From the NCBI GenBank assembly GCA_964479945.1, contig CAYZNS010000004.1, positions 13,715-77,714 on the forward strand: a stretch of DNA of 64,000 bases, in the 5' to 3' direction. Positions 1-64,000 of the stretch are shown one piece after another. Made by a program: the position numbers and the translations under genes. How positions within the stretch are numbered: position 1 is the stretch's first letter; each line of letters opens with the position of its first letter. The stretch comes from an uncultured Candidatus Saccharibacteria bacterium. Its GTDB lineage: Bacteria > Patescibacteriota > Minisyncoccia > Ryanbacterales > 2-02-FULL-48-12. Below the pieces are notes generated by a model. It made no database searches. It had not been told where the DNA came from and worked only from the letters and a program-made list of their open reading frames with translations.

Positions 1-5
1 CCAGT

Positions 6-1382
6 TTGTATCATTTTCCATCAGGATTTTTATCTGCCCCGAAAGTAAAATACTTAAAAGCCCGTGAGGCGCCCCCGCCCGCGAATTTGCCGGAGAGCGG
101 CATTCTTTTGGGCGAAAACGTATTCCGCGGTGATCGTTCTCTGATACACATTCAACCGGATGACCGTCGTCGCCATCTTTATACTATCGGGCAGACAGGT
201 ACTGGGAAAACTAATTTCATGAAGAGTATGATCCATCAGGATATTATGGCGGGTCAGGGCGTATGTTTTATAGATCCGCATGGTGAGACAACAGAAGAAC
301 TTCTAGAGCTTATTCCCAAAGAGCGCGTGGACGACGTAATTTATTTTAATCCGGGCGACGTGGCGCGCCCGCTGGGCCTCAACATGCTGGAATACGATGC
401 GCGGTTTCCGGAGCAGAAAACGTTTGTGGTAAACGAGATGTTCAGCATTTTCCAGAAGCTCTACGGCGCGGTACCCGAATCCATGGGACCTATGTTTGAG
501 CAGTATTTCCGCAACGCCACCATGCTGGTGATGGACGATCCTGCATCCGGCAGCACGCTTATGGAAATTGAGCGCGTACTTTCTGACAAGGACTTCCGCG
601 CGTATAAACTCTCACGCACGAAAAACGTAGTAGTGCGCACGTTTTGGGAAGACGTAGCGGAGAAAGCGGGCGGGGAAGCCGCGCTTCAGAATATCGTCCC
701 CTATATTACATCCAAGTTTGACATTTTTCTTGCCAATGAAATCATGCGGCCTATTGTAGGGCAGGAGGCGTCCGCGTTTAATTTCCGTGAAGTAATGGAT
801 GCGCAAAAAATTCTTCTGGTGAATCTTTCCAAAGGGCGGCTTGGCGACATTAACTCCCATCTTTTGGGGCTTATTATAGTAGGCAAACTTCTTATGGCGG
901 CCCTTTCGCGCGGGGAGATGCCGCAACTGGAACGCAGGGATTTTTATCTCTATATTGACGAGTTTCAGAATGTTACCACGAAATCCATAGAGACGATTCT
1001 TTCCGAAGCCCGCAAGTACCGCCTGAACTTGACCGTTGCGCACCAGTTCATCGGGCAGTTGGAAGAGAATATAAAGAAAGCGGTGTTCGGCAACGTGGGG
1101 TCCATGGTTTCATTTCGCATCGGCGCGGATGATGCGGAATATATAGAAGATCAATTCGCGCCGGTGTTCAACGCGCATGATCTTATGAACATAGACAACT
1201 ACAATGCGTATGTGAAATTATTAATAAATGGGCAAACGTCGCGTCCGTTCAACATCCGCACGTTCGCCGTGCCGGAAGGGAACAAGGCGGTGGCGGAGGC
1301 GGTAAAGGAATTATCAAGCATAAAATACGGCAAGCCGCGCGAAGAGGTGGAGTGGAAAATAGCATCGCGCTTCCGCGCGTAG
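6..1382 (+). CDS. TraD/TrwB/VirD4-family P-loop ATPase (type IV secretion coupling-protein-like); probably 5'-truncated by window edge
   Basis: Walker A GQTGTGKT, Walker B LYIDEFQ, C-terminal RKYRLNLTVAHQFIGQL motif typical of the coupling-protein/FtsK-HerA clade; ORF opens with TTG 5 nt from the window start. Confidence 0.5.
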   Translation: MYHFPSGFLSAPKVKYLKAREAPPPANLPESGILLGENVFRGDRSLIHIQPDDRRRHLYTIGQTGTGKTNFMKSMIHQDIMAGQGVCFIDPHGETTEELLELIPKERVDDVIYFNPGDVARPLGLNMLEYDARFPEQKTFVVNEMFSIFQKLYGAVPESMGPMFEQYFRNATMLVMDDPASGSTLMEIERVLSDKDFRAYKLSRTKNVVVRTFWEDVAEKAGGEAALQNIVPYITSKFDIFLANEIMRPIVGQEASAFNFREVMDAQKILLVNLSKGRLGDINSHLLGLIIVGKLLMAALSRGEMPQLERRDFYLYIDEFQNVTTKSIETILSEARKYRLNLTVAHQFIGQLEENIKKAVFGNVGSMVSFRIGADDAEYIEDQFAPVFNAHDLMNIDNYNAYVKLLINGQTSRPFNIRTFAVPEGNKAVAEAVKELSSIKYGKPREEVEWKIASRFRA

Positions 1383-1390
1383 GATAGTAA

Positions 1391-1443
1391 CCCGTAAACC
1401 GTAACTCGTACAAAAAATTACGGATTACGAGTTATGAGTTACG
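1391..1443. repeat. hairpin spacer built from GTAACTCG / TTACGAG units
   Basis: ccgtaaaccgtaactcgta-caaaaaat-tacggattacgagttatgagttacg. Confidence 0.6.
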
Positions 1444-1446
1444 TTT

Positions 1447-2013
1447 ATGATTTTTCAAGATATCATAATAGGTTTTTCTGATATCGCAAGTGCATTAACT
1501 TCCGATTTGGGGGTGTGGTGGCTCTTGACTCCCATTATTTTTTTGTGGCTTGCCATGGAAGTGTATTTCGGCGAATATAAACAAGAGCAGTTGGGATTTT
1601 CCAGCACGCTTGCTAATGGGTTTTCTCTGTTCTGGATTTCCATTATGTCATTTCGCGTGTTCTTGTTATTTGAGCGCGCGTACGCGAACGGCGCGTATCG
1701 CGATATGCGGGTATATATTCTCGGCTTTCTTGTGCTGTATGCCCTTGCTATAATTTATTTTTCCTTTTCGCACCGGTTAAGCGCTGCTATTGTGCAAGTG
1801 CTTGCCGGCCCGTCGCTCACGTATTTCTTTTCCATCCTTTCCGTATTGTGGGGACAACGCCTGTTGAATGTTTCGTTGCCTATCATATACGCTTTATGTA
1901 TATCCTTCGGCATTCTTATCTTTATATTTTCCTTATTGCGCCATCAATTGGGATTACGGGGAGAAGTGGAACGCATCCGGCAGTTGGATGGTAATAATAT
2001 GAATCATGCGTGA
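1447..2013 (+). CDS. hypothetical integral membrane protein
   Basis: hydrophobic 188-aa ORF with multiple predicted TM helices; overlaps the following GtrA-like gene by 8 nt. Confidence 0.4.
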   Translation: MIFQDIIIGFSDIASALTSDLGVWWLLTPIIFLWLAMEVYFGEYKQEQLGFSSTLANGFSLFWISIMSFRVFLLFERAYANGAYRDMRVYILGFLVLYALAIIYFSFSHRLSAAIVQVLAGPSLTYFFSILSVLWGQRLLNVSLPIIYALCISFGILIFIFSLLRHQLGLRGEVERIRQLDGNNMNHA

Positions 2014-2728
2014 CGGAGATTACCGCATAGCAGCCATTGCCGGATTCTTCACCGGTGTTTTCATGTTGCCGGTGCTTTATAACCTTGCCATTGCATTCCC
2101 GTTTGGCTTGCCGTACGTGAGCATCGTTTTTATCATCCCTGTTTTCTGGGTAATTGGCATCTGGCTGGGAAAGGTTCTTTCCCGCTGGCTGGGCATCATG
2201 CCGCAGTTTTCGCGGTATGCGGCCGCCGGATTTTTGAGCTTCGCCATTGATTTCGGCATTACCAATACGCTTATATTCTTTACCGGCATTGCATCCGGGA
2301 GATGGTTTGCCGTATTTAAGGCGGCGGGTTATGTAGTGGCAAATGTTAACGCATATATATGGAACAAATATTGGGTATTCCGCCAATATACGCCGGACGA
2401 GCGTGTATCACTGCGCACAGTCGCGCGCGAATACGGCAAATTCCTGACGGTGAGCGTTATCGGTTTTGTTATCAATGTCTCCGTGGCGTCGCTGGTGGTG
2501 GATGTTATCCGGCCGCAGTTCGGTTTTGCGGAAAAAGCATGGGCAAATATTGCCCTTATAATAGCAACGGCAATAACCATCATTTGGAATTTCGCGGGGT
2601 ATAAATTGTTTGTTTTTAGAAAATCTGTGAATCAGCAAAACAATAATGGCAATGATGAGAGTACGGGTATTGATAATGAAATTCAAAAATCAATATTCAA
2701 AAATCAAAATTACAATTCAAAATTTTAA
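2006..2728 (+). CDS. GtrA-family membrane protein (polysaccharide synthesis/flippase-like)
   Basis: GtrA signature AYIWNKYWVF plus extra N-terminal TM segments; N/Q-rich low-complexity C-tail. Confidence 0.6.
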   Translation: MRDGDYRIAAIAGFFTGVFMLPVLYNLAIAFPFGLPYVSIVFIIPVFWVIGIWLGKVLSRWLGIMPQFSRYAAAGFLSFAIDFGITNTLIFFTGIASGRWFAVFKAAGYVVANVNAYIWNKYWVFRQYTPDERVSLRTVAREYGKFLTVSVIGFVINVSVASLVVDVIRPQFGFAEKAWANIALIIATAITIIWNFAGYKLFVFRKSVNQQNNNGNDESTGIDNEIQKSIFKNQNYNSKF

Positions 2729-2817
2729 ATTTTACACTGTAATTTTTCATTTTGCACTTTTAATTTTGCATTTCATAAGGTCTGGAATACCTGCATTTTT
2801 CGTGTTATCATGTCCTT

Positions 2818-3948
2818 ATGCAGAATCAAGTTTTATATAGAAAATACCGTCCCCAGAGCTTTGGCGACGTGGTGGGGCAGGCGCATGTTACAACCCTTCT
2901 AAAAAATGCCGTCAAGCTGAACCGGGTGGCGCACGCGTTTTTGTTTTCCGGTCCGCGCGGCACGGGAAAAACTACCGTCGCGCGGCTCTTGGCGAAAGCG
3001 GCAAGTTGCGAGAAGCCCAAAGACGGCGAGCCATGCAACACATGCGGCATATGCAAAGAATTTTCTTCCGGCGCCTCGCTTGATCTTATTGAAATAGACG
3101 CGGCCTCTTCCCGCGGCATTGACGATATTCGCGAACTGCGGGAGTCTGTGCGCTTGGCGCCCAGCCGCGGCAGGTATAAGGCGTACATCATCGACGAGGT
3201 GCATATGTTGACAAAAGAAGCATTTAATGCTCTCCTCAAAACTTTGGAAGAGCCGCCGGCGCACGCGATGTTCATTCTTGCGACCACGGAGTTTCAAAAA
3301 ATGCCGGAGACCATTGTATCCCGCACGCAGCATTATGAATTCCGTAAAATCGCAACGCTCGCCATTGTGGACCGCCTCTCCATGTTGGCAGAGAAGGAGG
3401 GGATCAGCGCCGAAAAAGATGCGTTGCGCCTTATAGGCATATTTGCAGACGGCGGCTTGCGCGACGCCGAGAGCATGCTGGGGCAGGTGGCAAGCGGCCG
3501 CGATAAGCTCACGGCGGAAGACGTGCGGCTGGTGCTGGGCGCGCCCAAGGAAGAACACGTACACGCGTTTATTGTCGCACTCTTTGCCAAAGACGCGGGA
3601 ACGGCGGCGCGCATTGCGAACGCCGCGATTGATGAAGGAACGGATCCGCAGATGTATCTTAAAATGAATATCCGCAATGTGCGGCATGTATTATTGCAAC
3701 GGCTTGACGCGAGCGCTGCGGTTCGTCTCAAGGACGATCTTACCGAAGCCGAACAGAAGTTTCTGGGTGCCGTGCCTGTAACGTTGAGTGTTCCGCAGTT
3801 GGAACACATGTTAAAATCCTTGATCGACGCCTACTGGATGAGTTATCGCGCTGTCTTCCCCCAGTTGCCGCTGGAGCTTGCCATTGTGGAAATTTTGCGG
3901 GATAGTTTTGGGGAGGAGAAAAAAGCAGTAAATCATATTGGGGAGTAG
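2818..3948 (+). CDS. dnaX: DNA polymerase III subunit gamma/tau, short form
   Basis: YRPQSFGDVVGQ..., Walker A GPRGTGKT, Zn-module CxxC, DEVHML box. Confidence 0.88.
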   Translation: MQNQVLYRKYRPQSFGDVVGQAHVTTLLKNAVKLNRVAHAFLFSGPRGTGKTTVARLLAKAASCEKPKDGEPCNTCGICKEFSSGASLDLIEIDAASSRGIDDIRELRESVRLAPSRGRYKAYIIDEVHMLTKEAFNALLKTLEEPPAHAMFILATTEFQKMPETIVSRTQHYEFRKIATLAIVDRLSMLAEKEGISAEKDALRLIGIFADGGLRDAESMLGQVASGRDKLTAEDVRLVLGAPKEEHVHAFIVALFAKDAGTAARIANAAIDEGTDPQMYLKMNIRNVRHVLLQRLDASAAVRLKDDLTEAEQKFLGAVPVTLSVPQLEHMLKSLIDAYWMSYRAVFPQLPLELAIVEILRDSFGEEKKAVNHIGE

Positions 3949-4009
3949 TGAAACGGTATCACGCGGGACTTTGGATCCCTAATTCCAGGTTCGAATCCTG
4001 GCTCCCCAG
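3939..4009 (+). tRNA. tRNA-Gln (anticodon TTG)
   Basis: manual cloverleaf: acceptor TGGGGAG/CTCCCCA, D-arm GTGA-AACGGTA-TCAC, anticodon loop CTTTGGA, T-arm CCAGG-TTCGAAT-CCTGG; 5' end overlaps the dnaX stop. Confidence 0.6.
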
Positions 4010-4072
4010 CCGCTAATATTGTTTACGTACAAACGTTCCAACTTTCCCCAAGCATAATCCTCGCGGTTACCA

Positions 4073-4099
4073 TTAGCACTCTTGACACAAGAGTGCTAA
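4073..4099 (+). promoter_or_regulatory. CIRCE operator (HrcA binding site)
   Basis: perfect TTAGCACTC-N9-GAGTGCTAA inverted repeat 23 nt upstream of hrcA. Confidence 0.9.
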
Positions 4100-4121
4100 T
4101 TTTTTATTATTGATACTATAA

Positions 4122-4787
4122 ATGCTTACGGCACGAGAACAGCATATATTAGAGCATGTAGTGCGGGAGTACATTGCAAACGCTACGCCCGTTTCATCAA
4201 AATGTGTTGCGGATAGCGGTATGATTGAGGCAAGTCCGGCCACTATACGCGCGGTGATGATGTATCTGGAAGACAAGGGGTTTCTGCGCCAGCCGCATAC
4301 GTCTGCCGGCCGTCTGCCAACGCAGCGCGGCTATCGGTATTTTGTGGATCACTGCCTGATACAGGAAGATGAAGCGCATGAGTTTGTAGATTTGCATGAA
4401 GCGCTACGTTTTGTAAGCGGGCGTTCGCGGCTCTTTACAGCCATGGTCAATCAGCGGGCGCATACGGTGGCATATTATGGCGTTGAGACAGTCCTACAGA
4501 GTCCTGAATTTACAGATCCGCACTGCCTGCGCATGTTTGGGCGCCTGGTGGATGCGTTGTATTCGTTTGCCGAATACTACGAGGAAGAATTGGAAGATGC
4601 GGAACAGACGCCGCGCGTATTTATTGAGCGTGAAAACCCGGCGCGGGAAGCGCAGTCGCTAGGCGTGGTAACGGCGCCGCTGCAGGATGAAGCCACATTG
4701 TTTTTCGCCATAGGGCCGTCGCGCATGGATTACGGATCTGCCATATCGGCCGTGCGAGCCATTGCGGAAAATCCTATGTGGCACTAA
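4122..4787 (+). CDS. hrcA: heat-inducible transcription repressor HrcA
   Basis: N-terminal winged-helix LTAREQHILEHVVREYI...SPATIRAVMMYLEDKGFL; CIRCE upstream; grpE-dnaK downstream. Confidence 0.85.
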   Translation: MLTAREQHILEHVVREYIANATPVSSKCVADSGMIEASPATIRAVMMYLEDKGFLRQPHTSAGRLPTQRGYRYFVDHCLIQEDEAHEFVDLHEALRFVSGRSRLFTAMVNQRAHTVAYYGVETVLQSPEFTDPHCLRMFGRLVDALYSFAEYYEEELEDAEQTPRVFIERENPAREAQSLGVVTAPLQDEATLFFAIGPSRMDYGSAISAVRAIAENPMWH

Positions 4788-4790
4788 CAT

Positions 4791-5348
4791 TTGTATATGA
4801 ATAACGAAGGACAAGAAAATGAGAAAGAACAGTATGAACCGGAAGAGGGAGGATTGGACGCAACAAACTTATCAGCCAGAGAGGTAGGGCTTCGGCGGGA
4901 CCTTGCACAGTGCCGCAAGGAGAAGCAGGAGTATCTGCAAGGCTGGCAGCGGTGCCAAGCGGATGCGGTAAATTTCCGGCAGGAAGAAGAGAGGCGGCGC
5001 AAAGAATACGCGCTGTTTGCGGCGGAAGGCATTATACGGGATATTCTGAACGTACTTGCCACATTTCATCACGCGTTTACAGGAAAGGATGATAAGGATC
5101 CTTATACCCGCGGCTTTCGGCACATATATGCGCAACTGGAAGCAGTGCTCCAGAGGCATGGGGTTGAGCAAATCATGACAAACGAGGAGCCGTTTAATGC
5201 GCTGCTTCACGAAGCTGTTGAAAATGTGCCGGTAGAAGATGCGGAGCAAGACAATATGGTTATGGAAGAAGTGGAAAAAGGATATATGCTGCATGGGAAG
5301 GTTATAAAGCCGGCAAAAGTGAAGGTGGGACAGTACAAAGAAAATTAA
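4791..5348 (+). CDS. grpE: nucleotide exchange factor GrpE
   Basis: GrpE coiled-coil plus C-terminal beta domain (…MEEVEKGYMLHGKVIKPAKVKV); operon position. Confidence 0.8.
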   Translation: MYMNNEGQENEKEQYEPEEGGLDATNLSAREVGLRRDLAQCRKEKQEYLQGWQRCQADAVNFRQEEERRRKEYALFAAEGIIRDILNVLATFHHAFTGKDDKDPYTRGFRHIYAQLEAVLQRHGVEQIMTNEEPFNALLHEAVENVPVEDAEQDNMVMEEVEKGYMLHGKVIKPAKVKVGQYKEN

Positions 5349-5469
5349 AAATGCAAAAATAAAAATGAAAAATTACAAATCAAAATGTGAAAATGGAAAA
5401 AGAGGAATAGCGGCAATTTTACAACTTTAACATTGTAAAATAAGATTACAGGTTTATAAATAAAAAAAT

Positions 5470-7371
5470 ATGTCAAAGATACTAGGAATTGACCTCGGTA
5501 CCACCAACTCCGCCATGGCGGTGATGCAGGCGGGGCAGCCGAAAATAATAGAAAACAAAGAAGGGAACCGCACCACGCCGTCCATGGTAGCGGTCTCTAA
5601 AACGGCCGAGCGCCTGGCCGGTTTGCTTGCCAAGCGTCAGGCAATTACGAATCCTAAAAACACCATTTATTCCGCGAAGCGTCTGATCGGGCGCACGTTC
5701 ACGGACGCGCAGCTGGATAAGGACAAAGAAACCCTGCCATATGACATCCGCGCGTCGGCAAGCGGCGGCGTTGAGATTCGCATGGCGGATAAATGGTATA
5801 GGCCGGAGGAGATCTCTGCTATGGTTCTCCAGAAACTCAAGCATGATGCCGAAGAATACTTGGGCGAGAAAATAACGGAAGCGATTATAACCGTTCCTGC
5901 GTATTTTGACGACGATCAGCGGCAGGCAACCAAAAATGCGGGTGAGATAGCGGGCCTTACCGTGCGCCGAATTATCAACGAGCCCACGGCGGCCGCGCTT
6001 GCGTACGGGTTTGATAAAAAGAAGAACGAAAAGATAGTAGTGTATGATTTCGGCGGCGGCACGTTTGACGTATCAGTGCTGGAAATCGGCGACAATACCA
6101 TTGAGGTGCGCGCCACAGGCGGAGATACGCATTTGGGAGGGGATGATTTTGATCAGAAAATTATTGATCACCTTGTCGTGGAATTCAAGAAGGAATCCGG
6201 CATAGATATCTCAAAGGACGGCCTTGCCCTTCAGCGTCTTAAAGAAGCGGCGGAGAAAGCAAAACATGAATTATCTACTACGGTAGAGACGGAAATAAAT
6301 ATTCCCTTTATAACTTCCGGCGCGGACGGGCCGCAGCATCTCCTAATCAAGCTCGCGCGCGCCAAGTTGGAATCCCTGGTGAGTGAATATGTCTTACGCT
6401 CCGTGGAAATAACCAGGCAGGTAGTGCGCGATGCAAAATTTGAACTACACGCGATAGACGAAGTCATTTTGGTGGGCGGACAAACGCGCATGCCAGCCAT
6501 TGTAAATGCGGTGAAGGAACTGTTCGGCAAAGAGCCGAACAAGTCCATCAACCCGGATGAAGTGGTGGCGGTTGGAGCAGCTATTCAGGGCGGCATTATG
6601 CAGGGAGACGTAAAGGATGTTCTCCTTCTGGATGTAACACCGCTTTCGTTTGGCATTGAAACATTAGGGGGGGTATTTACGCGCCTTATAGAAAAAAATA
6701 CCACCATTCCCACGGCCAAAAGCCAGATATTTTCCACCGCCGCGGACAATCAAACGTCCGTGGAAGTGCACGTGCTGCAAGGGGAGCGGGAATTCGCGCG
6801 GGACAACAAAAGCTTGGGCCGGTTTATATTGGACGGTATCCCGCCTGCCCCCCGCGGCATGCCGCAAGTGGAGGTTACGTTTGACATTGATGCGAACGGC
6901 ATCCTCAATGTGAAAGCAAAAGACAAAGCGTCCGGCAAAGAACAATCCATTCGTATTGAAGCGTCTACCGGACTCTCCAAGGAAGAGATAGAGCGCATGA
7001 AGCAGGATGCGGCCGCGCATGCCGAGGAAGACAAGAAACGCAAAGAGACTGTGGAAATGAAAAATACGGCAGACGCGCTTATCTACACGGCGGAGAAGTC
7101 TCTCCGCGACGCGGGCGACAAAGCGCCGGAAGATATCCGCAAAGACGTGGAGACGAAAATAGAGGATCTCAAAAAAGCGAAGGAAGGGGATGACGCGCAG
7201 CAGATTCAAAACGTGTCCAGCGCGCTGCAAGCATCGCTTTCAAAGATAGGCGAGTATCTCTACAAGCAGCAGCCGCAAGAGAACAAAGGCACGCAATCAA
7301 CTGATGATAAGAAAGACAATGTGAAAGATGCGGAGTTCAAGGATGTAGAAGATAAGAATAAAGAATCATGA
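5470..7371 (+). CDS. dnaK: molecular chaperone DnaK (Hsp70)
   Basis: [18 protein letters not shown], full Hsp70 architecture, 633 aa. Confidence 0.95.
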
Positions 7372-7569
7372 ATCATGAATCATGAATTATGAAATATGGA
7401 AAACGTAAAACTCTAAACTCTAAGTCCTAAACAAGTCTCAAGTTCAAAGTGCAAAGTTCAAAAAGAGGTTTTTATGCTTTATGTTTTTATCTTCGAGTTT
7501 GTTTAGAGTTTAGGGTTTGGAACTTAGAATTTTTGTCCTTGATTCATAATTCTTACTTCATAATTCAAA
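7372..7569. repeat. heptamer-based imperfect palindromic spacer (catgaat / aactcta motifs and their reverse complements)
   Basis: tandem atcatga x3 at left edge mirrored by ttcataa repeats at right edge; nested inverted repeats seen directly. Confidence 0.6.
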
Positions 7570-8544
7570 ATGCTTTATACTGAAAGCATTATGACGAATG
7601 TTAAATCTTTCATTGTCGGCATAATCATAGTTGCGTCTTCTGTCCCTTTTTGGTTTTTCTATCGCGAGGCAATCGGCCTCAATGCAGGTAACGGCCTTGC
7701 CGTGTCTTACGCGCTGATATTGCTGACAATTAATCTTGCCGCAACGGCGCTTTTGCTTCTGTTCGCGGAACGCGCGCGCATACTTATTGTGGTGGCCGTG
7801 CTGAACGCGTTTTCGTTTCTTTATTTTTTTGGCGCTTCCGTAATTACGGGCATAGGTGCGTTTTTTCTTTTGGCGGCCGTGTGGTACGCGTACGAGCGGG
7901 TGCATGCGGAGATTGAAAGCCGTATTACATTTAACGTGTCCATTCTGTTGCGGCAGGGCATGCCTTCCGTTCTTACGGCGCTTGCCATAGCGCTTGCATT
8001 GGGATATTTTGTGCAAACCGCGAAAACGCCCGAGCGCATTACCATACGCGATATTATTCCCCGCGCGGTGTTTGAGGCCGTATTTGAGAATACCGTTCCC
8101 TATATTGGCACTGCGGCGCTTGAGGGTTTTAGCGCCAATCTCACGGTTGACGAATACATAGAGCGGCAGCTTACAAAAGGCGGGCTGGATATAACACAGC
8201 TCCCCGCCGGCGAGCGGGAACAAGTTTTTGCCCGCGCCCGGGAAGAGCTGTTTCGGCAGGTTTCCGACACGCTGCCGGAAACTTCCATTCAGGGTGATAC
8301 GCGCATCGGCGACGTATTGTATGACATTATTATTGCGCGAAGCGAGCAGGTACTCGCACCCTATCAGCAGTTTATCCCTTTTGCGTTTGCATTCGGACTC
8401 TTTTTATTTCTTCGTACGGTTGCGCTGCCATATGGGTGGGCAATTTCATGGATTATCCGCGGCGCCATAGCGCTGCTTCGGCGCGGAGGAGTGGTGGTGC
8501 GAACGGAGGAACAGGCTGTGAAAGAACGCATGTCTTGGGCATGA
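7570..8544 (+). CDS. hypothetical polytopic membrane protein
   Basis: 324-aa ORF with multiple hydrophobic helices; no recognisable family. Confidence 0.45.
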   Translation: MLYTESIMTNVKSFIVGIIIVASSVPFWFFYREAIGLNAGNGLAVSYALILLTINLAATALLLLFAERARILIVVAVLNAFSFLYFFGASVITGIGAFFLLAAVWYAYERVHAEIESRITFNVSILLRQGMPSVLTALAIALALGYFVQTAKTPERITIRDIIPRAVFEAVFENTVPYIGTAALEGFSANLTVDEYIERQLTKGGLDITQLPAGEREQVFARAREELFRQVSDTLPETSIQGDTRIGDVLYDIIIARSEQVLAPYQQFIPFAFAFGLFLFLRTVALPYGWAISWIIRGAIALLRRGGVVVRTEEQAVKERMSWA

Positions 8545-8622
8545 AGGGGAGGGATATCCACAGGATTTTGGTTACGAGGCGCTTGACAAGCCAGACGCAT
8601 TTTTGATACATAAGAAAGTAAC

Positions 8623-8742
8623 ATGAATACGATAGGTCGCAGCTATTACATGGGCAGGGAGGCAAGCGCTCTCCTCTTTTGGGGCGTGCTTTTTATTACT
8701 CTCTTTGCCATCGTAACGGGGCGGCTTCAGGTGTTTTCCTAA
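8623..8742 (+). CDS. possible small hydrophobic peptide (39 aa)
   Basis: ATG ORF MNTIGRSYYMGREASALLFWGVLFITLFAIVTGRLQVFS following a TTGACA-like box; speculative. Confidence 0.2.
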   Translation: MNTIGRSYYMGREASALLFWGVLFITLFAIVTGRLQVFS

Positions 8743-8791
8743 AACAAAAGGAGGCAGAAAAAGGAAAACAAAAACAAGAGTATATCAAGCA

Positions 8792-8826
8792 GCCGATCCC
8801 GCAAAAACGGGATCGGTTTTTTTGTT
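8792..8826 (+). terminator. intrinsic terminator
   Basis: GCCGATCCCG-caaaaa-CGGGATCGG hairpin followed by T7 run. Confidence 0.6.
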
Positions 8827-8851
8827 CTTTAACAACAACATAGGAGGGTGT

Positions 8852-9223
8852 ATGCAGAAATGCGTAGATTGCGGAGCATTCACGGATGTTGTGGAAGGCG
8901 GTTTCCAGTGTCCGGCTTGCGGGTTGTTTTTCCAGCGAAGCGCCGGAAACCGTATTCGTATTTCCGGAAATGAATTACGGCGTATTGCGTCCAAAGCTAT
9001 GAAAACAGAAGAATGGAGGTGTCCTGTGCAGTGTAAATGCGGATCAGATATGGCGCCTATAGATCAGGGAGTATTTTTATGCCATGCATGCGGTATAACG
9101 CGGGAAGTGAAAAACAACGAATGGAAAGAGAATGACCTGATCGCCCGCATGGACAAGCGGTTTAAGGGATTTCGCGATCATGTAAACACATTTTTTTACC
9201 TGCTGCGGCAATCGCCGTTCTAG
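8852..9223 (+). CDS. hypothetical double zinc-ribbon protein
   Basis: four CxxC pairs (CVDCG, CPAC, CPVQCKCG, CHACG); strong SD AGGAGGG before ATG at 8852 (the track ORF begins at an upstream TTG at 8822). Confidence 0.5.
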   Translation: MQKCVDCGAFTDVVEGGFQCPACGLFFQRSAGNRIRISGNELRRIASKAMKTEEWRCPVQCKCGSDMAPIDQGVFLCHACGITREVKNNEWKENDLIARMDKRFKGFRDHVNTFFYLLRQSPF

Positions 9224-9235
9224 AGGAGGTCTGTC

Positions 9236-9517
9236 ATGAGTGATGTTATGTTTCTATTGTTGCAGGTTGGTGATTTGCAGTTAACTGGTTACTGGGTGAG
9301 GCAATATGATATAAGCTGTCCATTTCGCGACTGCAAGTCAGATGATGTGTATGTTTTGTTCGATGGCCAAAGCCGCACCAGTACGTATCCTTACCGCTGC
9401 TGGAAGTGTGAGCAGGTGTGGTATTTTGCATATTCCCAATTCCCCATACCGGATTTCTTTAGCTTAAAGCGGGAAGGGAAAGACACGCGCATACCACAAG
9501 TTAACGTAAAGAAATAA
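9236..9517 (+). CDS. hypothetical small Cys-containing protein
   Basis: 93-aa ORF with SD GAGGAGG; CPFRDC and CWKC motifs. Confidence 0.4.
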   Translation: MSDVMFLLLQVGDLQLTGYWVRQYDISCPFRDCKSDDVYVLFDGQSRTSTYPYRCWKCEQVWYFAYSQFPIPDFFSLKREGKDTRIPQVNVKK

Positions 9518-9530
9518 CAATCATGTATCA

Positions 9531-9560
9531 GGATTGCTTGGCAAAGAGCAATCCTTTTTT
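9531..9560 (+). terminator. intrinsic terminator
   Basis: GGATTGCT-tggcaaag-AGCAATCC hairpin plus T6. Confidence 0.55.
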
Positions 9561-9596
9561 CTTGAAAATATGCATGGAGTATAGTAGCTTTATGAA

Positions 9597-10682
9597 GTGC
9601 TGCAAAAAATACTCAAAAGGCTCATCTCCTTTCACTCCCTAAGCGGCGATCATGAGGCAAACGCGCGGCTTTTGGATTTTGCGGAAGATATTCTTGGGCA
9701 ACATCTTTTTGTGAGGCGGTTTTCTTCAAACGGTCATCCTTCACTAGTGGCAACCGTGCGGCGAACAAAGAAACCGAAGATGTTGCTGGTGGGACATACG
9801 GATGTGGTGCCGGGTCCGGAGAAATTATTTCGGTTACAGATGCGCGGTGGAAAACTTTTTGGCCGTGGAGTATTGGATATGAAGTTTGCAATAGCATGCT
9901 ACTTGCGGCTTGTGCAAGAGCTTGGTTCCGACATCAAAAAATATGATCTGGGCGTTATACTTACGTCCGATGAAGAAATAGGCGGTTTCAATGGCGTTGA
10001 GTATTTGTTGAAAAAAGGATACGGTGCGGAGTTTGCGTTTCTTCCCGACGGCGGCATAAATTGGCAGATTGAGCGCGGATCCAAAGGCATGTGGCATGTG
10101 GACTTTGAAGTTCATGGCAAAACGGCGCATGCGGCGCATCCGTGGGAAGGGGAGAGCGCGATTATGACATTTTTCAGGTTTCTGCAAGAATTGGAAAAGG
10201 AGTTTGCGCCAAATTTACCCTGTGACGGCAGGCATTACCATGACACCTTGACTATCACGCGCATTGCCGGCGGCGAGACGCCCAATCAGGTGCCGGGGTA
10301 TTTGAGCGCCTCCGTAAATATCCGCTATGTGCCGGAGACGACAAAAAAAGAATTGGAGCAGCGCATATTGCGCGCGGCGAAAAAATTTCCGGCAATTTCA
10401 TTCAAAGAGCGCGTGCATGGCCATGCATGGGTGACGAATCTTGCGCATCCGGTTATACGCGAGTATATTGCAGCGGCGCAAAAACAAGGTGTAGATGTAG
10501 GCGACACATTTTCGCACGGCTCATCCGACGCGCGGTTCTTCGCCGAACGCGGTATTCCGGTTCTTACCGTCTGGCCTCGCGGCGGGGGGCATCACAGCGA
10601 TGAAGAGTGGATAGAGAAGCAGGATTTTGAGAAATATTACCGTATTTTAAAGGAGTTGATAACGGGAGTTGCAAAAAGATAA
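9597..10682 (+). CDS. M20-family metallopeptidase (DapE/ArgE-like deacylase)
   Basis: HTDVV, GxLDMK, SDEEIGG, HGKTAHAAHPWEGESAI motifs; GTG start. Confidence 0.75.
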   Translation: MLQKILKRLISFHSLSGDHEANARLLDFAEDILGQHLFVRRFSSNGHPSLVATVRRTKKPKMLLVGHTDVVPGPEKLFRLQMRGGKLFGRGVLDMKFAIACYLRLVQELGSDIKKYDLGVILTSDEEIGGFNGVEYLLKKGYGAEFAFLPDGGINWQIERGSKGMWHVDFEVHGKTAHAAHPWEGESAIMTFFRFLQELEKEFAPNLPCDGRHYHDTLTITRIAGGETPNQVPGYLSASVNIRYVPETTKKELEQRILRAAKKFPAISFKERVHGHAWVTNLAHPVIREYIAAAQKQGVDVGDTFSHGSSDARFFAERGIPVLTVWPRGGGHHSDEEWIEKQDFEKYYRILKELITGVAKR

Positions 10683-10901
10683 TGTGGTGGTATAATAAGG
10701 ATAATTTTATATTGGAGGTGTCCTTATGCAGCAGGTAGATTGGAAACGAGTCCAGTCTTGCAGCGGTTTTGGCGAGAAGGTAATGATGCTGCGTCATCTC
10801 ACCGGTATTTCGGTGTACGCGGCAATGTTGGAGGTTGATAACCTGCTAAAAAGGAAAAAGGGAGGGAAAGTATTTAAAAAAGAAGGACACTAGGTAGTTT
10901 A

Positions 10902-10937
10902 AAGGAGGCACTAAAAATGCCTCCTTCAACTTTTTTG
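10902..10937 (+). terminator. intrinsic terminator
   Basis: AAGGAGGCAC-taaaaa-TGCCTCCTT hairpin plus T-run, after an unlisted 55-aa ORF (10726-). Confidence 0.5.
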
Positions 10938-11073
10938 ATCCATGTTCTAATATGTATGTAATTGGTGTGAGTAATTAGTAGTTAGGAAAATTTTTGCAGT
11001 GAAATATATCAACTAGTCCTAAATACTAAATACCAGTTACTAAGGACTCAAATTTTTGTGAGAGCAAAAATTT

Positions 11074-12678
11074 ATGACCCGCACGGAACTTCTACAAAAA
11101 TTAAAAGCAAAACGCAAAGAACTTGCTGACCGGGAAGGTATTGAGCTGTTTATGGTATGTACCAACAAGGCGCTGGAGGAGACGGTAAAAGCAATGCCGG
11201 CGACGCTTGCGGATCTGGCGTTGGTAAAAGGTTGGGGGAAGACAAAGATTGCGAAGTACGGCACAGATGTATTGGATATCATCGTGCATGGCAATTTGGA
11301 AGATCAATCGCCAAGTTCACTTGGACGTCCGGTTTCCAAGTCAGAGGGGGCGGTGTTTTCTGTTGCAGAATTTTTGGATGCCGTCAATATTACACTCGCG
11401 CGGTTGGGGGCCGTGCGCGTGCAGGGAGAGGTCAGCGAGCTTAAAACGAGAGGGGCCGCCGTGTATTTTACGCTCAAAGACACTGAAGGAGAGGCAAGCG
11501 TGAAGTGTGTATTGTGGGCCTGGAAATTTGAACGCGAGTACAGCTATTTGGAAGACGGCATGGAAATAGTGGTGGACGCGCTGCCGGAAGTATATGCAAA
11601 ATTTGGAACGTTTGACCTCAAGGTGGAGCGGGTGGAGCCAGTTGGCGAAGGGGCGCTGCAAAAAGCGTTTGAAGCATTGAAGAAAAAATTGGAAGCAAAA
11701 GGATATTTTAATGCTGCTCGCAAACGCCCTATTCCCGCCATAGTGCGGCGTATCGGGGTTATTACATCCGAGAAAGGGGAAGCCATAAACGATTTTCTAA
11801 AAAACATCGGGGCATACGGATTTGAAATTGTCCTCACTGATGTGCGTGTGGAAGGAGCACAGGCGGAAGATACGATAGTATCCGCATTCCATCGCATGAA
11901 TAAGGAACGCCACGACCTAGACGTAATCTGCCTTATTCGTGGCGGCGGCGGGCTCGAGAATTTAAAAGCATTTAATACGGAGCGTGTTGCGGAAGCGGTG
12001 GCAACATCGCGCATCCCCGTGATGACTGGCATCGGCCATGAGCGCGATGTAACCATTGCGAGCTTGTCGTCCGATGCGGATTTTTCCACGCCTACGAAGG
12101 TGGCGGACGCAATACGAAGAGGCAGAGAGGACATGTTGCGCGCTATAGAAAGGCAGGCGCAAGATGCGTCTCAATGTGTAAAAGAATTGTTGCGGGAAGC
12201 CCTGCAAGCAGCCGCACTTCTGGCAGGCGAGCTGCAGCGCACGCCGGATAGGGTACTGGAACGCGCGCGCGTGCGTATAAGCGGCGCGGCTCATAGAATG
12301 GAGTCCGCATTAGGGCGCGTTTTTGCGGCCTTTAACCTTCTGGAGCGCAGGATCCGGGATGGCATGCATAGATACACCCGCATGCTTCAAGAAGCGCAGC
12401 ACCTCATATCCCGCGAGGCCGCGGGTATGCGCGAATACATGCAGGGCGCGCTGCAAACTATGGGGAAACGTATTGCAGTGGCTTCAGCCGCTCTTGTGCC
12501 GTTGAATCCAGCCGCCCCGTTACAGCGCGGGTATAGTATTGTGTATGGACCGGATGGGAAGGTGGTAAAAGATTCTGAATGTGTTACTATTGGTGAATAT
12601 GTTACCGTACGGCTCTATAAGGGAAAGATCAAATCAAAAGTTGAAGGCATAGATTTAAATGAAAACATTAAAGCATGA
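11074..12678 (+). CDS. xseA: exodeoxyribonuclease VII large subunit with N-terminal HRDC domain
   Basis: N-terminal ~70 aa match HRDC consensus (ELLQKLKAKRKELADREGIELFMVCTNKALEE…LALVKGWGKTKIAKYG); OB fold plus IRGGGGLENLKAFN…GIGHERD XseA core; xseB follows. Confidence 0.8.
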   Translation: MTRTELLQKLKAKRKELADREGIELFMVCTNKALEETVKAMPATLADLALVKGWGKTKIAKYGTDVLDIIVHGNLEDQSPSSLGRPVSKSEGAVFSVAEFLDAVNITLARLGAVRVQGEVSELKTRGAAVYFTLKDTEGEASVKCVLWAWKFEREYSYLEDGMEIVVDALPEVYAKFGTFDLKVERVEPVGEGALQKAFEALKKKLEAKGYFNAARKRPIPAIVRRIGVITSEKGEAINDFLKNIGAYGFEIVLTDVRVEGAQAEDTIVSAFHRMNKERHDLDVICLIRGGGGLENLKAFNTERVAEAVATSRIPVMTGIGHERDVTIASLSSDADFSTPTKVADAIRRGREDMLRAIERQAQDASQCVKELLREALQAAALLAGELQRTPDRVLERARVRISGAAHRMESALGRVFAAFNLLERRIRDGMHRYTRMLQEAQHLISREAAGMREYMQGALQTMGKRIAVASAALVPLNPAAPLQRGYSIVYGPDGKVVKDSECVTIGEYVTVRLYKGKIKSKVEGIDLNENIKA

Positions 12679-12741
12679 AAACATAAAAACAAAACAACTT
12701 GTTTTTATGCTTTTGTGTTTTCATGTTTTAATGAATTACAT

Positions 12742-12993
12742 ATGTCTTCCCAAAAACAAACAATAGAACAATCCCTTAAACGCCTCGAAAAGATCGTGGA
12801 AGAACTTAACGCACGCGACGTGGATGTTGAGGAAGGGCTTGCCAAATTCAAAGAAGGCGTGGAATTAATAAAGGCGTGCCGCAGCCAGCTGGGTCAGGCG
12901 GAAAATGAGTTTAAGAAATTACAAAAGGAGTTAGATGCTGATGATAAAAGTACTTTTTTTGAAGGAGGAGAAAATAATAGTGATGAATTATGA
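12742..12993 (+). CDS. xseB: exodeoxyribonuclease VII small subunit
   Basis: SLKRLEKIVEELNARDVDVEEGLAKFKEGVELIKACRSQL; ATG at 12742 (the track ORF begins at an upstream GTG). Confidence 0.75.
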   Translation: MSSQKQTIEQSLKRLEKIVEELNARDVDVEEGLAKFKEGVELIKACRSQLGQAENEFKKLQKELDADDKSTFFEGGENNSDEL

Positions 12994-13106
12994 AGCATGA
13001 ATTATGAATTACGGAGAAAAAAGAATTGCGAGTTTTATAATACTTTTCCATAATTCCATATTCATGATTCATGTAAATAGATGAGTAATCGTATTGATAG
13101 AAAATA

Positions 13107-14897
13107 ATGGTAGAAAAAGTAGTTAATTCTCTCGGCAACCTGCCCTCCTGGGATCTCTCCGCTTTTTTCAGCGGCAAGGGCGATCCGCGCATAGCAGAAG
13201 TGTTGGCGGAGACACTGGCCCGCGCGGAGCGGTTTGAAAAAACTTGGCGCGGAACGGTAACTGATGCGTCTTCCGGCGAAGATATTCTTGCCGCTTTACA
13301 GGAATACGAAGCAATAATTCAGGAAGCGCAGAAACCGCAGCATTATGCGCATCTTCTGCAGACGGCGGATAGCACGGACGCGGAACATGGGGCGCTGGTG
13401 CAAAAAACAAGCGCGGGGTTTTTAGATATATACCGGCATCTGGTCTTTTTTGAGCTGGAACTGCTCCAGATTTCTCCTGATACGCCTCATCCAAATTATC
13501 GCCATTTTCTAGCAAATCTCCTCAAAACAAAACCCCATCGCTTGTCCGAATCCGAGGAACAGATCATGAACGATCTTTCTCTTACGGGACCGGCCGCGTT
13601 TACGCGGTTGTTTGACGAAGAGTTGTCGCAGAAAAAATTTATGGTTGCAGGGGAAGGCGGTACGGAAGAATGGCCGGAAGAAAAAGTGCTTAACTTGCTG
13701 TACGATTCTGACCGGGAACGGCGCAAAGCCGGCGCGGATGCAATGACGCGGGGTCTTTCAGCAGACTTGAGGCGCTTTACGTTTATTTTCAATACGCTGG
13801 GTGAAGATAAACATATCCGCGATCGGTATCAAAAGTTCGCCACACCGGAAGCATCCCGCCATCTTTTCAACGAGGTTACGCAGGAGATGGTGGACACCAT
13901 GAGTGAAGCCGTACACGAGAGCCGCGGCGTAGTCGCTGATTACTATAATCTGAAACGCGAAGTCCTGGGCCTCACAGAGCTGTATGATTATGACAGGTAT
14001 GCTCCCGTTTTGGAGACGCAGCGCCTGTATGCGTTTGATGAAGCCCGGGAGATGATGCTTGGTGCGTATGGCCGGTTTACGCCGGTGATGCGCGATGCGG
14101 CGCAGGAATTCTTCCGGGAAAGCTGGATAGACGCGGAGACGCGGCATGGTAAACGCGGCGGCGCTTTTTGCTCGTTCGGCACGCCCGATACGCATCCGGT
14201 GGTGTTTTTAAATTATCTTGGCACGGTAAAGCATGTTATGACGCTTGCGCATGAGCTGGGGCATGGCGTGCATGCGTCACTCATGCGGAAGCAAACAATG
14301 CTTAATTTTGATACGCCCCTGACTATAGCGGAGACTGCAAGCGTGTTCGGTGAGATGCTGGTATTTGACAGTTTGCGTTCCACCATGACAGGCCGCGATC
14401 TTCTGGCGCTTACCATGGGTAAAATTGAAGAGATTTTCGCCACCATTTTCCGCCAGCATGCAATGTATCAATTTGAACGCGATTTTCATGCAGCTCGTAG
14501 AAGTGAAGGCGAGCTGAAACCCGAGCGTATTAACGAGATGTGGATGAATCGCCAGAAAGAGATGTTCGGGGATTCCGTGATACTGCGCGACGATTACCGC
14601 ATCTGGTGGAGCTATATTCCGCATTTTCTCCATACGCCATTTTACGTATATGCATATGTGTTCGGTGAGTTGTTGACGCTTTCATTTTATGATATGTATC
14701 AGAAAACCGCCGACAAAGCGGCATTCGCGGAACAATATCTAGCCATGCTGGAGGCGGGAGGCACTAAAACGCCGGAAGAGCTGATGGAGCCGTTCGGTAT
14801 AGATTTAAATCGTAAAGAGTTTTGGCAGGGAGGCCTTTGTGTGATACAAGATCTTGTAAAGGAGGCAAAACAGCTATATATAATTCATAATTCTTAA
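13107..14897 (+). CDS. pepF: oligoendopeptidase F (M3B family)
   Basis: HEXXH zinc site LAHELGHGVH, 596 aa M3 architecture. Confidence 0.85.
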   Translation: MVEKVVNSLGNLPSWDLSAFFSGKGDPRIAEVLAETLARAERFEKTWRGTVTDASSGEDILAALQEYEAIIQEAQKPQHYAHLLQTADSTDAEHGALVQKTSAGFLDIYRHLVFFELELLQISPDTPHPNYRHFLANLLKTKPHRLSESEEQIMNDLSLTGPAAFTRLFDEELSQKKFMVAGEGGTEEWPEEKVLNLLYDSDRERRKAGADAMTRGLSADLRRFTFIFNTLGEDKHIRDRYQKFATPEASRHLFNEVTQEMVDTMSEAVHESRGVVADYYNLKREVLGLTELYDYDRYAPVLETQRLYAFDEAREMMLGAYGRFTPVMRDAAQEFFRESWIDAETRHGKRGGAFCSFGTPDTHPVVFLNYLGTVKHVMTLAHELGHGVHASLMRKQTMLNFDTPLTIAETASVFGEMLVFDSLRSTMTGRDLLALTMGKIEEIFATIFRQHAMYQFERDFHAARRSEGELKPERINEMWMNRQKEMFGDSVILRDDYRIWWSYIPHFLHTPFYVYAYVFGELLTLSFYDMYQKTADKAAFAEQYLAMLEAGGTKTPEELMEPFGIDLNRKEFWQGGLCVIQDLVKEAKQLYIIHNS

Positions 14898-14903
14898 AGA
14901 TAT

Positions 14904-15878
14904 ATGGCCTTGTTTTACGTTTCCGTATTTCTTCTCTCAAGCATTATGCTCGCCATCGCGGGCGACTGGTTGGTGCGCTCGCTTGCCCGTATTGCGCGCT
15001 ATTTCGGCTGGCAGGAATTTATTGCGGCATTTTTTATTATGTCTGTTGCCGTCTCCGTGCCGGAGTTGTTTATCGGCATTACCGCCGCCGCGGAAGGCAT
15101 TCCGGAGCTTTCATTCGGCAATATTGTGGGCGCTAATATTATCCACTTCACGCTTGCCCTCGCATTGGCAACCATTGTGTTGGGCGAGCTAAAGTTTGAA
15201 AGCGTGCAAATACGCACCAGCGTCAATTTTACCTTTCTTTTTGCGCTTCTGCCGTTTTTACTCATGATTGACGGCGACTTGTCGCGCGCGGATGGGGTTA
15301 TTCTTATGAGTTCTTTTTTTATCTATGTGCTGTGGGTTTTCTCCAAACGCGAGCGCTTTAGCCAACAGTACCAGCCATTGGCGTTAAACGGTCATCAACT
15401 GCTCTCGCCGTTGGAAAAATTTCGGCAATTCATGAAAGACGTGGGGCTGTTCGTGGCCGGCATTAGCGTGCTTATCGCGGCATCCCAGGGCATCGTAAAT
15501 TCAGCTGCGTTTTTCGCTGACATATTCAATATACCTCTTGTGGTAGTTGGCGTATTTATCGTGGGTTTGGGCACGGCGTTGCCGGAGACGTATTTTGCGG
15601 TTGCCTCTGCCCGCCGCGGCAACGCATGGATGGTAGTGGGAAATTTACTTGGATCAACCGTGCTCACCGCAAGTTTTGTGCTTGGCCTGGTCGCATTTAT
15701 CCACCCCATTGTCATCGTGGATTTTTCGCCGTATGTCGTTGCGCGCGCGTTTCTCGTGATGTCTGCGGTAGCGCTTCTGTTATTTTCGCGTACGGAACAT
15801 AAAATTACATCCCGCGAGGCATTTGCGATGCTGACGTTGTATATTCTCTTTGCAGTCGCGCAAGCAGCCGCGAAATAA
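14904..15878 (+). CDS. CaCA-family cation/Ca2+ exchanger (YrbG-like)
   Basis: two alpha-repeat motifs GNIVGANIIH and GNLLGSTVLT, ~10 TM. Confidence 0.75.
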   Translation: MALFYVSVFLLSSIMLAIAGDWLVRSLARIARYFGWQEFIAAFFIMSVAVSVPELFIGITAAAEGIPELSFGNIVGANIIHFTLALALATIVLGELKFESVQIRTSVNFTFLFALLPFLLMIDGDLSRADGVILMSSFFIYVLWVFSKRERFSQQYQPLALNGHQLLSPLEKFRQFMKDVGLFVAGISVLIAASQGIVNSAAFFADIFNIPLVVVGVFIVGLGTALPETYFAVASARRGNAWMVVGNLLGSTVLTASFVLGLVAFIHPIVIVDFSPYVVARAFLVMSAVALLLFSRTEHKITSREAFAMLTLYILFAVAQAAAK

Positions 15879-16058
15879 AATGTGGAAACGTATCTATACC
15901 ATCAGGCAAGAAACAATTGAGCGGCGCCTATTCCCCCTTATGATACTATGTTTATTATAAACGGTTATTTTTAAGATAGGCTCTATTTACTTTATATAAA
16001 AAATAAGGTAGTGTCTAGACAAGTTTGAAATTCATGTCTTATATAGTAAGGAGAGCGT

Positions 16059-16424
16059 ATGAGTTATTTGGATCAAGAAGGTGTAAGCGGCATATTTCTG
16101 TCGGAAATCATCATTCAAGCAACACCAGGGTACGCGTCGTGGGAGCTCGTCAAGAAAAATATACAGCATTCAGGCGAAACGCGGCTCATCTGGGCAGTTT
16201 TTTATGAAGCCGTTGGGTATCTTCTAAAACACTATCAAGAACATGTCTGCAATGCCGCCGTAAAGCGGGAGATCAAAGATGTGGAAGATTGGATTAACAA
16301 CAATGATGATGCTTGGCCATTTAGTTTTATAAATATTTGCAGAAATCTTGGATTAGATCCTGACTATGTTCGGAGCGGGATCGCGCGCAAAAAGCGAGTC
16401 CTTTCTGGACTAGTACCCCATTAA
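16059..16424 (+). CDS. hypothetical protein, paralog 1 of a tandem pair
   Basis: shares C-terminal W..F.F.NIC..LGL.P.Y.R.G block with the following ORF; SD present. Confidence 0.5.
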   Translation: MSYLDQEGVSGIFLSEIIIQATPGYASWELVKKNIQHSGETRLIWAVFYEAVGYLLKHYQEHVCNAAVKREIKDVEDWINNNDDAWPFSFINICRNLGLDPDYVRSGIARKKRVLSGLVPH

Positions 16425-16440
16425 ATTAATTTTGTCGTTG

Positions 16441-16515
16441 TTTTTCTGCGTTTTTCTGCGTAAAGTCTGCGAATTTCTGCGAGTACTTCCGACAAATTTA
16501 TTTTAAGGAAGTACT
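16441..16515 (+). promoter_or_regulatory. periodic TTCTGCG repeat array plus 9-bp inverted repeat over the RBS of paralog 2
   Basis: CTGCG at 16447/16457/16468/16478 (10-11 bp phasing); AGTACTTCC…GGAAGTACT perfect inverted repeat. Confidence 0.4.
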
Positions 16516-16526
16516 AGAGGTGTCAC

Positions 16527-16928
16527 ATGGGTGTCAATGATTCATGGAAGGGCGCTAATACATTAGGAAACTGCACAATCTTGCCGGAACAATTTTTTCC
16601 GGTGCAAAGCCACAAATTCACGCCTGAGATGAGATTGTTGGTCGCCATCCTTGAAGATGCTCTTCACATTTTTCAACGATGTGCGCATGCAAGAACAAGG
16701 CGTGAACGGCGCCTTTGGGAGGAAGTACGGGATTGGTTCTGGGATAAGGAGGAGTCAATATGGTTGTGTAATTTTGAAAATATTTGCGGCATATTGGGGT
16801 TGGAACCCGGGTATCTCCGATGCGGGCTAACCGCATGGCTAGAAAAGGCAAAACAAGATCCTCAACTTAAAATACCTCTCCGGCAGCGCGTAAATAGATG
16901 CGGCAGTCATCGCGTCTCTGATGAATAA
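16527..16928 (+). CDS. hypothetical protein, paralog 2 of a tandem pair
   Basis: EMRLLVAILEDALHIF…WLCNFENICGILGLEPGYLRCG aligns to paralog 1. Confidence 0.5.
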   Translation: MGVNDSWKGANTLGNCTILPEQFFPVQSHKFTPEMRLLVAILEDALHIFQRCAHARTRRERRLWEEVRDWFWDKEESIWLCNFENICGILGLEPGYLRCGLTAWLEKAKQDPQLKIPLRQRVNRCGSHRVSDE

Positions 16929-16938
16929 ACTGTCCCAT

Positions 16939-16968
16939 ATGACCCTGAATTTCGGGGTCATTTTTTTG
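16939..16968 (+). terminator. intrinsic terminator
   Basis: ATGACCC-tgaatttc-GGGGTCAT hairpin plus T7. Confidence 0.6.
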
Positions 16969-17068
16969 TGCAACACCGAATGCCGCACAGGTACCGGCAC
17001 GGGACTTGACTTTTATTTTTCAATTTGCTAGCATTTTTAAAGCTGTGGATAACTTTTTTGGCAGGGCT

Positions 17069-17097
17069 TTGCCAAAAGGCATCCTGTGTGTTACTAT
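17069..17097 (+). promoter_or_regulatory. candidate sigma70-like promoter for rpoB (TTGCCA-17-TACTAT)
   Basis: hexamer match and spacing only; ~185-nt leader follows. Confidence 0.3.
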
Positions 17098-17281
17098 ATT
17101 AATACAAGCTAATCAACGTTGGTTTTTTGAATACAAAAGGGGTATATTGCTAAAAGTCCGAGAAGTCCTGTCGTTGGAAGGGGATAGGGCTTTTTGATGT
17201 TTTCATTATAATCTCCTTATCATAAAGCCCCTGCTTTAACCCCTGTTTTGCATAGGGGAGGGGCGCTCACATTCAAACATA

Positions 17282-20200
17282 ATGCAAAAGAAATATTTTT
17301 CGCGGTATAAAGAGCCGCTTATGCCGCTGCCTGACTTGGTGGATATGCAGGTCAGCTCTTTTCGGTGGATGCTGGAGAAAGGTATGCATGAGCTTTTTAG
17401 CGATTTCTTTCCGGTAGAGGACTACTCGGGCGGCCTTCGGTTGGAATTTGCCGAATTTGCCCTGGAAGACCCGAAACACGATGAATACCACGCGCGCGAT
17501 CACAATCTTTCTTATGAAGCTCCGTTGCGGCTTCGCTTGCGGCTGGTAAACAAAAAAACAGGAGAGTTAAAAGAGCAGGAAGTTTTTTTGGGGGATTTTC
17601 CCCTGATGACGAAACGCGGCACCTTTGTTATAAACGGCGTTGAGCGGGTTATAGTTTCGCAGCTTGCCCGTTCATTCGGCGTATACTTTACGGAATATTA
17701 TCTCCGCGGCAAAAAGTTTTTTGGCGCAAAAATTGTGCCTTCGCGCGGCGCATGGCTGGAGTTTGAGACGGATATTGACGGCGCCATTTATGTAAAAATA
17801 GACCGCAAGCGGCGCATACCCGTCTCTTCACTGCTGCGGATACTTGGCCTTCATACGGATGATGAAATAAAAAACGCGTTTGGAACGGTAGACAACACGG
17901 ACGTATCGTATATCGGCCGCACGTTGGAAAAAGATACGGCGCGCACTCTGGATGAAGCATATGTGGAGCTCTACAAGCGCATTCGGCCGGGGGATCTTGC
18001 CACGGTGGATAATGCGCGCGAACTTTTGCAGAGCATGTTCGGCTCGGATCGGTACGATCTTTCCCTGGTGGGGCGGTATAAGTTTAATCAGCGCTTGCAG
18101 TTGGAAAGCGGGACAAAAGCAGGGACCCGCGTTTTAGACGCGCAAGATATAACGGCGGTTGTATCGGAGATTATCCGCATGAACCAGAATCCGCATCTAA
18201 CGGCAGACGATATTGACCATCTTGGAAACCGGCGGGTTCGCGGCATCGGCGAGATGCTGCAAAGCAGGCTTCGTATTGGCTTGGCGCGCATGGAGCGCAT
18301 TATCAAAGACCGCATGTCAACGCTAGATGCAAGCTTGCTCACGCCGGTTCAACTGGTAAACGCGCGGCCGTTTATGGCGGCTATGAAAGAATTTTTCACC
18401 ACGAACCAACTGTCCCAATTCATGGACCAGACAAATATCTTAGCCGAGTTGGAACACAAGCGGCGCGTATCTGCCCTTGGTCCCGGCGGGCTTACGCGGG
18501 AGCGCGCTGGTTTTGAAGTGCGCGACGTGCATCCGTCCCACTATGGCCGCATCTGTCCCATTCAGACGCCGGAAGGCCCGAACATCGGGTTGGTAGGCCA
18601 CCTTGCCAGCTACGCGCGCATAAGCGAATACGGCATTATTGAAACGCCATATCGCAAGGTTGAAGACGGAAAGCTTACCAGTGAAATTCAATATCTGACG
18701 GCATTTGAGGAAGCGCGGTTTAATATTGCGCATGCGGGCGTTCCGTATCTCTCTGATGGCACTATTGCCGAGGATCTGGTGGAAGCGCGCGTCAAAGGCC
18801 AGCCGGGCGTTGTCTCAAAGAGCGACATACAATATATGGATATCTCGCCCCAGCAGGCAATCAGTATTGCCACGTCCCTTATTCCGTTTCTGGAGCACGA
18901 TGACGCAAACCGTGCCTTGATGGGCTCCAACATGCAGCGCCAGGCCGTTCCCAATATTTTGCCGCAAGCGCCGTTGGTGGCGACTGGCGTAGAAGGCCGC
19001 GTGGCGCGCGACTCGGGCTTGGTGGTGGTAGCTGAAGAAGCGGGAACGGTAACCGCCGTGGACGCGCGGGAAATCATCGTAAAAGAAAGCAAGCAGGAGC
19101 GTACATATCAACTTATCACGTATCTGCGTTCAAACAATGCCACGGCTTTGCATCACCGGCCACTGGTGCACGTGGGCGAAAAGATAGAAAAAGGCCAAGT
19201 GCTTGCCGATAATCTCTCTACGAACAACGGCCAGCTGGCGCTGGGGCAGAATATATTGGTATCGTTTCTTTCCTGGGGCGGATCAAACTATGAAGACGCT
19301 ATTATCTTGTCGGAGCGGTTGGTGCAGCGGGACGCCTTCAGCACGGTACACATTGAAGATTTTACCATCAACGTGCGCGACACAAAGCTTGGTCCGGAAG
19401 TAACCACCCACGATATTCCGAACGTGGGCGAAGACAAGTTAAAGGACCTTGACGAAGAAGGAATTGTGCGTATTGGTGCGGAAGTGCGGCCGGGAGACAT
19501 TTTGGTAGGAAAAATATCGCCGAAGGGCGAGTCTGACTTAACGCCGGAGGAGCGGCTCTTGCGCGCGATTTTCGGTGAGAAAGCGCGGGACGTAAAAGAC
19601 TCTTCGCTGCGCATGCCGATCGGCAAACAGGGGCGCGTGGTAGGGGTGAAAGTGTTCTCGCGCGATCAGGGCGACCGTTTGGAGTCGGGTGTAATTAAAA
19701 GCGTGCGCGTGGAAGTGGCACAGCTTCGTAAAGTTCTGGTGGGCGATAAGCTTGCAGGGCGGCACGGAAACAAAGGCGTTATTTCAAGAATTCTGCCGGT
19801 GGAAGATATGCCGCATCTCAAGGACGGCACGCCGGTTGACATTATATTAAATCCGCTGGGCGTGGCATCGCGCATGAATATCGGTCAGATTTTAGAGACG
19901 CATCTTGGCTGGGCGGCGGGCACGGCGGGATATCAAGCTATAACGCCGTCGCTTCTGGGCGCTTCGGACGAAGAAATTCACGCGGAGCTTGAAGCGGCCG
20001 GCTTGCCGGAGGATGGCAAGGTGGAACTGTACGACGGCCGCAGCGGCGAGCTCTTCGGCCAGCGCGTAACCGTAGGCATTATTTATATGATGAAGCTCAC
20101 ACACATGGTGGAAGACAAAATCCACATGCGCTCCATCGGGCCGTATTCACTTATTACTCAGCAGCCGCTCGGCGGAAAAGCGCAAGGCGGCGGGCAGCGG

Positions 20201-20446
20201 TTCGGCGAGATGGAAGTATGGGCGCTGGAAGGATTCGGCGCCGCACACACGCTGCAGGAGATGCTTACCATAAAATCTGACGACGTTGCCGGGCGCGTGT
20301 CCACATATGACGCCATTGTGCGCGGGGAGCCGTTTAAGAATCCAAATATTCCGGCGTCATTTCATGTGCTTGTAAATGAACTTAAAGGATTAGCTTTAGA
20401 CGTGGATCTTGTACATGAAGCCAAGCATGAACTTGAGAGAGAATAA
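17282..20446 (+). CDS. rpoB: DNA-directed RNA polymerase subunit beta (compact)
   Basis: full RpoB motif set, 1054 aa. Confidence 0.95.
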   Translation: MQKKYFSRYKEPLMPLPDLVDMQVSSFRWMLEKGMHELFSDFFPVEDYSGGLRLEFAEFALEDPKHDEYHARDHNLSYEAPLRLRLRLVNKKTGELKEQEVFLGDFPLMTKRGTFVINGVERVIVSQLARSFGVYFTEYYLRGKKFFGAKIVPSRGAWLEFETDIDGAIYVKIDRKRRIPVSSLLRILGLHTDDEIKNAFGTVDNTDVSYIGRTLEKDTARTLDEAYVELYKRIRPGDLATVDNARELLQSMFGSDRYDLSLVGRYKFNQRLQLESGTKAGTRVLDAQDITAVVSEIIRMNQNPHLTADDIDHLGNRRVRGIGEMLQSRLRIGLARMERIIKDRMSTLDASLLTPVQLVNARPFMAAMKEFFTTNQLSQFMDQTNILAELEHKRRVSALGPGGLTRERAGFEVRDVHPSHYGRICPIQTPEGPNIGLVGHLASYARISEYGIIETPYRKVEDGKLTSEIQYLTAFEEARFNIAHAGVPYLSDGTIAEDLVEARVKGQPGVVSKSDIQYMDISPQQAISIATSLIPFLEHDDANRALMGSNMQRQAVPNILPQAPLVATGVEGRVARDSGLVVVAEEAGTVTAVDAREIIVKESKQERTYQLITYLRSNNATALHHRPLVHVGEKIEKGQVLADNLSTNNGQLALGQNILVSFLSWGGSNYEDAIILSERLVQRDAFSTVHIEDFTINVRDTKLGPEVTTHDIPNVGEDKLKDLDEEGIVRIGAEVRPGDILVGKISPKGESDLTPEERLLRAIFGEKARDVKDSSLRMPIGKQGRVVGVKVFSRDQGDRLESGVIKSVRVEVAQLRKVLVGDKLAGRHGNKGVISRILPVEDMPHLKDGTPVDIILNPLGVASRMNIGQILETHLGWAAGTAGYQAITPSLLGASDEEIHAELEAAGLPEDGKVELYDGRSGELFGQRVTVGIIYMMKLTHMVEDKIHMRSIGPYSLITQQPLGGKAQGGGQRFGEMEVWALEGFGAAHTLQEMLTIKSDDVAGRVSTYDAIVRGEPFKNPNIPASFHVLVNELKGLALDVDLVHEAKHELERE

Positions 20447-20738
20447 CACAATTTACCATGAATCAAGAATTATGAATTATGGGATTTGAAAGTAATAAGA
20501 GCCTATCTCAAAAATAATGAGGAGCTGAAATCCTTAAAATTCGTTGCGAAAATTGCAAAAAATGAGGAGGCATAGCGAGCTATGGCGACGAGTTTTTTGC
20601 AATTTGCAGCCGAATTTTAAAGATTTCAGCCCTCAAGTGCCATAATTTGTTATATTTGCACGGTTATTTTTGAGATAGGCTCAAGTTAATGCTTCTTTTT
20701 TCCTTAATTCATAATTCAAGATTCATAATTCATATTTC
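20447..20738. repeat. 292-nt nested near-perfect palindrome forming the rpoB-rpoC spacer
   Basis: outer catgaatcaagaattatgaatt / aattcataattcaagattcataattcat; perfect 19-bp GAGCCTATCTCAAAAATAA/TTATTTTTGAGATAGGCTC; further nested arms. Confidence 0.7.
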
Positions 20739-23700
20739 ATGAACACTTTAGAAAAAGACAACATAATAGTAGATCAGAATTTTGACGCAATTGCCTTGCG
20801 GCTGGCTTCGCCCGCGCGCATGTTGGAGTGGTCGCATGGGGAAGTCTTGAAACCGGAAACCATCAACTACCGCACCCAGCGGCCGGAGCGCGACGGTTTG
20901 TTTTGCGAGCGCATATTCGGGCCAGAGAAGGATTACGAGTGTTACTGCGGAAAATACCGCCGCATCCGTTTTAAAGGCATCATCTGCGACAAATGCGGCG
21001 TTGAAGTTACGCGCGCGGTGGTGCGAAGAGAACGCATGGGGCATATTGCGCTGGCGTCTCCCGTTTCGCACATTTGGTTCTTACGCGGCGTGCCTTCCAA
21101 AATGAGCTTGCTCTTGGGCGTCTCCGTCAGCGATCTGGAGAAAGTAATTTATTTCGCGGGCTATATTGTACAGCATGTGGACGAGGATCGGCGCCGGGAG
21201 GTTTTGTCAGAGATTGAGCGCGAGTATAAATTGAAATTGAAAGCGGGCGTGCGGGACAAAGACACGCTGAAAGAGGCGGCTGACCAGGCAAAGTCGGAAG
21301 TAAAAAGCATCACGCGCATGCAGGTGCTCTCGGAAGTGGAATATCACCACATCAGCATGAAATACGCCAATCTCTTCCGCGCGGGCATAGGTGCCGAAGC
21401 GTTGTACGATATTTGCACGGGTGTTGATTTTACCGTGTTGGAATCAAGCTTGAATGAAGAAGCGGAGCGCTCTTCAAATCCGGTGCAGAAGCGAAAAATA
21501 TTAAAACGCTTGCAGCTTGTCCGGGCCATGCAGACTACCGGCATACGTCCCGAATGGATGTTTCTTACCATTATTCCAGTTATTCCGCCGGCGCTGCGGC
21601 CCATGGTTCCCCTTGATGGCGGGCGGCACGCAACCAGCGATGTCAACGATTTATACCGGAGAGTAATCAACCGGAACAACCGCTTGAAACGCCTCTATGA
21701 ACTCAAAGCGCCTGAAGTAATATGCCGCAATGAAAAGCGCATGCTGCAGGAAGCGGTGGACGCGTTGATAGACAACTCTATCCGGCGGGGACAGGCAGTG
21801 GTAACGTCGCAGGCGCAAAAGCGCCCGCTGCGTTCTCTCGCCGACATGCTCAAAGGCAAGCAAGGGCGGTTCCGGCAAAATTTGCTGGGCAAGCGCGTGG
21901 ATTACTCCGGGCGTTCCGTTATTGTGGTAGGGCCTGACTTGAAACTGCATCAGTGCGGCTTGCCGAAGCATATGGCATTAGAGTTGTTTCGTCCATTCGT
22001 AATCCGAAAAATCATTGAGCGCGGGCTTGCGTTTAACATCCGCGGCGCCGGACGCCTTATTGAAGACGCGACCCCCGACGTATGGGCGATTTTGGAAGAG
22101 GTGGTGGATGGCAAATACGTGCTCTTAAATCGCGCGCCCACGCTGCATCGCTTGGGAATCCAGGCATTCCAGCCGAAACTTATTGAAGGCCGCGCTATAC
22201 AGCTGCATCCGCTCTCGTGCGAAGCGTTTAATGCCGATTTCGACGGCGACCAGATGGCGGTGCACGTGCCGCTTACGAAAGAAGCGCAGTATGAGGCGCG
22301 TGAAATTATGGCGGCGGAAAAAAATTTGCTCAAACCCGGCACGGGCGATGCCATCGCGCGGCCGCAGCAAGATATCGTGCTTGGCTGCTACTGGCTGACG
22401 CAAGTAAAGGATGGCGCGCAAGGGGAGGGCAAAATATTTTCCGACCGCCAAGAAGCGTTGATGGCGCTGGAACACGGCGCGGTGAGTCTGCAGGCGAAGA
22501 TTAAAGTGCGGTTAACCGAGAATGAATTGGAGCTTACGGAAACAACCCCCGGTCGCATTATTTTCAATAACGCCCTGCCGGATGGATTTGAGTTTGTTAA
22601 TAACGGGCTCAATAAAAAATTTCTCACGGCGCTTACGAGTAAAATCGTACGCCAGTACGGCGCGGAGGGATCGGCCCCCATTCTGGACAGCATAAAAGAT
22701 ATTGGTTTCGAGTATGCCACGCGTTCGGGTATAAGCTGGGGCATCAGCGATCTGCCGGAGTTGACCCGCAAGAAAGAGATTATTGATCAAGCGCTCGCGG
22801 ATGCGCAAGTGGTTCGCGATCAGTTTGAGCGCGGACTGCTTACGGACACAGAGCGCTATGCCAAGGTGGTGGAAATTTGGAATACGAAAGTAAAGCCTCA
22901 AATAGACAAAGAGGTGCGGGAATCTTTGGATAAGGCAGGCCCTATTTTCTCCATGATCGATTCCGCCGCGCGCGGCTCTTGGGTACAGGTAAACCAAATG
23001 GCGGGCATGAAAGGCATGGTCGTCAATCCATCCGGCCGGATTATTGAGCTTCCCATTGTTTCCAGTTATAAAGAAGGCCTCAATGTGCTTGAATATTTCA
23101 TATCTACGCACGGCGCGCGTAAAGGCACGGCGGATACGGCATTAAAAACCGCGGCGGCCGGCTATTTGACGCGGCGTTTGGTTGATGTGGCCCAGGATGT
23201 GGTGGTAACGGAGGAAGATTGCAATGATGATAACGGCCTCATTGCGTACCGGAAGGATGTGGAAGAGGTAAATAAAAGTTTCGCTTCGCGCATATTCGGG
23301 CGCACGCTGCTGGCCGATGCGCGGCATCCGGAAACAAAGAAGGCGCTTGCGCGCGCCGGCGAAATAATTACCATTGACATGGCGGAACTTATTGATAAGT
23401 CCGGGCTTTCTACGGTGCATCTGCGCTCTCCCGTAACGTGCAAGACGCGCCGCGGCGTGTGCCAGGCATGTTATGGCTATGATTTGGGGACAAATTCGCA
23501 AGTGCGTATCGGCGAGGCGGTTGGCATTGTAGCGGCCCAGGCGATCGGCGAGCCCGGCACCCAGCTTACCATGCGCACATTCCATATCGGCGGCGTGGCG
23601 GGCGGCGGCGATATCACGCTTGGCTTGCCCCGCGTGGAAGAAATATTTGAAATACGCACGCCGAAGACGAAGGCGATTATTTCCGAGGTAAACGGAAAGG

Positions 23701-24410
23701 TGTTGGAGATTAAGGATGAAAACCGCGACCGCATCGTACGCGTTCTTCCCGATGACGACGACGGCACAAAGCGCGATGTGCAGGAATATACGATTCCGTT
23801 CGGCAAGGGTGTGGTGGTAAGCGAACATGATGTGATAACAAAAGGCCAGCCGGTCTCTGACGGCATTGTGGATACGAAAGATCTCTTTAAGGTGGCCGGC
23901 ATAGCCGAAGCGCAGAATTATATTATTCGGGAAATCGGCAAAGTATACGCGCTGCAGGGCTCTCCTATTAACGAAAAGCATATTGAAGTCATTGTGCGCC
24001 AGATGTTTTCGCGCATACGGGTGAAGACCGCGGGTTCCACGCGTTTCAGCGAAGACGAAATAGTGGAGCGCGACCGCTTTCTGGAAGAAAATGACCGCGC
24101 GCTTGCCGCGAACGGCGATCCCGCAAAAGGCGTGCGGCTTTTGATAGGCATTTCCAAGACGGCGCTTTCGGTTTCCAGCTTCCTCTCGGCCGCAAGCTTC
24201 CAGGAGACCACGCGTGTTCTTATTAATGCGGCCATAGAAGGGCAGGTTGATCATCTGCGGGGCCTTAAGGAAAACGTAATAATCGGGCGCCTGATACCGG
24301 CTGGCACGGGATACCGCAAAGACATTCCAAAAACGATCGGACCGACCTACACCGAAGACGAAGAAGCGGAGGTGGAGATAGAAGAGATGGCAATGGAAGA
24401 ACAGGTGTAA
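20739..24410 (+). CDS. rpoC: DNA-directed RNA polymerase subunit beta'
   Basis: NADFDGD catalytic motif, Zn-binding CxxC N-terminus, 1223 aa. Confidence 0.95.
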
Positions 24411-24469
24411 GCAGTTGTAAGTAGTAAGTTGTAAGTTCTAAATAAAAAAACTGATAAATAAACAGTAAA

Positions 24470-24540
24470 AACCCCCTTCTCTGACCCCACCGTAATCCTC
24501 CCCTTATGAAGGGAAGGAAAGAGGAGGGGTTTTTTGTTTT
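24470..24540 (+). terminator. two-tier GC hairpin plus T-run (rpoC terminator)
   Basis: CCCCTTCTCT…AGAGGAGGGG stem then GGTTTTTTGTTTT. Confidence 0.55.
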
Positions 24541-24674
24541 GAATAATGGGACTGTTGCCGAATGGCACTTTTAGCGATTTTTGCCCGAAAATATCCTTAT
24601 TTTTCAACAGGCAAATTTAAAAAAACGGCATTCGGCAACAGTCCCATAATACAAGAGCTCATAAACATTTGCGA

Positions 24675-24708
24675 ATTACGAAACTCCACCAACGTTGTCA
24701 TTGCGAGG
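24675..24708 (+). repeat. 34-nt dispersed motif ATTACGAAACTC(C/T)(ACC/GTC)AACGTTGTCATTGCGAGG, copy 1
   Basis: second copy at 53575-53608 with 4 mismatches. Confidence 0.6.
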
Positions 24709-24857
24709 GCTATCCGCGCCTAGGCGGATCCGCCTTGGGCGGAAAATTCGTACGTTTTTATTCCCAATTTATCCAAATGAAAACCGCCCGACCAATGCCA
24801 GACGGTTTAATGGCAAGAACTCGCAAATCAGAGCAAGTGCCAGGATTGTGATCAGTT

Positions 24858-25034
24858 AGAAAGTGTTTACAAACCCTTCGTAGCGAAGCTTTCCTGCTTT
24901 GAGCTGATACAAGGAAGGCAAGTAAAACGGCATAAGGCGTAGCAACGCTACGGTGAAATGCTGTTTTACGCAGCCTGACGCCGTAGCAGCCAAAGCAGGA
25001 AAGCTGCAGTAGAAGGGGTTTGTAAACACTTTCT
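24858..25034. repeat. 177-nt rod-like hairpin element with 5' GCCAGGATTGTGA box
   Basis: perfect 19-bp outer stem AGAAAGTGTTTACAAACCC/GGGTTTGTAAACACTTTCT, 14-bp second stem, internal GCTACGG/CCGTAGC stem. Confidence 0.6.
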
Positions 25035-25076
25035 TAGTGACTTACAACTTACAACTTTTTTTGCTATACTATACTC

Positions 25077-27335
25077 ATGTTTTGGAGCAGGAAAAAGGCA
25101 AAAAAGAAGCGGCGGGAGCAACGGCGGGAAATTGAGGAAGAAGAGGAGGAGCGTGCGCCCTGGCATGCTGATTTGCATACGGAGACGAAGCGGTCGGTAT
25201 GGGCGGTTCTTTCGTTTTGCATGGCGCTTATATTTCTTCTGGCATGGTTTGGAAAAGCGGGGCTTGCGGGGGAGCGCATCTCGTCGTTTTTCACGCTCTT
25301 GTTCGGCAACGCTTTTCTCGTAGTGCCGATTATGTTTCTTCTTGCAGGCATATCTTTTTTGTTTGGCATGCGCCAACGCGTGATGGGGGGTACCTTTTTC
25401 GGAGCGCTTCTGTTTTTAGTAAGCGTGCTGGGATTAGGCGAGATTATCGGCGGCCCGGAGACAAGCGGCTATGTGGGGCTTGGCATTGCGTTGGCGCCCC
25501 TGAAATTTTTTGACGTTGCCGCAAGCAGTATAATATTCGGTACCATTCTTTTAATATCGCTTCTCCTCATGTTTAACAAAGCGCTGGTGCCGCGGCGGAT
25601 AGAGAAGGAAGAACCGCAGAAAGAGATGCCGGTAAACGAAATGAATACCACAGATGAGGAGCATGCTGCCACAGAGAAGAGAGGACTCTTCGCGCGCATG
25701 GTACGTTTTTTGTTTGGCAAACGGCAGTTTCAAGCAGATATGCCCGCCGCGCTGGAACCTGTTGCAACGAGTGAAGAGATGGCGCCGGCATCTGCGGCAA
25801 TAGAACCGGCGCTGCAGGAGATGCCGGCCCCGTTGGATGATGGGGTGCTGCCGATAAAAGATGATAAGCCGGTTGCCTATCGGCGCGTTCCCTCAAGCTA
25901 TAAGCCGCCGCCGCTGAATCTGTTGGAAGAGGATCGCGGCAAGCCATCATCGGGCGATGTGCGTGCGAATGCGAATATCATCCAGCGCACGCTTCAGAAC
26001 TTTGACATTGACGTGGACATGGGAGAGGTGAATATAGGTCCCTCGGTAACACAATATACCTTAAAGCCCGCCGAAGGCATAAAACTTGAGCGCATTACAA
26101 ATCTTGCCAGCAACCTTGGCATGGCGTTGGCAGCTCATCCGTTACGCATTGAAGCGCCTATTCCCGGCAGATCGCTCGTGGGTGTTGAAGTACCGAATAA
26201 ATCTATCTCATTTGTGGGACTGCGAAGGCTGATGGCAGAATTTACCGCGAAAAAACGTGAAATGGTACTCGGATTCGCGTTGGGACGGGATGTTACGGGC
26301 ACCGCCGTGTTTACAGATATTGCGCGTATGCCGCATCTGCTCATCGCCGGCAGCACGGGATCTGGTAAATCTGTTACCATTCATTCTTTACTCTTAAGTC
26401 TTTTATTTTCTAATCCGCCGGAGATGCTGCGGTTTATTATGATAGATCCAAAGCGCGTGGAGATGGTGTATTACAGCGATATTCCGCATTTGCTCACGCC
26501 CGTGGTAACGGAAGCCAAGAAAGCGATTGTCGCGCTTCGGTGGGCAGTCAGGGAAATGGAACAGCGGTACAAAATGCTCCAGGATGCGCGTGCCCGCGAT
26601 ATTGTTTCTTACAACAGCGATGCCGCCAATGCTGATATATTGCCGCATGTTGTGATAATAGTAGACGAGCTTGCGGAGTTGATGGCAATCTATCCGCGGG
26701 AAGTGGAAGCAAACATCACGCGGTTGAGTTCAATGGCGCGCGCGGTAGGAATTCACCTTGTGGTTTCCACGCAGCGGCCATCGGTGAATGTTATAACCGG
26801 CCTTATCAAAGCGAATATCACCACGCGCATTGCGCTTCAAGTGGCGTCCCAGATAGATTCGCGGACCATTCTGGGCGCCGCGGGCGCCGAGAAGCTTTTG
26901 GGGAAAGGGGATATGTTGTATCAACAGGGCGATGGCGCCAAACCGCGGCGCATCCAAGGCGTGTTTGTATCGGAATCGGAAGTAAAGCGTGTTACGCAAT
27001 ATTTGCAGCAATTGGCAGGAGATGTGTATCCGGCTGCCGTAGATGATCAGGACGTTATTTTCGGCGGGCAGAGCTCGGAGGAAATTAAACTTGAAGGTGA
27101 AGAAGCAGACGATGAAAAATATGAAGAAGCGCGAGAGCTTGTAATTGCCGCGGGGAAGGCGTCTATTTCCATGCTTCAACGGCGGCTTGGACTAGGGTAT
27201 GCGCGGGCCGGGAAACTTATTGATATGCTTGAAGACCGCGGCGTGGTTGGGCCGGGCGATGGAGCTAAGCCGCGGGATGTGCTGGTAAGCCGTGAGGCGG
27301 AGAACGTGCTTGAGCGGGATTTGCATGAAGCGTAG
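25077..27335 (+). CDS. ftsK: DNA translocase FtsK/SpoIIIE
   Basis: N-terminal TM region, Walker A GSTGSGKS, C-terminal gamma winged-helix domain. Confidence 0.9.
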   Translation: MFWSRKKAKKKRREQRREIEEEEEERAPWHADLHTETKRSVWAVLSFCMALIFLLAWFGKAGLAGERISSFFTLLFGNAFLVVPIMFLLAGISFLFGMRQRVMGGTFFGALLFLVSVLGLGEIIGGPETSGYVGLGIALAPLKFFDVAASSIIFGTILLISLLLMFNKALVPRRIEKEEPQKEMPVNEMNTTDEEHAATEKRGLFARMVRFLFGKRQFQADMPAALEPVATSEEMAPASAAIEPALQEMPAPLDDGVLPIKDDKPVAYRRVPSSYKPPPLNLLEEDRGKPSSGDVRANANIIQRTLQNFDIDVDMGEVNIGPSVTQYTLKPAEGIKLERITNLASNLGMALAAHPLRIEAPIPGRSLVGVEVPNKSISFVGLRRLMAEFTAKKREMVLGFALGRDVTGTAVFTDIARMPHLLIAGSTGSGKSVTIHSLLLSLLFSNPPEMLRFIMIDPKRVEMVYYSDIPHLLTPVVTEAKKAIVALRWAVREMEQRYKMLQDARARDIVSYNSDAANADILPHVVIIVDELAELMAIYPREVEANITRLSSMARAVGIHLVVSTQRPSVNVITGLIKANITTRIALQVASQIDSRTILGAAGAEKLLGKGDMLYQQGDGAKPRRIQGVFVSESEVKRVTQYLQQLAGDVYPAAVDDQDVIFGGQSSEEIKLEGEEADDEKYEEARELVIAAGKASISMLQRRLGLGYARAGKLIDMLEDRGVVGPGDGAKPRDVLVSREAENVLERDLHEA

Positions 27336-27352
27336 ATATAAGTAGATATAAT

Positions 27353-27733
27353 ATGATTTTAACTTCCGACTATCTTAAAGAATCACGCAGGACGCTCCTT
27401 AAAAAACGGGTGCGGCTGTTCGTTGCAATAAGTACTATTTTCTTGGTGGGCGCCTATTTTGCTTATCAGACGAGCGACGCCATGCGTCCGCCGGAACTTG
27501 AGATAGCGCAGCCCGCCGACGGCGCCACGCTTGACGGGCCGGTAGTTGTGGTGGAAGGTTTTGTCACGCCCGGCATCCGATTGACAGTGTATGGCGTAGA
27601 AGCGTATAGTGGGAACGATGGACGGTTCTACGTAGAGCTGCTGTTACCGGCGGGGTTGCATGTTATAGGTATCAGCGCGGAAAACAGGTTTGGTAAAACA
27701 AGTTCCCTGGAGCGCAGAATAGTGGTGAAATAA
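27353..27733 (+). CDS. hypothetical membrane-anchored protein with beta-rich extracytoplasmic domain
   Basis: single N-terminal TM helix, 126 aa. Confidence 0.4.
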   Translation: MILTSDYLKESRRTLLKKRVRLFVAISTIFLVGAYFAYQTSDAMRPPELEIAQPADGATLDGPVVVVEGFVTPGIRLTVYGVEAYSGNDGRFYVELLLPAGLHVIGISAENRFGKTSSLERRIVVK

Positions 27734-27855
27734 CTTTGAATAACGAAAACCGCAGGGAATGTGACTAACCGAGCTCTGCACACAAGCGAAGCGAAGTGTG
27801 AATAGCTCGGTTTGGCACATTCCAGATGTCAAATAATGCGTTTCGTTATTCAAAG
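27734..27855. repeat. long palindromic element, copy A of the GTGACTARCCGAGCT family
   Basis: outer inverted repeat CTTTGAATAACGAAA/TTTCGTTATTCAAAG; core boxes GTGACTAACCGAGCTC and AGCTCGGTTTGGCAC; inner hairpin CACAC…GTGTG. Confidence 0.75.
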
Positions 27856-27871
27856 TAAATAAGCAATACGT

Positions 27872-28912
27872 ATGCAAAAAACAGCCCAAAAGGAACAAAA
27901 ACAAAAAAAAGCGGAGGTCGCAGTGGATAAAGTCGCGGCAGTTGATGAAGTAGTAAAAGAAATTCAGGGCCGGTACGGCGAAGGGTCGCTTATGCGGCTG
28001 GGCGGCATGCGCAAGGTTGATGTGGAGGTGATACCCACCGGCTCTTTTACGCTGGATATGGCTTTGGGCGTAGGCGGCATACCGCGCGGACGCATTGTAG
28101 AGATTTTCGGACCTGAATCTTCCGGCAAAACGACGTTGGCTTTGCACGTTGTGGCTAATTCCCAGCGAATGGGCGGCATATGCGCTTTTATTGACGCGGA
28201 GCATGCGCTGGATCCCGAATACGCGAAGCGCATAGGTGTCAAAACGGAAAACCTGCTTGTCTCGCAGCCTGACAGCGGCGAGCAGGCGCTTGAGATTGCC
28301 GAGAGCTTAGTCCGAAGCGGCGGCATTGACCTTATTGTCATAGACTCTGTCGCGGCATTGACCCCGCGGGCTGAAATTGAAGGAGACATGGGCCAACAGC
28401 ATGTGGGCCTGCAGGCGCGCTTGATGTCGCACGCGCTCCGGAAGCTCACGGGAGCAGTATCACGCACGCACACCACCATTATTTTTACCAACCAGGTACG
28501 CATGCAGATTGGCATGATGTATGGAAACCCGGAAACCACGCCGGGCGGCAAAGCGCTTAAATTCTATGCATCAGTGCGCGTAGAAGTGCGGCGTGCGGCA
28601 AAAATCCAGAAAGGAGAGGAGGTTATCGGCAGCCGTACGCGGGCAAAGGTGGTGAAAAATAAAGTGGCGCCGCCATTTCGCACGGCCGAGTTTGATATTA
28701 TGTACAATCAGGGCATCTCCTATGAGGGTGATGTTATTACCGTGGGCGCAAAATACGGCATCATAAAAAAGGCGGGCGCGTCGTTCTCCTATGGTGATAT
28801 AAAGTTAGGGCAAGGGATGGAAAATGCAAAAAAGTTTCTCCGCGAGAACAAAAAAACAACCGACGAGGTTGTAAGGGAAGTAAAAAAGAAGCTGGACGAG
28901 GAGAAAGAATAA
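27872..28912 (+). CDS. recA: recombinase RecA
   Basis: GPESSGKTT Walker A, L1/L2 loops, 346 aa. Confidence 0.95.
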
Positions 28913-28919
28913 TAACCGA

Positions 28920-29120
28920 TTATCTCAATGTAAACGGGAGCAGTGCCAAGTGCCGCGCGTGTTTTATGGCGCGCGTAAGACGGCGCTGGCACGAAGCACA
29001 AGTGCCTGTTTTGCGGCGGGGCTGTATTTTTGCCTGCGTATTTATAAACCCGCGCAAAATCTCCGTATCTTTATAATCAATAAGCTGTACGTTATTTACG
29101 CAAAATTGACATTGTTTCAT
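28920..29120 (-). CDS. rpsR: 30S ribosomal protein S18
   Basis: CQFC…IDYKD…PRRKTG…ALLP signature. Confidence 0.85.
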   Translation of the reverse strand: MKQCQFCVNNVQLIDYKDTEILRGFINTQAKIQPRRKTGTCASCQRRLTRAIKHARHLALLPFTLR

Positions 29121-29124
29121 AAAT

Positions 29125-29217
29125 CTCGTAACTCGTAATCCGTAACTCGTAATCCGTACCAGGAAGATTAATAAGATAAAATTCCTTTGTACGAGTTACG
29201 GTTTACGGATTACGAAT
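29125..29217. repeat. hairpin of CTCGTAA/TTACGAG heptamer repeats between rpsR and ssb
   Basis: ctcgtaactcgtaatccgtaactcgtaatccgta … tacgagttacggtttacggattacga inverted arms. Confidence 0.7.
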
Positions 29218-29226
29218 CCCTGTTTT

Positions 29227-29679
29227 TTAAAACGGTATTTCTTCCGGATTAACGTCGTCTTCGGGGTATTCCACGGTTGCAACATCTTCTTGTGGCGCTT
29301 TCCTTGCCGACGCCGCACCTGTGGTACCCCCGAGAGATGATCCGGTTGCGCGCGGGCCAAACTGGAAATTCTCCACAATTATCTCCGTGCGCGACTTTTT
29401 CTGCCCGTCCTGCCCGTCCCATGATCGCGTCTGCAGGCGGCCTTCTACATAGAGCGACCCGCCTTTTTTCATGTATTGGTGGATTAACTCTGCCGGTTTT
29501 CCGAATGCAACAAGATTATGAAATTCAGCCTGCTGCTGCTTCTGGCCGCTTTGATCCGTCCAGGTACGGTTTGTTGCCAAGCCAAAATTCACAACCGGTT
29601 TGCCGGAAGGAAGCGTTTTTAATTCCGGATCCCGCGTGAGATTTCCAATAAGAAGCGCTTTGTTTAGATTCATATTCAC
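29227..29679 (-). CDS. ssb: single-stranded DNA-binding protein
   Basis: OB fold, Gly/Gln-rich linker and acidic EEIPF C-terminal tip. Confidence 0.9.
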   Translation of the reverse strand: MNMNLNKALLIGNLTRDPELKTLPSGKPVVNFGLATNRTWTDQSGQKQQQAEFHNLVAFGKPAELIHQYMKKGGSLYVEGRLQTRSWDGQDGQKKSRTEIIVENFQFGPRATGSSLGGTTGAASARKAPQEDVATVEYPEDDVNPEEIPF

Positions 29680-29767
29680 GTATAACGTGTAACATGTAAC
29701 GTATAACGCAAGAAAAATATATGTATTGTTTCTTCACGTTCTACGTTCTACGCTTCACGTTTTATGA

Positions 29768-30217
29768 TTAATTTCCTAATATTTCATCCAACTTTTTATC
29801 CAACTCTTTTTCATCAACTTTTTCCGCTTGCTTTTCGGGCGTGTCCGCCGGAGGCACGCTGCCTGCAGCTGTTTTTAGTCCCGGCGCGCGTCCGCGCCGT
29901 ACTATCGGCTGGGCAGTTGTGCGCTCCCACGACAGCACTAAATGCCTTACAATGGTATCGTGCGTTTTTACTTCCCGTTCAATGCCGCCAATTGCGGGGG
30001 GTGCGATGGAAAATTGCAGCGCGGCGAAATAGGCCTGCTCTATTTTACGAATGGGATAAGAAAGCTTGCGGATTTTCGGATCCGTGGTTCTCTCGAGCAT
30101 ACCGTTGTATTTTTCAATAATGGACCGAACATTGCCAAGTTCCGCCGCAGCTTCCTCTTCCGATAGCTCCGATTTTATAAGCAGGCCTATTTCATATAAC
30201 TGCGGCTCTTGTGCCAT
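29768..30217 (-). CDS. rpsF: 30S ribosomal protein S6 with acidic/Lys-rich C-terminal extension
   Basis: YEIGLLIKSELSEEE… S6 fold; rpsF-ssb-rpsR order. Confidence 0.75.
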   Translation of the reverse strand: MAQEPQLYEIGLLIKSELSEEEAAAELGNVRSIIEKYNGMLERTTDPKIRKLSYPIRKIEQAYFAALQFSIAPPAIGGIEREVKTHDTIVRHLVLSWERTTAQPIVRRGRAPGLKTAAGSVPPADTPEKQAEKVDEKELDKKLDEILGN

Positions 30218-30223
30218 AAGGGC

Positions 30224-30252
30224 ATTGTACTATAAGGGATCTCTTATAGCAA
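30224..30252 (-). promoter_or_regulatory. candidate rpsF promoter (TTGCTA-17-TACAAT) with embedded 20-bp perfect palindrome
   Basis: minus-strand hexamers; CTATAAGGGATCTCTTATAG fills the spacer; -10 lies ~7 nt from the ATG. Confidence 0.4.
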
Positions 30253-30338
30253 GCAGGTATTTGCCTCGCAGGGCTTGACAAATATTTTATAACATGCTAT
30301 TCTGTCGGCAGAATTAAGAACAAGTGTCTCACCAAAGG

Positions 30339-30482
30339 GGTAAGAGTTCACAAACTCGAGTAAGCGCCAGGATTGTGACTAGCCGAGCTTTACACACACG
30401 CCAAGGCGGTGTGGATAGCTCGGCTTGGCACATCCGGAAATGGAGAAAAGCAATTATTGCTCGAGTTTGTGAGCTGTTACCC
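30339..30482. repeat. long palindromic element, copy B (GCCAGGATTGTGACTAGCCGAGCTT … AGCTCGGCTTGGCACATCC)
   Basis: outer inverted repeat GGTAAGAGTTCACAAACTCGAG/CTCGAGTTTGTGAGCTGTTACC; inner hairpin CACACACGCC…GGCGGTGTGG. Confidence 0.75.
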
Positions 30483-30491
30483 AAAGAGAAC

Positions 30492-30520
30492 TTGACAAGA
30501 ATAGTATAACATGCTATAAT
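30492..30520 (+). promoter_or_regulatory. consensus promoter TTGACA-17-TATAAT
   Basis: perfect hexamers with 17-nt spacer; ~300-nt leader to the next ORF. Confidence 0.55.
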
Positions 30521-30824
30521 ATATCCATAAAAAGAGGATGTACTTCCTAACCGCTTTTCTTTTGTGGAAAGAATGATGGAGGAGAGAGGGCAAATAGGAT
30601 CGGCACTAAATATACATAAGAGGCCGTTACTCCTTACAATCGCCTTCATCGTTCTCTCTATGAAATGAGAGGAGAGATTGGAATAGTTCTTTGTTGAAAT
30701 AACATAAGCGTTCAAACGTGGAACGTAAAGCGTAAAGCGTTAAAACGAATAGCCGGAGAAGTTCTTTGAATTAAATAGTGCTGTTGCTCATATAGATTTC
30801 TGGCCGCTTTTGAGGAGATAGAAA

Positions 30825-31256
30825 ATGTCTTTTCAAACGCGGCTGGAAACTATATTAACCAGCCCGTCAGCTTACCGAGCTACAGAAGCTGAAACGCCAG
30901 AGGAGGCACCAATGGCACGAATAGATTGCACGAAGACAAATTGCGAAACTTTTCGGCAGTTGATTGAAAAACTCAATACCGAAGGGTTCGATATAGATCA
31001 CTTTCATGCGGTTGACCTTATTGAGGTCGATGCTGACTATAGTGGAGGAGAAAAGGTGGTCTATGTCCTCGAGGGCGATATCTTGAAAAAAGGGATAGAG
31101 ATGGTCGTTCATCTCAATTTCGTCTTCGATAAAAACGGCGTCGTAGAAGATGCCGCATGGTCTTCGGGAAATGAGTTGGACGAGAGGATTCACCCTCTCG
31201 ATCAAGATCCGAGAGGCTGGTTCAAGCTTGTTGCCGACGAGTGGCACGAACGATAG
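30825..31256 (+). CDS. hypothetical acidic protein (143 aa)
   Basis: SD GAGGAG; no recognisable family; C3-rich codon usage unlike core genes. Confidence 0.45.
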   Translation: MSFQTRLETILTSPSAYRATEAETPEEAPMARIDCTKTNCETFRQLIEKLNTEGFDIDHFHAVDLIEVDADYSGGEKVVYVLEGDILKKGIEMVVHLNFVFDKNGVVEDAAWSSGNELDERIHPLDQDPRGWFKLVADEWHER

Positions 31257-31266
31257 GAGGGGTGTC

Positions 31267-31623
31267 ATGAAAGAGTTAGATAAGTTTTTTTCGGGTCTCC
31301 AGTCTTGGTACCGGACCCCCATTCGCACCATCTGCCCGTCGTCCCCCTGCCTGTATAAGGGTTGTATTCTCGAGGTTTTGCTCTCAGACCTCGAGATGGA
31401 TTGCCCTGACACAGGGCATCAGGGCTTCCTCTGCTCGGCAGAGGATGGGACGATGGTAGTCTTCGACGAAGCAGGCGGATTGGCTCGGGTCGCCGTTTTC
31501 TGTGGAAATGTGGAAACGGCGAAAAGTCTTTGCCCGGAGGAGCTCCAATGGAGCTTCTACTGGGCAGAAATGAGGGGAGGTGAAATTCACCTCCTGCCGA
31601 GCAAGAACCCCTTCCTGGAGTAA
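31267..31623 (+). CDS. hypothetical Cys-containing protein (118 aa)
   Basis: SD AGGAGGGG 7 nt upstream of ATG; immediately follows the preceding ORF. Confidence 0.45.
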   Translation: MKELDKFFSGLQSWYRTPIRTICPSSPCLYKGCILEVLLSDLEMDCPDTGHQGFLCSAEDGTMVVFDEAGGLARVAVFCGNVETAKSLCPEELQWSFYWAEMRGGEIHLLPSKNPFLE

Positions 31624-31907
31624 CCCCCGTTACAGAAACTCCTCAAAAAATTAATCCGGCCATGCACTGGCTGGCGGCAAGGAAAAGCACTTTTCCTGCG
31701 GGCATTGGTAGGTTCCGAAGCATTTCGGAAGTCCGTTCTCAACGACATCGAGAGAACAAAAACCTACTCTTCTACAAAGCTTTCAAAATGTTTTGAAGGC
31801 TTTGAGAGGAAAGTTCTTCAAAATTACATTATCTCCACTTGTTGGGATGTGTAAGGCGATAGTAGTCGCTTTATATATCTCAATAAGAAAGGAGGTGATA
31901 CTCTACC

Positions 31908-32123
31908 ATGGGCCGGTGGGTCCGATATTTTATCGGCACCCCCGAGCGGTTCATGAGGACGGTGGTTGTCTTCGGACTGATCATTGTCATCCTGAACCCG
32001 GGCTTGCTCGCGTCAGCTGCGAACCAGCTGATTGCCGAGTTAAGCCCGCTCCTCGGGCCCGCGTTGACGATCTTGATCGTCCTCGCGGGAATCCGGATGA
32101 TCCTTGGGGGTCGCCGGAAGTAA
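31908..32123 (+). CDS. hypothetical small membrane protein (71 aa, 2 TM)
   Basis: SD AAGGAGGTGA; hydrophobic; followed by GTCCAC-ttcg-GGTGGAC hairpin. Confidence 0.5.
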   Translation: MGRWVRYFIGTPERFMRTVVVFGLIIVILNPGLLASAANQLIAELSPLLGPALTILIVLAGIRMILGGRRK

Positions 32124-32328
32124 CCGTTGGACTCGGGGACGGCCTGTCCACTTCGGGTGGACGGAGGCGCGCGGATATGCGTCTTGGCAACGGAAGAGGG
32201 TTTCTGGAATTGGCCAGAACACTTCAAAAATATCAGAGGGCGACAGAGGTCCCTCCGCACAAAAACCTCTCCACAACCGAGTTTTCAAAAAAAGTTTGAA
32301 GACTCAAAGTGGAAGTTCTTTGAAACAA

Positions 32329-32449
32329 CCCAGCACTAAATTTTTGGTTTAAATAGTGTGTGACTAACCGAGCTCTATCCCGGTGCAACCGCGGATGGAC
32401 AGCTCGGTTTGGCACTATACAAATATCGAACCAAAAATTTAGTGCTGGG
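32329..32449. repeat. long palindromic element, copy C
   Basis: outer inverted repeat CCCAGCACTAAATTTTTGGTT/AACCAAAAATTTAGTGCTGGG; core GTGACTAACCGAGCTC…AGCTCGGTTTGGCAC. Confidence 0.75.
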
Positions 32450-32536
32450 CAAAAAATCAGTGATTATGTTTGCGCGGTTCATAAAAGAGCGCAATGGCTA
32501 GCATGCCAAGCATGAATAAAAAAATAATTGCTTCAA
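32438..32536 (-). CDS. possible tiny hydrophobic peptide (32 aa)
   Basis: MPVSLFEAIIFLFMLGMLAIALFYEPRKHNH; speculative, no SD. Confidence 0.2.
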
Positions 32537-32557
32537 AAAGTGACACGGGCATAGTTT

Positions 32558-32650
32558 ATTCTTTATGACGCATGGCCCATATAAAAATAATGGTTCCCAT
32601 AGCTCCGATGGCAAGATATGCAAGCATGAGTTTTTGGTTTATGTCCATGG
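32558..32650 (-). CDS. possible tiny hydrophobic peptide (30 aa)
   Basis: MDINQKLMLAYLAIGAMGTIIFIWAMRHKE; tandem with the previous one; speculative. Confidence 0.2.
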
Positions 32651-32769
32651 AATGTTTAAAATTTAACCAGCAGCGGAGATTCGGAAAAACCTCTCCCGCG
32701 AGGAGTATGTGCGGGGTCAGCTGGAGGAGTGGGAGAGAAGAAAAAAGAATTTAAACTGAGGAGGAAAAT

Positions 32770-33027
32770 ATGCCGTTTGAGTTTCCCTACTGCCAGACCC
32801 CAGACGGGGATGATTATGTCTGCCATTGCGGGGTGGCGCTGGTGAAAATCGGCGAGGATGACATGGAGTGGGAAGAAGATGATGATACCCCTCGATCGCA
32901 CATCCGATTCTTCGAGTGCACCGCATGCAAAGAATATTGCGCGGACTGCACAGGAGAATGGGTGCAAGAGGGGATATCAGGACTCGTCCCACTTAACCCG
33001 GCAGACGACAACATCCACGCCAGCTAG
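32770..33027 (+). CDS. hypothetical acidic Cys-rich small protein (Zn-ribbon-like)
   Basis: SD GAGGAGG; CHCG…CTACKEYCADC. Confidence 0.45.
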   Translation: MPFEFPYCQTPDGDDYVCHCGVALVKIGEDDMEWEEDDDTPRSHIRFFECTACKEYCADCTGEWVQEGISGLVPLNPADDNIHAS

Positions 33028-33267
33028 AGGCGGCCTGTCTAGCGCCCTTGCCATGTAAAATAAATCACGCCCCGCAACGGGATGCGTGATGTGCTCCGAC
33101 ATGGCGGAGACGGATCTCTCCACAAAGAGAGGCATCCGTGAGTGGGGACCCTGCCGAAGCAATAAGGCACGGGCGGGACCACAGCGCATGTATGGGAGGG
33201 TTACACACAAAACTCTCCCTACCTTTCTTGAGTACATGTTCTATAATGAAGATGTACTCAAATCAGG

Positions 33268-33573
33268 TTCACCCACACACCTTTTAGGAACATAGCAATG
33301 CATTATTTTTACATCCTTAAAAGTCAGATTGATAAGAAACTATACCGAGGATTTACCGGTAATCTTCGCAGACGATTTGACGAACATCAAAATGGCCGTG
33401 CTCTTTCAACGAAAAATCGTAGACCTTTTAGTTTGGTATATTATGAAGCATATAGATCAAAAACAGATGCGACCCGTCGTGAACAGCAGATGAAATTGAA
33501 TGCGAAGGCTTGGAGTCAGCTTAAGCGGCGTATTGCAACGAGTATAGAAGATACCTAAAAGGTGTGTGGGTAA
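33268..33573. repeat. 17-bp inverted repeats bracketing the GIY-YIG gene
   Basis: TTCACCCACACACCTTTTA (33268-86) vs TAAAAGGTGTGTGGGTAA (33556-73, overlapping the stop codon). Confidence 0.6.
33298..33558 (+). CDS. GIY-YIG nuclease-family small protein
   Basis: YFYILKS…KLYRGFTGNLRRRFDEHQNG…FSLVYYE…RRE matches the GIY-YIG core. Confidence 0.8.
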   Translation: MHYFYILKSQIDKKLYRGFTGNLRRRFDEHQNGRALSTKNRRPFSLVYYEAYRSKTDATRREQQMKLNAKAWSQLKRRIATSIEDT

Positions 33574-33759
33574 ACCGCCACAAGGCTGTTGAGTCAGTAC
33601 AACGGAATCGGGTTAAAGCGACGTTGTGAGATTTTTTAAAGATCTCTCTCCTCTAAACAATGTTTCTTGACCCGTATAATTTCTGTTTGCTGGCTCACAG
33701 CCTTGTGGCGGTACATAAAAAACCGCCTCGGATAATCGAGGGGGCACGTATCTCCATAC

Positions 33760-34785
33760 CTATATCTTAAACTCAATTACGTCGCCGTCTTGCACGATAT
33801 AGTCTTTTCCTTTCGTTTGCAGCATGCCAAGTTCACGGGCTTTTGCGTATGAGCCTGCTTTCACAAGATTTTCATAACTTACAACTTCCGCACGGATAAA
33901 TTTTTCTTCAAAATCGGAGTGGATAGCGTGGCCCGCTTGCGGAGCGGACGATCCTTTGGGAATTGCCCACGCGCGCGTTTCTTTCTCGCCCGTGGTAAGG
34001 AATGTGATAAGTCCGACTACCTCATACGCTTTCGTAATAAGCTCGCCCAAGCGGGATTCGTTTTGCAACTCTCTGGCGTCATCGCCGAGCTCCACGATCT
34101 CTGCTTCAAGTTTGATATTAAGTTGAATGGTGTGCAATGCTCGGCTTTGCACATTTTGGTTTGCAACATTCAAAATGTATATGAATGGTTTGGCGGTCAG
34201 CAGATGCATTTCACGAAGAACTTCCTCCGCTTGCGTCTCCGGCGGGGTGTATGCGGATGCGAGCTTGCCTTCTTGAAGCAGCTGTTTGATTGCGCGGGCA
34301 GCTTCCATGCGTTTTCTCTCGTTGCCGCCTCCCGTTTTCGCTTCTTTCTCAAGCCGGGCTGCTGTTTTTTCTGCAGTTGCGAGATCAGCCAGCGCAAGTT
34401 CCGTGTGAATGGTATCTATGTCATCTTCCGGGTCAATGCGCCCGGCGACGTGGTGTATATCAGGGTTTTCAAATGCGCGTACTACTTCCACTATTGCATC
34501 AACTTCGCGTATGTGCGAGAGGAATTGATTGCCAAGCCCTTCGCCTTCGTGAGCGCCTTTGACGAGTCCCGCGATGTCCACGAATTCTATTGCCGCGGGA
34601 ATAATTTTTTGCGAATGTGAAAGAACGGCAAGCTTTTGCAATCGTTCGTCCGGTACCGTAACAACGCCCACATTCGGATCAATGGTGGCAAAGGGATAAT
34701 TAGAGGTATCCACTTGTTTTTTTGTGAGTGCCTGGAACAGCGTGGATTTACCTACGTTGGGAAGGCCGACGATACCGATTTTCAT
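33760..34785 (-). CDS. ychF: ribosome-binding ATPase YchF
   Basis: GLPNVGKST, NxxD, C-terminal TGS domain. Confidence 0.9.
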
Positions 34786-34808
34786 AGATTGATGATAGTA
34801 TAAAGCTC

Positions 34809-36203
34809 ATGGAAATCAACCCTTCAATATTCAAAACCTACGATATCCGTGGCACGGTGCCGGATCAATTAACGCCGGAAGCAGCTTACCGCATCGGGCG
34901 GGCATTCGGGCAGTATATTTGGATAACGGTTCTCAATAAGGAACGGGATCCGGTAATTGTTGTGAATGCGGATGCGCGCGCATCCTCACCGGAACTCAAA
35001 GCAGAACTCCTGCGCGGTTTATTGGATGAACAGTGCCATGTTATTGACTGTAGCCTCAGTACAACGCCAATGCATTATTTTGCCATAAACCATCTCAAAG
35101 CGGACGGCGGCGTTATGGTAACCGCGTCTCATAATCCCGCGCAATACAACGGCTTTAAACTTTCGCGGCGTGGCGCGGAACCGATAGGCGAGGGATCCGG
35201 CATGGAGGAGATCCGCAATACCGTGCTCCGGGGCATTTTTCTGGTACCGGCGCGACAGGGATCGGTGCGGGGGGAGGAGAGCGTGATAGAAGCGTACATG
35301 GAATATATCTGCTCGCTTGTTGACATGGCCGCGTTTAAAAAAATGAATGTGGTGTTTGATGTAGGAAATGGCATGGTGGGGCTTGTGCTGCCAAAACTGC
35401 TGGAACGCCTGCCGATTGTCGCCGATGTTTTGTATGGAGATATTGACATGACGTTTCCGAATCATGAAGCAAACCCACTCAAGGACGAGACGCTTATTGC
35501 ATTAAAAAACGCCGTTGCAGAGAAACAAGCCGATTTGGGCGTTGCGTTTGACGGCGACGGCGATCGCGTACGGTTCATAACACCGAAAGGGTTTGCAATA
35601 CCTGGTGATATTATGGCGGCATTGTTCGCGCAGAATATTCTCCAAAATTCCAGAAGTGGTACATCCGGCGATTCTCCTTTGTCAGTTGTGGTTTACACTG
35701 TTAATTCATCGCGTATCGTCAGAGAGGTGATCGAACAAGCCGGAGGAGACGCGATAGAATCGCGGGTGGGGCACGCGCTTATCAAAAAAGTGATGCGCGC
35801 ACGGGATGCGCTTTTCGGCGGGGAAGTGAGTGGACACTTTTACTGGCGGGATTATTATTATGCGGAATCTGCGCTTTTGGCAACGCTTCGTATGCTTGCC
35901 ATCCTTTCCGCGAGCGGGAAGACGCTGGATGAACTTGTGCGGCCATTGCTCCGCTATGCTTCTTCCGGTGAAATAAACATTACGGTTCCCGACAAAGACA
36001 AGGCGCTGGATGCGGTTGCTGCGCACTATCAAGATGCAAAAGAAATAAAATATGTGGACGGCATTTCCGTCGCGTACGAGGATTTTTGGTTCAATGTCCG
36101 CCCCTCAAACACGGAGTCGCTCTTGCGCATAACCATGGAAGCCAAAGAAAAAAGCGTGCTTGATGCACGTTTAGACGAGCTTCTACAGCTTGTGAGGCAG
36201 TAG
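34809..36203 (+). CDS. phosphomannomutase/phosphoglucomutase
   Basis: active-site TASHNP, four-domain PGM/PMM fold. Confidence 0.85.
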   Translation: MEINPSIFKTYDIRGTVPDQLTPEAAYRIGRAFGQYIWITVLNKERDPVIVVNADARASSPELKAELLRGLLDEQCHVIDCSLSTTPMHYFAINHLKADGGVMVTASHNPAQYNGFKLSRRGAEPIGEGSGMEEIRNTVLRGIFLVPARQGSVRGEESVIEAYMEYICSLVDMAAFKKMNVVFDVGNGMVGLVLPKLLERLPIVADVLYGDIDMTFPNHEANPLKDETLIALKNAVAEKQADLGVAFDGDGDRVRFITPKGFAIPGDIMAALFAQNILQNSRSGTSGDSPLSVVVYTVNSSRIVREVIEQAGGDAIESRVGHALIKKVMRARDALFGGEVSGHFYWRDYYYAESALLATLRMLAILSASGKTLDELVRPLLRYASSGEINITVPDKDKALDAVAAHYQDAKEIKYVDGISVAYEDFWFNVRPSNTESLLRITMEAKEKSVLDARLDELLQLVRQ

Positions 36204-37187
36204 TAGTTGTAATGCTTCCTCTTTTGTTTTTACCCAATGAATCCGTTTGTCGCGCTTAAACCATGTTATTTGGCGCTTTGCGTAGCGCCAGGTTTCTATT
36301 TCAATCTTATTACATAGGTACTTGGCGGCCATACGTCCAAGCATACTTGGACGTCCGGTTTCCAAGTAATCAAGCGCAAGGCGGTACTCAAACCCGAGTT
36401 CTCGGATACGCCTCTTTGGAATATGCAAGGCAAGAAGCCGTTTTGTTTCTTTCAAAATTGCCGGTACCAGTTTTTTCGTGCGTTTTTCAATGGCGCGCCG
36501 CAGTTCGGCGGGATCTTTTTTTATGCCAATCATCAAAACGCGATTATCATTATGATATACGATCGTGTTTTGAAATAATACTTTGGAATTAGACGGGACC
36601 GGTTTTCCGGATGCCTTTATAATTTCCAGGGCGCGCATAAGCCGCCGTGGATTTTTTGCATCAATTTGTTTTGCGCGCCGGGGGTCCCGTTTTTTGAGCA
36701 TGGCGAATAATTCTTCTTTAGATTTCTTTGCAAGTTCCTTGCGGAGTTTTATATTTGGCGGCATTTCCGGCAGTACTAAATTGTCAACAACTGCCTGAAT
36801 ATAAAACCCCGTCCCGCCGACGAGTATTGGCACATTGCCGCGCGCGGTTATTTCCGTAATTGCCTTGTCCGCGCATTTTTTATATTCCGCAACTGTGAAT
36901 GTTTTGCGCGGGTGCACAAAGTCTATGCAGTGGTGAGGGATGTTTTTGTATATAAAACAATATGTTAGTTTAGCCGCTATAGCTGCTAAACTAACATTAC
37001 TCCATGTGCCGGGGACTTTGTTGGTGCCTATATCTAAATATTTATATACCTGCCGGGAGTCGGCGGAGATTATCTCGGCGCCGCGGTACCCGCCCAGTTT
37101 ATGTCTTTTTATCTCGCGCGCAAGAAAAATGGCAAGATCAGACTTGCCGGACGCGGTGGGGCCGACTATTGCAATGAGTTTTTGCAT
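36183..37187 (-). CDS. miaA: tRNA dimethylallyltransferase with ~24-aa in-frame insertion
   Basis: GPTASGKS P-loop, DSRQVYK; insertion encoded by a 34-nt quasi-palindrome at 36963-36996. Confidence 0.85.
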   Translation of the reverse strand: MQKLIAIVGPTASGKSDLAIFLAREIKRHKLGGYRGAEIISADSRQVYKYLDIGTNKVPGTWSNVSLAAIAAKLTYCFIYKNIPHHCIDFVHPRKTFTVAEYKKCADKAITEITARGNVPILVGGTGFYIQAVVDNLVLPEMPPNIKLRKELAKKSKEELFAMLKKRDPRRAKQIDAKNPRRLMRALEIIKASGKPVPSNSKVLFQNTIVYHNDNRVLMIGIKKDPAELRRAIEKRTKKLVPAILKETKRLLALHIPKRRIRELGFEYRLALDYLETGRPSMLGRMAAKYLCNKIEIETWRYAKRQITWFKRDKRIHWVKTKEEALQLLLPHKL

Positions 37188-37188
37188 A

Positions 37189-38457
37189 TTATAAGGAAGA
37201 AACCACCGACTTCTGAAGAAACTCCTCCGGCTGCATAGTCTGCGTCTCCGCTTTCCCCCGCTCGCGCACGTTCACTGATCGTGCGCTTTTTTCTTTCTCG
37301 CCTACTACCAAAAGGTAGGGGATTTTTTGCATCTCTGCTTCGCGGATTTTTTTGCCGAGGGATTCATTGCGCGCGTCCAGTTCAACGCGGATATTGTTTT
37401 TTGTAAGTTCCTGCTCAACTTCTTTTGCATAATCCGCAACTTTTTCATTTATGGTGAGAATGCGCGCCTGCACGGGAGCAAGCCAGTAGGGAAGCGCGCC
37501 GCTGAAGTGTTCCAATAAAATGCCGATGAACCGTTCAAAAGAGCCGAAGATGGCGCGGTGAATTACCCACGGCATTTTTTTATTTCCGGCCTCATCTATA
37601 TACGAAAGATCAAATTGTTTCGGTAGCATTACCAAGTCAAGCTGGGCGGTGCCCATTTGCCAGTCGCGGCCCTGGGAATCTTCCATATGGACTTCAATTT
37701 TGGGACCGTAAAAGGCGCCTTCACCTTTATCAATGGTGTATGCCGTTTTTTGTCTTTGTAACGCTTGTTCCAGAGCATGCTCCGCTACATCCCACACTTT
37801 TTTTGCACCCAGCGCTTTTTTCGGCCGCGTGGCCAATACATAGCGGGGTGTGAATCCGAATGATCCGTAGAATTCTTCTATTATTTTCACTACGGTGGCA
37901 ATCTCATCTTCCACCTGATCGGGACGTACAAAAATATGCGCGTCGTCCATGGTAATCTGTCGTACGCGAAAGAGTCCGCCCAATGTGCCAGAGAGTTCAT
38001 TGCGGTTTAAGCGCCCGATTTCCGCAAGGCGCAAGGGAAGGTCTTTATAGCTTCGTACATCGGAGTTGTATAGGTAAGTAGATTCCGGGCAGTTCATCGG
38101 TTTTACCACCAGCGTTTCTTTTTTATCGCGCGGGTTTGTAAACCAGAACATGTTGTCGCGGTAAAAATCCCAGTGGCCGGATTTTTCAAAGACTTCTTTT
38201 TTTACCAGAATGGGCGTGCTGATTTCCTGATACCCGTTCTCGTCGTTTACGCGGCGGGCATAGCGCTCCAGCTCGCGGAAAACAATCATGCCTTTGTGAT
38301 GCCAAAACGGCGCCCCCGGCGCTATCTCATGGAATGAAAACAAATCCAGCGCTTGCCCCAGCGCTCTATGGTCATTCGGCGGGAGTTCTTTTGGTTCTTC
38401 AGCAGCTTTTTTCCTTGGCATGCGCTTTATCATACTATCAAAGCCGTTATGCTTCAA
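37189..38457 (-). CDS. thrS: threonyl-tRNA synthetase, catalytic plus anticodon-binding domains only
   Basis: class II motifs, DHRALGQALDLF, HWDFYRDNMF; 422 aa lacks N1/N2 editing region. Confidence 0.8.
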   Translation of the reverse strand: MKHNGFDSMIKRMPRKKAAEEPKELPPNDHRALGQALDLFSFHEIAPGAPFWHHKGMIVFRELERYARRVNDENGYQEISTPILVKKEVFEKSGHWDFYRDNMFWFTNPRDKKETLVVKPMNCPESTYLYNSDVRSYKDLPLRLAEIGRLNRNELSGTLGGLFRVRQITMDDAHIFVRPDQVEDEIATVVKIIEEFYGSFGFTPRYVLATRPKKALGAKKVWDVAEHALEQALQRQKTAYTIDKGEGAFYGPKIEVHMEDSQGRDWQMGTAQLDLVMLPKQFDLSYIDEAGNKKMPWVIHRAIFGSFERFIGILLEHFSGALPYWLAPVQARILTINEKVADYAKEVEQELTKNNIRVELDARNESLGKKIREAEMQKIPYLLVVGEKEKSARSVNVRERGKAETQTMQPEEFLQKSVVSSL

Positions 38458-41400
38458 GCTTCTTCACTGCATCCGCCACTATGGAAACCACGCCGTCCCG
38501 CTCGTTCGTTTTTCCTTTTATAAACACGCATGTATCCGGCTGCAGGAGATTGGCATATTTCTCCATGATGCGGGGGAATGCGATTGCCTCGATTTCATCC
38601 GTGAAATCCTGCAGCTTAAGGAACATCATAACCTCGCCTTTCTTGGTGAGGATTTTTTTTGCGTTGGTGATAAGTCCCGCGGTGGTAATAAGCGCCCCGG
38701 GCCGGAATGATTTTATGGTAGCTATTTTAGAACACGCTTTTGGGATTTTTGCACGGTAGTCGTCCAACGGATGTCCGGAGACATACAAACCTAGCAGTTC
38801 TTTCTCCCATGTAAGGCGCTCCATCGCGGTCGCAGGTACGGTCGTGTGCAGGCGAAGCGTCAAAGCGTTTGAATCGGGCAAGTCGCCAAACAGGGAAGTT
38901 TGGTTCCGTTCCCGCGTACGCGCGGCCTCGCGGTTGTATTCCAAAATGGCGTCTATGTTTTGCAGTACCTGATTTCGTTCTATCAAATCATCCAGCGTGC
39001 CGGACTTTACGAGCGCTTCCAGGGATTTCTTGTTAAGCTCGCGCGAGGGCATGCGATGCAGCAGATCGTCCAGCGAACCGAATAGTCCGCGCGCGGTACG
39101 CTCCGCAAGAATGGCTTCCACCGTATTGGAGCCCAAGTTTTTTATGGTATAGAGTCCGAAGCGTATGTTATCTGTCTCTCCTTTTATAATGGTAAAGTTT
39201 TTCTGCGAGGTGTTAATATCGGGCGGCAGCACGGGGATTCGCATGCGGCTGCATTCGGCGATTATTTCGGCAATTTTTTCTACGTCGCCCGCTTCCGCGG
39301 TAAGCACCGCGCACATATATTCGGCCGGATAATTTGCTTTCATGTATGCCGTCTGATACGCCACGCGCCCGTAGCAGGCCGCGTGCGCTTTATTGAAGCC
39401 ATACCCTTGGAACGGTTCAAACAATTGCCAGATGTGTTCCGCTTCTTCTTTTGTCATGCCGCTGTGAGTCTGACAGCCCGCGACGAATATTTCATGTTGC
39501 TTGGCCATCTCCGCCGGAATTTTTTTACCGACTGCCTTGCGGAATTTATCTACCGTTTCCCATGTGTAACCGGCAAGTTCCAGCGCTGTGAACAGCAGAT
39601 CATCCTGATACACCAAGATGCCGTAGGATTTTGCCAAAAAGTTTTCCGCCTTCGGATGAAAATAGGTAATGGGTTTACGGCCGTGCTTGCGCGCAATGTA
39701 CTCGGGGATGTTGCTCATGGGCCCCGGCCGGTAGAGCGCCACCATGGCATTTATGTCGTAGATGGTTGTTGGTTTTAATTCTTTGAGATAATTCGTCATC
39801 TGCTCGCCTCCCAACTGGAATAATCCTTCCGTCTCGCCGCGGGCAAGCAGGGCAAATGTCTTTGCGTCATCAAATGGTATTTGTTCTATTTCAATCTCAA
39901 CATTGCGATGCTTGCGGACCAATTGTACGGCATCTTCTAGAATGGCGAGGTTCCGGATGCCCAGGAAATCCAGTTTGGTAAGCCCCACGCCATCTTCTCC
40001 CACGGTGTACATGTCATATTGCGTGATGAGTTTGGTGTTTTCTTTGGGGTCGTATTGAATAGGCACATATTCCGCTAGCGGTTTGGGCGCTATGACCACG
40101 CCCGCCGCATGCACGGATACATGCCGCACGGTTCCTTCCAGTTTTTTTGCCACGTCAAGAATGTGTTTTACTTCCGCGTTGGTATTGTAAAGATTTTGCA
40201 ATTCTGTCTGCATTTCCATGGCGTGGTCAATGGTCATGGGAAACCCTTGCGACCCAAAAGGAACAAGTTTTGCAATAGTGTTTCCCATCTCATACGGTTT
40301 GCCCAATGCGCGGGCTACGTCCCGAATCGCGCCCCGTGCCATCATGGTGCCGAATGTGCCGATTTGCGCGACTTTATCTTCGCCATATTTTTCCTTGGCA
40401 TATGCTATCACTTCCTCACGGCGGTTATCGGCAAAGTCCATATCAATATCAGGCGCGGACGGACGGTAGGGATTCAAAAACCGCTCAAACGGGAGTTGGA
40501 ATTCCAGGGGGTTTACGTTGGTAATGCCGGAAAGGTACGCAACTAAAGATCCAGCCGCGGACCCGCGCACGGTGCTGTAGATGCCATGCTCTCGCGCGAA
40601 CCGTAGAAGATCAGCCACCACCAAAAAATACGGCGCGTAGTTTTTTTGGCGAATAATATCCAGTTCAAATAGCCGGCGTTCTTCCACTTCGGGCAATGCA
40701 TGCAATTTTTGTTCTTTGGCGCCCGCGCGGGTAAGTTCATCCAACATTTGATCTGCAGTCTTATCTGGTTCCAGGGGAAAATCGGGGAAAATAAACGTGC
40801 CAAGCCGCAGCGTTACATTGCATTGTTCGGCAATGCGTTCCGTGTTGGCGACTGCTTCCGGAATATCTTTAAATAATTCCAGCGCTTCTTCGGTTGATAT
40901 AAAATGATACTGCCCGTTGCCGTTGAATAGGGCGGTGTCTGCAACGTCGCTGTTCGTGGAGATTGCTATGAGCGTTTTATGCGCTTCCGTGTCGTCCTGA
41001 TGAAGATAATGGGAATCTTGCGTGGCTGCCAGCGGCACGCCGAGCTTGCGGGACAAATCTATCAGAGCGTTGCGCCATTCCTGAAAGTTTTCCACTTCCG
41101 GATGATGCATTATCTCTATGTAGTAACTGTCTTTGCCGAATATATCTTGGTGCTCGCGGATTATGGTTTCGGCGCGATCAATGGCGCCCGCTTGGATTGT
41201 CCGTGCGAGTTCGCCTGCCATACAGCCGGAAAGCGCTATAAGGCCGTCCGCATGCGCGTGCAGCAGATCTTTGTCCACTCGCGGCTTATAATAGTATCCC
41301 TCCACATGCGCCGCCGTGGTAAGCTTTATGAGATTTTGATACCCCGTATTGTTTTTGGCAAGGACGGTCAGATGATACCGTTTATTGTCAATGCCCGGCT

Positions 41401-41635
41401 CCTTGTCAAAACGCGTGCGGTTCGCAATGTAGAGCTCCACGCCGATGATGGGTTTTATGTCGTTCTTTACGCAGGTACTATAAAACTCGATGATGCCATA
41501 CATGGCGCCGTGATCAGTAAGGCCGATTGCTGGCATACCGTGCTGTTTTGCAAGCGCCACCATGTCCTTAACTTTAGAGAGACCGTCAAGGAGAGAGTAG
41601 TGAGAATGGGTGTGCAGGTGAATAAAAGATGCCAT
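38447..41635 (-). CDS. dnaE: DNA polymerase III alpha subunit
   Basis: PHP domain HLHTHSHYSLLDG, palm/fingers, 1062 aa. Confidence 0.95.
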   Translation of the reverse strand: MASFIHLHTHSHYSLLDGLSKVKDMVALAKQHGMPAIGLTDHGAMYGIIEFYSTCVKNDIKPIIGVELYIANRTRFDKEPGIDNKRYHLTVLAKNNTGYQNLIKLTTAAHVEGYYYKPRVDKDLLHAHADGLIALSGCMAGELARTIQAGAIDRAETIIREHQDIFGKDSYYIEIMHHPEVENFQEWRNALIDLSRKLGVPLAATQDSHYLHQDDTEAHKTLIAISTNSDVADTALFNGNGQYHFISTEEALELFKDIPEAVANTERIAEQCNVTLRLGTFIFPDFPLEPDKTADQMLDELTRAGAKEQKLHALPEVEERRLFELDIIRQKNYAPYFLVVADLLRFAREHGIYSTVRGSAAGSLVAYLSGITNVNPLEFQLPFERFLNPYRPSAPDIDMDFADNRREEVIAYAKEKYGEDKVAQIGTFGTMMARGAIRDVARALGKPYEMGNTIAKLVPFGSQGFPMTIDHAMEMQTELQNLYNTNAEVKHILDVAKKLEGTVRHVSVHAAGVVIAPKPLAEYVPIQYDPKENTKLITQYDMYTVGEDGVGLTKLDFLGIRNLAILEDAVQLVRKHRNVEIEIEQIPFDDAKTFALLARGETEGLFQLGGEQMTNYLKELKPTTIYDINAMVALYRPGPMSNIPEYIARKHGRKPITYFHPKAENFLAKSYGILVYQDDLLFTALELAGYTWETVDKFRKAVGKKIPAEMAKQHEIFVAGCQTHSGMTKEEAEHIWQLFEPFQGYGFNKAHAACYGRVAYQTAYMKANYPAEYMCAVLTAEAGDVEKIAEIIAECSRMRIPVLPPDINTSQKNFTIIKGETDNIRFGLYTIKNLGSNTVEAILAERTARGLFGSLDDLLHRMPSRELNKKSLEALVKSGTLDDLIERNQVLQNIDAILEYNREAARTRERNQTSLFGDLPDSNALTLRLHTTVPATAMERLTWEKELLGLYVSGHPLDDYRAKIPKACSKIATIKSFRPGALITTAGLITNAKKILTKKGEVMMFLKLQDFTDEIEAIAFPRIMEKYANLLQPDTCVFIKGKTNERDGVVSIVADAVKKLEA

Positions 41636-41680
41636 AAGGAAAATTATAGCAGTATTTATGCAAATTCAAAGTTAAAACAA

Positions 41681-41704
41681 ATATCCCGCTGAAAGCGGGA
41701 TACC
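41681..41704 (-). terminator. GC hairpin terminator (ATCCCGC-tttcag-GCGGGAT family)
   Basis: stem-loop with A/T flanks downstream of prfA on the minus strand. Confidence 0.5.
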
Positions 41705-41736
41705 AAAATTTTGCATTTTGATTTTTAAATTTTGAA

Positions 41737-42456
41737 TTATTTTCTGAACGCCTTCACAATCTTCCCGAAATCGCCGGCGAGAATGTTTTCAATGTTATGC
41801 CAATTTTTTTTGATGCGGTGGTCGGTAATGCGGTCTTGTAGAAAATTATAGGTGCGGATTTTCTCGGAGCGGTCTCCGGTGCCGATTTGTTCTTTGCGCG
41901 CCTGCGCTACGTTGCCGTATTTTTGCTCATGTTCCATGTCGTATAATTTTGCGCGTAGAATGCCAAGTGCTCGCTCGCGGTTTTGCTGTTGCGAACGCTC
42001 GGCCTGGGAGCGGACCACAATACCGGTAGGTTTATGAAGTATACGCACGGCCGTTTCTACTTTGTTCACATTCTGCCCGCCGGCGCCGCCCGCGCGCGAA
42101 AACGTAACTTCAAGCTCATCGGACTTGAGTTCAACTTCGGATGCTTCCACTTCCGGCAATACCGCCACAGAGACGGTGGACGTATGGATGCGCCCGGACT
42201 TTTCGGTTTTGGGAACGCGCTGCACCCGGTGTACGCCGGATTCCTGCCGGTAGTCTTCAAAAGCGTCTTCGCCGCGAATGCTGAAAATAAGCTCGCGGAT
42301 GCCGCCCAAATCGTTTGCCGATTCATCCAGCGCCGCCGCGCGCCAGCCGCGCTGCTGGGCATAGCGGATGTACATATCGGCAAGCGTGCGCGCAAACAGG
42401 GCGGCCTCCAAACCACCTGCCCCTGCGCGGATTTCTATAATGATGGCGTCCCTCAT
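41737..42456 (-). CDS. prfA: peptide chain release factor 1 lacking N-terminal domain 1
   Basis: PKT tripeptide and GGQ motif; start ATG overlaps the rpmE stop in TAATG; a longer in-frame ORF upstream would run antisense-frame through rpmE. Confidence 0.7.
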
Positions 42457-42701
42457 TATTTTCTCGTTTTCCCGGCTTTCTTCTTGGGCGCCGCTTTCTT
42501 TGCTTTTGCCACTCGCGCCTTGAATTTCTCTACGCGGCCGGCCGTATCCACCAGCTTTTCCTTGCCGGTGTAGAAAGGGTGGCACGCGCTGCAAATTTCC
42601 ACCGTCATATCTTTTTTGACAGCGCCCGTGCGTATAATATTCCCGCATGCGCAGGTTATTTTTGCATCCGCAAAGTACGTAGGATGAATATCCGTTTTCA
42701 T
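42456..42701 (-). CDS. rpmE: 50S ribosomal protein L31
   Basis: MKTDIHP…CxC…[11 protein letters not shown]…[10 protein letters not shown]. Confidence 0.9.
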
Positions 42702-42732
42702 AGTGGATATACTATACTATAATTAGAACTAT

Positions 42733-43608
42733 ATGCAAGATGTTGATGCTAATAGGTATAAAAGCGGGTTTTCGGTAATAGAGCTTTTAGTGGTTATTGC
42801 GATCATCGGTATATTGTCGAGTATTGTGCTTGTCTCGCTTCGCACTTCGCGCGAAAGCGCGCGCGTGGCAAGTATTATTGAACACGCTTGGTCTTTGCAC
42901 ACCCTGCTGAACGTGAATTGTATCGCGGGATGGGATTTTGAAGGAGTTGCAGGTGTTACCGTGCCGGATGAATGCGGCGGGTATAACGGCACCATAAACG
43001 GCGCTACGGTGTCAACAGACGGCGTTAATAAGGGCGCGGCGCTGGCATTTGACGGTGTGGACGATTATGTTGATCTCGGTGTAATTGATATTGACGCTGA
43101 TGGGCCAGGTGAGGACGGCATGACGATAAGCGCATGGTTCAAAGCGGACGCGTGGACGAACGGCATTTATCACGATGGGCGCATTATTGAAAAATCCTGG
43201 AACCATTACAACAACGGCATATTCTGGATGCTCAGCACAATTGCCGTTGGCAGCGATACCCGCTTGCGGTTCCGTCTGAAAACGGGTGGCGTTACGGACG
43301 TACTCATTGCGGACAGAGGCAACCTGGATCTGGACCGCTGGTACTTTGCGGTTGCTACATACAACGGCAGCGAGATGAAGCTTTATCTAGACGGTCAGCT
43401 CGTCGGCAGTATGGCAAAGACGGGTATCGTTGATAAAGACAGCAATTATCCGGCGTTTATCGGAAACAGTTCCGACTTGGTGCGTCCCTGGTCCGGTCTC
43501 ATTGATGATGTGCGGATATATGCGGAAGCCGCACCCTTGGCCGCTATACAACATTGGTATGCTCGAGGCATAAGGGAACGCATGCTTGCGCGCGCCGGTT
43601 CGCTATGA
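42733..43608 (+). CDS. type IV pilin-like protein with LamG/concanavalin-like domain
   Basis: prepilin leader GFSVIELLVVIAIIGIL; LamG-like DGVDDYVDLG…ISAWFKADAW…LYLDGQLVGS. Confidence 0.75.
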   Translation: MQDVDANRYKSGFSVIELLVVIAIIGILSSIVLVSLRTSRESARVASIIEHAWSLHTLLNVNCIAGWDFEGVAGVTVPDECGGYNGTINGATVSTDGVNKGAALAFDGVDDYVDLGVIDIDADGPGEDGMTISAWFKADAWTNGIYHDGRIIEKSWNHYNNGIFWMLSTIAVGSDTRLRFRLKTGGVTDVLIADRGNLDLDRWYFAVATYNGSEMKLYLDGQLVGSMAKTGIVDKDSNYPAFIGNSSDLVRPWSGLIDDVRIYAEAAPLAAIQHWYARGIRERMLARAGSL

Positions 43609-43621
43609 TAGTATATATTGT

Positions 43622-44365
43622 ATGGCAGAAACCGCAACTATGAAAGAAATTCTGACTCCTTCTGCGGAGGTAAACCCCGAAATACTTGCTATGTACCATG
43701 CGGGGATGCATTTTGGGTATTCAAAAACGCAGCGGCACCCCGGCATGCGGCCTTATATTTTCGGCACGAAAAACAACATTGAAGTTTTTGATTTGTATAA
43801 AGTCCTGCCAAAGCTTGATGAGACGTTGGAGGGCATACGCGCGTTAGGGGAGCAGGCCAAGATGATGCTCCTTGTCGGCACCAAGGCATCGGCAAAGGAC
43901 GCCGTACGCGCCGCCGCGGAAGATTTAGGGATGCCCTATGTAACGGAGCGGTGGATCGGCGGCACGCTTACGAATTTTAAGGTCATATCGGAACGCGTAC
44001 AATATTGGCAGGAATTAAAGCGCCAGAAAGAAGCGGGAGAGCTTAAAAAATATACCAAGCATGAACAGACCAAGCTTGCGCAGCACATAGAAAGATTGGA
44101 ATATATGTTTAAGGGTCTGGAAGGCATGAAGCGCCTGCCTCATGCATTGGCGGTTATAGATTTAAAGGAAGAAGCGCTGGCTGTACGCGAGGCGCGGCGC
44201 CGTGAAATTCCCGTTGTGGCGCTATCCAATACCGATACGGATCCATCGCTGGCAACGCATATTATTCCCGGCAACGACAATGCAAAGGCAAGCATAACGT
44301 ATGCCCTGAACCGCATGGTAACCGCATATAAAGAAGGGAAAGCGATACAGCCTGCGCTACATTAA
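43622..44365 (+). CDS. rpsB: 30S ribosomal protein S2
   Basis: HFGYSKTQRHPGMRPYIFG…LLVGTK…; ATG at 43622 chosen (the track ORF begins at an upstream TTG). Confidence 0.85.
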   Translation: MAETATMKEILTPSAEVNPEILAMYHAGMHFGYSKTQRHPGMRPYIFGTKNNIEVFDLYKVLPKLDETLEGIRALGEQAKMMLLVGTKASAKDAVRAAAEDLGMPYVTERWIGGTLTNFKVISERVQYWQELKRQKEAGELKKYTKHEQTKLAQHIERLEYMFKGLEGMKRLPHALAVIDLKEEALAVREARRREIPVVALSNTDTDPSLATHIIPGNDNAKASITYALNRMVTAYKEGKAIQPALH

Positions 44366-44367
44366 TT

Positions 44368-44820
44368 ATGGCAGTAGAAGTATCAGTATTAAAACAATTG
44401 CGCGAGCGGACGGACGCTTCGGTGGGCGCTTGCAAGGATGCGCTGGAGAAGGCGCAAGGGGATATTGACAAAGCGGCAGAATTATTACGCAGCGAAGGCA
44501 GCCGAATTGCCGAGAAAAAATCCGCGCGGGAAACCGGCATCGGCATCGTAGAAGCGTACGTGCACACCACGCAGCGCTTGGGCGCCTTGTTGGAATTGCG
44601 CTCCGAGACGGATTTCGTCGCCCGCAATGCGGAGTTTCAGAAATTGGCGCATAACATTGCCATGCATGTTACCGCCGCTGGTCCGCAAAACGTGGAAGAA
44701 CTGCTTGCCCAACCCTATATCCGCGATGAAAGCAAAACCATTCAGGATGTTGTAAACGAATCCATTGCGCGGTTTGGAGAAAATATACAGATAGCGCGGT
44801 TCAGCCGGTTTGAAATTTAA
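44368..44820 (+). CDS. tsf: elongation factor Ts, short form
   Basis: VKQLRERTDASVGACKDAL UBA-like N-terminus plus dimerisation core; 150 aa. Confidence 0.8.
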   Translation: MAVEVSVLKQLRERTDASVGACKDALEKAQGDIDKAAELLRSEGSRIAEKKSARETGIGIVEAYVHTTQRLGALLELRSETDFVARNAEFQKLAHNIAMHVTAAGPQNVEELLAQPYIRDESKTIQDVVNESIARFGENIQIARFSRFEI

Positions 44821-44884
44821 ATAAAAAGGGGGGACTCACAACTTGTAATCAGTAACGAGAAAACGCATCCGAAAAATAAAACAT

Positions 44885-45277
44885 ATGCTACTAGGAACTG
44901 CCATCACTATAGCCGCCTTGAGTCTTATGGGAATATGCGTCCTCTACTTGCGGCATGTTCCCGCCGTTGCCCGTATGACGCCGGAAGAGCTTGCCGGCGT
45001 GTTGCAGCGGGAACGGCCCTTGCTTACGCAGGCATTGTATAATGCACGGGGGGTATCAAGGAAAATTTGGCACCAGTATCTGCGCGCAAGAATACTTACA
45101 TTCCTGGTAAGAAAGATTTATCAGGTTCGGATTGTGATATTGCGTACAGAGCAGGCGTTGTTTCGTGCCGCCCGGGGGTTGCGGAAACGTTCACAAACTA
45201 ATCAGCCGCCTTCGGATTATTGGCAGGACATCCACGGCTGGCGTAAAACCGTGCATTGGCGAAAGAAAGAGGAGTGA
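44885..45277 (+). CDS. hypothetical membrane-anchored basic protein
   Basis: N-terminal TM helix, Arg/Lys-rich remainder. Confidence 0.4.
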   Translation: MLLGTAITIAALSLMGICVLYLRHVPAVARMTPEELAGVLQRERPLLTQALYNARGVSRKIWHQYLRARILTFLVRKIYQVRIVILRTEQALFRAARGLRKRSQTNQPPSDYWQDIHGWRKTVHWRKKEE

Positions 45278-45284
45278 TCTGCTC

Positions 45285-45481
45285 GCCACCTTAGCTCAGC
45301 GGCAGAGTCCCGTCTACATTGACTATTGTGGTAAGCCGAAGTAGCTCAGCGGTAGAGCAACTGTTTTGTAAACAGTAGGTCGCGAGTTCGAATCTCGCCT
45401 TCGGCTCATTATTCGGCTTACCACATAATGAATGTTGACGGGATAAAGCATGTGTCCTCGGTTCGAATCCGAGAGGTGGCT
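45285..45481 (+). tRNA. tRNA-like gene interrupted between anticodon-stem halves by a 116-nt insert
   Basis: 5' half GCCACCT-TA-GCTC-AGCGGCA-GAGT-C-CCGTC and 3' half GACGG…CTCGG-TTCGAAT-CCGAG-AGGTGGC-T pair as acceptor/D/T arms; TTGAC direct repeat at both junctions; no canonical anticodon loop reconstructable. Confidence 0.45.
45335..45406 (+). tRNA. tRNA-Thr (anticodon TGT) nested inside the interrupted tRNA-like gene
   Basis: GCCGAAG-TA-GCTC-AGCGGTA-GAGC-A-ACTGT-TTTGTAA-ACAGT-AGGTC-GCGAG-TTCGAAT-CTCGC-CTTCGGC-T. Confidence 0.8.
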
Positions 45482-45510
45482 CTTCTCATTATTAATTAAT
45501 TTTTAAAAAA

Positions 45511-46026
45511 ATGATCAAAATAGGAGAATCCGCGCCAGACTTTAAGTTGAAAGGATATTTCAACGGCAAGTTCAAAGAATACGCGCTGAAAGATTATAAG
45601 AACAAATGGGTAGTGATATTTTTCTATCCGCTGGATTTTACGTTCGTCTGCCCCACGGAAATTAAGGAGTTTTCGGCAAAGTACGCAAATTTCAAGAAAT
45701 TGAACGCGGAAGTGGTCGGCGTGTCCGTTGACTCGGAACACTCGCACAAGGCATGGGTGGAAGGGCCGCTCGGCAAAATTAATTTTCCGCTGCTGTCGGA
45801 CTTTCACAAACGCATGGCGGAGGATTACGAAGTGCTTATTGAAGATGAAGGCACTGCGTTGCGGGGGACATTCATCATTGATCCATATGGGAAACTGAAG
45901 TACGCAGTACTATCTCATAACGATGTCGGCCGTTCCGTTGACGAGACGCTTCGCGTGCTCGCCGCGCTCCAGACCGGAAAGCTCTGCCCCGTAGAATGGA
46001 AACCCGGGGAGAAGACATTAAACTAA
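45511..46026 (+). CDS. peroxiredoxin (AhpC/TSA family)
   Basis: peroxidatic Cys motif FYPLDFTFVCPTEI. Confidence 0.85.
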   Translation: MIKIGESAPDFKLKGYFNGKFKEYALKDYKNKWVVIFFYPLDFTFVCPTEIKEFSAKYANFKKLNAEVVGVSVDSEHSHKAWVEGPLGKINFPLLSDFHKRMAEDYEVLIEDEGTALRGTFIIDPYGKLKYAVLSHNDVGRSVDETLRVLAALQTGKLCPVEWKPGEKTLN

Positions 46027-46037
46027 GCAAAGCAGAC

Positions 46038-46722
46038 GCCAGGATTGTGACTAGCCGGGCTTCGCACACGCCCTGCAAGGGCGCTGTGAGTAGCCAGGCT
46101 TGGCACACTCCCCCACCAAAATTTTTGGTGGGGGAGCACATCCGGAAAAAGGTGGACAAAAAATTAAAAGTATGCTAAAAACTATGCAGACAGCAAACTG
46201 CATAGTTTTTTTGAAAGGGGGATTTGAAATGTCTGATCAGGAAAAAATACATGTTGCGTTATGCAATATTGGCAACATACATCTCACTAGAAAGATGGGC
46301 GAAATTATAGTATTTTGCTCCTTTAATAACCATATCAATTTCTATTTTAATGAGTCGGGAGTGCTTGAGGAGATTGAACTTTATAATTCACCTTCGTATC
46401 ATAGAAATATCCTCCAAGCCAGACATGAGTGGACAGGAACGCTTATCGGCGTCCGGTTGGAAGGAGATGAGTTATATCTCTATCCAAATAACGCTGGACT
46501 CGTGAAAGTGAATCTGAGAACTGGTTTCTTATACACAAAGTAACATTGATTGGGAGAGGGTGATATTCTCTCCTTTTTTATTGACATTTTTGATGTGTGC
46601 GTATATCATATTGATATTAATCTATATGTAATTTATTTTTGAAGTTTCTGTATCAATGCATTCTGGATGTGCTCCCCAACCAAAATTTTTGGTGGGGGAG
46701 TGTACCAAGCCGGGCTACTCGC
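46038..46722. mobile_element. palindromic element copy D split by a ~520-nt insertion with 58-nt terminal inverted repeats and a cargo ORF
   Basis: left TIR 46086-46143 and right TIR 46665-46722 each contain the 29-nt palindrome CTCCCCCACCAAAATTTTTGGTGGGGGAG; interior has its own terminator, SD, low-GC ORF, second terminator and a TTGACA-17-TATCAT promoter. Confidence 0.5.
46229..46543 (+). CDS. hypothetical protein (104 aa), cargo of the inserted element
   Basis: SD AAGGGGGA; AT-rich codon usage; no family recognised; the track ORF begins at an upstream ATG (46100) inside the repeat. Confidence 0.45.
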   Translation: MSDQEKIHVALCNIGNIHLTRKMGEIIVFCSFNNHINFYFNESGVLEEIELYNSPSYHRNILQARHEWTGTLIGVRLEGDELYLYPNNAGLVKVNLRTGFLYTK

Positions 46723-46749
46723 ATCGCCATTTAAATTAGCCACATCACT

Positions 46750-47031
46750 ATGCAAAATACTAAAAAAACATGTGCCGGCTGTTTCCGCGTATTGGCGGAT
46801 GCCACGCGTATGGGGATTATTAAGCATTTGCAGGAAGGGGGCGCTCAAAATGTAAGCGCGCTCACGAAGCTTCTGCGCGTCTCGCAGCCGACGGTGTCGC
46901 ACCATCTGCACCGCCTCGCGGATGCCGGGTATGTAACGCGCACGCGCTTAGGAAAGCAAATACGGTATGAGTTTCGGAAAGATTATCCGTGCCGGGGATG
47001 CGGGGTGTTTTCAGCTCCTATACGGAGCTGA
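46750..47031 (+). CDS. ArsR/SmtB-family transcriptional regulator
   Basis: HTH ADATRMGIIKHLQEG…VSALTKLLRVSQPTVSHHLHRLADAGYV. Confidence 0.8.
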   Translation: MQNTKKTCAGCFRVLADATRMGIIKHLQEGGAQNVSALTKLLRVSQPTVSHHLHRLADAGYVTRTRLGKQIRYEFRKDYPCRGCGVFSAPIRS

Positions 47032-47067
47032 CAAGTTAAAAGTTAAAAGTGCAAAATGCAAAGTTAT

Positions 47068-47090
47068 GGTATCCCGCTTTCAGCGGGATG
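47068..47090 (+). terminator. GC hairpin terminator (GGTATCCCGC-tttcag-GCGGGATG) inside an A/T heptamer palindrome
   Basis: stem-loop flanked by gttaaaagtgcaaaatgcaaag / ttttgcactttgcactttg inverted arms. Confidence 0.5.
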
Positions 47091-47165
47091 ATTATATAAA
47101 TCCGTGAGCGAAGCGAACACCAAAATTTTGCACTTTGCACTTTGAATTTTGAACTAATATAGCAT

Positions 47166-48425
47166 ATGTCACAGCATGTAATCAAAGAAAATCATAAGCA
47201 AAAAACAACTATCAAACGCATATATGTAGACCATGCTGCCGCAACGCCGCTTGATCCGGTTGTGCTAAAGAAAATGATGCCGTATTTTACCAAGCAGTAC
47301 GGCAATCCATCATCCATTCATGCCGAGGGACGTGCCGCGCGTGCTGTCGTGGAGAATGCGCGGCGTGCTGTCGCGGATGTTTTGGGCGTCCGGCGCCAAG
47401 AAATTATATTTACCGGATCCGGCACTGAATCAATTGCTTTGGCACTCCGTGGTGTTTTGAGCGCGTATCCTGGCTCGCATCTGATCACCAGCGTGCTGGA
47501 ACATCCCGCCGTTGAGAAAAACGCGAAGCTTCTTTCCGAGGAGGGATATGCCGTATCTTTTGTGGGCGCCTCTGCCGCCGGCATTGTAGATACAAAGCGG
47601 CTAGCCGCTTCCATAACGCCGCAAACGACACTTGTATCTATAATCTACGTTAATAACGAAATAGGGTCGGTACAGCCTATAAAGGAAGTTGCGCGCGTAG
47701 TGCGGCGGGAGCGCAATCGGCGGCGCGCGGTGAGGGAGCAATTGCCGCTTTGGTTTCATATCGATGCCAGCCAGGCGCCTGCATATCATCCCTTGCGCGT
47801 AGATACATTGGGTGTTGATTTAATGACGCTCAACGCTTCAAAAATCTATGGTCCGAAAGGGATCGGTTTGTTATACAAGCGCAGCGCCGTTTCATTGCAG
47901 GCGCTTTGGGAAGGCGGCGGGCAGGAGGGCGGCATGCGCAGCGGCACGGAACATGTGGCAGGTATCGTAGGGTTTGCCGCAGCTTTGGGGCAGTTGATAC
48001 GGATGCAGTCGAAAGAATGCGCGCGCATGAAGCAACTGCAGGCATATTTTCTCTCTCGCCTGCAGGGCATGATTCCCGCAGCCGTTCTCAACGGCCCGCC
48101 GGCAGGAAACATACGTACGCCAAATAACGTGCATGTTTCTATTCCTGGCATTGCGGCAGAAAGCCTTGTTTTGTACCTTGACGCAAAGGGTGTTTCTGCG
48201 TCCACAGGTTCCGCTTGCAGCGCTCATAGTAACGAGGTGTCTCGTGGTATACTGCATATATTACAAAAGAGCTACGCGAATGACGGTGGCGTGCGGTTTA
48301 CTATGGGGCGCGGTACGACGAAGCGCGATGTTGATTATGTCGTAGGCACGCTTCGTAAGTGCGTGGACATATTAAAACGGGCACCGACGTTGGGAAGAAT
48401 TGAGAAAAACGTTATATGGCATTAG
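47166..48425 (+). CDS. cysteine desulfurase (NifS/IscS-like class V aminotransferase)
   Basis: IYVDHAAATP…, PLP Lys in …SKIYGPKGIG…, catalytic Cys loop. Confidence 0.85.
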   Translation: MSQHVIKENHKQKTTIKRIYVDHAAATPLDPVVLKKMMPYFTKQYGNPSSIHAEGRAARAVVENARRAVADVLGVRRQEIIFTGSGTESIALALRGVLSAYPGSHLITSVLEHPAVEKNAKLLSEEGYAVSFVGASAAGIVDTKRLAASITPQTTLVSIIYVNNEIGSVQPIKEVARVVRRERNRRRAVREQLPLWFHIDASQAPAYHPLRVDTLGVDLMTLNASKIYGPKGIGLLYKRSAVSLQALWEGGGQEGGMRSGTEHVAGIVGFAAALGQLIRMQSKECARMKQLQAYFLSRLQGMIPAAVLNGPPAGNIRTPNNVHVSIPGIAAESLVLYLDAKGVSASTGSACSAHSNEVSRGILHILQKSYANDGGVRFTMGRGTTKRDVDYVVGTLRKCVDILKRAPTLGRIEKNVIWH

Positions 48426-48649
48426 AAAGAAAAAAAGTGGGAAAAATTTTTGTTGACCGTGATTTATGCATTGGCGCGGCAAGCTGCATTGCGGTCGCGC
48501 CAGATACGTTTGAATTGGATCGGGAAAACAAAGCAATTGTGAAAGACAAGAACGCATCAGATGATGAAACGCTGCTGTTGGCAGCGCAATCGTGCCCGAC
48601 CAAGGCAATAATTGTTTATGATGAAGAGGGGAATCAGATATACCCGTAA
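48416..48649 (+). CDS. small 4Fe-4S ferredoxin
   Basis: DxCIGAASC…CP motif, 77 aa. Confidence 0.6.
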   Translation: MALERKKVGKIFVDRDLCIGAASCIAVAPDTFELDRENKAIVKDKNASDDETLLLAAQSCPTKAIIVYDEEGNQIYP

Positions 48650-48687
48650 AAAATGCAAAATGTAAAAATCAAAATGTAAAATTTTTG

Positions 48688-48709
48688 TATTCCGGCGAAG
48701 CCGGAATCA
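48688..48709 (+). terminator. GC hairpin terminator (TTCCGGC-gaa-GCCGGAA) inside an aaatg/cattt heptamer palindrome
   Basis: seen directly; between ferredoxin and SOD genes. Confidence 0.5.
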
Positions 48710-48778
48710 TTTTAGCATTTTACATTGTCATTTTGCATTTTGATTTTTACATTTTAAATTATAAACTAACAAGAAAAT

Positions 48779-49366
48779 ATGCATACTATAAAACCACTAA
48801 ACTATAAGGAGTTGCAAGGACTCTCGGAGAAACAGCTCACGGAGCATCATGACGTTCTGTATGCTGGCTATGTTAAAAAAATCGGCGAGATTGACGAAAA
48901 GCTTAAAACAACAGACAAATCTGCGGCCAATGCGACATACAGCGAATTCGGCGAGTTAAAGCGGGAAGAAACCTTCGCATTGAACGGCGTTAAGCTGCAT
49001 GAAGGATATTTTGACAACATGAAGCCGGACGGTTCACCGTGTTCCGGAAAAATCCGCGAACTTATTGAGCGCGATTTTGGATCCTATGAGGCATGGGAAG
49101 AGGAATTCCGCGCGGCGGGCATTGCGGGCCGCGGCTGGGTAGTGCTGGGATACGACCTTGAGGAAGGCAAGCTGCGCAACGTGTTATGCGATGCGCACAA
49201 CCATGGCGGCGTGTGGAATATGATAGCATTGTTCATTATGGACATCTATGAGCATGCCTATTTTCTTGACTATGGCACTGGAAGGAAAGCATATATTGAA
49301 GCGTTTTTCAAAAATCTAAACTGGGAACATGTGAATGGGTTATTGGAGAAATATAAAATAGGGTGA
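48779..49366 (+). CDS. Fe/Mn superoxide dismutase
   Basis: H…H metal ligands, C-terminal DxYEHAYFLDY…NW motif. Confidence 0.85.
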   Translation: MHTIKPLNYKELQGLSEKQLTEHHDVLYAGYVKKIGEIDEKLKTTDKSAANATYSEFGELKREETFALNGVKLHEGYFDNMKPDGSPCSGKIRELIERDFGSYEAWEEEFRAAGIAGRGWVVLGYDLEEGKLRNVLCDAHNHGGVWNMIALFIMDIYEHAYFLDYGTGRKAYIEAFFKNLNWEHVNGLLEKYKIG

Positions 49367-49418
49367 AGCGAAATGTGTAGATTGATCTTTACAGCCGTTC
49401 TATTTTGAGATATAATAT

Positions 49419-50624
49419 ATGCCAATGGAAGACCTTACCAAGAAACAAATGGTACTCCTGATGCTACTGGTCAGTTTTGTTACGTCGCTTTCTACCGTAG
49501 TGGTAACGCTCTCCATTTTAGACGAGGTTCCGGAAGCCGCACCGCAGACAATTTTACAGCGCGTGATACAGCGCGTTACGGATAAATCGGAGGACGTTTC
49601 AGAGAGAGGCGAAGTTGTTATTAAAGAAGAGGACCTTGTTATAGAAGTTGCTGCGCAAGCGTCGCCCGCCGTGGTAAGTATTGTGGCCGCAAAGGATCTT
49701 CCGGTGGTTCAGCGTTTTTTCTTTGATCCGTTCGGCAGCGGAGATATCAGTGGTGGGACGGAACATCGCGAAATAGGCCGCGGATCCGGTTTTATCGTCT
49801 CAAAAGACGGCATGCTGGTGACCAACCGTCATGTAGTGAGCGATTTGGAAGCGGAATATACCGTTATTTTAAGTTCCGGAAATACCTATCAGGCAAACGT
49901 ATTAGCGCGCGATCCTGTTCACGATATTGCTATCCTTACAATTGACGGCGGCCCGTTTCCTTTCGTGCCGCTGGGAAATTCAGATACCATCCGCATCGGA
50001 CAGACGGTTATTGCAATTGGCAATGCTTTGGGCGAGTTTGATAATACCGTGTCGGTGGGTATATTATCGGGGAAAGAGCGTACGCTGACGGCATTCGGCG
50101 GCAGCGCGGGTCCCAGTGATCTGCAGCGGGTTTTGCAGACGGATGCCGCAATTAACCCGGGAAACTCCGGCGGACCGCTGTTGAATACCGCGGGCGAAGT
50201 AATTGGCATCAATACGGCAATCGTCTCGGGCGCCGAGAATATTGGGTTTGCCGTACCCGTAAATATCGCGCGGCGCGATATAGAACAAGTAAAGAAAACT
50301 GGGCGCATTATCTATCCCTTTCTCGGCGTGCGTTATGTTACTATTACCGATGCCATACGCCAAGAGAATGGTATACATGCCAAGTTCGGCGTATTGGTGG
50401 TAGGCAGCGCGCAAAATCCGGCGGTACTGCCCGGATCGCCTGCGGATAAAGCGGGGTTGCGTGAAGGCGATATTATTACGCACGCGGGTGGCACGATGCT
50501 TGATCGTGATACATCACTTGCGGAGATTATCCAGATGAAAAATGTCGGCGACACGGTGACGCTCACCGTACAGCGAGAAGGCAAGAATATGTTGATGACG
50601 GTTACGCTGGCGGAACGCCCCTAG
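49419..50624 (+). CDS. htrA: HtrA/DegP-family serine protease with PDZ domain
   Basis: catalytic triad context GSGFIV…NRHVV…GNSGGPLLN, C-terminal PDZ. Confidence 0.85.
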   Translation: MPMEDLTKKQMVLLMLLVSFVTSLSTVVVTLSILDEVPEAAPQTILQRVIQRVTDKSEDVSERGEVVIKEEDLVIEVAAQASPAVVSIVAAKDLPVVQRFFFDPFGSGDISGGTEHREIGRGSGFIVSKDGMLVTNRHVVSDLEAEYTVILSSGNTYQANVLARDPVHDIAILTIDGGPFPFVPLGNSDTIRIGQTVIAIGNALGEFDNTVSVGILSGKERTLTAFGGSAGPSDLQRVLQTDAAINPGNSGGPLLNTAGEVIGINTAIVSGAENIGFAVPVNIARRDIEQVKKTGRIIYPFLGVRYVTITDAIRQENGIHAKFGVLVVGSAQNPAVLPGSPADKAGLREGDIITHAGGTMLDRDTSLAEIIQMKNVGDTVTLTVQREGKNMLMTVTLAERP

Positions 50625-50660
50625 AAAATTAAAAGTTAAAAATTAAAAGTGCAAAGTGTT

Positions 50661-50684
50661 GGTATTCCGGCTGCGCCGGAATGA
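50661..50684 (+). terminator. GC hairpin terminator (TTCCGGC-tgc-GCCGGAA)
   Basis: same family as 48688 with compensatory loop change. Confidence 0.5.
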
Positions 50685-50806
50685 ATGTACTGTGAATTAC
50701 GAAATGCATTATTTGACATCTGGAATGTGTCATTTCGTAATTCACAGAATGTATATAATCCGTGAGCGAAGCGAACACCAAAATTTTGAATTTTGCACTT
50801 TAAATT

Positions 50807-53500
50807 TTGAATTTATATATGACTCCATTTCATAATTTTACGGTAAAAGCCCAGGAAGCGCTCAAGCGGGCCCACGAGCTCGCCATTGAGCGCGGGCACA
50901 ATCAGATAGACGCGCTCCATCTTTTAAGCGCGCTGTTGCTGCAGGATGACGGCGTTGTCATTTCTCTTTTGGATAAGCTGGAAGTGGATACGCAGCTGAT
51001 GCTGGATTCTATTCTTGATAAGCTCAACGGCGGCACGCGCGGCGACCTTTTGACGCCCTCGCCGCAGATCTACCTGACGCAGGAATTAGCGCGGGTTTTG
51101 GAAGAATCGCATAAAGCTGCGGCCCAGCTCAACGACGAATTTATCTCAACGGAACATTTATTTATAGCGCTTTTGGACGTGCCGTCCCGTGCGGCCGATA
51201 TGCTTTCCAAATTCCGCATAGATAAAGAAGTTGTGTTACGGATCCTTCACGAAATCCGCGGATCGCAGACCGTTACCGACATGGAGCCGGAGACAAAATA
51301 CCAATCGCTGGAAAAATACGCGCGCAATTTGACGCGCCTTGCCAAAGAAGAAAAGCTGGACCCGGTCATCGGCCGGGAAGAAGAAGTGCGCCGCGTGATG
51401 CAGATTCTCTCGCGCCGCACCAAAAATAATCCCGTGCTCATCGGCGAGCCCGGCGTGGGGAAGACGGCTATTGTGGAGGGCTTGGCCCAGCGCATCGTAA
51501 TGGGCGACGTGCCAGAAAGCTTAAAAGAGAGGGAACTCATCGCGCTGGATCTTGGCGCGTTGGTTGCGGGTACTAAGTATCGGGGCGAATTTGAAGAGCG
51601 CTTGAAAGCGGTGCTTCGGGAAATTGACCGCGCGGCGGGGAAAATACTCTTGTTCATAGATGAGCTTCATACGCTGGTTGGCGCGGGTGCGGCCGAGGGC
51701 GCCATTGACGCCTCTAACATGTTGAAGCCCGCGCTTGCCCGCGGGGAATTGCATGCCATAGGAGCTACCACGCTAAAGGAATATCAAAAATATATTGAAC
51801 GCGATATGGCGTTGGCGCGGCGATTCCAGCCCGTGTATGTGGAAGAGCCATCAATAGATGACGCTATCGCCATCCTCCGCGGCTTAAAGCAGAAATACGA
51901 GCTTCATCACGGCGTGCGCATCACCGATAGCGCAATTGTAGGGGCGGTACAGCTCTCAAGCCGATACATTGCAGACCGGTTTCTGCCGGACAAAGCGGTT
52001 GATTTGATAGATGAAGCCGCCTCCTCTCTGCGGTTGGATATTGATTCCATGCCGAAAGATCTTGACCGGGCGCGCCGCGAGATTATGCGCCTGGAGATTG
52101 AGAAAGAAGCGCTCAAGCGCGAGGCGGAGCCGTCGGCTAAGCAGAAAGTCAAGAAAATTCAAAAACAAATTGAGGAGCTCAAGGAAAAAACGGGGGGACT
52201 GGAGCTCAAATGGAAAAATGAAAAGGAGGCGATCGTCGGCATCCGCGGAATGAAAAAGGAACTCGACGCGATGCGCCAGGAATCCGATGCGGCGGAACGC
52301 GCGGGGAATTTGGCGAAAGTTGCCGAAATCCGCTACGGCCGTATTCCCGCGTTGGAAAAAAATATCAGCGATGAAGAGGCGCGCCTGGGCAAACTGCAAT
52401 CCGCGCGCCATATATTGAAAGAAAGCGTTGCGGAAGAAGACATCGCCGAGGTAATTTCCCGATGGACGGGGGTACCCGTGATGCGCATGCTGGAGGAGGA
52501 GGCAAAGAAATTGCTCACCATGGAGGACGTGCTTCAAAAACGCGTGGTGGGGCAGGAAGAAGCAATCTCCAAAGTAGCGCAGGCAATCCGCCGTTCGCGC
52601 GCGGGCGTAGGAGAAGAGGACCGGCCGGTTGGCTCGTTTATGTTTTTGGGCCCCACGGGTGTCGGGAAAACTGAGCTTGCTCGCGCCTTGGCCGAGTTTC
52701 TTTTCAACGATGAAAAATCGCTTATCCGCGTGGATATGTCTGAATATATGGAGCGTCACACGGTGTCTAAGTTTATCGGATCTCCTCCCGGATACGTGGG
52801 GCATGAAGAAGGCGGGCAGCTGACTGAGCTTATCCGCCACCGGCCGTATTCCGTGGTGCTGTTTGACGAAATTGAAAAAGCGCATCCAGAGGTGTTTAAC
52901 ATCATGCTGCAAGTGCTTGACAATGGCCGGCTTACGGACGCGAAAGGTCGGCATGTTAATTTCAAAAATTCTGTCATTATCATGACGTCCAATATCGGCT
53001 CCGAGTACGTGCGCGAGATGGAACGCTTGGGATTTGCGGCCGGCGAGGAAGATACAAAAGAGCGCCGTGAAGATAATTTGAAATCAAAAATCCGGCAGGC
53101 ATTGGAGCGCAACTTCCGCCCCGAGTTCTTAAACCGCCTTGATGAAATTTTGATATTCAACAGCTTATCGCCTGAAATTTTGAGCGAGATAGTGAAAATC
53201 CAGCTTGACCGCGTTGCGCGTCGTCTGGAGCAAAAACAAATTGCGCTTAAAGTAAGCGCGGAAGCTCGCAAGTTCTTAGCGCGCGAAGGCCATGATCCGC
53301 ATTATGGCGCGCGGCCGCTTAAGCGTTATATTCAAAATCACATCCTAAACCCGCTTGCGGAACATATTGTAGGCGGCAAAATCAAGCCGGACAGCGCCAT
53401 ACGTGTGGAAATTCGCGATGGACGGCTGGTACTGGAGACCGATCGCAGGCACGTGAAAAAGGAAGCGCGCAAAGAAGAGCCGGTTGCCGCAGGGGTGTAA
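50807..53500 (+). CDS. clpB: ATP-dependent chaperone ClpB
   Basis: Clp-N, two AAA+ modules with Walker motifs, middle coiled-coil domain, 897 aa. Confidence 0.95.
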
Positions 53501-53574
53501 ACTTGTTGTGAATAGTTACCCAACTTCCTCTTGAGAAGTCGGGCCTTTTGTGATATAGTAGATGTATACTATGA

Positions 53575-53608
53575 ATTACGAAACTCTGTCAACGTTGTCA
53601 TTGCGAGG
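53575..53608 (+). repeat. 34-nt dispersed motif, copy 2, followed by GAGCGAAGCGA box and CTCGCAATGAC inverted partner
   Basis: seen directly. Confidence 0.6.
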
Positions 53609-53693
53609 AGCGAAGCGACGTAGCAATCTCATAATTTTCAATACGCTCGCAATGACAATATTCTGATGTTTCATAAATCAAAAAATTATATGT

Positions 53694-53777
53694 GGGTCGG
53701 TGGCGGAGCGGTCAATCGCACTAGACTGTAAATCTAGCGCCTATATGGCTACGCAGGTTCGAATCCTGCCCGGCCCA
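53694..53777 (+). tRNA. tRNA-Tyr (anticodon GTA), class II long variable arm
   Basis: GGGTCGG…CTAGA-CTGTAAA-TCTAG-CGCCTATATGGCTAC-GCAGG-TTCGAAT-CCTGC-CCGGCCC-A. Confidence 0.8.
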
Positions 53778-54081
53778 CAAAACAGGATTTTGTAAAATTT
53801 TGATGCCCACCCCATCCTCGCTTTCCGATTTTGTTTTAAAAACTTGATTTTTTCTATGTTTTTGGTTATATGCATTAGAGGGTGGTCAAGCTGGTGCTTG
53901 GCTCAATTTGTATCTTGAAAATTAAACAATGGAATATGCAATACGTTCCCTACGTGTTGCAACTTGCAACTGATGTTGAAAAAAATTACGGCGATTTAAA
54001 TATTGTCCAGGTGGCTCGCGCAGTCGCTGTGGTTCGTTCAACATCTACTTCATTGGGCTTAGCCCGGAAAGGAGAATAGTT

Positions 54082-54843
54082 ATGATCTGTAACACGACGT
54101 TGGATCGGCTGGCTCTTGAAGTTTTAAGGGCCGATGCACTGGAACTTAGAGATGTTCCGAAAAAGGTGACTAACGAAGAAGTGGAGTACTTGCCTCTTAA
54201 CACGCAACCATTTCTTTACGCCTCGGGTAACTGGGGTCCCGGTTACCTCATGATTAAGGGTCTGGTCGGCAATAAGCCGTTGATCAGGTGCCTTGGCCGC
54301 TACTTGGCGTTTGAAATCGGCGAGAAATGGTCGACCGAAATCGACTTTGTTGCCGGCAACGTTACCGGCGGCATGATCCTTGGGTGGTTGATCAGCGAGG
54401 AATTGGAGGTTCTTCTCGGCAAGCGGATCCCATTCGTTTACATTCGTGAACTTCGGAAAACTGGCGGCCAAAAGGAACTCATCACCGGATATCAAAAGAA
54501 TCAGGAAATCCCCCCCGGCTCCAGCGGCTTGGACATGGAAGAACTGGTCAACTTCGCCCAGACCATTGTCAACGGCGCGGTTTGCCTTCGCGAAGCGGGC
54601 TTCGTTTGCACGAAGGGTGCTTGCGTCCTTTACTACGACAACCCCGTCGCGAACAGGAATTTGGCCGAAGCCGGAATCGAAATGGTTTCATTGCTTACTC
54701 TTCCCAGGGTCATCGACGTGGCCGAGCGGTTTAGCACGCATCCCAAGGAACTCTTGGCTGAGTACCGCGAATTCTTGAGGAATCCGCTACAATGGCAGGC
54801 TGATCGCGGTTTGACGCATGTAGAGAAGGGGGGCACGAAATGA
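54082..54843 (+). CDS. type I phosphoribosyltransferase, orotate-PRTase-like with divergent PRPP loop
   Basis: VAGNVTGGMILGWLISEEL and GSSGLDMEELVNFAQTIVNGAVCLREAGF align to PyrE blocks but the PRPP-binding loop (GSSGLDMEELVNFAQT) lacks the canonical acidic (V/L)(V/I)DD(V/I) signature; strong SD AAAGGAG; ATGA overlap with pyrF. Confidence 0.55.
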   Translation: MICNTTLDRLALEVLRADALELRDVPKKVTNEEVEYLPLNTQPFLYASGNWGPGYLMIKGLVGNKPLIRCLGRYLAFEIGEKWSTEIDFVAGNVTGGMILGWLISEELEVLLGKRIPFVYIRELRKTGGQKELITGYQKNQEIPPGSSGLDMEELVNFAQTIVNGAVCLREAGFVCTKGACVLYYDNPVANRNLAEAGIEMVSLLTLPRVIDVAERFSTHPKELLAEYREFLRNPLQWQADRGLTHVEKGGTK

Positions 54844-55532
54844 AGAGTCCATTGCTTTTCATGGCCCTCGACGATCTCAACAACAAGGAACAGGAAACCC
54901 TGAAGGCAGTTCGAGAACTCGATCAAGTGCCTGGCAACTTCGGGTACAAGATCAATCTTGACTGTATGATGGCAGAAGGTGTCTGCGCGATCATCCGCAA
55001 ACTACCGGTCTCGCGTCCGATTTTTGCCGACACCAAGACATGGAATGGCAAACGGACAATGACCGACCTTGCCAAAATGCTGGTTGATGCCGGCGTGGAC
55101 TATTTCAACGTCTGGGTTCAGGCGGACGATCAGCTCGCAGGCGCGGTCAAGGCCACTGAGGATTCTAATACCAAAATTCTTGGAGTTACTGTGCTCACTC
55201 ATTACAGCGATGATTGGTGCAGGATGTATTTCCGCCGTTCGCTTGAGGAGACAGTTGTATTTCTTACTCAACGAGCCAAGGATCTCGGTTTGCACGGTGT
55301 CGTTCTGCCGGGGACTTGCTTGTCCGCGGTCAAAGACAGCGATCTGATCAAGACTGTGCCCGGAATCCGCATGGAGGATTTCAAGGACGACAGGCACAAG
55401 CAGGAGATCACTCCGGAATTCGCCGCTCAAAACGGAGCGGACATAGTCGTGTGCGGAAGCCCGATTATGAAGGTTCTCAACAAAGCGGACGCGCTTCGTC
55501 GGGTTCTTTCGCGATTAACTATCGCACCGTGA
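54840..55532 (+). CDS. pyrF: orotidine 5'-phosphate decarboxylase
   Basis: MALDDL, FADTKTWN(K), C-terminal VCGSPI motif. Confidence 0.75.
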   Translation: MKSPLLFMALDDLNNKEQETLKAVRELDQVPGNFGYKINLDCMMAEGVCAIIRKLPVSRPIFADTKTWNGKRTMTDLAKMLVDAGVDYFNVWVQADDQLAGAVKATEDSNTKILGVTVLTHYSDDWCRMYFRRSLEETVVFLTQRAKDLGLHGVVLPGTCLSAVKDSDLIKTVPGIRMEDFKDDRHKQEITPEFAAQNGADIVVCGSPIMKVLNKADALRRVLSRLTIAP

Positions 55533-55757
55533 ACAACAAGAGGTTCAGCGGCACCTTGTCACAACAAGACAAAGCCGCTTTTTTCTTTGCTAAAAACTTT
55601 CCCTTAAGAAACAGGGCTGTTGGGGCGAAATTATGATAAAAACGCCCCGACACGGTCGTGGCGCTTCCTTTTCTCAAGCGTTTTTGATAAAGTGAGTCCG
55701 AGCAGAGTTGTATAAAGACGCCAATCAGATAAAAAAGATAAAAGTCAGATTTAAAAA

Positions 55758-55829
55758 GCCGGAGTAGTTCAGTGGCAGAACGCCATCTTGGTAAGATGGA
55801 AGTCGAGAGTTCGATTCTCTCTTCCGGCT
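55758..55829 (+). tRNA. tRNA-Thr (anticodon GGT)
   Basis: GCCGGAG-TA-GTTC-AGTGGCA-GAAC-G-CCATC-TTGGTAA-GATGG-AAGTC-GAGAG-TTCGATT-CTCTC-TTCCGGC-T. Confidence 0.8.
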
Positions 55830-55887
55830 CTGTACTTTGCGTGATAGATATGATATATTACGAATATTATTTTTCAACACCCAATCT

Positions 55888-56046
55888 ATGAGTCAGGATA
55901 ATCTCATTAAATTTCAATGCAGCGCTTGTAAGCGCGTTAATTATTGGTCAAGCAAAAACCGCCGGAACGTAGAGCGGAAAATTGAACTTGCCAAATTTTG
56001 CCGCTGGTGCAAAAAACATACATCTCACAAGGAATCCAAGAAATAA
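55888..56046 (+). CDS. rpmG: 50S ribosomal protein L33
   Basis: FQCSACKRVNYWSSKNRRN…KFCRWCKKHTSHKE; between tRNA-Thr and tRNA-Trp. Confidence 0.8.
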   Translation: MSQDNLIKFQCSACKRVNYWSSKNRRNVERKIELAKFCRWCKKHTSHKESKK

Positions 56047-56050
56047 ACAG

Positions 56051-56122
56051 GGGGGTATGGTGAAACGGCTATCACGACGGTCTCCAAAACCGTTGTTCTA
56101 GGTTCGAGTCCTAGTATCCCCG
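56051..56122 (+). tRNA. tRNA-Trp (anticodon CCA)
   Basis: GGGGGTA-TG-GTGA-AACGGCTA-TCAC-G-ACGGT-CTCCAAA-ACCGT-TGTT-CTAGG-TTCGAGT-CCTAG-TATCCCC-G. Confidence 0.8.
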
Positions 56123-56315
56123 CATAAAATTTGAGCGAGCGAAAATTTTATCTCTACCTACAAATTACTCACACTAATTACAAATTTTAGTTTTAAAATT
56201 TGTTTTCGCTCAAATTTTGAGTAATTAGTAATTAGTATTTTGTAATTAGGACAAGGAAGATTAAGCAGAGAAAGCAAATATTGCTTTATTTCTACGTTTT
56301 GGTATACTATCCACC

Positions 56316-57038
56316 ATGACAAACAATAAAATACGCTTTTTCGTAGGATTGGGGGTTGTTGCGCTTATTGCTGCTGCAAGCGGTGTTTTTATGTGGCAAA
56401 ACGATTTCTTTTCCAGCGGCGGATCATCCGCGGCAGGCGATTTTCCGCGCGGGTATAATAAAATAAACGAGGATCCGGCCGTGGTTGCTGAATTGCCGGA
56501 AGCCCGGCGGCAGCAATACCGCAAAGAGTTTGAGGAATTGCTAAATACCATAAAAGAACATCCCGATTCTTTTGCCGCATGGTATAACTTGGGTTCTGTT
56601 AAAAGTGCCCTCGGTGACTATAAAGGCGCGGAGGCGGCATGGCTGTATGCAACGGCAATTACGCCTAATCAGGGGCGCACATACATGAACTTGGGCGATT
56701 TGTATTGGAATAAGATTAAAGACTACGAGAAGGCGGAATGGGCATATATCACGGCAATAGGAATAGAAGGCGGGCAATTGGAACGCACCCGCGCCTTCCG
56801 TGATTTGGCGACGTTATACCGCTTCTCGCTAAACCAGCATGATAAATCATTCGGCGTATTGCGCCTAGGCATTGAAGATTTGGATGATAACGGCGAGCTT
56901 TTAGCGCTCGCGGGCATGTGGGCATGGCAAGACGGCTTGCTCAAGGAAGCTGAAGAGTTTTATGTACAGTATCTCGCCCAAAATCCGGATCAAGAACAGG
57001 CGCAAAAGGACTTAGCGCAAATACGCGCTCAAATGTAA
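56316..57038 (+). CDS. membrane-anchored TPR-repeat protein
   Basis: N-terminal TM helix; repeated AWYNLG / AEAAW…A TPR-like helices. Confidence 0.6.
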   Translation: MTNNKIRFFVGLGVVALIAAASGVFMWQNDFFSSGGSSAAGDFPRGYNKINEDPAVVAELPEARRQQYRKEFEELLNTIKEHPDSFAAWYNLGSVKSALGDYKGAEAAWLYATAITPNQGRTYMNLGDLYWNKIKDYEKAEWAYITAIGIEGGQLERTRAFRDLATLYRFSLNQHDKSFGVLRLGIEDLDDNGELLALAGMWAWQDGLLKEAEEFYVQYLAQNPDQEQAQKDLAQIRAQM

Positions 57039-57128
57039 GTGCCTGCTCATAAATCTTCCACGTTGACAGTACGGATTTGTATACGGTAAGATAATTATAC
57101 AAAAAGGGGAATATAATGAGATATCTTT

Positions 57129-58646
57129 ATGATATTTATATTCTCTTTATTTCTCGTTTTACTCGCCCTCCCGGCTTTTGCCTCGGGGGCTGTTGTCGGT
57201 AATGAAATAGCATGGATGGGAACTGAAACAAGCGCGAATGACGAGTGGATTGAGTTATACAACAACGGCAGTGAAAGTATTGATTTGAGCGGTTGGCGCA
57301 TAGTGGATGCCATAAACGGATCGCCGGATATTGCCATAGGTGATGCATGTATAAAAACAACCATCTCAGCCGGAGGTTATTTCCTACTTGAACGGTCCGA
57401 TGATGATTCGGTTCCTGGTATATCTGCCGATTGCATCTATACGGGCGCATTAAGTAACAGCGGCGAACATTTGCAGTTGATAGATGCGGGCGGGAATATC
57501 ATGGATTCTGTTAATGCGGCAGATGGATGGCCTGCCGGTGATAACACAACCAAAGAGACCATGCAAAAATCTGGCGGTGGATGGGTAACGGCTCAGGCAA
57601 CGCCGAAAGCAGCAAATGCCGTAGGCGGCAGCACTGATGATCCTTATGATTCCGGCTCTGAAACTAATACCGGCGATACGAGCAAATCATCAAATTCGTC
57701 AAACCAAAGCGGGTCATCATCAGGAGGCAGTAGCGCGTATGTCCCGCCGGAAGATCTGCCGCGCATCACAGCGAATGCAGGGAAGGATACAAGCGCAATA
57801 GTGGGTGAGGAGATAGAATTTCGCGGCATGGCGTTCGGGTTAGAAGGCGAACCAATGGAACATGTACGGTATCTGTGGAATTTTGGTGATGGCGGTACGC
57901 GCGAGGGGCAGAATGTAGGGCATGCCTATATGTTCCCGGGTACGTATATGGTACGCCTTACGATTTCTTCAGGAAAATATACTGCGTTTGACGGCCTCGC
58001 CGTATCAATAGGCGAAGGAGGCATGATAATAAGCGAAGCCAAACCCGGCATGGATGGTTGGATTGAACTGCAAAACAAAGGAATCCAAGCCATTCATGTG
58101 GGGAATTGGATTATAGAATCATCCGCGCAACGGTTTATATTTCCGCAGGGTACCACTATAGCGCCCGGGAGTTTCGCGGTGCTTTCCGCGGCAACAACGA
58201 AACTTATCTTAGAAGAAGCTGGTGATGCTGTGCATCTGTTCTATCCGAACGGATCTTTCGCAAATGGTTTCTCCTATGTGTTCCAAGTTCCGGCAGGGAT
58301 GAGCATTTCAAACAACGAGGGCGTTGCAATATTTACAAATCCGACGCCGGGCAAGCCGAATGCTGTGCCGGCGCTGCCGCCAGTACAAGAACCGTTGGTA
58401 CAAAAGCGCTCTGTTGCGGCAAATGTTTTGCCGCCGACAAGCACAAAGCCAACCATTGCAACCAAAATTACTTTGCCGGCGCCGCCTATAGAGCCACTTG
58501 CCCGCGCGTCCGTGTTTGACGCCGCGCCTCCGCCATCCCAAAAAAACAGCGAAACCATCTGGTTCGCCGGAAGCCTGATAGCTGGCGGCCTCCTTGCCGT
58601 TGCAGTGGTATTTTTAAGGCGGAAAAGAAATAGCGTGGATATTTAA
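57129..58646 (+). CDS. cell-surface protein with two lamin-tail domains and a PKD domain, C-terminal TM anchor
   Basis: signal peptide; EWIELYNNGSESIDLSGWRI and GWIELQNKGIQAIHVGNWII lamin-tail motifs; PKD YLWNFGDGGT…GTYMVRLTIS; Ser-rich linker; C-terminal hydrophobic helix plus RRKR. Confidence 0.7.
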   Translation: MIFIFSLFLVLLALPAFASGAVVGNEIAWMGTETSANDEWIELYNNGSESIDLSGWRIVDAINGSPDIAIGDACIKTTISAGGYFLLERSDDDSVPGISADCIYTGALSNSGEHLQLIDAGGNIMDSVNAADGWPAGDNTTKETMQKSGGGWVTAQATPKAANAVGGSTDDPYDSGSETNTGDTSKSSNSSNQSGSSSGGSSAYVPPEDLPRITANAGKDTSAIVGEEIEFRGMAFGLEGEPMEHVRYLWNFGDGGTREGQNVGHAYMFPGTYMVRLTISSGKYTAFDGLAVSIGEGGMIISEAKPGMDGWIELQNKGIQAIHVGNWIIESSAQRFIFPQGTTIAPGSFAVLSAATTKLILEEAGDAVHLFYPNGSFANGFSYVFQVPAGMSISNNEGVAIFTNPTPGKPNAVPALPPVQEPLVQKRSVAANVLPPTSTKPTIATKITLPAPPIEPLARASVFDAAPPPSQKNSETIWFAGSLIAGGLLAVAVVFLRRKRNSVDI

Positions 58647-59788
58647 TATTTATATAATGCAATAGTTTTTTGCATCATCGTTTCAAGTGAAAATTCCGCC
58701 GTGACGCGCCTTTTATTTTCTTCCCCCATTTGTTTGCGCAAGTCCGCGTTTTGGCAAAGCTGAATAATTGAATCGGCAAGATCGGTAAGAGAAATAGGGG
58801 ACACAAGAAATCCGTTTTTTTCGTGTTCAATAATATCCGGCACGCCGCCAACGCGCGTTGCTACCACCGGCAAACCGGCAAGACCTGCCTCCAGAAGCGT
58901 GTACGGCAGTCCTTCTTTAAGCGACGGAAGTACGAATATGTCAAATGCTTTAAGATAAGGAGCGGCCGGCGATTTAGAAATAAAGAAAACATGGTTTTCC
59001 AACCCCAACTTTGCACTTTGCACTTTGCACTTTGCACTTTCTTCTCCCCATCCTATAAGGCAAAGTTTCGCTTCCGGAAACTTCTGAAGAACCGCCGGCA
59101 GAGCAACTATCAAAAAATCAAGCCCTTTATTTTTGGTCCACTCCGCGATAGTGCCAATTACCAGTGGATATTCCTGGCCGAACAATTCATGCTGTGCTTG
59201 GGCGCGCGGCAAGAATTGCAAGACCTCGATGCCATTGTGTATCAGCGTTACTTTGGAGGATGGCGCGACGTTGTATGATAACGCGGCTCGCCGATCGTTT
59301 TCGGAAATAACAATAACATGATCATGCAGGAGTACCGTTATTTTGCTTGCATAGCGTATAAGCAAGCGCTGCCAATGCGGACGCCATGTTTCTTCAAAAG
59401 GCAAGCCGTGCACTGTGAACACGCGCATGATGTTTTTGGCGGCAAGCGCGTTATAAAAAAAAGCAGCCGCTCCCGCGATACCTCCTGCTTTGGAGCTGTT
59501 CGTATGTATAATGTCCGGTTGGAAACGGCGGTATACGGCAAGAAGTTCAAAAAAAGAGATGATATCTTTGAGCGGATTGATTGATTTTTGAAATCCGGCA
59601 ATGGGGAAGACCACTACGTGTTCTTCGGCTAGTTTTTCCGTAAGCGCGCCACCGGGAACGGTTGCAACCGCTGTTTCAAATTCTTCCCGCGGCAGATGTG
59701 TGGCAAGATCAAACACATACCGCTGGGCGCCCCCCCATACGGATTTTGTGATGACAAACAGGATTTTTTTTCGTTTATCGTTTTGCAT
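58643..59788 (-). CDS. GT4-family glycosyltransferase carrying an in-frame TGCAAAG heptamer tract
   Basis: GT-B fold, EX7E-like …LPSLKEGLPYTLLEAGLAGLPVVAT; CTTTGCA x4 at 59009-59036 encodes ESAKCKVQSAK. Confidence 0.8.
   Translation of the reverse strand: MQNDKRKKILFVITKSVWGGAQRYVFDLATHLPREEFETAVATVPGGALTEKLAEEHVVVFPIAGFQKSINPLKDIISFFELLAVYRRFQPDIIHTNSSKAGGIAGAAAFFYNALAAKNIMRVFTVHGLPFEETWRPHWQRLLIRYASKITVLLHDHVIVISENDRRAALSYNVAPSSKVTLIHNGIEVLQFLPRAQAQHELFGQEYPLVIGTIAEWTKNKGLDFLIVALPAVLQKFPEAKLCLIGWGEESAKCKVQSAKLGLENHVFFISKSPAAPYLKAFDIFVLPSLKEGLPYTLLEAGLAGLPVVATRVGGVPDIIEHEKNGFLVSPISLTDLADSIIQLCQNADLRKQMGEENKRRVTAEFSLETMMQKTIALYKY
59009..59036 (-). repeat. CTTTGCA x4 heptamer tandem repeat inside a coding sequence
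   Basis: seen directly; the same heptamer builds intergenic hairpins at 47120-47150 and 7450-7465. Confidence 0.9.
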
Positions 59789-59809
59789 TATGGATGCATC
59801 ACGGACTTC

Positions 59810-59887
59810 GCTGAAGGATATGCGCTTCAGGAGGGTTTACTTGGCCAAGCGGCCGTGAGCGCCCTCCTGAAGCGCATATCCTTCAGC
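59810..59887. promoter_or_regulatory. perfect 26-bp inverted repeat with 26-nt spacer between divergent glycosyltransferase genes
   Basis: GCTGAAGGATATGCGCTTCAGGAGGG … CCCTCCTGAAGCGCATATCCTTCAGC; spacer contains CTTGGCCAAG palindrome. Confidence 0.6.
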
Positions 59888-59907
59888 AAATAATTACATA
59901 TGTTACA

Positions 59908-61062
59908 ATGTATAATACACTGTTTATGCATAATAAAAAAACTATTCTTATTTTCTCAACTGCCTATCTGCCCCTGATAGGCGGCGCGGAGCTTGCCATG
60001 CAAGAAATAACCGGCCGCATACGCGATTTTGATTTTGTTTTAATAACAGCGCGCATGCGGCGCGCGTATCCGCCGCAGGAACGCATCGGCAATGTTGAGG
60101 TGCGCCGCATTGGCGTTGGGCTTCCGGCGCTGGATAAAATCCTTGTTGGTATCGGCGGCATGCTAACAGCACGTCGCTTGATGCGCGAACGGCCTGTCTG
60201 CCTCTTTTGGGGTATGATGGCAAGTTACGCGAGCATGGCGCCGGCGCTCCTTTCTCTTCTGCGCCTCAATCAAGGCGTACCGTTTTTGCTTACGCTTCAA
60301 GAGGGAGATTCGGAAGTACATATCGCGCGCGGACGGCTTGGACTCGTACGATACGGATGGCGTTTTATGCTTCGCCACGCAAGTCATATACAGGTGATAA
60401 GCAATTATCTTGACGGTATGGCGCGGACATATGGGTACACCGGGGATATAACGCTCGTACCCAATGGAGTGGACACAAATCGTATAACGCGAAACGTAGA
60501 ACGTAGAACGCAAGAAAAAAAAGTTATTATTACAGTGTCGCGACTCGTAGAGAAAAACGGGGTTGATACATTGATTCGAGCTTTTGCGGAGGTTTATAAA
60601 AAATATCCGCTCTCCGAATTGCATATAGTGGGGGACGGCCCGTTGCGGTTTGAGCTTGAGGCGCTTTCGCGCGTGCTTGGCGTAGGGAAGGCAACAACGT
60701 TTTTTGGCGCCGTACCGTATGAGAAAGTGCCGGAACATTTGGCGGAGGCAGATATTTTTGCGCGCCCGTCACGGTCGGAAGGGTTAGGCACCGCGTTTCT
60801 GGAAGCGATGGCCGCCGGTTTGCCGATACTAGGCACGCCGGTAGGCGGCATTGTGGACTTTTTGCGGGATGGCGAGACGGGTTTGGTGTGCAACGTTGAC
60901 GATGCAGACGATCTTGCGGATAAAATATGCGCGCTTTTGGAAAATAGGGAACTTTACGAACGATTGCAAAAAAACGGCAGACAACTCGTGGAGAGTGAGT
61001 ATAGCTGGGATAGCGTCGCGGAACGGATGAAAAACATAATGAACTCGCTATGCGCATCGTAA
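59908..61062 (+). CDS. GT4-family glycosyltransferase
   Basis: N-terminal STAYLPLIGGAE, C-terminal PSRSEGLGTAFLEAMAAGLPILGT; contains ACGTAGA x2 (60494-60510); likely start at the second ATG (59926). Confidence 0.8.
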   Translation: MYNTLFMHNKKTILIFSTAYLPLIGGAELAMQEITGRIRDFDFVLITARMRRAYPPQERIGNVEVRRIGVGLPALDKILVGIGGMLTARRLMRERPVCLFWGMMASYASMAPALLSLLRLNQGVPFLLTLQEGDSEVHIARGRLGLVRYGWRFMLRHASHIQVISNYLDGMARTYGYTGDITLVPNGVDTNRITRNVERRTQEKKVIITVSRLVEKNGVDTLIRAFAEVYKKYPLSELHIVGDGPLRFELEALSRVLGVGKATTFFGAVPYEKVPEHLAEADIFARPSRSEGLGTAFLEAMAAGLPILGTPVGGIVDFLRDGETGLVCNVDDADDLADKICALLENRELYERLQKNGRQLVESEYSWDSVAERMKNIMNSLCAS

Positions 61063-62216
61063 TCGCAACGGGCATATTCCCGCCGGATATCGGAGGACCG
61101 GCGACATACAGCAAGGTATTGGCTGAAGAGCTTGTTAAGCGCGGGCACACAGTTACGGTTGTTACATACGGTAGCAATGAATCAAGAAGTAAGAATCAGG
61201 AATCAAGGAATAATAATTACGAGTTACGAGTTACGAGTTACGAGTTACGAAAAGGTATCCGGCACATGGTTTATTTCTGGCGCGTATACCGCGCGGGCCG
61301 CAATGCCGATGTAATCTACGCGCAGGATGCGGTAAGCGCGGGGTTTCCGGCGGCAGTGGCCGCACTTCTGCTCAAGCGGCGTTTTATACTTAAAATTGTG
61401 GGGGACCATGCATGGGAGCAAGGTGTGCAGCGCTTCGGCGTGCGGGACTTGCTGGATGATTTTCTTGGGAAATCATATGGCGCGCGCGTCGGCATGCTGC
61501 GCATGGTACAACGGTTTGCGGGCCGAAGAGCAAAGCACATTATCGTGCCAAGCGAATATTTAAAATCTGTGGTAGAACGGTGGGGCTTGAAGCCGGACAA
61601 AATAACAGTTATCCCGAACGCGGTTTCCATTTCACAGAATCTCGTATCAAAAAAGGAAGCGCGCGCGAAATTGGGATTGGATAGTGAAGCTTTTATTCTT
61701 CTTTCCATAGGCCGCCTTGTACCATGGAAAGGATTTGGGATGCTGATTGAATTGATGCCTCGAATTACCGCGAAAATTTCTGACGCAAAACTTATTATCA
61801 TAGGAAATGGTCCTGATGAAGATATATTACGAGTTACGAGTTACGAGTTACGAGTTCCCGTTATATTTACAGGTGGTATTCCAAAAGAAAATATTGCTCT
61901 GTATCTTGCGGCGGCTGATATGTTCTGCCTCAACACGGCTTATGAGGGTTTCTCTCATCAGCTTATTGAAGCTATGACCGCCGGTATTCCGGTGATAACA
62001 ACGAATGCGGGGGGTAATAAAGAAATCATACGGGATGGAGAAAATGCGTTGGTAGCGCGGTATAATGATGATGCAGACTGGCAAGAGAAAATTTTCTTAC
62101 TGTATCATAATGAGGCGTTGCGCCTTCGTCTGTCCCGTGGAGGAGAACATATTGCGGATCATTATTCTCTGGAGCGCATGGTTATAAAGACAGAATCCAT
62201 AATCCGTAATTCATGA
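61050..62216 (+). CDS. GT4-family glycosyltransferase with two in-frame TTACGAG tracts
   Basis: IFPPDIGGPATY…, C-terminal EGFSHQLIEAMTAGIPVITT; repeats encode …NNYELRVTSYELRKG… and …DILRVTSYELRVPV…. Confidence 0.8.
   Translation: MRIVIATGIFPPDIGGPATYSKVLAEELVKRGHTVTVVTYGSNESRSKNQESRNNNYELRVTSYELRKGIRHMVYFWRVYRAGRNADVIYAQDAVSAGFPAAVAALLLKRRFILKIVGDHAWEQGVQRFGVRDLLDDFLGKSYGARVGMLRMVQRFAGRRAKHIIVPSEYLKSVVERWGLKPDKITVIPNAVSISQNLVSKKEARAKLGLDSEAFILLSIGRLVPWKGFGMLIELMPRITAKISDAKLIIIGNGPDEDILRVTSYELRVPVIFTGGIPKENIALYLAAADMFCLNTAYEGFSHQLIEAMTAGIPVITTNAGGNKEIIRDGENALVARYNDDADWQEKIFLLYHNEALRLRLSRGGEHIADHYSLERMVIKTESIIRNS
61217..61251 (+). repeat. TTACGAG x4 (+1 degenerate) heptamer tandem repeat inside a coding sequence
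   Basis: seen directly. Confidence 0.9.
61827..61854 (+). repeat. TTACGAG x4 heptamer tandem repeat inside a coding sequence
   Basis: seen directly. Confidence 0.9.
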
Positions 62217-63250
62217 AAATCGTAATGTTCACATCCGATCCCCAGGCATTTGTTTCCGGATCGCATACCTGGAACCGCATGCGTCTGTATGAAGCTGCAC
62301 TGGAGAAATTGGAACTTGTCCGCATGGACCGGTCACAAGGAAGATATGCAAGATTTTGGCGCGGATATAAGAAAGCAAAGCTGCTTGTACGCGGCGAGCG
62401 CTATGATCTTATAGTGGCACAGGATGTGGAGCACGCATTCCTTGCGTGGCATCTTTCCCGGCGCTGCGGCGTGCCGTTTCAAATGCAGATTCATACGGAT
62501 ATATTCAGCCCATACGTTTGGAGGGGCAGCATGTTGAACAAGGCGCGCGTTCTGTTCGCCATGTTCCTGATCCCGCGGGCATCATGCATACGGGTTGTAT
62601 CAGAGCGCATACGGCGTTCCATTACGGCGCGATACCCTGATACGCATATATCTATTACGGTGCTCCCCGTTATTCCCGCATATTCCGGAACTCCGGAAGC
62701 AAAACTTCCGGAATTTTTTACCGTACTTATGGTTGCGCGGCTGGAGAAGGAAAAAAACATTCCCTTAGCGCTGCGCGTATTCGCCAAGTTTTTACGGGGG
62801 CATCCGGGGGCGCGTCTGCGCATTGTTGGAAACGGATCGCAAAGAGCGGCATTGAAACGCATGTGCGCTGCTTTGGGAATTGAACATTCGGTGGAGTTCC
62901 GGGAAGCGTTTTCTATGAAGGAATATGAAACCGCCCATGTTTTGCTGCTCACCTCAAATTATGAGGGATACGGAATGGTGGCGCTGGAAGCGTTGCGGAG
63001 CGGTTTGCCGGTGATTATGACTAATGTCGGCGTGGCGGGTGAAGTTGTGCTGGATGGCGTAAATGGCCTGGTGGTGCCCGTGGGAGACGAAGAAAAACTG
63101 CTGGAAGCGCTTACTCGCTATGCAGGGGATAGCGCGGTGCAAGATCGGCTGCGCCGGGGGGCTAAGGCAACGCAGGCGCCCTATGCATCGCAGGAAGAAT
63201 ACAGGGATAAGCTTTTGGCGTCATGGCGAACATGCGGCATGAAAAATTAA
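62213..63250 (+). CDS. GT4-family glycosyltransferase
   Basis: LTSNYEGYGMVALEALRSGLPVIMTNVGVAGEVV; ATGA overlap upstream. Confidence 0.75.
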   Translation: MKIVMFTSDPQAFVSGSHTWNRMRLYEAALEKLELVRMDRSQGRYARFWRGYKKAKLLVRGERYDLIVAQDVEHAFLAWHLSRRCGVPFQMQIHTDIFSPYVWRGSMLNKARVLFAMFLIPRASCIRVVSERIRRSITARYPDTHISITVLPVIPAYSGTPEAKLPEFFTVLMVARLEKEKNIPLALRVFAKFLRGHPGARLRIVGNGSQRAALKRMCAALGIEHSVEFREAFSMKEYETAHVLLLTSNYEGYGMVALEALRSGLPVIMTNVGVAGEVVLDGVNGLVVPVGDEEKLLEALTRYAGDSAVQDRLRRGAKATQAPYASQEEYRDKLLASWRTCGMKN

Positions 63251-64000
63251 AAGTCTGTTATATAGTGCCGGAAATTGCGGAAGATGCCTCAACGCATTTT
63301 GAGCATAAGCGGGAAATTATACAGGAGCTTCGGGGCGATATTGAATTTTTTGTATATGCTCCGACTCTTATAAGCATCGTGAAAATCAAATTTGCTTATT
63401 TTTTCCGCGGCGTTCGCATATTCTATGTGCATTATTCATTCAAGGGCGCGCTCGTTGCCATACTCCTTACAAAACTTTTTGGCGGCAGGGTCTTTTACTG
63501 GAACTGCGGTATGCCATGGTTGTATAAGCGCGGGTGGCTGGAGGAGAAATTATTTAGATTTATTTTACGGAACTCGATATTTGTTACCGGCACGAATTCT
63601 CTTGCGGAACACTATGCTGATCGGTATGGGCTTGATCGCGCGCGCGTACGCGTAGTGCCGAATTATATTCGCGTCTCGCATATGCAGGGAATTACGCGCG
63701 ATTCAGCGCGTAGGGAACTTGAGATTCCATCGGGTAAAAAGGTTGTACTTTTTCTGCATCGCCTCTCGCGGCGCAAGGGGGCGCATTTTTTGCCGGATAT
63801 TTTAAAAGAGTTTGCGATCAGGGAAGACGTACTATTTTTGATAGTCGGCGACGGCCCCGAACGTACCAATACCGAGTTACGAGTTACGAGTTACGAGTTA
63901 CAAAACAGGGTTCGTTTTGAGGGAAATGTGCCAAATAATCGTGTGCCAATTTATTTCGCAGCCGCGGATGTTTTTCTTATGCCTTCCGAAGAAGAGGGGA
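63238..64000 (+). CDS. GT4-family glycosyltransferase (3'-truncated by window) with in-frame TTACGAG tract
   Basis: ATG at 63238 overlapping the upstream stop; …LFLIVGDGPERTNTELRVTSYELQNRVRF…FLMPSEEEG; not in the ORF track because it has no in-window stop. Confidence 0.65.
63877..63897 (+). repeat. TTACGAG x3 heptamer tandem repeat inside a coding sequence
   Basis: seen directly. Confidence 0.9.

Follow-up and report, generated by a model that had tools for sequence, protein, structure and literature searches.

tRNA genes are usually viewed as the most static of genes, merely passive sites at which large mobile elements land. A locus in a parcubacterium related to Candidatus Ryanbacteria raises the question of how a gene for tRNA-Thr(UGU) came to lie as two separate halves around a complete gene for the same tRNA. 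This locus (45285-45481) is situated between a gene that we call orf130 and a peroxiredoxin gene, within the 64-kb stretch of DNA that was analysed as a whole (the window). With a probability of roughly 0.6, we propose that it records a tRNA gene replacement, that is, a recurrent swap of like for like at the DNA level by a palindrome-flanked cassette.

A complete tRNA-Thr gene between the halves of another

The inner gene (45335-45406, plus strand) is called tRNA-Thr(tgt) by ARAGORN and matches the Rfam family RF00005 with 76.9 bits (E=4e-15, threshold 29). Taken alone it has the cloverleaf, with a 7-nt anticodon loop, as its minimum-free-energy fold (-27.9 kcal/mol), and both programs bear out the initial annotation, which had described a complete and canonical tRNA-Thr(UGU) at this position.

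The outer 5' half (45285-45307, plus strand) comprises 23 nt equivalent to tRNA positions 1-24, namely the acceptor 5' strand GCCACCT (45285-45291) and the D-arm (45292-45307) through GAG, and is identical at 23/23 positions to the intact tRNA genes of the related loci L016, L022 and L030. The outer 3' half (45444-45481, plus strand) comprises 38 nt, equivalent to positions 36-73. It consists of TAA from the anticodon loop, an orphan anticodon-stem 3' strand (AGCAT), the variable loop, the T-arm CTCGG-TTCGAAT-CCGAG (45457-45473), the acceptor 3' strand AGGTGGC (45474-45480), which pairs with GCCACCT across the insert, and the discriminator T (45481). It matches the intact allele at 36/39 positions, and its three differences fall in the variable loop, the T-loop and the orphan strand of the stem. 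All the sequence features named in the initial annotation exist where it had placed them, the acceptor, D-arm and T-arm halves included, and with 59/62 positions identical to the intact allele these halves are the resident tRNA-Thr(UGU) gene of this lineage.

Relative to that allele the outer gene lacks tRNA positions 25-35 (11 nt, anticodon included), and hence it cannot decode. Simple joining of the halves yields no tRNA, whereas joining at the stem yields a cloverleaf with a 2-nt loop, in agreement with the earlier failure to rebuild a canonical anticodon loop from them. Examination with ARAGORN and covariance models, as had been suggested, gives a divided answer: standard ARAGORN makes no call, Rfam finds no match and there is no contiguous cloverleaf with an anticodon, whereas ARAGORN with long introns allowed returns a "tRNA-Ser(act) i(34,117)" spanning 45285-45482. 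With its sequence largely preserved and its anticodon region deleted, the outer gene is best read as a young pseudogene. The two genes have nearly the same D-arm (15/16 identical) and differ in their acceptors (GCCGAAG in the inner, GCCACCT in the outer gene) as well as in their anticodon and T stems. As the outer gene is only about 5% removed from the resident allele, so strong a difference indicates that the inner gene did not arise by recent copying of the outer gene. We infer that only the inner tRNA is functional.

The neighborhood of the locus is that of a bacterial core region, consisting of rpsB, tsf, orf130, prx, a gene for an HTH protein, an aminotransferase and SOD, and relatives share a matching gene set. 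The upstream synteny anchor orf130 (44885-45277, plus strand) encodes a protein of 130 aa with a predicted N-terminal membrane segment and no match to any Pfam family. It is aligned with its relatives at 52-57% identity, and its homologues form 29 clusters, every one of them from Parcubacteria/Ryanbacteria, which marks it as a lineage-specific gene. The downstream anchor, the AhpC/TSA-type peroxiredoxin gene prx (45511-46026, plus strand; Pfam PF00578/PF08534 on the identical protein of locus L001), is conserved in relatives at 87-91% amino-acid identity. A Pfam scan of 40 of the 50 window ORFs of at least 100 aa revealed no integrase, transposase or island genes, and the description of the region as bacterial core in the initial annotation is correct. 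No promoter beyond chance expectation is predicted beside the tRNA locus, and it is therefore probably co-transcribed with rpsB-tsf-orf130, which lie upstream. Four independent metagenome assemblies contain the same 198-nt sequence, ruling out an assembly artefact; groundwater samples in which it is present include ERZ27245644 and JGI 3300009444 and 3300025157.

A palindromic insert with conserved ends

The insert between the outer halves measures about 135 bp (136 nt, of which 72 are tRNA) and forms a near-perfect palindrome with the tRNA-Thr(UGU) gene at its tip. Its 5' arm with the inner leader (45308-45334, plus strand) reads TCCCGTC TACATTGACTATTGTGGTAA, while the 3' arm with the trailer (45407-45443, plus strand) consists of CATTA, TTCGGC (45412-45417), TTACCACATAATGAATGTT and GACGGGA. 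The terminal 7 nt on either side are conserved insert ends, of which TCCCGYC is also seen in L017 and L039. The trailer element TTCGGC repeats the 3' acceptor strand of the inner gene, and in L017 and L039 this repeated strand (ATCGGCT) changes together with the inner acceptor. A 16-nt imperfect inverted repeat had been noted here before; the repeat is present, but it is considerably longer, with a perfect 14-nt core (45327-45340/45412-45425) and an outer part of 19 nt at 84% identity (45308-45326/45425-45443), making about 33 nt per arm and extending over the initial 6 nt of the inner tRNA gene. The arms of the window form 29 Watson-Crick and 0 G-U pairs, and their duplex has a computed energy of -42.8 kcal/mol, as against -12.1 +/- 3.1 for shuffled arms. 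The 198 nt fold at -83 kcal/mol (z = -6.0), a stability equalled in 0/200 shuffles; this structure is far beyond chance.

The termini TCCCGYC...GRCGGGA are common to nests (as we term such tRNA-in-tRNA loci), L017, L039 and L007 among them, whose arms are otherwise unalignable, and in this respect they behave as terminal inverted repeats. L039 and L007 further share the 3' insert end ATGGCWGGCGGG. The direct repeat TTGAC, which had been reported at both junctions and taken as a possible target-site duplication, does exist. However, it lies within the arm helix, the actual junction flanks being GAG and TAAA, and it is absent from the homologous nests L017, L039 and L007, so that it is not such a duplication.

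Following a proposal of the initial annotation, further copies of the module were sought with blastn-short in the 64-kb window and in 17 related loci. Neither arm has a second copy in them; besides self matches, the search returned only a 12-nt end that L017 and L039 have in common. As the window has no second arm copy, and its scanned ORFs include no transposase or integrase, mobility of the MITE or SINE type is hypothetical. The tRNA-Gln gene at 3939 was considered as a second nest and rejected, since its upstream copy of TGGGGAGGAG and its similarity to the trailer are not significant relative to shuffles. Likewise, the similarity of the window trailer to the upstream flank of L021/L022 (TGAATGTTG) is too short to be used, and blastn-short gave only one unrelated 10-nt flank match elsewhere in the window.

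Intact loci and homologous nests in relatives

A comparison with related genomes, also proposed earlier, recovered the empty site. An uninterrupted tRNA-Thr(UGU) gene with the acceptor, D-arm and T-arm of the window's outer gene is found at the same place in L016, L021-23, L030, L035-37 and L042-45, where it lies between orf130 and a downstream gene, which is prx in L016/L037 and L042-L045 and a different gene in L021/L022 and L030. Homologous nests were detected in four other lineages, represented by L017 (L017/L018), L039, L007 and the decayed L047. They are scattered on the host tree: the sister of the window, L016/L035, is intact, and L040, the sister of L017 at 91% amino-acid identity, has a resident-type tRNA on the minus strand in which the contig ends. 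Co-transfer of the flanks with the nests was considered and rejected, as nest-bearing loci do not group in a nucleotide tree of prx.

The junctions are reproducible in part. In the window, L017 and L039 the outer gene is broken after nt 24, and at this identical junction L017 and L039 split two different resident alleles (GCCACCT/AGCGT and GCCGGCA/ACAGT, respectively) around inner tRNAs that are identical at 69/72 positions. A related arrangement concerns tRNA-Thr(GGU) in L035, where a 5' fragment is followed by TTGCCCCGCC and then by the whole gene. The patchy distribution of the nests, the shared junction, the conserved ends of inserts with unalignable arms, the GGU case and the presence of recA within the window together raise the possibility of a mobile, non-autonomous palindromic cassette of MITE-, integron-cassette- or homing-like nature, which carries tRNA-Thr and targets the cognate tRNA gene. 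Such a cassette could be moved by a recombinase or nuclease encoded elsewhere, or by homologous recombination through the extremely conserved outer halves. This would be a sharper form of the replacement that we favor, and the two are not mutually exclusive, but we regard it as tentative. No target-site duplication accompanies the insert, which is single-copy in the 64 kb, and the outer breakpoints vary (after nt 16 in L035 and after nt 23 in L007, as against nt 24 above). Neither the window ORFs scanned nor the surroundings of any nest examined contain a transposase, an integrase or a homing endonuclease. A scan of viral contigs for the junction of the D-arm with TCCCGYC also gave zero matches.

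Another explanation is a purely local accident of replication, in which the gene would have been copied into itself, with no foreign DNA, by snap-back synthesis or template switching where the ends of the tRNA are self-complementary. As fold-back priming at the acceptor repeat would produce, the palindromes of the window, L017 and L039 include the inner tRNA's nt 1-6, and that of L007 directly extends the inner acceptor stem. The 5' fragment in L035 is identical to the start of its inner tRNA, and in L006, L024 and L040 the tRNA has flipped its orientation in situ with breakpoints at the tRNA ends. However, the inner gene was, as noted above, not copied recently from the outer gene, and the conserved insert ends belong to neither tRNA. 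We consider a purely local accident very improbable.

The orientation flips have also been weighed as traces of a site-specific integrase, whereby an element with a tRNA-like attP and its own tRNA-Thr would have recombined with the resident gene and later been deleted. tRNA genes are classical integration targets, fragments of which are common (PMC9897764), and many contigs break inside this very tRNA; furthermore, L035 and L037 differ in the sequence past the tRNA 3' end despite an identical orf130. The 5' junction GAGT-CCCGC-C may be likened to the end of a T-loop with a T-stem 3' strand, the usual att core region, and the next 7 nt in L017 seem acceptor-3'-strand-like (11/16 to the inner tRNA 3' end), though the T-arm likeness is short and statistically insecure. 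The classical signature of an att remnant, which the initial annotation had listed among its options, is lacking: no 3' tRNA segment brackets the insert as a direct repeat, and the only segment repeated directly is the 6-7-nt acceptor copy in the trailer. The outer pieces are complementary halves of one gene, and the inner gene is flanked by inverted rather than direct repeats. No integrase or island was seen among the scanned window ORFs or in the related loci. On balance, such a scar appears rather improbable.

Is the nest maintained as an RNA?

The long helix and the tRNA-like outer body might instead constitute a functional composite RNA, either as a scaffold selected for processing or expression of the inner tRNA, or because the inner tRNA is an "intron" cut out by RNase P/RNase Z, leaving outer halves that are paired or ligated and have their own function. 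All outer stems are perfectly paired in the window, L017 and L007. In L007, where the interruption sits in the D-arm, removal of the insert (cut at 23/24) restores a flawless tRNA-Thr(UGU), which would fit a very recent insertion as well as an outer gene that still functions. The base of the helix also differs in a compensatory manner, CCCGTC/GACGGG in the window corresponding to CCCGCC/GGCGGG in relatives. The fold z-score of -6 and the viral nests with flawless outer genes described below are also in line with a composite RNA.

However, the outer genes of the window, L017 and L039 are devoid of an anticodon and of positions 25-35. In L039 the 5' half is preserved (21/23) while the 3' half is unrecognisable (11/39), its T-arm and 3' acceptor being absent, and L047 has no 5' half and a heavily substituted 3' half. 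The compensatory differences in the outer gene were rejected as evidence of selection, because they pre-exist among intact alleles and are thus uninformative on what happened after insertion. Mismatches between the arms, summed over four nests, comprise 6 of G-U type, 2 of A-C type, 8 transversions and 10 gap positions. The excess of G-U over A-C is not significant, so that RNA-level selection on the arms was rejected, and the lack of an RNA-strand bias marks the palindrome as one of DNA type.

The initial annotation had also allowed for an intron-containing or permuted tRNA, a reading that is not supported at this locus. Rfam, searched at the gathering threshold over the window and at E<=10 over 45150-45560, matched only the inner tRNA and not RF00028, which rejects a group I intron or another known RNA. 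A bulge-helix-bulge intron (3-nt bulge, 4-bp helix and 3-nt bulge at the exon-intron junctions) was likewise rejected, as the helix is continuous from the junction and the fold has only 1x1 mismatches. The Pfam scan of 40 window ORFs revealed no splicing endonuclease (EndA) or ligase. ARAGORN proposes splice sites and anticodons that vary between homologous nests (ACT, GGT, GGC), and its proposals for the window give ACT/ACA rather than UGU, so that the exons do not rejoin in the manner of group I-interrupted genes. In view of these observations we think a functional composite quite improbable.

Comparison with known elements and disrupted tRNA genes

Integration of mobile elements leaves partial tRNA genes at attL/attR (PMC9897764), and the nest resembles these in having dead tRNA pieces beside a complete copy of the same isoacceptor, in the use of a tRNA gene as a target of rearrangement, and in being missed or mis-called by standard annotation. 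Unlike the classical case, in which one 3' fragment remains as a direct repeat, both old halves here flank the new gene; the insert is about 135 bp long without protein genes, as against islands of 5-100 kb, its flanks are inverted repeats, 11 target nt are deleted and no integrase is nearby.

Closer in size are the MITEs of prokaryotes and their other short elements that are palindromic and non-autonomous, such as REPIN and PATE (surveyed in PMC11602168), with which the nests share a length of 110-140 bp, terminal inverted sequences kept across genomes, a lack of coding capacity and an empty site in relatives. They differ from these in carrying a complete tRNA gene, in being single-copy in 64 kb, in occurring only inside, or in place of, a cognate tRNA, and in having a wholly palindromic flank that differs between copies. 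The idea that a miniature element bearing a tRNA inactivated the resident gene, another option in the initial annotation, therefore survives in part: the empty site and the conserved inverted ends are there, whereas in place of a TTGAC duplication 11 target nt are lost.

The phylum Patescibacteria is also the home of group I introns in the anticodon loops of tRNA genes (PMC13011429), which similarly split the tRNA in or near that loop (the 3' junction of the nest being at 35/36) and are missed by standard finders. Yet the nest contains no catalytic core, as seen from the Rfam search, more than half of its 136 nt being tRNA; its exons do not rejoin into an anticodon-bearing tRNA, and its junctions are not of the U|...G| form in an intact loop.

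Integron attC sites are imperfect palindromes of 60-140 nt with conserved ends and a center free in sequence and length, while in archaea the tRNA-Trp intron is known to carry a C/D box sRNA. Going by these general features, the nest resembles attC as an imperfect palindrome with only its ends conserved and a variable center, but the ends are not the R''/R' core, there is no IntI or attI, and the cargo is inside the palindrome rather than beside it. Archaeal tRNA genes are disrupted by bulge-helix-bulge introns at non-canonical positions or are split or permuted (PMC3978253). In them, as in the nest, the interruption forms a helix with itself and may hold another small RNA, and the D-arm site of L007 is one known for archaeal introns. 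In contrast, the present host is bacterial (rpsB-tsf operon, EF-Ts), a bulge-helix-bulge is lacking and the exons of the window have no anticodon.

A model for the replacement of a tRNA gene

On the reading that we prefer, a DNA-level break between tRNA positions 24 and 36 would have disrupted the resident tRNA-Thr(UGU) gene and removed eleven nt, among them the anticodon and the 5' strand of its stem. Their place would have been taken by the cassette of about 135 bp, in which another complete tRNA-Thr(UGU) gene and its leader precede an inverted repeat of this leader and of the tRNA's first 6 nt. The locus would probably be transcribed together with rpsB-tsf-orf130, and the inner tRNA could be freed by RNase P and 3' processing, provided that co-transcriptional folding precedes capture of its 5' acceptor strand by the copy in the trailer. 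In the fold predicted to be favored (-83.0 kcal/mol, versus -62.7 for the alternative) this strand is trapped, which would be awkward for the presumed source of the cell's tRNA-Thr(UGU).

The outer halves and the arms would thereafter drift neutrally, as a young pseudogene and a scar. The resident tRNA is identical at 73/73 positions between hosts that share only about 68% amino-acid identity; the roughly 5% of substitutions in the window's outer halves and the roughly 12% divergence of its arms from each other both fit neutral decay since one recent event. By our own estimate, made without a dedicated tool, the intact outer pairing has p ~0.1 under neutrality, and with only 3 substitutions in the window it is not distinguishable from it, so selection on the outer scaffold is conceivable. 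The pattern in L039, with an intact 5' half and a lost 3' half, is not predicted by uniform neutral decay. The identical junctions of three nests (window, L017 and L039) with unalignable arms in distant hosts also weigh against the model in its purely accidental form, as they imply a site-specific agent or selection. Such events would recur, and would survive selection only where the insert supplies a copy of the same tRNA, that is, like in like. Candidate machineries are a site-specific recombinase encoded elsewhere in the genome (no site-specific agent was found among the scanned window ORFs or beside the nests), spread guided by the homology of the outer halves, which are conserved, and synthesis by snap-back or template switching where tRNA ends are self-complementary.

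Implications and nests in viral contigs

Our literature searches turned up no account of one tRNA gene lying inside another. Here, a putatively single-copy tRNA gene of a minimal genome seems to have been replaced in place by a copy for the same tRNA, with the old gene left as two flanking halves, and the recurrence in related lineages with reproducible junctions points to a specific mode of tRNA allele turnover. This may indicate a new kind of very small selfish cassette, the cargo of which makes its own insertion harmless. A more general proposal, for which the odds are distinctly below even, is that an undescribed class of tiny self-compensating elements, each a tRNA with short inverted flanks, replaces the cognate resident gene and drives tRNA allele turnover in the streamlined Parcubacteria, as part of a wider nesting of tRNAs in tRNAs that extends to viral contigs. 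Nests are invisible or mis-called in standard annotation, ARAGORN with introns giving tRNA-Ser for the window and tRNA-Ala for L007, and can thereby distort the tRNA complements and completeness estimates of candidate-phyla genomes.

Viral contigs were scanned with the pattern AGAGC...GTAGCTCAG, the matches to which were mostly random and became useful only after filtering with ARAGORN; a scan for CCCGCC followed by a tRNA start gave non-specific matches to GC-rich prophage tRNAs and was uninformative. Nests of the viral type were seen in no cultured phage. In four uncultivated viral contigs (L172, L184, L209 and L257), one tRNA gene is precisely inserted in the anticodon loop of another, which suggests that the phenomenon reaches beyond this clade. 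In a bolder version of the above proposal, ordinary tRNA processing would remove the inner tRNA from L007 and these viral nests and the outer tRNA would be rejoined, the inner tRNA in effect acting as an intron.

Structure of the nested tRNA-Thr locus

The outer tRNA-like gene of the locus is divided into a 5' part at 45285-45307 (GCCACCT-TA-GCTCAGCGGCAGAG) and a 3' part at 45444-45481 (T-arm CTCGG-TTCGAAT-CCGAG, then AGGTGGC-T), and the 136 nt separating them contain a canonical tRNA-Thr(UGU) at 45335-45406 (ARAGORN; Rfam tRNA, 76.9 bits). An inverted repeat with a 14-nt perfect core and a 19-nt outer part (84%) brackets this inner gene; its arms, of about 33 nt each, together form 29 Watson-Crick pairs (-42.8 kcal/mol, against -12.1 +/- 3.1 for shuffled arms). 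The entire 198-nt locus adopts a single fold comprising the outer acceptor stem, the outer T-arm and a long rod that carries the inner tRNA (-83 kcal/mol, z = -6.0). When the sequence was re-read, the features reported in the initial annotation were present as described, and the same 198 nt recur without change in four independent metagenome assemblies, so that the locus is not a chimeric assembly. The nest, i.e. a complete tRNA gene lying inside another, interrupted one, is a real and non-random feature. Gene-finding tools gave a divided answer on the outer gene: Rfam and standard ARAGORN reported the inner gene only, whereas ARAGORN run with an intron limit of 220 nt called 45285-45482 as 'tRNA-Ser(act) i(34,117)'.

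The orf130 locus (named after the 130-aa gene at 44885-45277 on the plus strand) was fetched from relatives for an empty-site comparison. Many of them have an ordinary, uninterrupted tRNA-Thr(UGU) at the same place, GCCACCTTAGCTCAGCGGCAGAGCAACGCTTTTGTAAAGCGTGGGTCCTCGGTTCAAATCCGAGAGGTGGCTC (loci L016/37, L021/22 and L030; variants in L023 and L042-45). The window's outer halves are identical to this intact tRNA at 23/23 and 36/39 positions, and the outer gene is therefore the lineage's resident tRNA-Thr(UGU), broken after position 24 and resuming at 36. Positions 25-35 are missing: the D-stem has lost its final base, base 26 is absent, and the anticodon arm lacks its 5' stem strand and the loop up to and including G35. 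Of that stem the orphan 3' strand (AGCAT) is left, and the variable loop is retained. This explains why the first reconstruction could not arrive at a 7-nt anticodon loop, an observation that we confirm: joined directly, the outer halves give no tRNA, and joined at the new stem they give a cloverleaf with a 2-nt loop.

Several readings of the interruption proposed at the outset can be set aside. An intron-containing outer tRNA is contradicted on three counts: the insert has no Rfam match to a group I intron; the helix runs unbroken from the junction and lacks the bulge-helix-bulge motif of archaeal-type introns; and the splice points chosen by ARAGORN would yield disagreeing anticodons at homologous loci (ACT/ACA in the window, GGT in L017, GGC in L007), which rules out a conserved intron of any kind. 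The direct repeat TTGAC, previously proposed as a target-site duplication, lies inside the arms and is absent from other nests. The idea of a tRNA gene inactivated by a tRNA-carrying element holds to the extent that the resident gene is split and has lost its anticodon; a classical MITE is rejected, there being no target-site duplication, 11 lost target bases and no second copy of the inverted-repeat module within the 64-kb window. A classical att scar is rejected as well: no tRNA segment recurs as a direct repeat, there is no island, and the 40 of 50 ORFs scanned include no integrase.

A stretch of orf130 at 45207-45221, CGCCTTCGGATTATT, covering the conserved P-S-D-Y-W codons, resembles CGCCTTCGGCTCATT at 45396-45410 (13/15), which is the 3' end of the inner tRNA plus trailer; it can also pair with the leader/5' acceptor TAAGCCGAAG. 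This is at about chance level for a 600-nt region.

Nests in related lineages

Five to six nests were available for analysis. L017 and L018 share the window's resident allele and its junctions (...GCAGAG/TCCCGCC...GGCGGGA/TAAAGCGT...), with an inner tRNA that differs from the window's (58/72) and arms that cannot be aligned. The same junctions are seen in L039, whose inner tRNA is 69/72 identical to that of L017; its resident allele differs (GCCGGCA..., 3' stem strand ACAGT), and its outer T-arm and 3' acceptor have been lost (11/39 identity). In L007 the insert, which starts with CCTGCCCGCC and ends with ATGGCAGGCGGG (the L039 insert ends with ATGGCTGGCGGG), follows position 23, nothing of the outer 3' part is missing from G24 onwards, and removal of the insert leaves a flawless tRNA-Thr(UGU). 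L047 is a decayed relative of L007: it conserves the inner tRNA and 13 nt at the start of the trailer, has no outer 5' half, and carries many substitutions, mostly G-to-A, in the outer anticodon arm. L035 (1917-2006) has a 16-nt 5' fragment of tRNA-Thr(GGU), TTGCCCCGCCAGA, and a whole tRNA-Thr(GGU), inside which the contig ends; probably, the gene of the other threonine isoacceptor has here undergone the same type of event. A copy of the inner 3' acceptor strand stands in the trailer of the window's nest and of those in L017 and L039 (TTCGGC, ATCGGCT), and hence the palindrome takes in nt 1-6 of the inner tRNA; the L007 arms merely extend the acceptor stem.

Upstream of its tRNA-Thr(GGU) fragment, L035 carries an intact tRNA-Thr(UGU) with CCA, followed by a small hairpin. 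L037, in which the peroxiredoxin gene prx directly follows the tRNA, has an orf130 identical to it, and the difference 3' of the tRNA therefore represents strain-level structural variation.

Distribution and age

The nests do not constitute a clade in a tsf+orf130 tree. The window's sister L016/L035 carries the intact gene; a gene of resident type is found on the minus strand in L040, the sister of L017 (91% amino-acid identity), and the contig ends inside it; L039 does not branch with any other nest; and the pairing of L007 with L047 is only weak (66% amino-acid identity). Nest-bearing loci are also not grouped in a peroxiredoxin nucleotide tree, so that the nests were not recently carried along with their flanks.

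Since hosts that share only ~68% amino-acid identity have the same resident tRNA at 73/73 positions, any substitution in the outer halves signals released constraint. The window shows T25 and three further changes (orphan stem strand, variable loop and T-loop), and L017 one or two. The two arms within each palindrome differ by 12-19% (mismatches and gaps), i.e. roughly 6-9% per arm, which is of the same order as the outer-half decay. This fits a scenario in which a perfect palindrome was made and the gene broken at the same moment, each event being far younger than the divergence of the hosts. It implies several independent events with reproducible junctions. Arm mismatches comprise six G-U against two A-C, with no bias, and eight transversions; nothing marks the arm helix as an RNA-level, strand-specific feature.

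Present function and origin

The best explanation is that the resident tRNA gene was disrupted by a palindrome-flanked copy for the same tRNA, which took over its function, and that this event is recurrent in the clade. Such a locus is kin to known entities, namely short palindromic elements and the tRNA pseudogenes and fragments that insertions produce; there is a fair, though less than even, chance that it belongs to an undescribed class of self-compensating tRNA cassettes. Judging from its canonical structure and the lost outer anticodon, the inner gene would supply the cell's tRNA-Thr(UGU). In the full transcript the optimal fold (-83.0 kcal/mol) has the trailer copy base-paired to the 5' acceptor strand of the inner tRNA, as against -62.7 kcal/mol with the proper acceptor stem. 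Because the stabler fold captures this strand, maturation would need the inner cloverleaf to form during transcription, ahead of trailer synthesis, and to be cleaved promptly by RNase P and 3' nucleases, with the outer halves and arms presumably discarded thereafter.

Any model of origin must account for the nesting of like in like, conserved insert ends beside variable arms, the same junctions in independent nests with other breakpoints in L007 and L035, a palindrome beginning inside the inner tRNA, frequent orientation flips (L006, L024/26-29, L032-34, L040) and the many contigs ending inside the tRNA. That like is nested in like may reflect no more than a filter on what survives: where each tRNA has a single gene, interruption of that gene is tolerated only if the insert supplies a replacement. 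We rank first a small cassette family, either inserted by an enzyme encoded elsewhere or spread by recombination via the invariant outer halves. The scar of an integrase event comes second: the junction GAGT-CCCGC-C resembles the T-loop and 3' strand of the T-stem, the usual att core, but the likeness is short. Local snap-back or template-switch synthesis is placed third, being contradicted by the large difference between inner and outer genes.

Inversion and possible allele turnover at the locus

Between orf130 and prx the tRNA-Thr(UGU) is inverted to the minus strand in L006 (1006-1078), L024 (1890-1964), L026-L029, L032-L034 and L040. In L006, L032 and L040 no spacer separates the 3' end of the tRNA gene from the stop codon of orf130, and this codon overlaps the nucleotide next to the discriminator on its 3' side (TGA-GCC...). 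L006 keeps the flank TTAGGCGAT, which in L007 comes after the inner tRNA, as if the tRNA body alone had flipped. Seven contigs end in or at the locus tRNA (L031, L034, L036, L038, L040, L044 and L046). An intact GCCGGCG-type allele is found in L019/L020/L041 and a GCCACCT-type allele in their close relatives L017, L022, L024 and L030; these hosts are 81-84% identical (tsf+orf130), yet the acceptor, anticodon and T stems differ, unlike the GCCACCT allele with its invariance over far more distant hosts. This suggests complete, scarless allele replacements at one locus.

Genomic setting

The window covers a housekeeping stretch of a genome from the Parcubacteria (candidate phyla radiation), with dnaX, hrcA-grpE-dnaK, xseA, rpoB, rpoC, ftsK, recA, ssb, rpsF, ychF, miaA, dnaE, a prfB-like gene, clpB and others. 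Immediately upstream of the tRNA locus are rpsB, a short 150-aa tsf and orf130, whose homologues are confined to Ryanbacteria/Parcubacteria; the peroxiredoxin gene lies downstream. No promoter-like site beyond chance adjoins the locus, and co-transcription with the upstream operon is therefore likely. No integrase, transposase or homing endonuclease was detected among the 40/50 window ORFs of at least 100 aa scanned against Pfam. The sole gene among them with a possible link to DNA transfer is the first ORF (6-1382), encoding a VirD4/TrwB/HerA-like ATPase (type IV coupling-protein-like). Elsewhere, tRNA-Gln (3939-4011) is enclosed by a ~25-bp leader/trailer helix (3887-3912 / 4043-4071; duplex -30.8 kcal/mol), whose leader part falls within the terminal portion of the dnaX reading frame and includes TGGGGAGGAG, which nearly repeats nt 1-10 of the tRNA; this likeness is not significant against shuffles, and the whole-region z is only -2.1.

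Nests in viral contigs

We found no published description of tRNA-in-tRNA nesting in the literature. Uncultivated viral contigs were subjected to a pattern search for two D-arms too close for tandem genes and then to an ARAGORN screen, which yielded four flawless nests with a tRNA-sized insert (75-77 nt) in the anticodon loop of an otherwise perfect tRNA gene; none was present in the cultured phages of the collection. In L172 (1133-1281, plus strand; IMGVR_UViG_3300042104_000105), and identically in L176 (5355-5503; IMGVR_UViG_3300042099_000057), the loop of a tRNA-Val(UAC) is interrupted after nt 32 by 75 nt forming an odd tRNA-like gene with encoded CCA, an Rfam score of 56.2 bits and a 6-nt anticodon loop; without the insert the outer gene is a canonical tRNA-Val. 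L184 (4972-5124, plus strand) has tRNA-Phe(GAA) inside Thr(UGU), L209 (2871-3022, minus strand) a tRNA with a CUA (amber-reading) anticodon loop inside an unassigned outer tRNA gene, and L257 (11193-11346, minus strand) an odd tRNA-like gene inside Arg(UCG). The viral nests are without arms, and their inner genes end in CCA-like sequences. As exact RNase P and RNase Z cuts would restore no 7-nt loop in L172 or L184, DNA-level insertion is again the simpler reading. The viral cases suggest that nesting of tRNA genes extends beyond this clade.

The tRNA next to the L172 nest (1285-1366) has ~10 extra nt in its anticodon loop. In a viral tRNA array of L170 (163-332, plus strand), a tRNA-Phe has a 5' tRNA part on one side and a T-arm/acceptor part on the other; these two parts pair together, and the identity of the outer gene is ambiguous. 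In another array, L168 (~6915-7060, plus strand), a 5' tRNA fragment without a 3' half precedes a tRNA-Asn that shows 7-bp leader/trailer pairing.

What the first reader, a model, noticed from the sequence alone, without database searches (positions are those of the whole stretch)
53778..55757. Isolated pyrE-like/pyrF gene pair with foreign codon usage inserted between tRNA-Tyr and tRNA-Thr
The classical tRNA-Tyr … tRNA-Thr–rpmG–tRNA-Trp neighbourhood is interrupted by two translationally coupled genes (ATGA overlap, both with strong Shine-Dalgarno sequences). Their codon usage differs: ATC rather than ATA for Ile, and C3-rich. PyrF looks canonical. The upstream PRTase aligns to OPRTase, but its PRPP-binding loop (GSSGLDMEELVNFAQT) departs from the canonical acidic (V/L)(V/I)DD(V/I) signature, so its substrate is uncertain. 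This pattern is consistent with a tRNA-targeted horizontal acquisition of a two-step UMP-synthase module by an organism that may otherwise lack de novo pyrimidine synthesis.
Basis: partly seen in the sequence, partly recalled or inferred. Interest (0 to 1): 0.55.

Follow-up and report, generated by a model that had tools for sequence, protein, structure and literature searches.

The report
Mobile non-canonical UMP-synthase gene cassette
Two overlapping genes wedged between two tRNA genes are a horizontally transferred cassette, probably making UMP from orotate, that circulates among ultra-small bacteria and archaea and giant-virus-like contigs, and its decarboxylase lacks several residues considered essential in all studied enzymes of that type.

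Summary
The described genes are there: a 253-aa OPRTase-fold gene (A, 54082-54843) and a 230-aa OMP-decarboxylase-fold gene (B, 54840-55532) with an ATGA overlap, lying between tRNA-Tyr and tRNA-Thr.

Horizontal acquisition is strongly supported.
- The pair has atypical codon usage.
- It is about 86% nucleotide-identical to copies in unrelated CPR genomes.
- It keeps 53-55% GC in hosts of 36-49% GC.
- It sits next to tRNA genes far more often than chance.
- In relatives it is flanked by 140-209-nt inverted repeats and a large serine recombinase.
- Related contigs have tRNA-Tyr and tRNA-Thr only 27-49 nt apart.

"PyrF looks canonical" is wrong. The B clade invariantly replaces Asp (fourth charged-network residue) with Asn, the pyrimidine Ser with His, and all three phosphate-gripper side chains.

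The PRTase keeps its acidic pair (Glu-Glu). Its type is fused to a canonical OMP decarboxylase beside CAD and DHODH genes in one contig, so it is most likely a true OPRTase.

DHODH-like genes adjoin A-B in about five loci. A-B fusions occur in giant-virus-like contigs.

Best reading: a mobile, non-canonical two-step orotate-to-UMP module. A different substrate for B is not excluded.

The parts
53694..53778 (+). tRNA-Tyr(GTA): host gene at the left edge of the insertion
   Evidence: ARAGORN; Rfam 61 bits. In related contigs L072, L073 and L078 this tRNA is followed after 27-49 nt by tRNA-Thr(GGT).
53751..53802 (+). Junction 'core': T-arm and 3' end of the tRNA plus AAAACAGGATTTTGTAAAA. It is shared with the 3' ends of tRNA-Val (L009) and tRNA-Lys (L001), which precede the same cassette. 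Candidate attL-like site.
   Evidence: blastn 84-85% over 47-51 nt; alignment A3.
53822..53934 (+). Conserved cassette leader with hairpin GGTCAAGC-TGGT-GCTTGGCT (53884-53903). Present upstream of A in all high-identity copies.
   Evidence: blastn 86% to L009; alignment A5; hairpin flagged.
53925..54065 (+). About 140-nt conserved structured leader found in only some copies (window, L015, L019). Probably non-coding.
   Evidence: 88% column identity. The ATG of the 47-aa ORF is not conserved. Predicted hairpins, z = -2.3. No Rfam match.
54082..54843 (+). Gene A: OPRTase-fold phosphoribosyltransferase of the 'EELVN[FY][AG]xT' type, 253 aa
   Evidence: NCBIfam pyrE 69 bits, below the 245 cut-off. 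PDB OPRTases E about 1e-8. AF2 pLDDT 92; Foldseek 4ohc TM 0.75-0.88. Family analysis.
54840..55532 (+). Gene B: OMP-decarboxylase-fold protein, 230 aa. Active-site set is K37-D64-K66-N69, H121, R185-H186, Q188, S207.
   Evidence: Pfam PF00215 77 bits. Below the pyrF equivalog cut-offs. AF2 pLDDT 94.5; Foldseek 1eix/1dbt TM 0.82-0.88. Residue analysis.
55549..55590 (+). Terminator-like hairpin (AGCGGC...GCCGCT followed by TTTTTTCTTTG), conserved in all cassette copies
   Evidence: Sequence; alignment A4.
55596..55607 (.). Right-hand end of nucleotide homology with the other cassette copies. The inverted-repeat arms seen in L001, L015 and L009 are missing here.
   Evidence: blastn end points; alignment A4; TIR blast finds nothing in the window.
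55758..55830 (+). tRNA-Thr(GGT): host gene at the right edge, followed by rpmG and tRNA-Trp

Best explanation
The 1.98-kb stretch between tRNA-Tyr and tRNA-Thr is a horizontally acquired cassette that has since been immobilised.

What it encodes (inferred): a two-step orotate-to-UMP module.
- Gene A is a divergent OPRTase that would condense orotate with PRPP to give OMP.
- Gene B is translationally coupled to A. It is a divergent OMP-decarboxylase-fold enzyme that would decarboxylate OMP to UMP.
- B keeps the Asp-x-Lys catalytic core. It has a rebuilt ribose, phosphate and pyrimidine binding shell.

How it moves (shown by comparison with other loci):
- The A-B unit travels as one piece among CPR bacteria and DPANN archaea. 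It also occurs in IMG/VR viral contigs, and as a single fused protein in giant-virus-like contigs.
- In its most recent wave it is a 53-55% GC cassette bounded by long inverted repeats. It lies next to a large serine recombinase and preferentially beside tRNA genes.
- The window copy has lost the repeats and the recombinase, so it is probably fixed.

Not shown: no enzymatic activity has been tested. The orotate-to-OMP-to-UMP chemistry rests on fold, retained catalytic residues, gene fusions and gene neighbourhoods.
For: HGT and mobility:
- The pair is 84-88% nt identical to copies in L001, L009/L014, L015 and L016, whose flanks share no similarity with the window.
- Pair GC is 53-55% against flank GC of 36-49% in eight loci.
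- Codon usage is atypical.
- Uninterrupted tRNA-Tyr-(27-49 nt)-tRNA-Thr(GGT) sites occur in L072, L073 and L078.
- A tRNA lies within 500 bp of the pair in 9 of 32 loci against 2.5 expected (P about 2.5e-4).
- Inverted repeats of 140-209 nt at 97-100% identity flank the pair in L001 and L015; a 24-nt perfect pair flanks it in L009.
- Homologous large serine recombinases lie next to the pair in L001 and L015, with a relic in L009. A tyrosine integrase lies next to it in L003-5.
- The same arrangement as the window appears in three independent assemblies.

Function:
- OPRTase and OMPDC folds.
- A is followed directly by B in almost every locus that extends far enough (about 31 of 36 GTDB loci).
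- A-B fusions exist in both orders.
- dN/dS is 0.06-0.15.
- A keeps R122/K126 (= R99/K103 of E. coli PyrE) and the acidic pair.
- B keeps D11, K37, D64, K66, T73 and PGIR.
- An A-type PRT domain is fused to a canonical OMPDC beside DHODH and a 2175-aa CAD protein in L081.
- DHODH-family genes adjoin A-B in L021 (PyrD-PyrK fusion), L033, L036/L037 and L042. The B genes in L021, L042 and L036/L037 carry the same non-canonical signature; the L033 B-like gene is more divergent.
Against: B replaces residues that are invariant in 43 of 43 canonical relatives and whose loss is costly in yeast OMPDC.
- D96' of the charged network becomes Asn.
- S154 becomes His (S154A costs 5.8 kcal/mol).
- Q215 becomes His.
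- The Y217/Arg position becomes Gln or Glu.
- R235 becomes Ser (R235A costs 5.6 kcal/mol).
- The triple gripper mutant loses about 3e8-fold in kcat/Km (PMC12874384).

A replaces conserved OPRTase residues: D to M, R to I, H105 to G, E to T, and G to A in the 5-phosphate loop.

Both proteins score far below curated equivalog cut-offs.

No pyrB, pyrC or carB lies within 8 kb of any CPR or DPANN A-B locus. The source of orotate is therefore unknown.

The window copy has no recombinase, no inverted repeats, and only a weak 7-nt repeat (AAACAGG) at its two homology breakpoints.
Confidence: 0.72

Rival explanations
1. A and B form a two-step pathway on a different substrate. This could be a carboxylated heterocycle other than orotate, or a ribosyl donor or nucleotide with a different 5' group. 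The product would be a nucleotide other than UMP, for example a modified nucleotide useful to mobile elements and viruses.
For: - B has clade-invariant replacements exactly at the residues that read the pyrimidine (Ser to His, Gln to His) and the 5'-phosphate (Arg to Ser, Arg to Gln/Glu). New conserved basic residues appear (R72, R185, K171, K211).
- A's 5-phosphate loop and several conserved OPRTase residues are changed in parallel.
- The pair is carried by mobile cassettes and IMG/VR viral contigs.
- Some CPR have perfectly canonical fused OPRT-OMPDC (P0452), so fast evolution alone does not explain the changes.
Against: - An A-type domain works beside a canonical OMPDC, DHODH and CAD in L081.
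- DHODH-family genes adjoin A-B in about five loci.
- The catalytic Asp-x-Lys, the ribose-binding Asp/Lys/Thr and the PGIR arginine are retained.
- No extra tailoring enzyme co-occurs consistently.
Confidence: 0.17
2. The pair is vertically inherited host DNA. Its unusual codon usage would reflect high expression, and the tRNA neighbourhood would be coincidence.
For: - GC3 of 0.61-0.64 is within the range of rpoC and clpB.
- There is no integrase or clear att duplication in the window.
Against: - About 86% nt identity to copies in genomes with unrelated flanks and 36-44% GC.
- Uninterrupted tRNA-Tyr/tRNA-Thr sites in relatives.
- Inverted repeats and recombinases in sister copies.
- tRNA association P about 2.5e-4.
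Confidence: 0.02
3. B is not a nucleotide decarboxylase at all. It would be a sugar-phosphate enzyme of the HUMPS branch (KGPDC/HPS-like), with A acting as a PRT-fold regulator such as PyrR.
For: - Weak hits of B to HxlA and KGPDC models (E about 2e-3).
- A His at the end of the TVLT strand recalls His136 of KGPDC. This is recalled from memory and was not tested.
Against: - The top 16 structural matches and nearly all of the top 50 are OMPDCs. Seven are chains of 8dop/8ek7/8doq, deposited under an enolase-phosphatase title.
- hhalign to canonical OMPDC gives probability 100%, E = 8e-46.
- B has Lys, not the metal-binding Glu, on strand 2.
- A keeps the catalytic loop R/K and the acidic pair.
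- There are obligate A-B fusions.
Confidence: 0.03
4. The two genes are decaying or inactive passengers (pseudo-enzymes) on a selfish element.
For: Loss of 'essential' residues in B. The window copy has lost its mobility features.
Against: - dN/dS of 0.06-0.15 over dS of 0.4-1.0.
- 16 invariant and about 40 nearly invariant positions in B, and 31 invariant positions in A, across sequences only 38-90% identical.
- Intact ORFs, SD sequences and coupling in all loci.
Confidence: 0.03

Closest known systems
OMP decarboxylase (PyrF, EC 4.1.1.23; Pfam PF00215, TIGR01740 / NF001273)
   Same: - (beta/alpha)8 fold (TM 0.82-0.88 to 1eix/1dbt).
- Profile-profile probability 100%.
- Retained Asp (strand 1), Lys (strand 2), Asp-x-Lys (strand 3), Thr of the partner subunit, the TVLT strand, PGIR, and the Gly-x-Pro phosphate loop.
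- Always coupled to an OPRTase-fold gene.
   Different: - The fourth residue of the K-D-K-D network is Asn.
- Ile-Pro-Asn becomes Gly-x-Arg.
- Ser after TVLT is His.
- Asp-Gln-x-Arg becomes Arg-His-x-Gln/Glu.
- The gripper Arg is Ser (Arg is kept in a few fused forms).
- It scores below both curated equivalog cut-offs.
Orotate phosphoribosyltransferase (PyrE, EC 2.4.2.10), Bacillus/Streptococcus/Burkholderia subtype with C-terminal helical extension (PDB 2aee, 3dez, 4ohc)
   Same: - Fold (the top 39 Foldseek hits are all OPRTases).
- Length and C-terminal extension ending in a conserved Trp.
- F-x-Y-x-S-G...P-x-Y hood motif.
- Flexible-loop Arg and Lys.
- Acidic pair.
- Y-Y in place of E. coli R156, as in the Gram-positive subtype.
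   Different: - The motif EELVN[FY][AG]xT replaces EDL[IV][ST]TGGS.
- Loss of the conserved Asp (Y-x-D), Arg, His105 and Glu.
- No Pfam PF00156 hit for the window protein.
- 69 bits against a 245-bit cut-off.
- NCBI and UniRef call the cluster 'hypothetical / uncharacterized'.
Bifunctional UMP synthase (eukaryotic UMPS; trypanosomatid OMPDC-OPRT, PDB 3qw4)
   Same: The same two folds are functionally coupled, here by a 4-nt overlap. In relatives they form real fusions in both orders (P0265, P0267, P0430 and others).
   Different: The fused relatives carry the same non-canonical A and B signatures and occur in giant-virus-like contigs. Only one known chimera (P0277) joins an A-type PRT to a canonical OMPDC.
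tRNA-associated integrative elements / genomic islets
   Same: - Insertion directly downstream of a tRNA gene.
- Foreign composition.
- Recombinase genes in sister copies.
- Imperfect repeat of the tRNA 3' end at the far side (L009: 14 of 17 nt).
   Different: - Tiny: about 1.8-3.9 kb with a two-gene cargo.
- The recombinase is a large serine recombinase rather than the usual tyrosine integrase.
- The cassette is bounded by long inverted, not direct, repeats.
- Different tRNA species are used (Tyr, Val, Lys, Thr, His, Ile, Leu).
- The window copy lacks the recombinase and the repeats.

Membership tests
OMP decarboxylase (PyrF) | OMPDC (beta/alpha)8-barrel fold and Pfam PF00215 above the gathering score | tested here: met
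   PF00215 77 bits against a cut-off of 27. Foldseek TM 0.82-0.88 to 1dbt, 1eix and 8cso. hhalign probability 100%.
OMP decarboxylase (PyrF) | Score above the curated equivalog cut-off (NF001273, TIGR01740) | tested here: not met
   95.1 < 193 and 77.3 < 92.3 bits.
OMP decarboxylase (PyrF) | Charged network Lys-Asp-Lys-Asp' (D-x-K-x-x-D motif) | tested here: not met
   K37, D64 and K66 are present. The fourth residue is Asn69 in 72 of 73 clade members against Asp in 43 of 43 canonical sequences.
OMP decarboxylase (PyrF) | Pyrimidine/loop-clamp Ser (Sc S154 / Mt S127) and phosphodianion gripper (Gln, Tyr/Arg, Arg) | tested here: not met
   H121, H186, Q188 and S207 replace S, Q, R and R. Their roles and energetic cost are taken from PMC12874384.
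OMP decarboxylase (PyrF) | Decarboxylation of OMP to UMP | not testable with these tools
   Inferred only from obligate pairing with an OPRTase-type gene and from DHODH neighbours.
Orotate phosphoribosyltransferase (PyrE) | Type I PRT fold with the OPRTase hood | tested here: met
   The top 39 Foldseek PDB hits are OPRTases, TM up to 0.88. phmmer to 2aee and 4ohc gives E about 2e-8.
Orotate phosphoribosyltransferase (PyrE) | Score above curated pyrE cut-offs / Pfam PF00156 | tested here: not met
   NF001729 69 < 245 and TIGR00336 29.6 < 106.8. No Pfam hit at E <= 0.1.
Orotate phosphoribosyltransferase (PyrE) | PRPP motif: hydrophobic run, two acidic residues, then a 5-phosphate loop (S/T)-x-G-x-(S/T) | tested here: inconclusive
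   The acidic pair E153-E154 is invariant. The loop is N-F-A-Q-T: the Gly is Ala in the CPR clade and Gly in many fused relatives, and the final Thr is kept.
Orotate phosphoribosyltransferase (PyrE) | Flexible catalytic loop Arg99 / Lys103 (E. coli numbering) | tested here: met
   R122 and K126 are invariant in 78 of 78. His105 is replaced by Gly.
Orotate phosphoribosyltransferase (PyrE) | Works within a pyrimidine pathway (makes OMP) | tested here: inconclusive
   By context only. An A-type domain is fused to a canonical OMPDC next to DHODH and CAD in L081. DHODH lies next to A-B in L021, L033, L036/37 and L042.
tRNA-targeting integrative mobile element | Insertion at a tRNA gene, with an uninterrupted site in relatives | tested here: met
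   tRNA-Tyr and tRNA-Thr(GGT) are 27-49 nt apart in L072, L073 and L078 against 1979 nt here. tRNA adjacency is enriched.
tRNA-targeting integrative mobile element | Own recombinase/integrase inside the element | tested here: not met
   None in the window copy. Present next to sister copies: serine recombinase in L001 and L015, tyrosine integrase in L003-5.
tRNA-targeting integrative mobile element | Flanking att repeats duplicating the tRNA 3' end | tested here: inconclusive
   Window: only AAACAGG (7 nt) at both homology breakpoints. L009: GTCCACCAAACAGGATT / GTCCACCAAATTGAATT, 14 of 17. L001: a 22-nt core is present three times.
tRNA-targeting integrative mobile element | Composition foreign to the host and near-identical copies in unrelated genomes | tested here: met

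The most novel reading that the evidence does not exclude
The B proteins may be a natural, widespread class of OMP-decarboxylase-fold enzymes, found in CPR bacteria, DPANN archaea and giant-virus-like contigs. One of two things would be true.
(a) They reach OMP decarboxylation without the canonical fourth Asp, the clamp Ser and all three phosphodianion-gripper side chains, using a re-wired binding shell (R72', R185, H121, H186).
(b) They decarboxylate a different nucleotide made by their dedicated PRTase.

In either case they travel as a self-contained, inverted-repeat-bounded, serine-recombinase-associated cassette. That cassette would hand a nucleotide-synthesis step to organisms that otherwise scavenge nucleotides.
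Probability: 0.3. Interest if true: 0.8.

Novelty: new variant of a known kind. Interest (0 to 1): 0.62.

Why it matters
OMP decarboxylase is a textbook model for extreme enzymatic rate enhancement. The roles of its charged network and phosphodianion gripper have been mapped in detail. A large natural family under strong purifying selection rewrites exactly those residues while staying wedded to an OPRTase. It is either a natural experiment in alternative transition-state stabilisation or an unrecognised nucleotide-modifying pathway.

Ecologically, CPR and DPANN organisms are thought to depend on hosts for nucleotides. A portable two-gene module, sometimes joined by a DHODH, would turn orotate into UMP. 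It is exchanged across CPR bacteria and DPANN archaea and also occurs in viral contigs. It would show how such organisms patch their metabolism.

Public annotation calls protein A 'hypothetical'. Pathway reconstructions therefore probably under-count this capability.

Tried and rejected
- PADLOC found no defence-system match. PHROGs gave only a weak generic PRT hit. A defence-system reading was dropped.
- Rfam, at gathering threshold on the whole window and at E <= 1 on 53700-55800, found only tRNAs. There is no known riboswitch upstream.
- A search for an att duplication of the tRNA-Tyr 3' end inside the window gave only chance-level short repeats.
- The first metagenome pattern (tRNA-Tyr 3' end, 0-30 nt, this exact tRNA-Thr 5' end) found nothing, because tRNA-Thr differs in relatives. 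The second scan, with the tRNA-Tyr 3' half alone, worked.
- Literature searches for CPR/Patescibacteria plus orotate or pyrE found nothing specific.
- tBLASTn with E. coli CarA, CarB, PyrB, PyrI, PyrC, PyrD and PyrE against the window and 49 loci found no pyrB, pyrC or carB near any CPR or DPANN A-B pair. It found only PyrD-like genes.
- The PyrK-PRT-OMPDC triple fusions (P0452, P0472) looked at first like a direct link between A/B and DHODH. Their PRT and OMPDC domains proved canonical, so they were not used as evidence.
- The 47-aa ORF upstream of A was rejected as a gene because its start codon is not conserved.
- The B/L017 dN/dS values are frame-shifted by indels and were ignored.
Full report
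**1. What is in the sequence**

ARAGORN and Rfam place tRNA-Tyr(GTA) at 53694-53778, tRNA-Thr(GGT) at 55758-55830 and tRNA-Trp at 56051-56123. The ORF between Thr and Trp is ribosomal protein L33.

Between tRNA-Tyr and tRNA-Thr lie two ORFs. A is 54082-54843 (253 aa) and B is 54840-55532 (230 aa). They overlap by ATGA, and each is preceded by a Shine-Dalgarno-like sequence. A terminator-like hairpin follows B.

The window is about 49% GC. Its closest protein relatives come from Candidate Phyla Radiation (CPR/Patescibacteria) bacteria such as Falkowbacteria and Nealsonbacteria.

**2. Codon usage**

I compared the pair with 40 other ORFs of the window.
- The pair is strongly deviant for Ile (ATC 18 / ATT 6 / ATA 1; p = 1e-6), Val, Arg (AGG), Thr and Lys.
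- C at third positions is 0.34 against 0.25.
- The two genes rank among the three worst of 42 in synonymous-codon likelihood.
- GC3 alone is not exceptional.

**3. The pair is a horizontally transferred cassette**

- Nucleotide identity. The window copy is 84-88% identical over about 1.5-1.7 kb to copies in L001, L009/L014, L015 and L016. The flanks of those loci have no nucleotide similarity to the window.
- Composition. In the eight loci of this high-identity clade the pair is always 53-55% GC. The host flanks range from 36% to 49%.
- Selection. dN/dS between copies is 0.06-0.15 with dS of 0.4-1.0. The genes are functional and the copies are not very young, yet they have not drifted toward host composition.
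- Uninterrupted sites. Related CPR contigs with a nearly identical tRNA-Tyr show it followed after 27-49 nt by tRNA-Thr(GGT). In L072 the order is then rpmG and tRNA-Trp. The 1979-nt gap in the window is therefore an insertion.
- Independent assemblies. The same arrangement as the window is found in three independent assemblies, so it is not a chimera.

**4. Mobility features in sister copies**

- L001. The pair is bracketed by 177-nt inverted repeats (97% identical). Immediately upstream, a 523-aa large serine recombinase gene is bracketed by 209-nt perfect inverted repeats. The whole structure abuts the 3' end of tRNA-Lys.
- L015. The pair has 140-nt perfect inverted repeats. A homologous recombinase (49% identity) sits in the same position.
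- L009. It has a 24-nt perfect inverted repeat, a relic of the recombinase C-terminus, a tRNA-Val directly upstream, and a 14-of-17 repeat of the tRNA 3' end downstream.
- Nealsonbacteria loci L003-5. A tyrosine integrase lies upstream.
- Assembly behaviour. Several assemblies break just beside the cassette, and one contig (L002) begins and ends in the repeat.

Across 32 loci, a tRNA gene lies within 500 bp of the pair in 9 cases against 2.5 expected (P about 2.5e-4).

The window copy retains the cassette interior (about 53822-55607). It also retains a 50-nt junction 'core' shared with the tRNA-Val and tRNA-Lys junctions (53751-53802). It has neither the inverted repeats nor a recombinase, and only a 7-nt repeat at its breakpoints. 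It looks like a stabilised remnant.

**5. What the proteins are**

Both AlphaFold models are confident (pLDDT 94.5 and 92.4). B superposes on OMP decarboxylases (TM 0.82-0.88). A superposes on OPRTases; the top 39 hits are all OPRTases.

Both fall far below NCBI's curated equivalog thresholds (pyrF 95 < 193; pyrE 69 < 245). A has no Pfam hit.

**6. B is not canonical**

I aligned 73 clade members with 43 canonical PyrF sequences (MAFFT; HMMER; hhalign probability 100%).

The clade keeps:
- Asp11, Lys37, Asp64-x-Lys66 and Thr73
- the TVLT strand
- PGIR
- Gly206-x-Pro208

The clade replaces residues that are invariant in the canonical set:

| Canonical residue | Clade residue | Note |
|---|---|---|
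| Asp | Asn69 | fourth member of the K-D-K-D' network |
| Ile | Gly70 | |
| Asn | Arg72 | |
| Ser | His121 | |
| Ser | Pro157 | |
| Asp-Gln-x-Arg | Arg185-His186-x-Gln/Glu188 | |
| Arg | Ser207 | |

In yeast numbering these are D96', S154, Q215, the Y217 position and R235. The cited review reports the following costs (PMC12874384):
- S154A: 5.8 kcal/mol
- R235A: 5.6 kcal/mol
- Q215A: 2.2 kcal/mol
- Triple gripper mutant: kcat/Km falls from 1.1e7 to 0.037 M-1 s-1

**7. A is a distinct OPRTase type**

The acidic pair is present (Glu153-Glu154). The flexible-loop Arg122 and Lys126 correspond to R99 and K103 of E. coli PyrE.

The differences are:
- the 5-phosphate loop (N-F-A-Q-T)
- loss of a conserved Asp, Arg, His105 and Glu
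- Trp51 at a Lys/Arg position

An exhaustive search of 1.84 billion representatives found 62 clusters at E <= 1e-30. They share the motif EELVN[FY][AG]xT.

**8. Evidence for function**

- Pairing. A is followed directly by B in almost every locus that extends far enough (about 31 of 36 GTDB species loci). These include DPANN archaea (Aenigmatarchaeota, Woesearchaeota) and a Bathyarchaeia contig.
- Fusions. A-B fusions occur in both orders, and their B domains keep Asn69, Gly70, Arg72 and His121.
- The chimera. P0277 joins an A-type PRT to a fully canonical, eukaryote-like OMPDC. On its 26%-GC contig it sits beside a DHODH gene and a 2175-aa CPSase-ATCase (CAD-like) gene. That is a complete pyrimidine gene set using an A-type PRT, which argues that A-type enzymes make OMP.
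- DHODH neighbours. DHODH-family genes lie next to A-B in L021 (a PyrD-PyrK fusion in a complete Nealsonbacteria genome), L033, L036/L037 and L042, the last together with an MFS transporter. The B genes in L021, L042 and L036/L037 carry the non-canonical signature; the L033 B-like gene is more divergent.

Taken together, the most likely function is orotate to OMP to UMP.

This remains an inference. No pyrB, pyrC or carB lies near any CPR or DPANN pair. I could not survey whole genomes.

**9. Distribution in viruses**

- A-B fusions occur in contigs with giant-virus-like gene content: Ras, kinases, ankyrin repeats, C1 peptidase, 26% GC (L082).
- They also occur in an IMG/VR giant-virus MAG (L086).
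- Unfused pairs occur in two other IMG/VR contigs (L084, L085).

**10. Comparison with known systems and novelty**

The closest known systems are PyrE/PyrF and bifunctional UMP synthase. The fold, the order of the steps and the coupling are the same.

Membership of the curated PyrF and PyrE families fails on thresholds. For PyrF it also fails on defining active-site residues.

The vehicle resembles a tRNA-associated integrative islet, but differs in several ways:
- it is very small
- it is bounded by inverted repeats
- it is linked to a serine recombinase

I found no description of this family or cassette in the searchable literature. NCBI and UniRef label protein A as hypothetical or uncharacterized, while JGI auto-annotation calls it OPRTase.

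I rate it a new variant of a known kind.

**11. Verdict**

- The HGT interpretation is supported.
- The biochemical detail is inverted: the decarboxylase, not the PRTase, is the odd partner.
- Interest is 0.62. It rests on the naturally rewired OMPDC active site and on the portable nucleotide-synthesis cassette shared by CPR bacteria, DPANN archaea and viral contigs.

Noticed in passing
window 53925-54065 (also L015 1425-1565, L019 1020-1160): A roughly 140-nt segment just upstream of gene A is more conserved (88% column identity) than the synonymous sites of the genes. It has three predicted hairpins and no Rfam match. The start codon of the 47-aa ORF called there is not conserved. It may be an undescribed cis-regulatory leader RNA. 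It is present in only some cassette copies.
   Followed up: partly
window 53884-53903 (all high-identity cassette copies): A conserved hairpin, GGTCAAGC-TGGT-GCTTGGCT followed by CAATTTGTA, lies about 180 nt (or about 40 nt in copies without the leader) upstream of A. There is a one-sided G-U to A-U change between copies. Its role is unknown; it could be an attenuator or a protein-binding site.
   Followed up: partly
L001 7131-11011: Two adjacent segments, a serine recombinase gene and the A-B pair, are each bracketed by long near-perfect inverted repeats (209 nt at 100%, 177 nt at 97%). The repeats share a 22-nt core that is also the 3' flank of tRNA-Lys. The middle copy reads like a joined right-end/left-end junction. 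This could be an invertible or excising system. An assembly artefact is not excluded.
   Followed up: partly
L081 (Logan ERR3534985 contig, 26% GC): A compact cluster holds DHODH, a 2175-aa CAD-like polyprotein (CPSase + ATCase) and an OMPDC-PRT fusion, followed by ankyrin-repeat and GT25 genes. It looks like a giant-virus or symbiont contig encoding most or all of de novo pyrimidine synthesis.
   Followed up: partly
P0452, P0472 (Candidatus Parcubacteria, 751-761 aa): Triple fusion of the DHODH electron-transfer subunit (PyrK) with a canonical, eukaryote-like OPRTase and OMPDC. Some CPR therefore use a quite different, canonical solution for the same steps.
   Followed up: partly
P0241-P0253 and similar; L044, L046, L047; L033, L042: A-type PRTases also occur as 370-400-aa forms that match A in three stretches. 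They appear to have a roughly 130-aa insertion or partial duplication around the flexible catalytic loop. There are also 408-437-aa forms with a partial tandem duplication of the PRT domain.
   Followed up: no
L058-L063 (Falkowbacteria contigs): In six independent assemblies the contig ends 160-520 bp upstream of gene A. A repeat or a polymorphic junction just left of the cassette would produce this.
   Followed up: no
L021 7198-7812; L036 4161-4925; L042 4779-5927: Other nucleotide-related neighbours of A-B are an HD-domain 5'-deoxynucleotidase-like gene, an inositol-monophosphatase-family gene directly after B, and an MFS transporter beside the DHODH. The transporter could be an orotate or dihydroorotate importer.
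   Followed up: no
window 33298-33558 and about 30300-33300: A small low-GC ORF (39% GC) begins MHYFYILKSQ...YRGFTGNLRRRFDEHQ and looks like a GIY-YIG-type nuclease domain. It borders a stretch with poor coding signal.
   Followed up: no

What the first reader, a model, noticed from the sequence alone, without database searches (positions are those of the whole stretch)
58643..64000. Heptanucleotide tandem repeats sit in-frame inside four of five glycosyltransferase genes: candidate phase-variable surface-glycosylation locus
Four to five perfect copies of a 7-nt unit lie inside GT4 coding sequences. CTTTGCA x4 is at 59009-59036 in the minus-strand GT. TTACGAG x4-5 is at 61217-61251 and x4 at 61827-61854 in the 61050-62216 GT. 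TTACGAG x3 is at 63877-63897 in the last GT. ACGTAGA x2 is at 60494-60510. Each run is translated as extra peptide (ELRVTSYEL, AKCKVQSAK) while the ORF stays open. Because 7 is not divisible by 3, gaining or losing one unit by slipped-strand mispairing would frameshift the gene. Gaining or losing three units would add or remove 7 residues. This is the architecture of contingency loci in lipopolysaccharide/capsule glycosyltransferases of host-associated bacteria. Here the genes sit next to a lamin-tail-domain/PKD surface protein and a TPR protein. The same heptamers also build intergenic hairpins elsewhere in the window, so one repeat-generating process appears to act on both coding and non-coding DNA.
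Basis: partly seen in the sequence, partly recalled or inferred. Interest (0 to 1): 0.85.

Follow-up and report, generated by a model that had tools for sequence, protein, structure and literature searches.

The report
Seven-base repeats built into glycosyltransferase genes
Four of five sugar-transferase genes in this ultra-small (Parcubacteria) bacterium carry perfect 7-base repeat runs, which across its relatives occur almost only in this gene family; the runs are translated as normal parts of the enzyme, and I found no sign that they act as frequent on/off switches.

Summary
Perfect period-7 arrays lie in frame in GT1, GT2, GT3 (two arrays) and GT5, and 7 is the only period enriched apart from the codon period 3. 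The window comes from a Parcubacteria (Ryanbacteria-like) genome.

Three points go beyond the finding:
- In 83 related loci, period-7 arrays occur about 30 times more often in GT4 genes than in other coding DNA, at recurrent structural sites.
- The commonest site is the helix between the GxGP strand and the VxFxG strand. Arrays there add no length, so they encode the canonical helix rather than extra peptide.
- Orthologues carry arrays of the same position and length but different units. All copies change together, which is concerted evolution.

The phase-variation reading fails the tests I could run. Copy number is fixed at 4-5 units. About 100 of 101 arrays are in frame. Near-identical strains and three assemblies of this strain show no unit-number variants. 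The known heptanucleotide switch neuO shows 3-53 copies and 66% OFF alleles.

Best reading: self-homogenising heptanucleotide arrays have colonised permissive segments of GT4 genes and are held in frame by selection, so they are latent frameshift sites. Rare adaptive switching is not excluded. The restriction to GT4 genes remains unexplained.

The parts
58643..59788 (-). GT1, a GT4-family glycosyltransferase of 381 aa
   Evidence: ORF. Pfam hits Glycos_transf_1 and Glyco_transf_4.
59008..59040 (-). Perfect heptanucleotide array, sense unit GCAAAGT, 4.7 copies, 33 nt. It encodes SAKCKVQSAKL at the helix after IGWGE (site A).
   Evidence: The orthologues carry AATTTCA (L004) and GATTTAC/GATTTAA (L007) at the same site.
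59908..61062 (+). GT2, a GT4-family glycosyltransferase of 384 aa
60493..60510 (+). Short array, AACGTAG x2.6, downstream of the PNGVD motif (encodes NVERRT). The unit contains TAG in its third frame, so the next unit is altered (AACGCAA) and the array cannot extend.
   Evidence: The same 17-mer lies on the other strand at 29736-29752.
61050..62216 (+). GT3, a GT4-family glycosyltransferase of 388 aa. The EX7E motif is E299-E307.
   Evidence: AlphaFold2 model with mean pLDDT 88.4. The closest solved relative by sequence is BshA, 2jjm.
61175..61211 (+). Degenerate (GAATCAR)n array, about 5 units, in the N-domain variable segment. The model has low confidence here.
   Evidence: Tandem Repeats Finder reports 74% matches. 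pLDDT is below 50 for residues 47-53.
61217..61250 (+). Perfect array, TTACGAG x4.9, 34 nt (site D). It encodes NYELRVTSYELR, part of which is predicted as strand 58-63.
   Evidence: The orthologues carry AATTTCA (L004) and CAAAATT (L006) at this site.
61827..61856 (+). Perfect array, TTACGAG x4.3, 30 nt (site A). It encodes LRVTSYELRV, which is helix 257-267 between strands 246-251 and 271-275.
   Evidence: It aligns to the canonical helix of 2jjm. L004 has TTACAAC x4.6 and L006 has a degenerate TTACGAG array at the same codons.
62213..63250 (+). GT4, a GT4-family glycosyltransferase of 345 aa with no array. It shows the ordinary helix sequence QRAALKRMCAALGIEHS.
63223..64000 (+). GT5, a GT4-family glycosyltransferase cut by the window end. 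It is 348 aa on the identical contig L001.
63873..63901 (+). Perfect array in the TTACGAG register, 4.1 copies, 29 nt (site A). It encodes TELRVTSYELQ after VGDGPERTN.
   Evidence: The L004 orthologue has GAATTAC at this site.
29122..29214 (.). Intergenic hairpin between convergent genes. Its arms are degenerate CTCGTAA and TTACGRR arrays, the same unit family as the GT3 and GT5 arrays.
   Evidence: Folding energy -39.3 kcal/mol, z = -6.9.
47033..47155 (.). Intergenic nested hairpin. Its arms include (AAAGTGC/TTTGCAC)n, the unit of the GT1 array, and they enclose a GC-rich hairpin and a dispersed 22-mer.
   Evidence: z = -7.6.
29678..29761 (.). Intergenic pair of arrays, ACGTATA-type and ACGTTCT. 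The second is the reverse complement of the GT2 unit AACGTAG.
   Evidence: The fold is weak, z = -1.8.

Best explanation
The tracts belong to a lineage-wide class of heptanucleotide microsatellite arrays in Parcubacteria. Each array has about 4-5 units (29-34 nt).

Shown:
- Within coding DNA the arrays are concentrated in GT4 glycosyltransferase genes, at recurrent permissive positions. The commonest is the surface helix between the (I/V)GxGP strand and the VxFxG strand. Others follow the PNGVD motif or lie in N-domain loops.
- At the helix site the arrays replace the native sequence rather than lengthen it.
- Seven bases cycle through all three reading frames, so each array is translated as a 7-residue repeat. 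That repeat supplies the helix (or strand) and its Leu positions at i and i+7.
- The copies within an array stay identical to each other while the unit differs between genomes.
- Array length and reading frame are conserved.

Inferred:
- Arrays are homogenised by slipped-strand mispairing and/or array-to-array conversion. This would explain why one genome reuses a unit at several sites, in both coding and intergenic DNA.
- Purifying selection holds length and frame, because any single-unit change truncates the enzyme.
- Each array is therefore a latent frameshift or deletion hotspot in surface-glycan genes, not a demonstrated high-frequency switch.

Not explained: why the arrays are so specific to GT4 genes.
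For: - Period 7 alone is enriched. The window has 12 tracts against 0.1 expected. In 840 kb from 80 related loci there are 79 tracts at period 7, 12 at period 6 and 4 at period 8.
- GT4 specificity. Perfect tracts of at least 17 nt: 82 in GT4-like ORFs (384 kb), 3 in other ORFs (487 kb), 9 intergenic. By Tandem Repeats Finder outside the window: 28.5 per 100 kb in GT4 genes, 0.9 in other ORFs, 17.9 intergenic.
- Recurrent sites. 53 of 113 arrays follow GxGP. 51 of 193 GT4 genes show period-7 autocorrelation of at least 0.7 at that site, against at most 2 for periods 5, 6, 8 and 9.
- Replacement, not insertion. The GxGP-to-EGFG spacing is 43-45 aa with or without an array in every paralogue group. 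In the AlphaFold2 model the array forms helix 257-267 with pLDDT above 90. It aligns to the helix of the solved structure 2jjm.
- Concerted evolution at constant length. Examples are ATTATCA x4 against ATTACAA x4 with flanks about 83% identical, ATTCAGC against ATTCCAC, and TTACGAG against TTACAAC.
- Unit sharing. 5.2% of array pairs within a locus share a unit, against 1.0% of pairs between loci.
- The process is blind to coding. Units that contain a stop in one frame are present but are patched every 21 nt.
- Frame is conserved. Only 1 array-associated disrupted gene was found among 309 GT4 ORFs. The probability of at least 100 of 101 arrays being in frame under random phase is 1e-46.
Against: - Tolerance plus mutation does not explain a roughly 30-fold excess over other coding DNA.
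- GT arrays are more homogeneous than intergenic ones. Among arrays of at least 4 copies, 32 of 101 are perfect in GT genes against 0 of 24 intergenic (p = 5e-4). Frame constraint should slow slippage inside genes, so this hints that array integrity is itself maintained.
- Homogenisation in single-unit steps must pass through out-of-frame intermediates. That amounts to low-rate phase variation.
- The common length of about 32 nt in both coding and non-coding arrays is unexplained.
- No read-level data were examined.
Confidence: 0.55

Rival explanations
1. True contingency loci. The arrays are kept perfect because reversible gain or loss of one unit switches individual glycosyltransferases off and on. 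This would vary the surface glycan of an episymbiotic cell, for example to escape phage or its host. Switching would be rare enough that consensus assemblies nearly always show the ON allele.
For: - The unit length is not divisible by 3, and every single-unit change gives a truncated enzyme.
- The strong restriction to surface-glycan GT4 genes matches the gene class of known contingency loci.
- GT arrays are more perfect than intergenic arrays.
- Concerted unit turnover and ABAB or AABB unit patterns imply repeated slippage, and therefore passage through OFF states.
- A heptanucleotide coding switch is already known: neuO (PMC13001214).
Against: - Copy number is 4-5 everywhere, against 3-53 in neuO.
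- About 1% of arrays are out of frame, against 66% OFF for neuO.
- No unit-number differences were found in three assemblies of this strain, in L004/L005, or in L007/L008/L093.
- No array-length variants were found in ten 90%-identity protein clusters.
- No truncated near-identical GT3 allele exists in the 15-billion-protein collection.
- The tracts lie mid-gene inside structural elements.
- The gene cluster is syntenic in relatives.
Confidence: 0.25
2. Small mobile or copy-paste modules. Arrays of about 30-33 nt are dispersed repeat elements, comparable to cyanobacterial small dispersed repeats or Rickettsia palindromic elements. They are inserted or copied into new sites, and only in-frame copies in tolerant GT segments survive.
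For: - Arrays have a common length of about 29-34 nt in genes and in intergenic hairpin arms.
- One genome reuses the same unit at unrelated sites and on both strands.
- A perfect array sits next to a degenerate one at GT3 site D, as if modules were added side by side.
- GC-rich palindromes are nested in arrays, in frame, in L007 GT3, and also in the intergenic hairpins.
Against: - At site A there is no net insertion. Spacing is identical with and without an array.
- Array boundaries differ between copies that share a unit.
- No target-site duplication, terminal motif or associated enzyme was identified.
- Orthologous arrays keep their boundaries while the unit drifts, which fits in-place homogenisation.
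Confidence: 0.1
3. Recombination linkers. Identical arrays of about 30 nt at equivalent positions in paralogous GT genes serve as in-frame crossover points for shuffling donor and acceptor domains.
For: - GT3 site A and GT5 site A carry the same unit in the same orientation.
- Array length is close to the minimum needed for RecA-dependent recombination (general knowledge, not tested here).
- L042 looks like a deletion between two arrays.
Against: - Same-unit pairs usually lie at non-equivalent sites or on opposite strands. Examples are GT3 site D with GT3 site A, L004 GT1 with GT3 site D, and L063 site E with site C.
- Most paralogues in one genome carry different units.
- The one recombinant-like case is a dead gene.
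Confidence: 0.04
4. Protein-level feature. The heptad peptides themselves are selected, for example as an amphipathic helix, and the DNA repeat is a by-product.
For: - The arrays supply Leu at positions i and i+7 of the helix.
- They are predicted with high confidence as a regular helix.
Against: - The peptides differ completely between orthologues.
- Perfect identity of the units at DNA level cannot be maintained by selection on the protein.
- The same units occur in non-coding hairpins.
- Array-free paralogues such as GT2 and GT4 have ordinary helices.
Confidence: 0.03
5. Assembly or sequencing artefact.
For: None. The one frameshift seen in a relative (L093) lies in a poly-G cluster and may itself be an artefact.
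Against: - The tracts are identical in three independent contigs from ENA and JGI.
- The same phenomenon appears in dozens of genomes assembled from metagenomes by different groups.
Confidence: 0.01

Closest known systems
neuO, the phage-borne K1 capsule O-acetyltransferase of E. coli: a heptanucleotide (AAGACTC) coding-region repeat that causes phase variation
   Same: Both have a 7-nt unit inside an ORF of a surface-glycan-modifying enzyme. In both the repeat is translated as a 7-residue repeat and the gene is in frame only for one residue class of unit number (PMC13001214).
   Different: - The neuO tract lies at the 5' end. It ranges from 3 to 53 units, and 66% of genomes are OFF.
- Here the arrays are mid-gene, fixed at 4-5 units and about 99% in frame.
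- Here they encode canonical fold elements and occur at many sites in many paralogues.
Heptanucleotide repeat arrays of cyanobacteria (STRR of Calothrix, Nostoc and Anabaena) and of Xanthomonas (GGGAATC)
   Same: - Both are dispersed tandem heptamers, mostly with four or more units and with several unit types.
- In both, arrays often sit within 0-50 bp of a stop codon or overlap it, and sometimes form inverted pairs that make hairpins.
- In both, arrays vary between close relatives (PMC4692102). The intergenic arrays in this window behave the same way.
   Different: - Those arrays are described chiefly in intergenic regions and are G-rich.
- No association with one gene family, and no length-neutral replacement of protein segments, is mentioned in the passages of that paper that I read.
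- The lineage here (Parcubacteria) is unrelated, and the units are A/T-rich.
Rickettsia palindromic elements: selfish repeats inserted in frame in protein-coding genes (from my own knowledge, not read here)
   Same: Repetitive DNA is tolerated inside ORFs at surface-exposed positions and is translated. The in-frame GC palindromes nested in the arrays of L007 GT3 resemble this.
   Different: - Those elements are palindromic, 100-150 bp long, and add residues.
- The arrays here are short direct repeats and not palindromic.
- At the main site they add no length.
- They are restricted to one enzyme family.
Small dispersed repeats nested in tandem heptamer repeats in Nostoc (Elhai et al. 2008, from my own knowledge; the paper is not in the searchable library)
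   Same: Very short repeated modules are associated with heptamer arrays, and GC-rich hairpin elements are nested inside the arrays.
   Different: Mobility is not shown here, and an association with coding genes is not a feature of those elements.

Membership tests
Simple-sequence-repeat contingency (phase-variable) locus | Tandem repeat inside the ORF (or promoter) whose unit length is not divisible by 3, so that unit gain or loss shifts the frame | tested here: met
   There are five period-7 tracts in four ORFs. Simulated gain or loss of 7 nt truncates each protein.
Simple-sequence-repeat contingency (phase-variable) locus | Tract-length polymorphism between closely related strains or within a population | tested here: not met
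   No unit-number change was found in three assemblies of this strain, in L004/L005, or in L007/L008/L093. Ten 90%-identity protein clusters show none either. Only consensus assemblies were tested, not reads.
Simple-sequence-repeat contingency (phase-variable) locus | Out-of-frame (OFF) alleles common among sequenced genomes | tested here: not met
   One array-associated disrupted gene (L042, deletion-like) was found among 309 GT4 ORFs and about 101 arrays of at least 4 copies. For neuO, 66% of genomes are OFF.
Simple-sequence-repeat contingency (phase-variable) locus | Measured reversible switching at high frequency | not testable with these tools
   This needs reads, cultures or a reporter assay.
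neuO-type heptanucleotide coding repeat | A long, highly variable 5' tract that encodes an N-terminal heptad extension | tested here: not met
   The arrays have 4-5 units, lie mid-gene and replace fold elements.
STRR-like dispersed heptanucleotide arrays | Tandem heptamers of several unit types dispersed through the genome, mostly intergenic, near gene ends and often as inverted pairs | tested here: met
   The window has 16 intergenic arrays of at least 3.5 copies. Many abut stop codons and form hairpins. The coding arrays share units with them.
In-frame selfish palindromic insertions (Rickettsia palindromic element type) | A palindromic element that adds residues to the host protein | tested here: not met
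   The GT arrays have no inverted partner. No length is added at site A.
GT4 (GT-B fold, retaining) glycosyltransferases: the host genes | Glyco_transf_4 N-domain plus Glycos_transf_1 C-domain, two Rossmann-like domains, and an EX7E motif | tested here: met
   Pfam hits for all five ORFs. The AlphaFold2 model shows alternating strands and helices. E299-x7-E307 is present in GT3. Solved relatives include BshA, PimA, PimB and MshA. Catalytic activity was not tested.

The most novel reading that the evidence does not exclude
Parcubacteria actively maintain heptanucleotide arrays specifically in GT4 surface-glycan genes, as a dedicated low-copy diversification or switching system. The arrays would be continually renewed, which would explain why they are perfect, why all copies of the unit change together, and why units are shared between sites. 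They would provide rare reversible frameshifts, or array-to-array recombination, that remodel the cell-surface glycan. This would be the first contingency-type system described in the Candidate Phyla Radiation. It would work with an unusual design: a fixed length of about 32 nt that doubles as a structural element of the enzyme.
Probability: 0.25. Interest if true: 0.85.

Novelty: new variant of a known kind. Interest (0 to 1): 0.68.

Why it matters
Candidate Phyla Radiation bacteria live attached to other cells, and their surface glycans are probably central to attachment and to phage susceptibility. How they vary those surfaces is unknown.

A repeat class that is almost confined to GT4 genes, conserved in position across many candidate phyla and visibly self-renewing is one of two things. 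It may be an unrecognised switching or diversification device. Or it may be an unusually clean natural case of microsatellites overwriting protein segments without changing length, because a 7-nt repeat is translated as a 7-residue repeat that fits a helix.

Either outcome can be tested directly with existing metagenomic reads. There is also a practical consequence: these tracts are likely sites of frameshift calls and mis-assemblies in genomes assembled from metagenomes.

Tried and rejected
- The metagenome scan for close relatives of GT3 returned only relatives of 51% identity or lower, so it gave no population series.
- Members of the 90%-identity protein clusters differ in length only through alternative start codons or contig ends, never at arrays.
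- The truncated allele P0127 (locus L093) is not a unit slip. It is a cluster of 4 substitutions plus 1 inserted G that makes a G9 run inside a nested palindrome. This may be a poly-G sequencing artefact.
- I looked for inverted partners of the GT arrays, which would indicate an mRNA hairpin or antisense pairing. None lies within 1.5 kb.
- The recombination-linker idea fails because same-unit pairs mostly sit at non-equivalent sites.
- Rfam gave only five tRNAs and no family for the hairpins.
- GT arrays and intergenic arrays do not co-occur by locus (Fisher p = 1), but the power is low.
- Literature searches that combined Candidate Phyla Radiation names with heptanucleotide, simple-sequence-repeat or phase-variation terms listed no paper on such repeats in these bacteria among the 15-20 top-ranked papers shown. 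The Elhai 2008 paper is not in the library.

Full report
**What is there.**
- Window 58643-64000 holds five adjacent GT4-family glycosyltransferase genes. They are GT1 58643-59788 (minus strand), GT2 59908-61062, GT3 61050-62216, GT4 62213-63250, and GT5 from 63223, which is cut by the window end.
- Perfect period-7 tracts lie at 59008-59040 (33 nt), 60493-60510 (18 nt), 61217-61250 (34 nt), 61827-61856 (30 nt) and 63873-63901 (29 nt). A degenerate array at 61175-61211 abuts the third tract.
- The window has 12 perfect period-7 tracts of at least 17 nt, against 0.1 expected. Periods 4-6 and 8-15 are at or near expectation, and only the codon period 3 is also raised.
- Every GT unit recurs in intergenic hairpins in the same window: TTACGAG at 1418-1438 and 29125-29152, TTTGCAC at 47127 and 50646, and AACGTAG on the other strand at 29736. 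Four of the five hairpins I folded are strongly structured, with z from -4.4 to -8.

**Organism and context.**
- The best relatives of GT3 come from Candidatus Ryanbacteria and other Parcubacteria. The nearest is only 65% identical.
- The arrangement TPR protein, LTD/PKD protein, GT1 (minus strand), then GT2 to GT5 is conserved in relatives. This is a stable gene cluster, not a variable island.
- Three contigs from other assemblies are 100% identical to the window over up to 12,951 nt, with all tracts included.

**The arrays replace sequence; they do not add it.**
- In GT1, GT3 (second tract) and GT5 the array lies at the same structural position, between the (I/V)GxGP strand and the VxFxG strand.
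- Across 193 GT4 genes, the spacing from GxGP to the EGFG motif is 43-45 residues whether or not an array is present. This holds in each paralogue group.
- The AlphaFold2 model of GT3 (mean pLDDT 88.4) places LRVTSYELRV in helix 257-267, with pLDDT above 90. The first TTACGAG array partly forms strand 58-63.
- The segment aligns to the canonical helix of the solved GT4 enzyme 2jjm.
- 'Extra peptide' is therefore wrong for this site. The N-domain site does lie in a segment of variable length.

**The phenomenon is lineage-wide and specific to GT4 genes.**
- In 80 Parcubacteria loci (840 kb), period 7 gives 79 tracts, period 6 gives 12 and period 8 gives 4.
- With the window included, perfect tracts of at least 17 nt number 82 in GT4-like ORFs (384 kb), 3 in other ORFs (487 kb) and 9 in intergenic DNA.
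- Outside the window, Tandem Repeats Finder arrays of at least 3.5 copies occur at 28.5 per 100 kb in GT4 genes, 0.9 in other ORFs and 17.9 in intergenic DNA.
- 113 arrays lie in 75 of 309 GT4 ORFs, in 43 of 83 loci. Fifty-three follow GxGP. Other recurrent sites are after PNGVD, between RVVSxRI and VLPIF, in N-domain loops, and just before the GxGP strand.
- At the GxGP site, 51 of 193 genes show period-7 autocorrelation of at least 0.7, against at most 2 for periods 5, 6, 8 and 9.
- Array length peaks at 29-34 nt in genes and in intergenic arms alike. No perfect tract exceeds 35 nt.

**Concerted evolution.**
- Orthologues keep array position and length but differ in the unit, and all copies change together.
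  - GT1: AGTGCAA in the window, AATTTCA in L004, GATTTAC/GATTTAA in L007.
  - GT3 site A: TTACGAG against TTACAAC.
  - L024 ATTATCA x4 against L044 ATTACAA x4, with flanks about 83% identical.
  - L082 ATTCAGC against L092 ATTCCAC.
- Block (AAABB) and ABAB unit patterns point to past slips of one and two units.
- Array pairs within a locus share a unit five times more often than pairs between loci.
- Units with a stop in one frame, such as AACGTAG in GT2 and AAAAGTT, are present but are patched every 21 nt. This accounts for the class of tracts 17-21 nt long, and it shows a DNA-level process that is blind to coding.

**Tests of phase variation.**
- A change of one unit would truncate every gene before the EX7E region, so the potential is real.
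- Copy number is 4-5 everywhere.
- Of 309 GT4 ORFs, only two are split. One is split by a run of N. The other (L042) has lost the GxGP strand between array remnants. At least 100 of 101 arrays in frame has probability 1e-46 under random phase.
- Near-identical strain sets show no unit-number change. Neither do ten 90%-identity protein clusters.
- The benchmark heptanucleotide switch neuO shows 3-53 units and 65.6% OFF genomes (PMC13001214).
- The defining population features of a contingency locus are therefore not met at the level of consensus assemblies. Read-level data were not available.

**What remains odd.**
- GT arrays are more homogeneous than intergenic ones. Among arrays of at least 4 copies, 32 of 101 are perfect in GT genes against 0 of 24 intergenic (p = 5e-4).
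- The excess over other coding DNA is too large for passive tolerance alone.
- Homogenisation by single-unit slips must pass through OFF intermediates.
- For these reasons I give rare adaptive switching 0.25 rather than dismissing it.

**Comparison with what is known.**
- Over-representation of heptameric repeats in bacteria has been noted before. Intergenic heptamer arrays near stop codons, some of them inverted, are described for Xanthomonas and Nostoc, and tandem heptanucleotide repeats for Calothrix (PMC4692102).
- neuO is the known coding-region heptanucleotide switch.
- The top-ranked results of my literature searches included no report of such repeats in Candidate Phyla Radiation bacteria, and none of a GT4-specific, length-neutral, self-homogenising array class.
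- I therefore rate this as a new variant of a known kind.

Noticed in passing
window 7355-7580, 20440-20745, 47025-47170, 48640-48785, 50615-50815: Long nested hairpins begin at or just after stop codons. The minimum free energy reaches -122 kcal/mol for 20440-20745. Their stems are successive blocks of different degenerate heptamer arrays, usually with one unpaired base per 7-nt unit. No Rfam family matches them. They may be terminators or stabilisers of mRNA 3' ends.
   Followed up: partly
window 47100-47121 and 50758-50779; GC hairpins near 41680, 47068, 48690 and 50662: An identical 22-mer, ATCCGTGAGCGAAGCGAACACC, occurs twice, and short GC-rich hairpins (GGTATCCCGC..GCGGGAT and GTATTCCGGC..GCCGGAAT) recur. 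All are nested inside heptamer-array hairpins. This suggests a small dispersed element that lands in arrays.
   Followed up: partly
window 59807-59835 and 59862-59890: A 29-nt inverted repeat, 97% complementary with a 26-nt loop, lies in the divergent intergenic region between GT1 and GT2. It could be an operator or a regulatory hairpin for the cluster.
   Followed up: no
window 24413-24441 and 25040-25057: Inverted (TTACAAC)n arrays bracket a stretch of about 600 nt that has no ORF of 90 aa or more.
   Followed up: no
L007 7960-8075 and 8690-8740 (GT3 orthologue): GC-rich palindromes, for example TCCGCCAGCTGGCGGA, are nested inside heptamer arrays and translated in frame. They lengthen the protein at the N-domain site. 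This resembles Rickettsia palindromic elements.
   Followed up: partly
L093 2737-2773 (strain 99.8% identical to L007): GT3 is split into two ORFs by four substitutions plus one inserted G, which together create a G9 run inside the nested palindrome. This is either a real homopolymer frameshift or a poly-G sequencing artefact. It is not a change in unit number.
   Followed up: partly
L042 6480-6720: A GT4 paralogue lacks the LxIVGDGPE strand, and a degenerate AATTTAA-type array with in-frame TAA sits at the junction. It looks like a deletion between two flanking arrays, which would be irreversible array-mediated inactivation.
   Followed up: partly
L007 2420-2547, 3443-3605 and 6491-6653: A dispersed intergenic repeat of about 130-160 nt, with copies about 93% identical, is present in a Ryanbacteria relative. 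One copy lies between GT1 and GT2.
   Followed up: no
window 61217-61250 compared with 61827-61856: The same peptide, ELRVTSYEL, is predicted as a beta strand at one site and as an alpha helix at the other within a single protein.
   Followed up: no
window 3939-4009, 45335-45406, 53694-53777, 55758-55829 and 56051-56122: Five tRNA genes. They are the only Rfam matches in the window.
   Followed up: no
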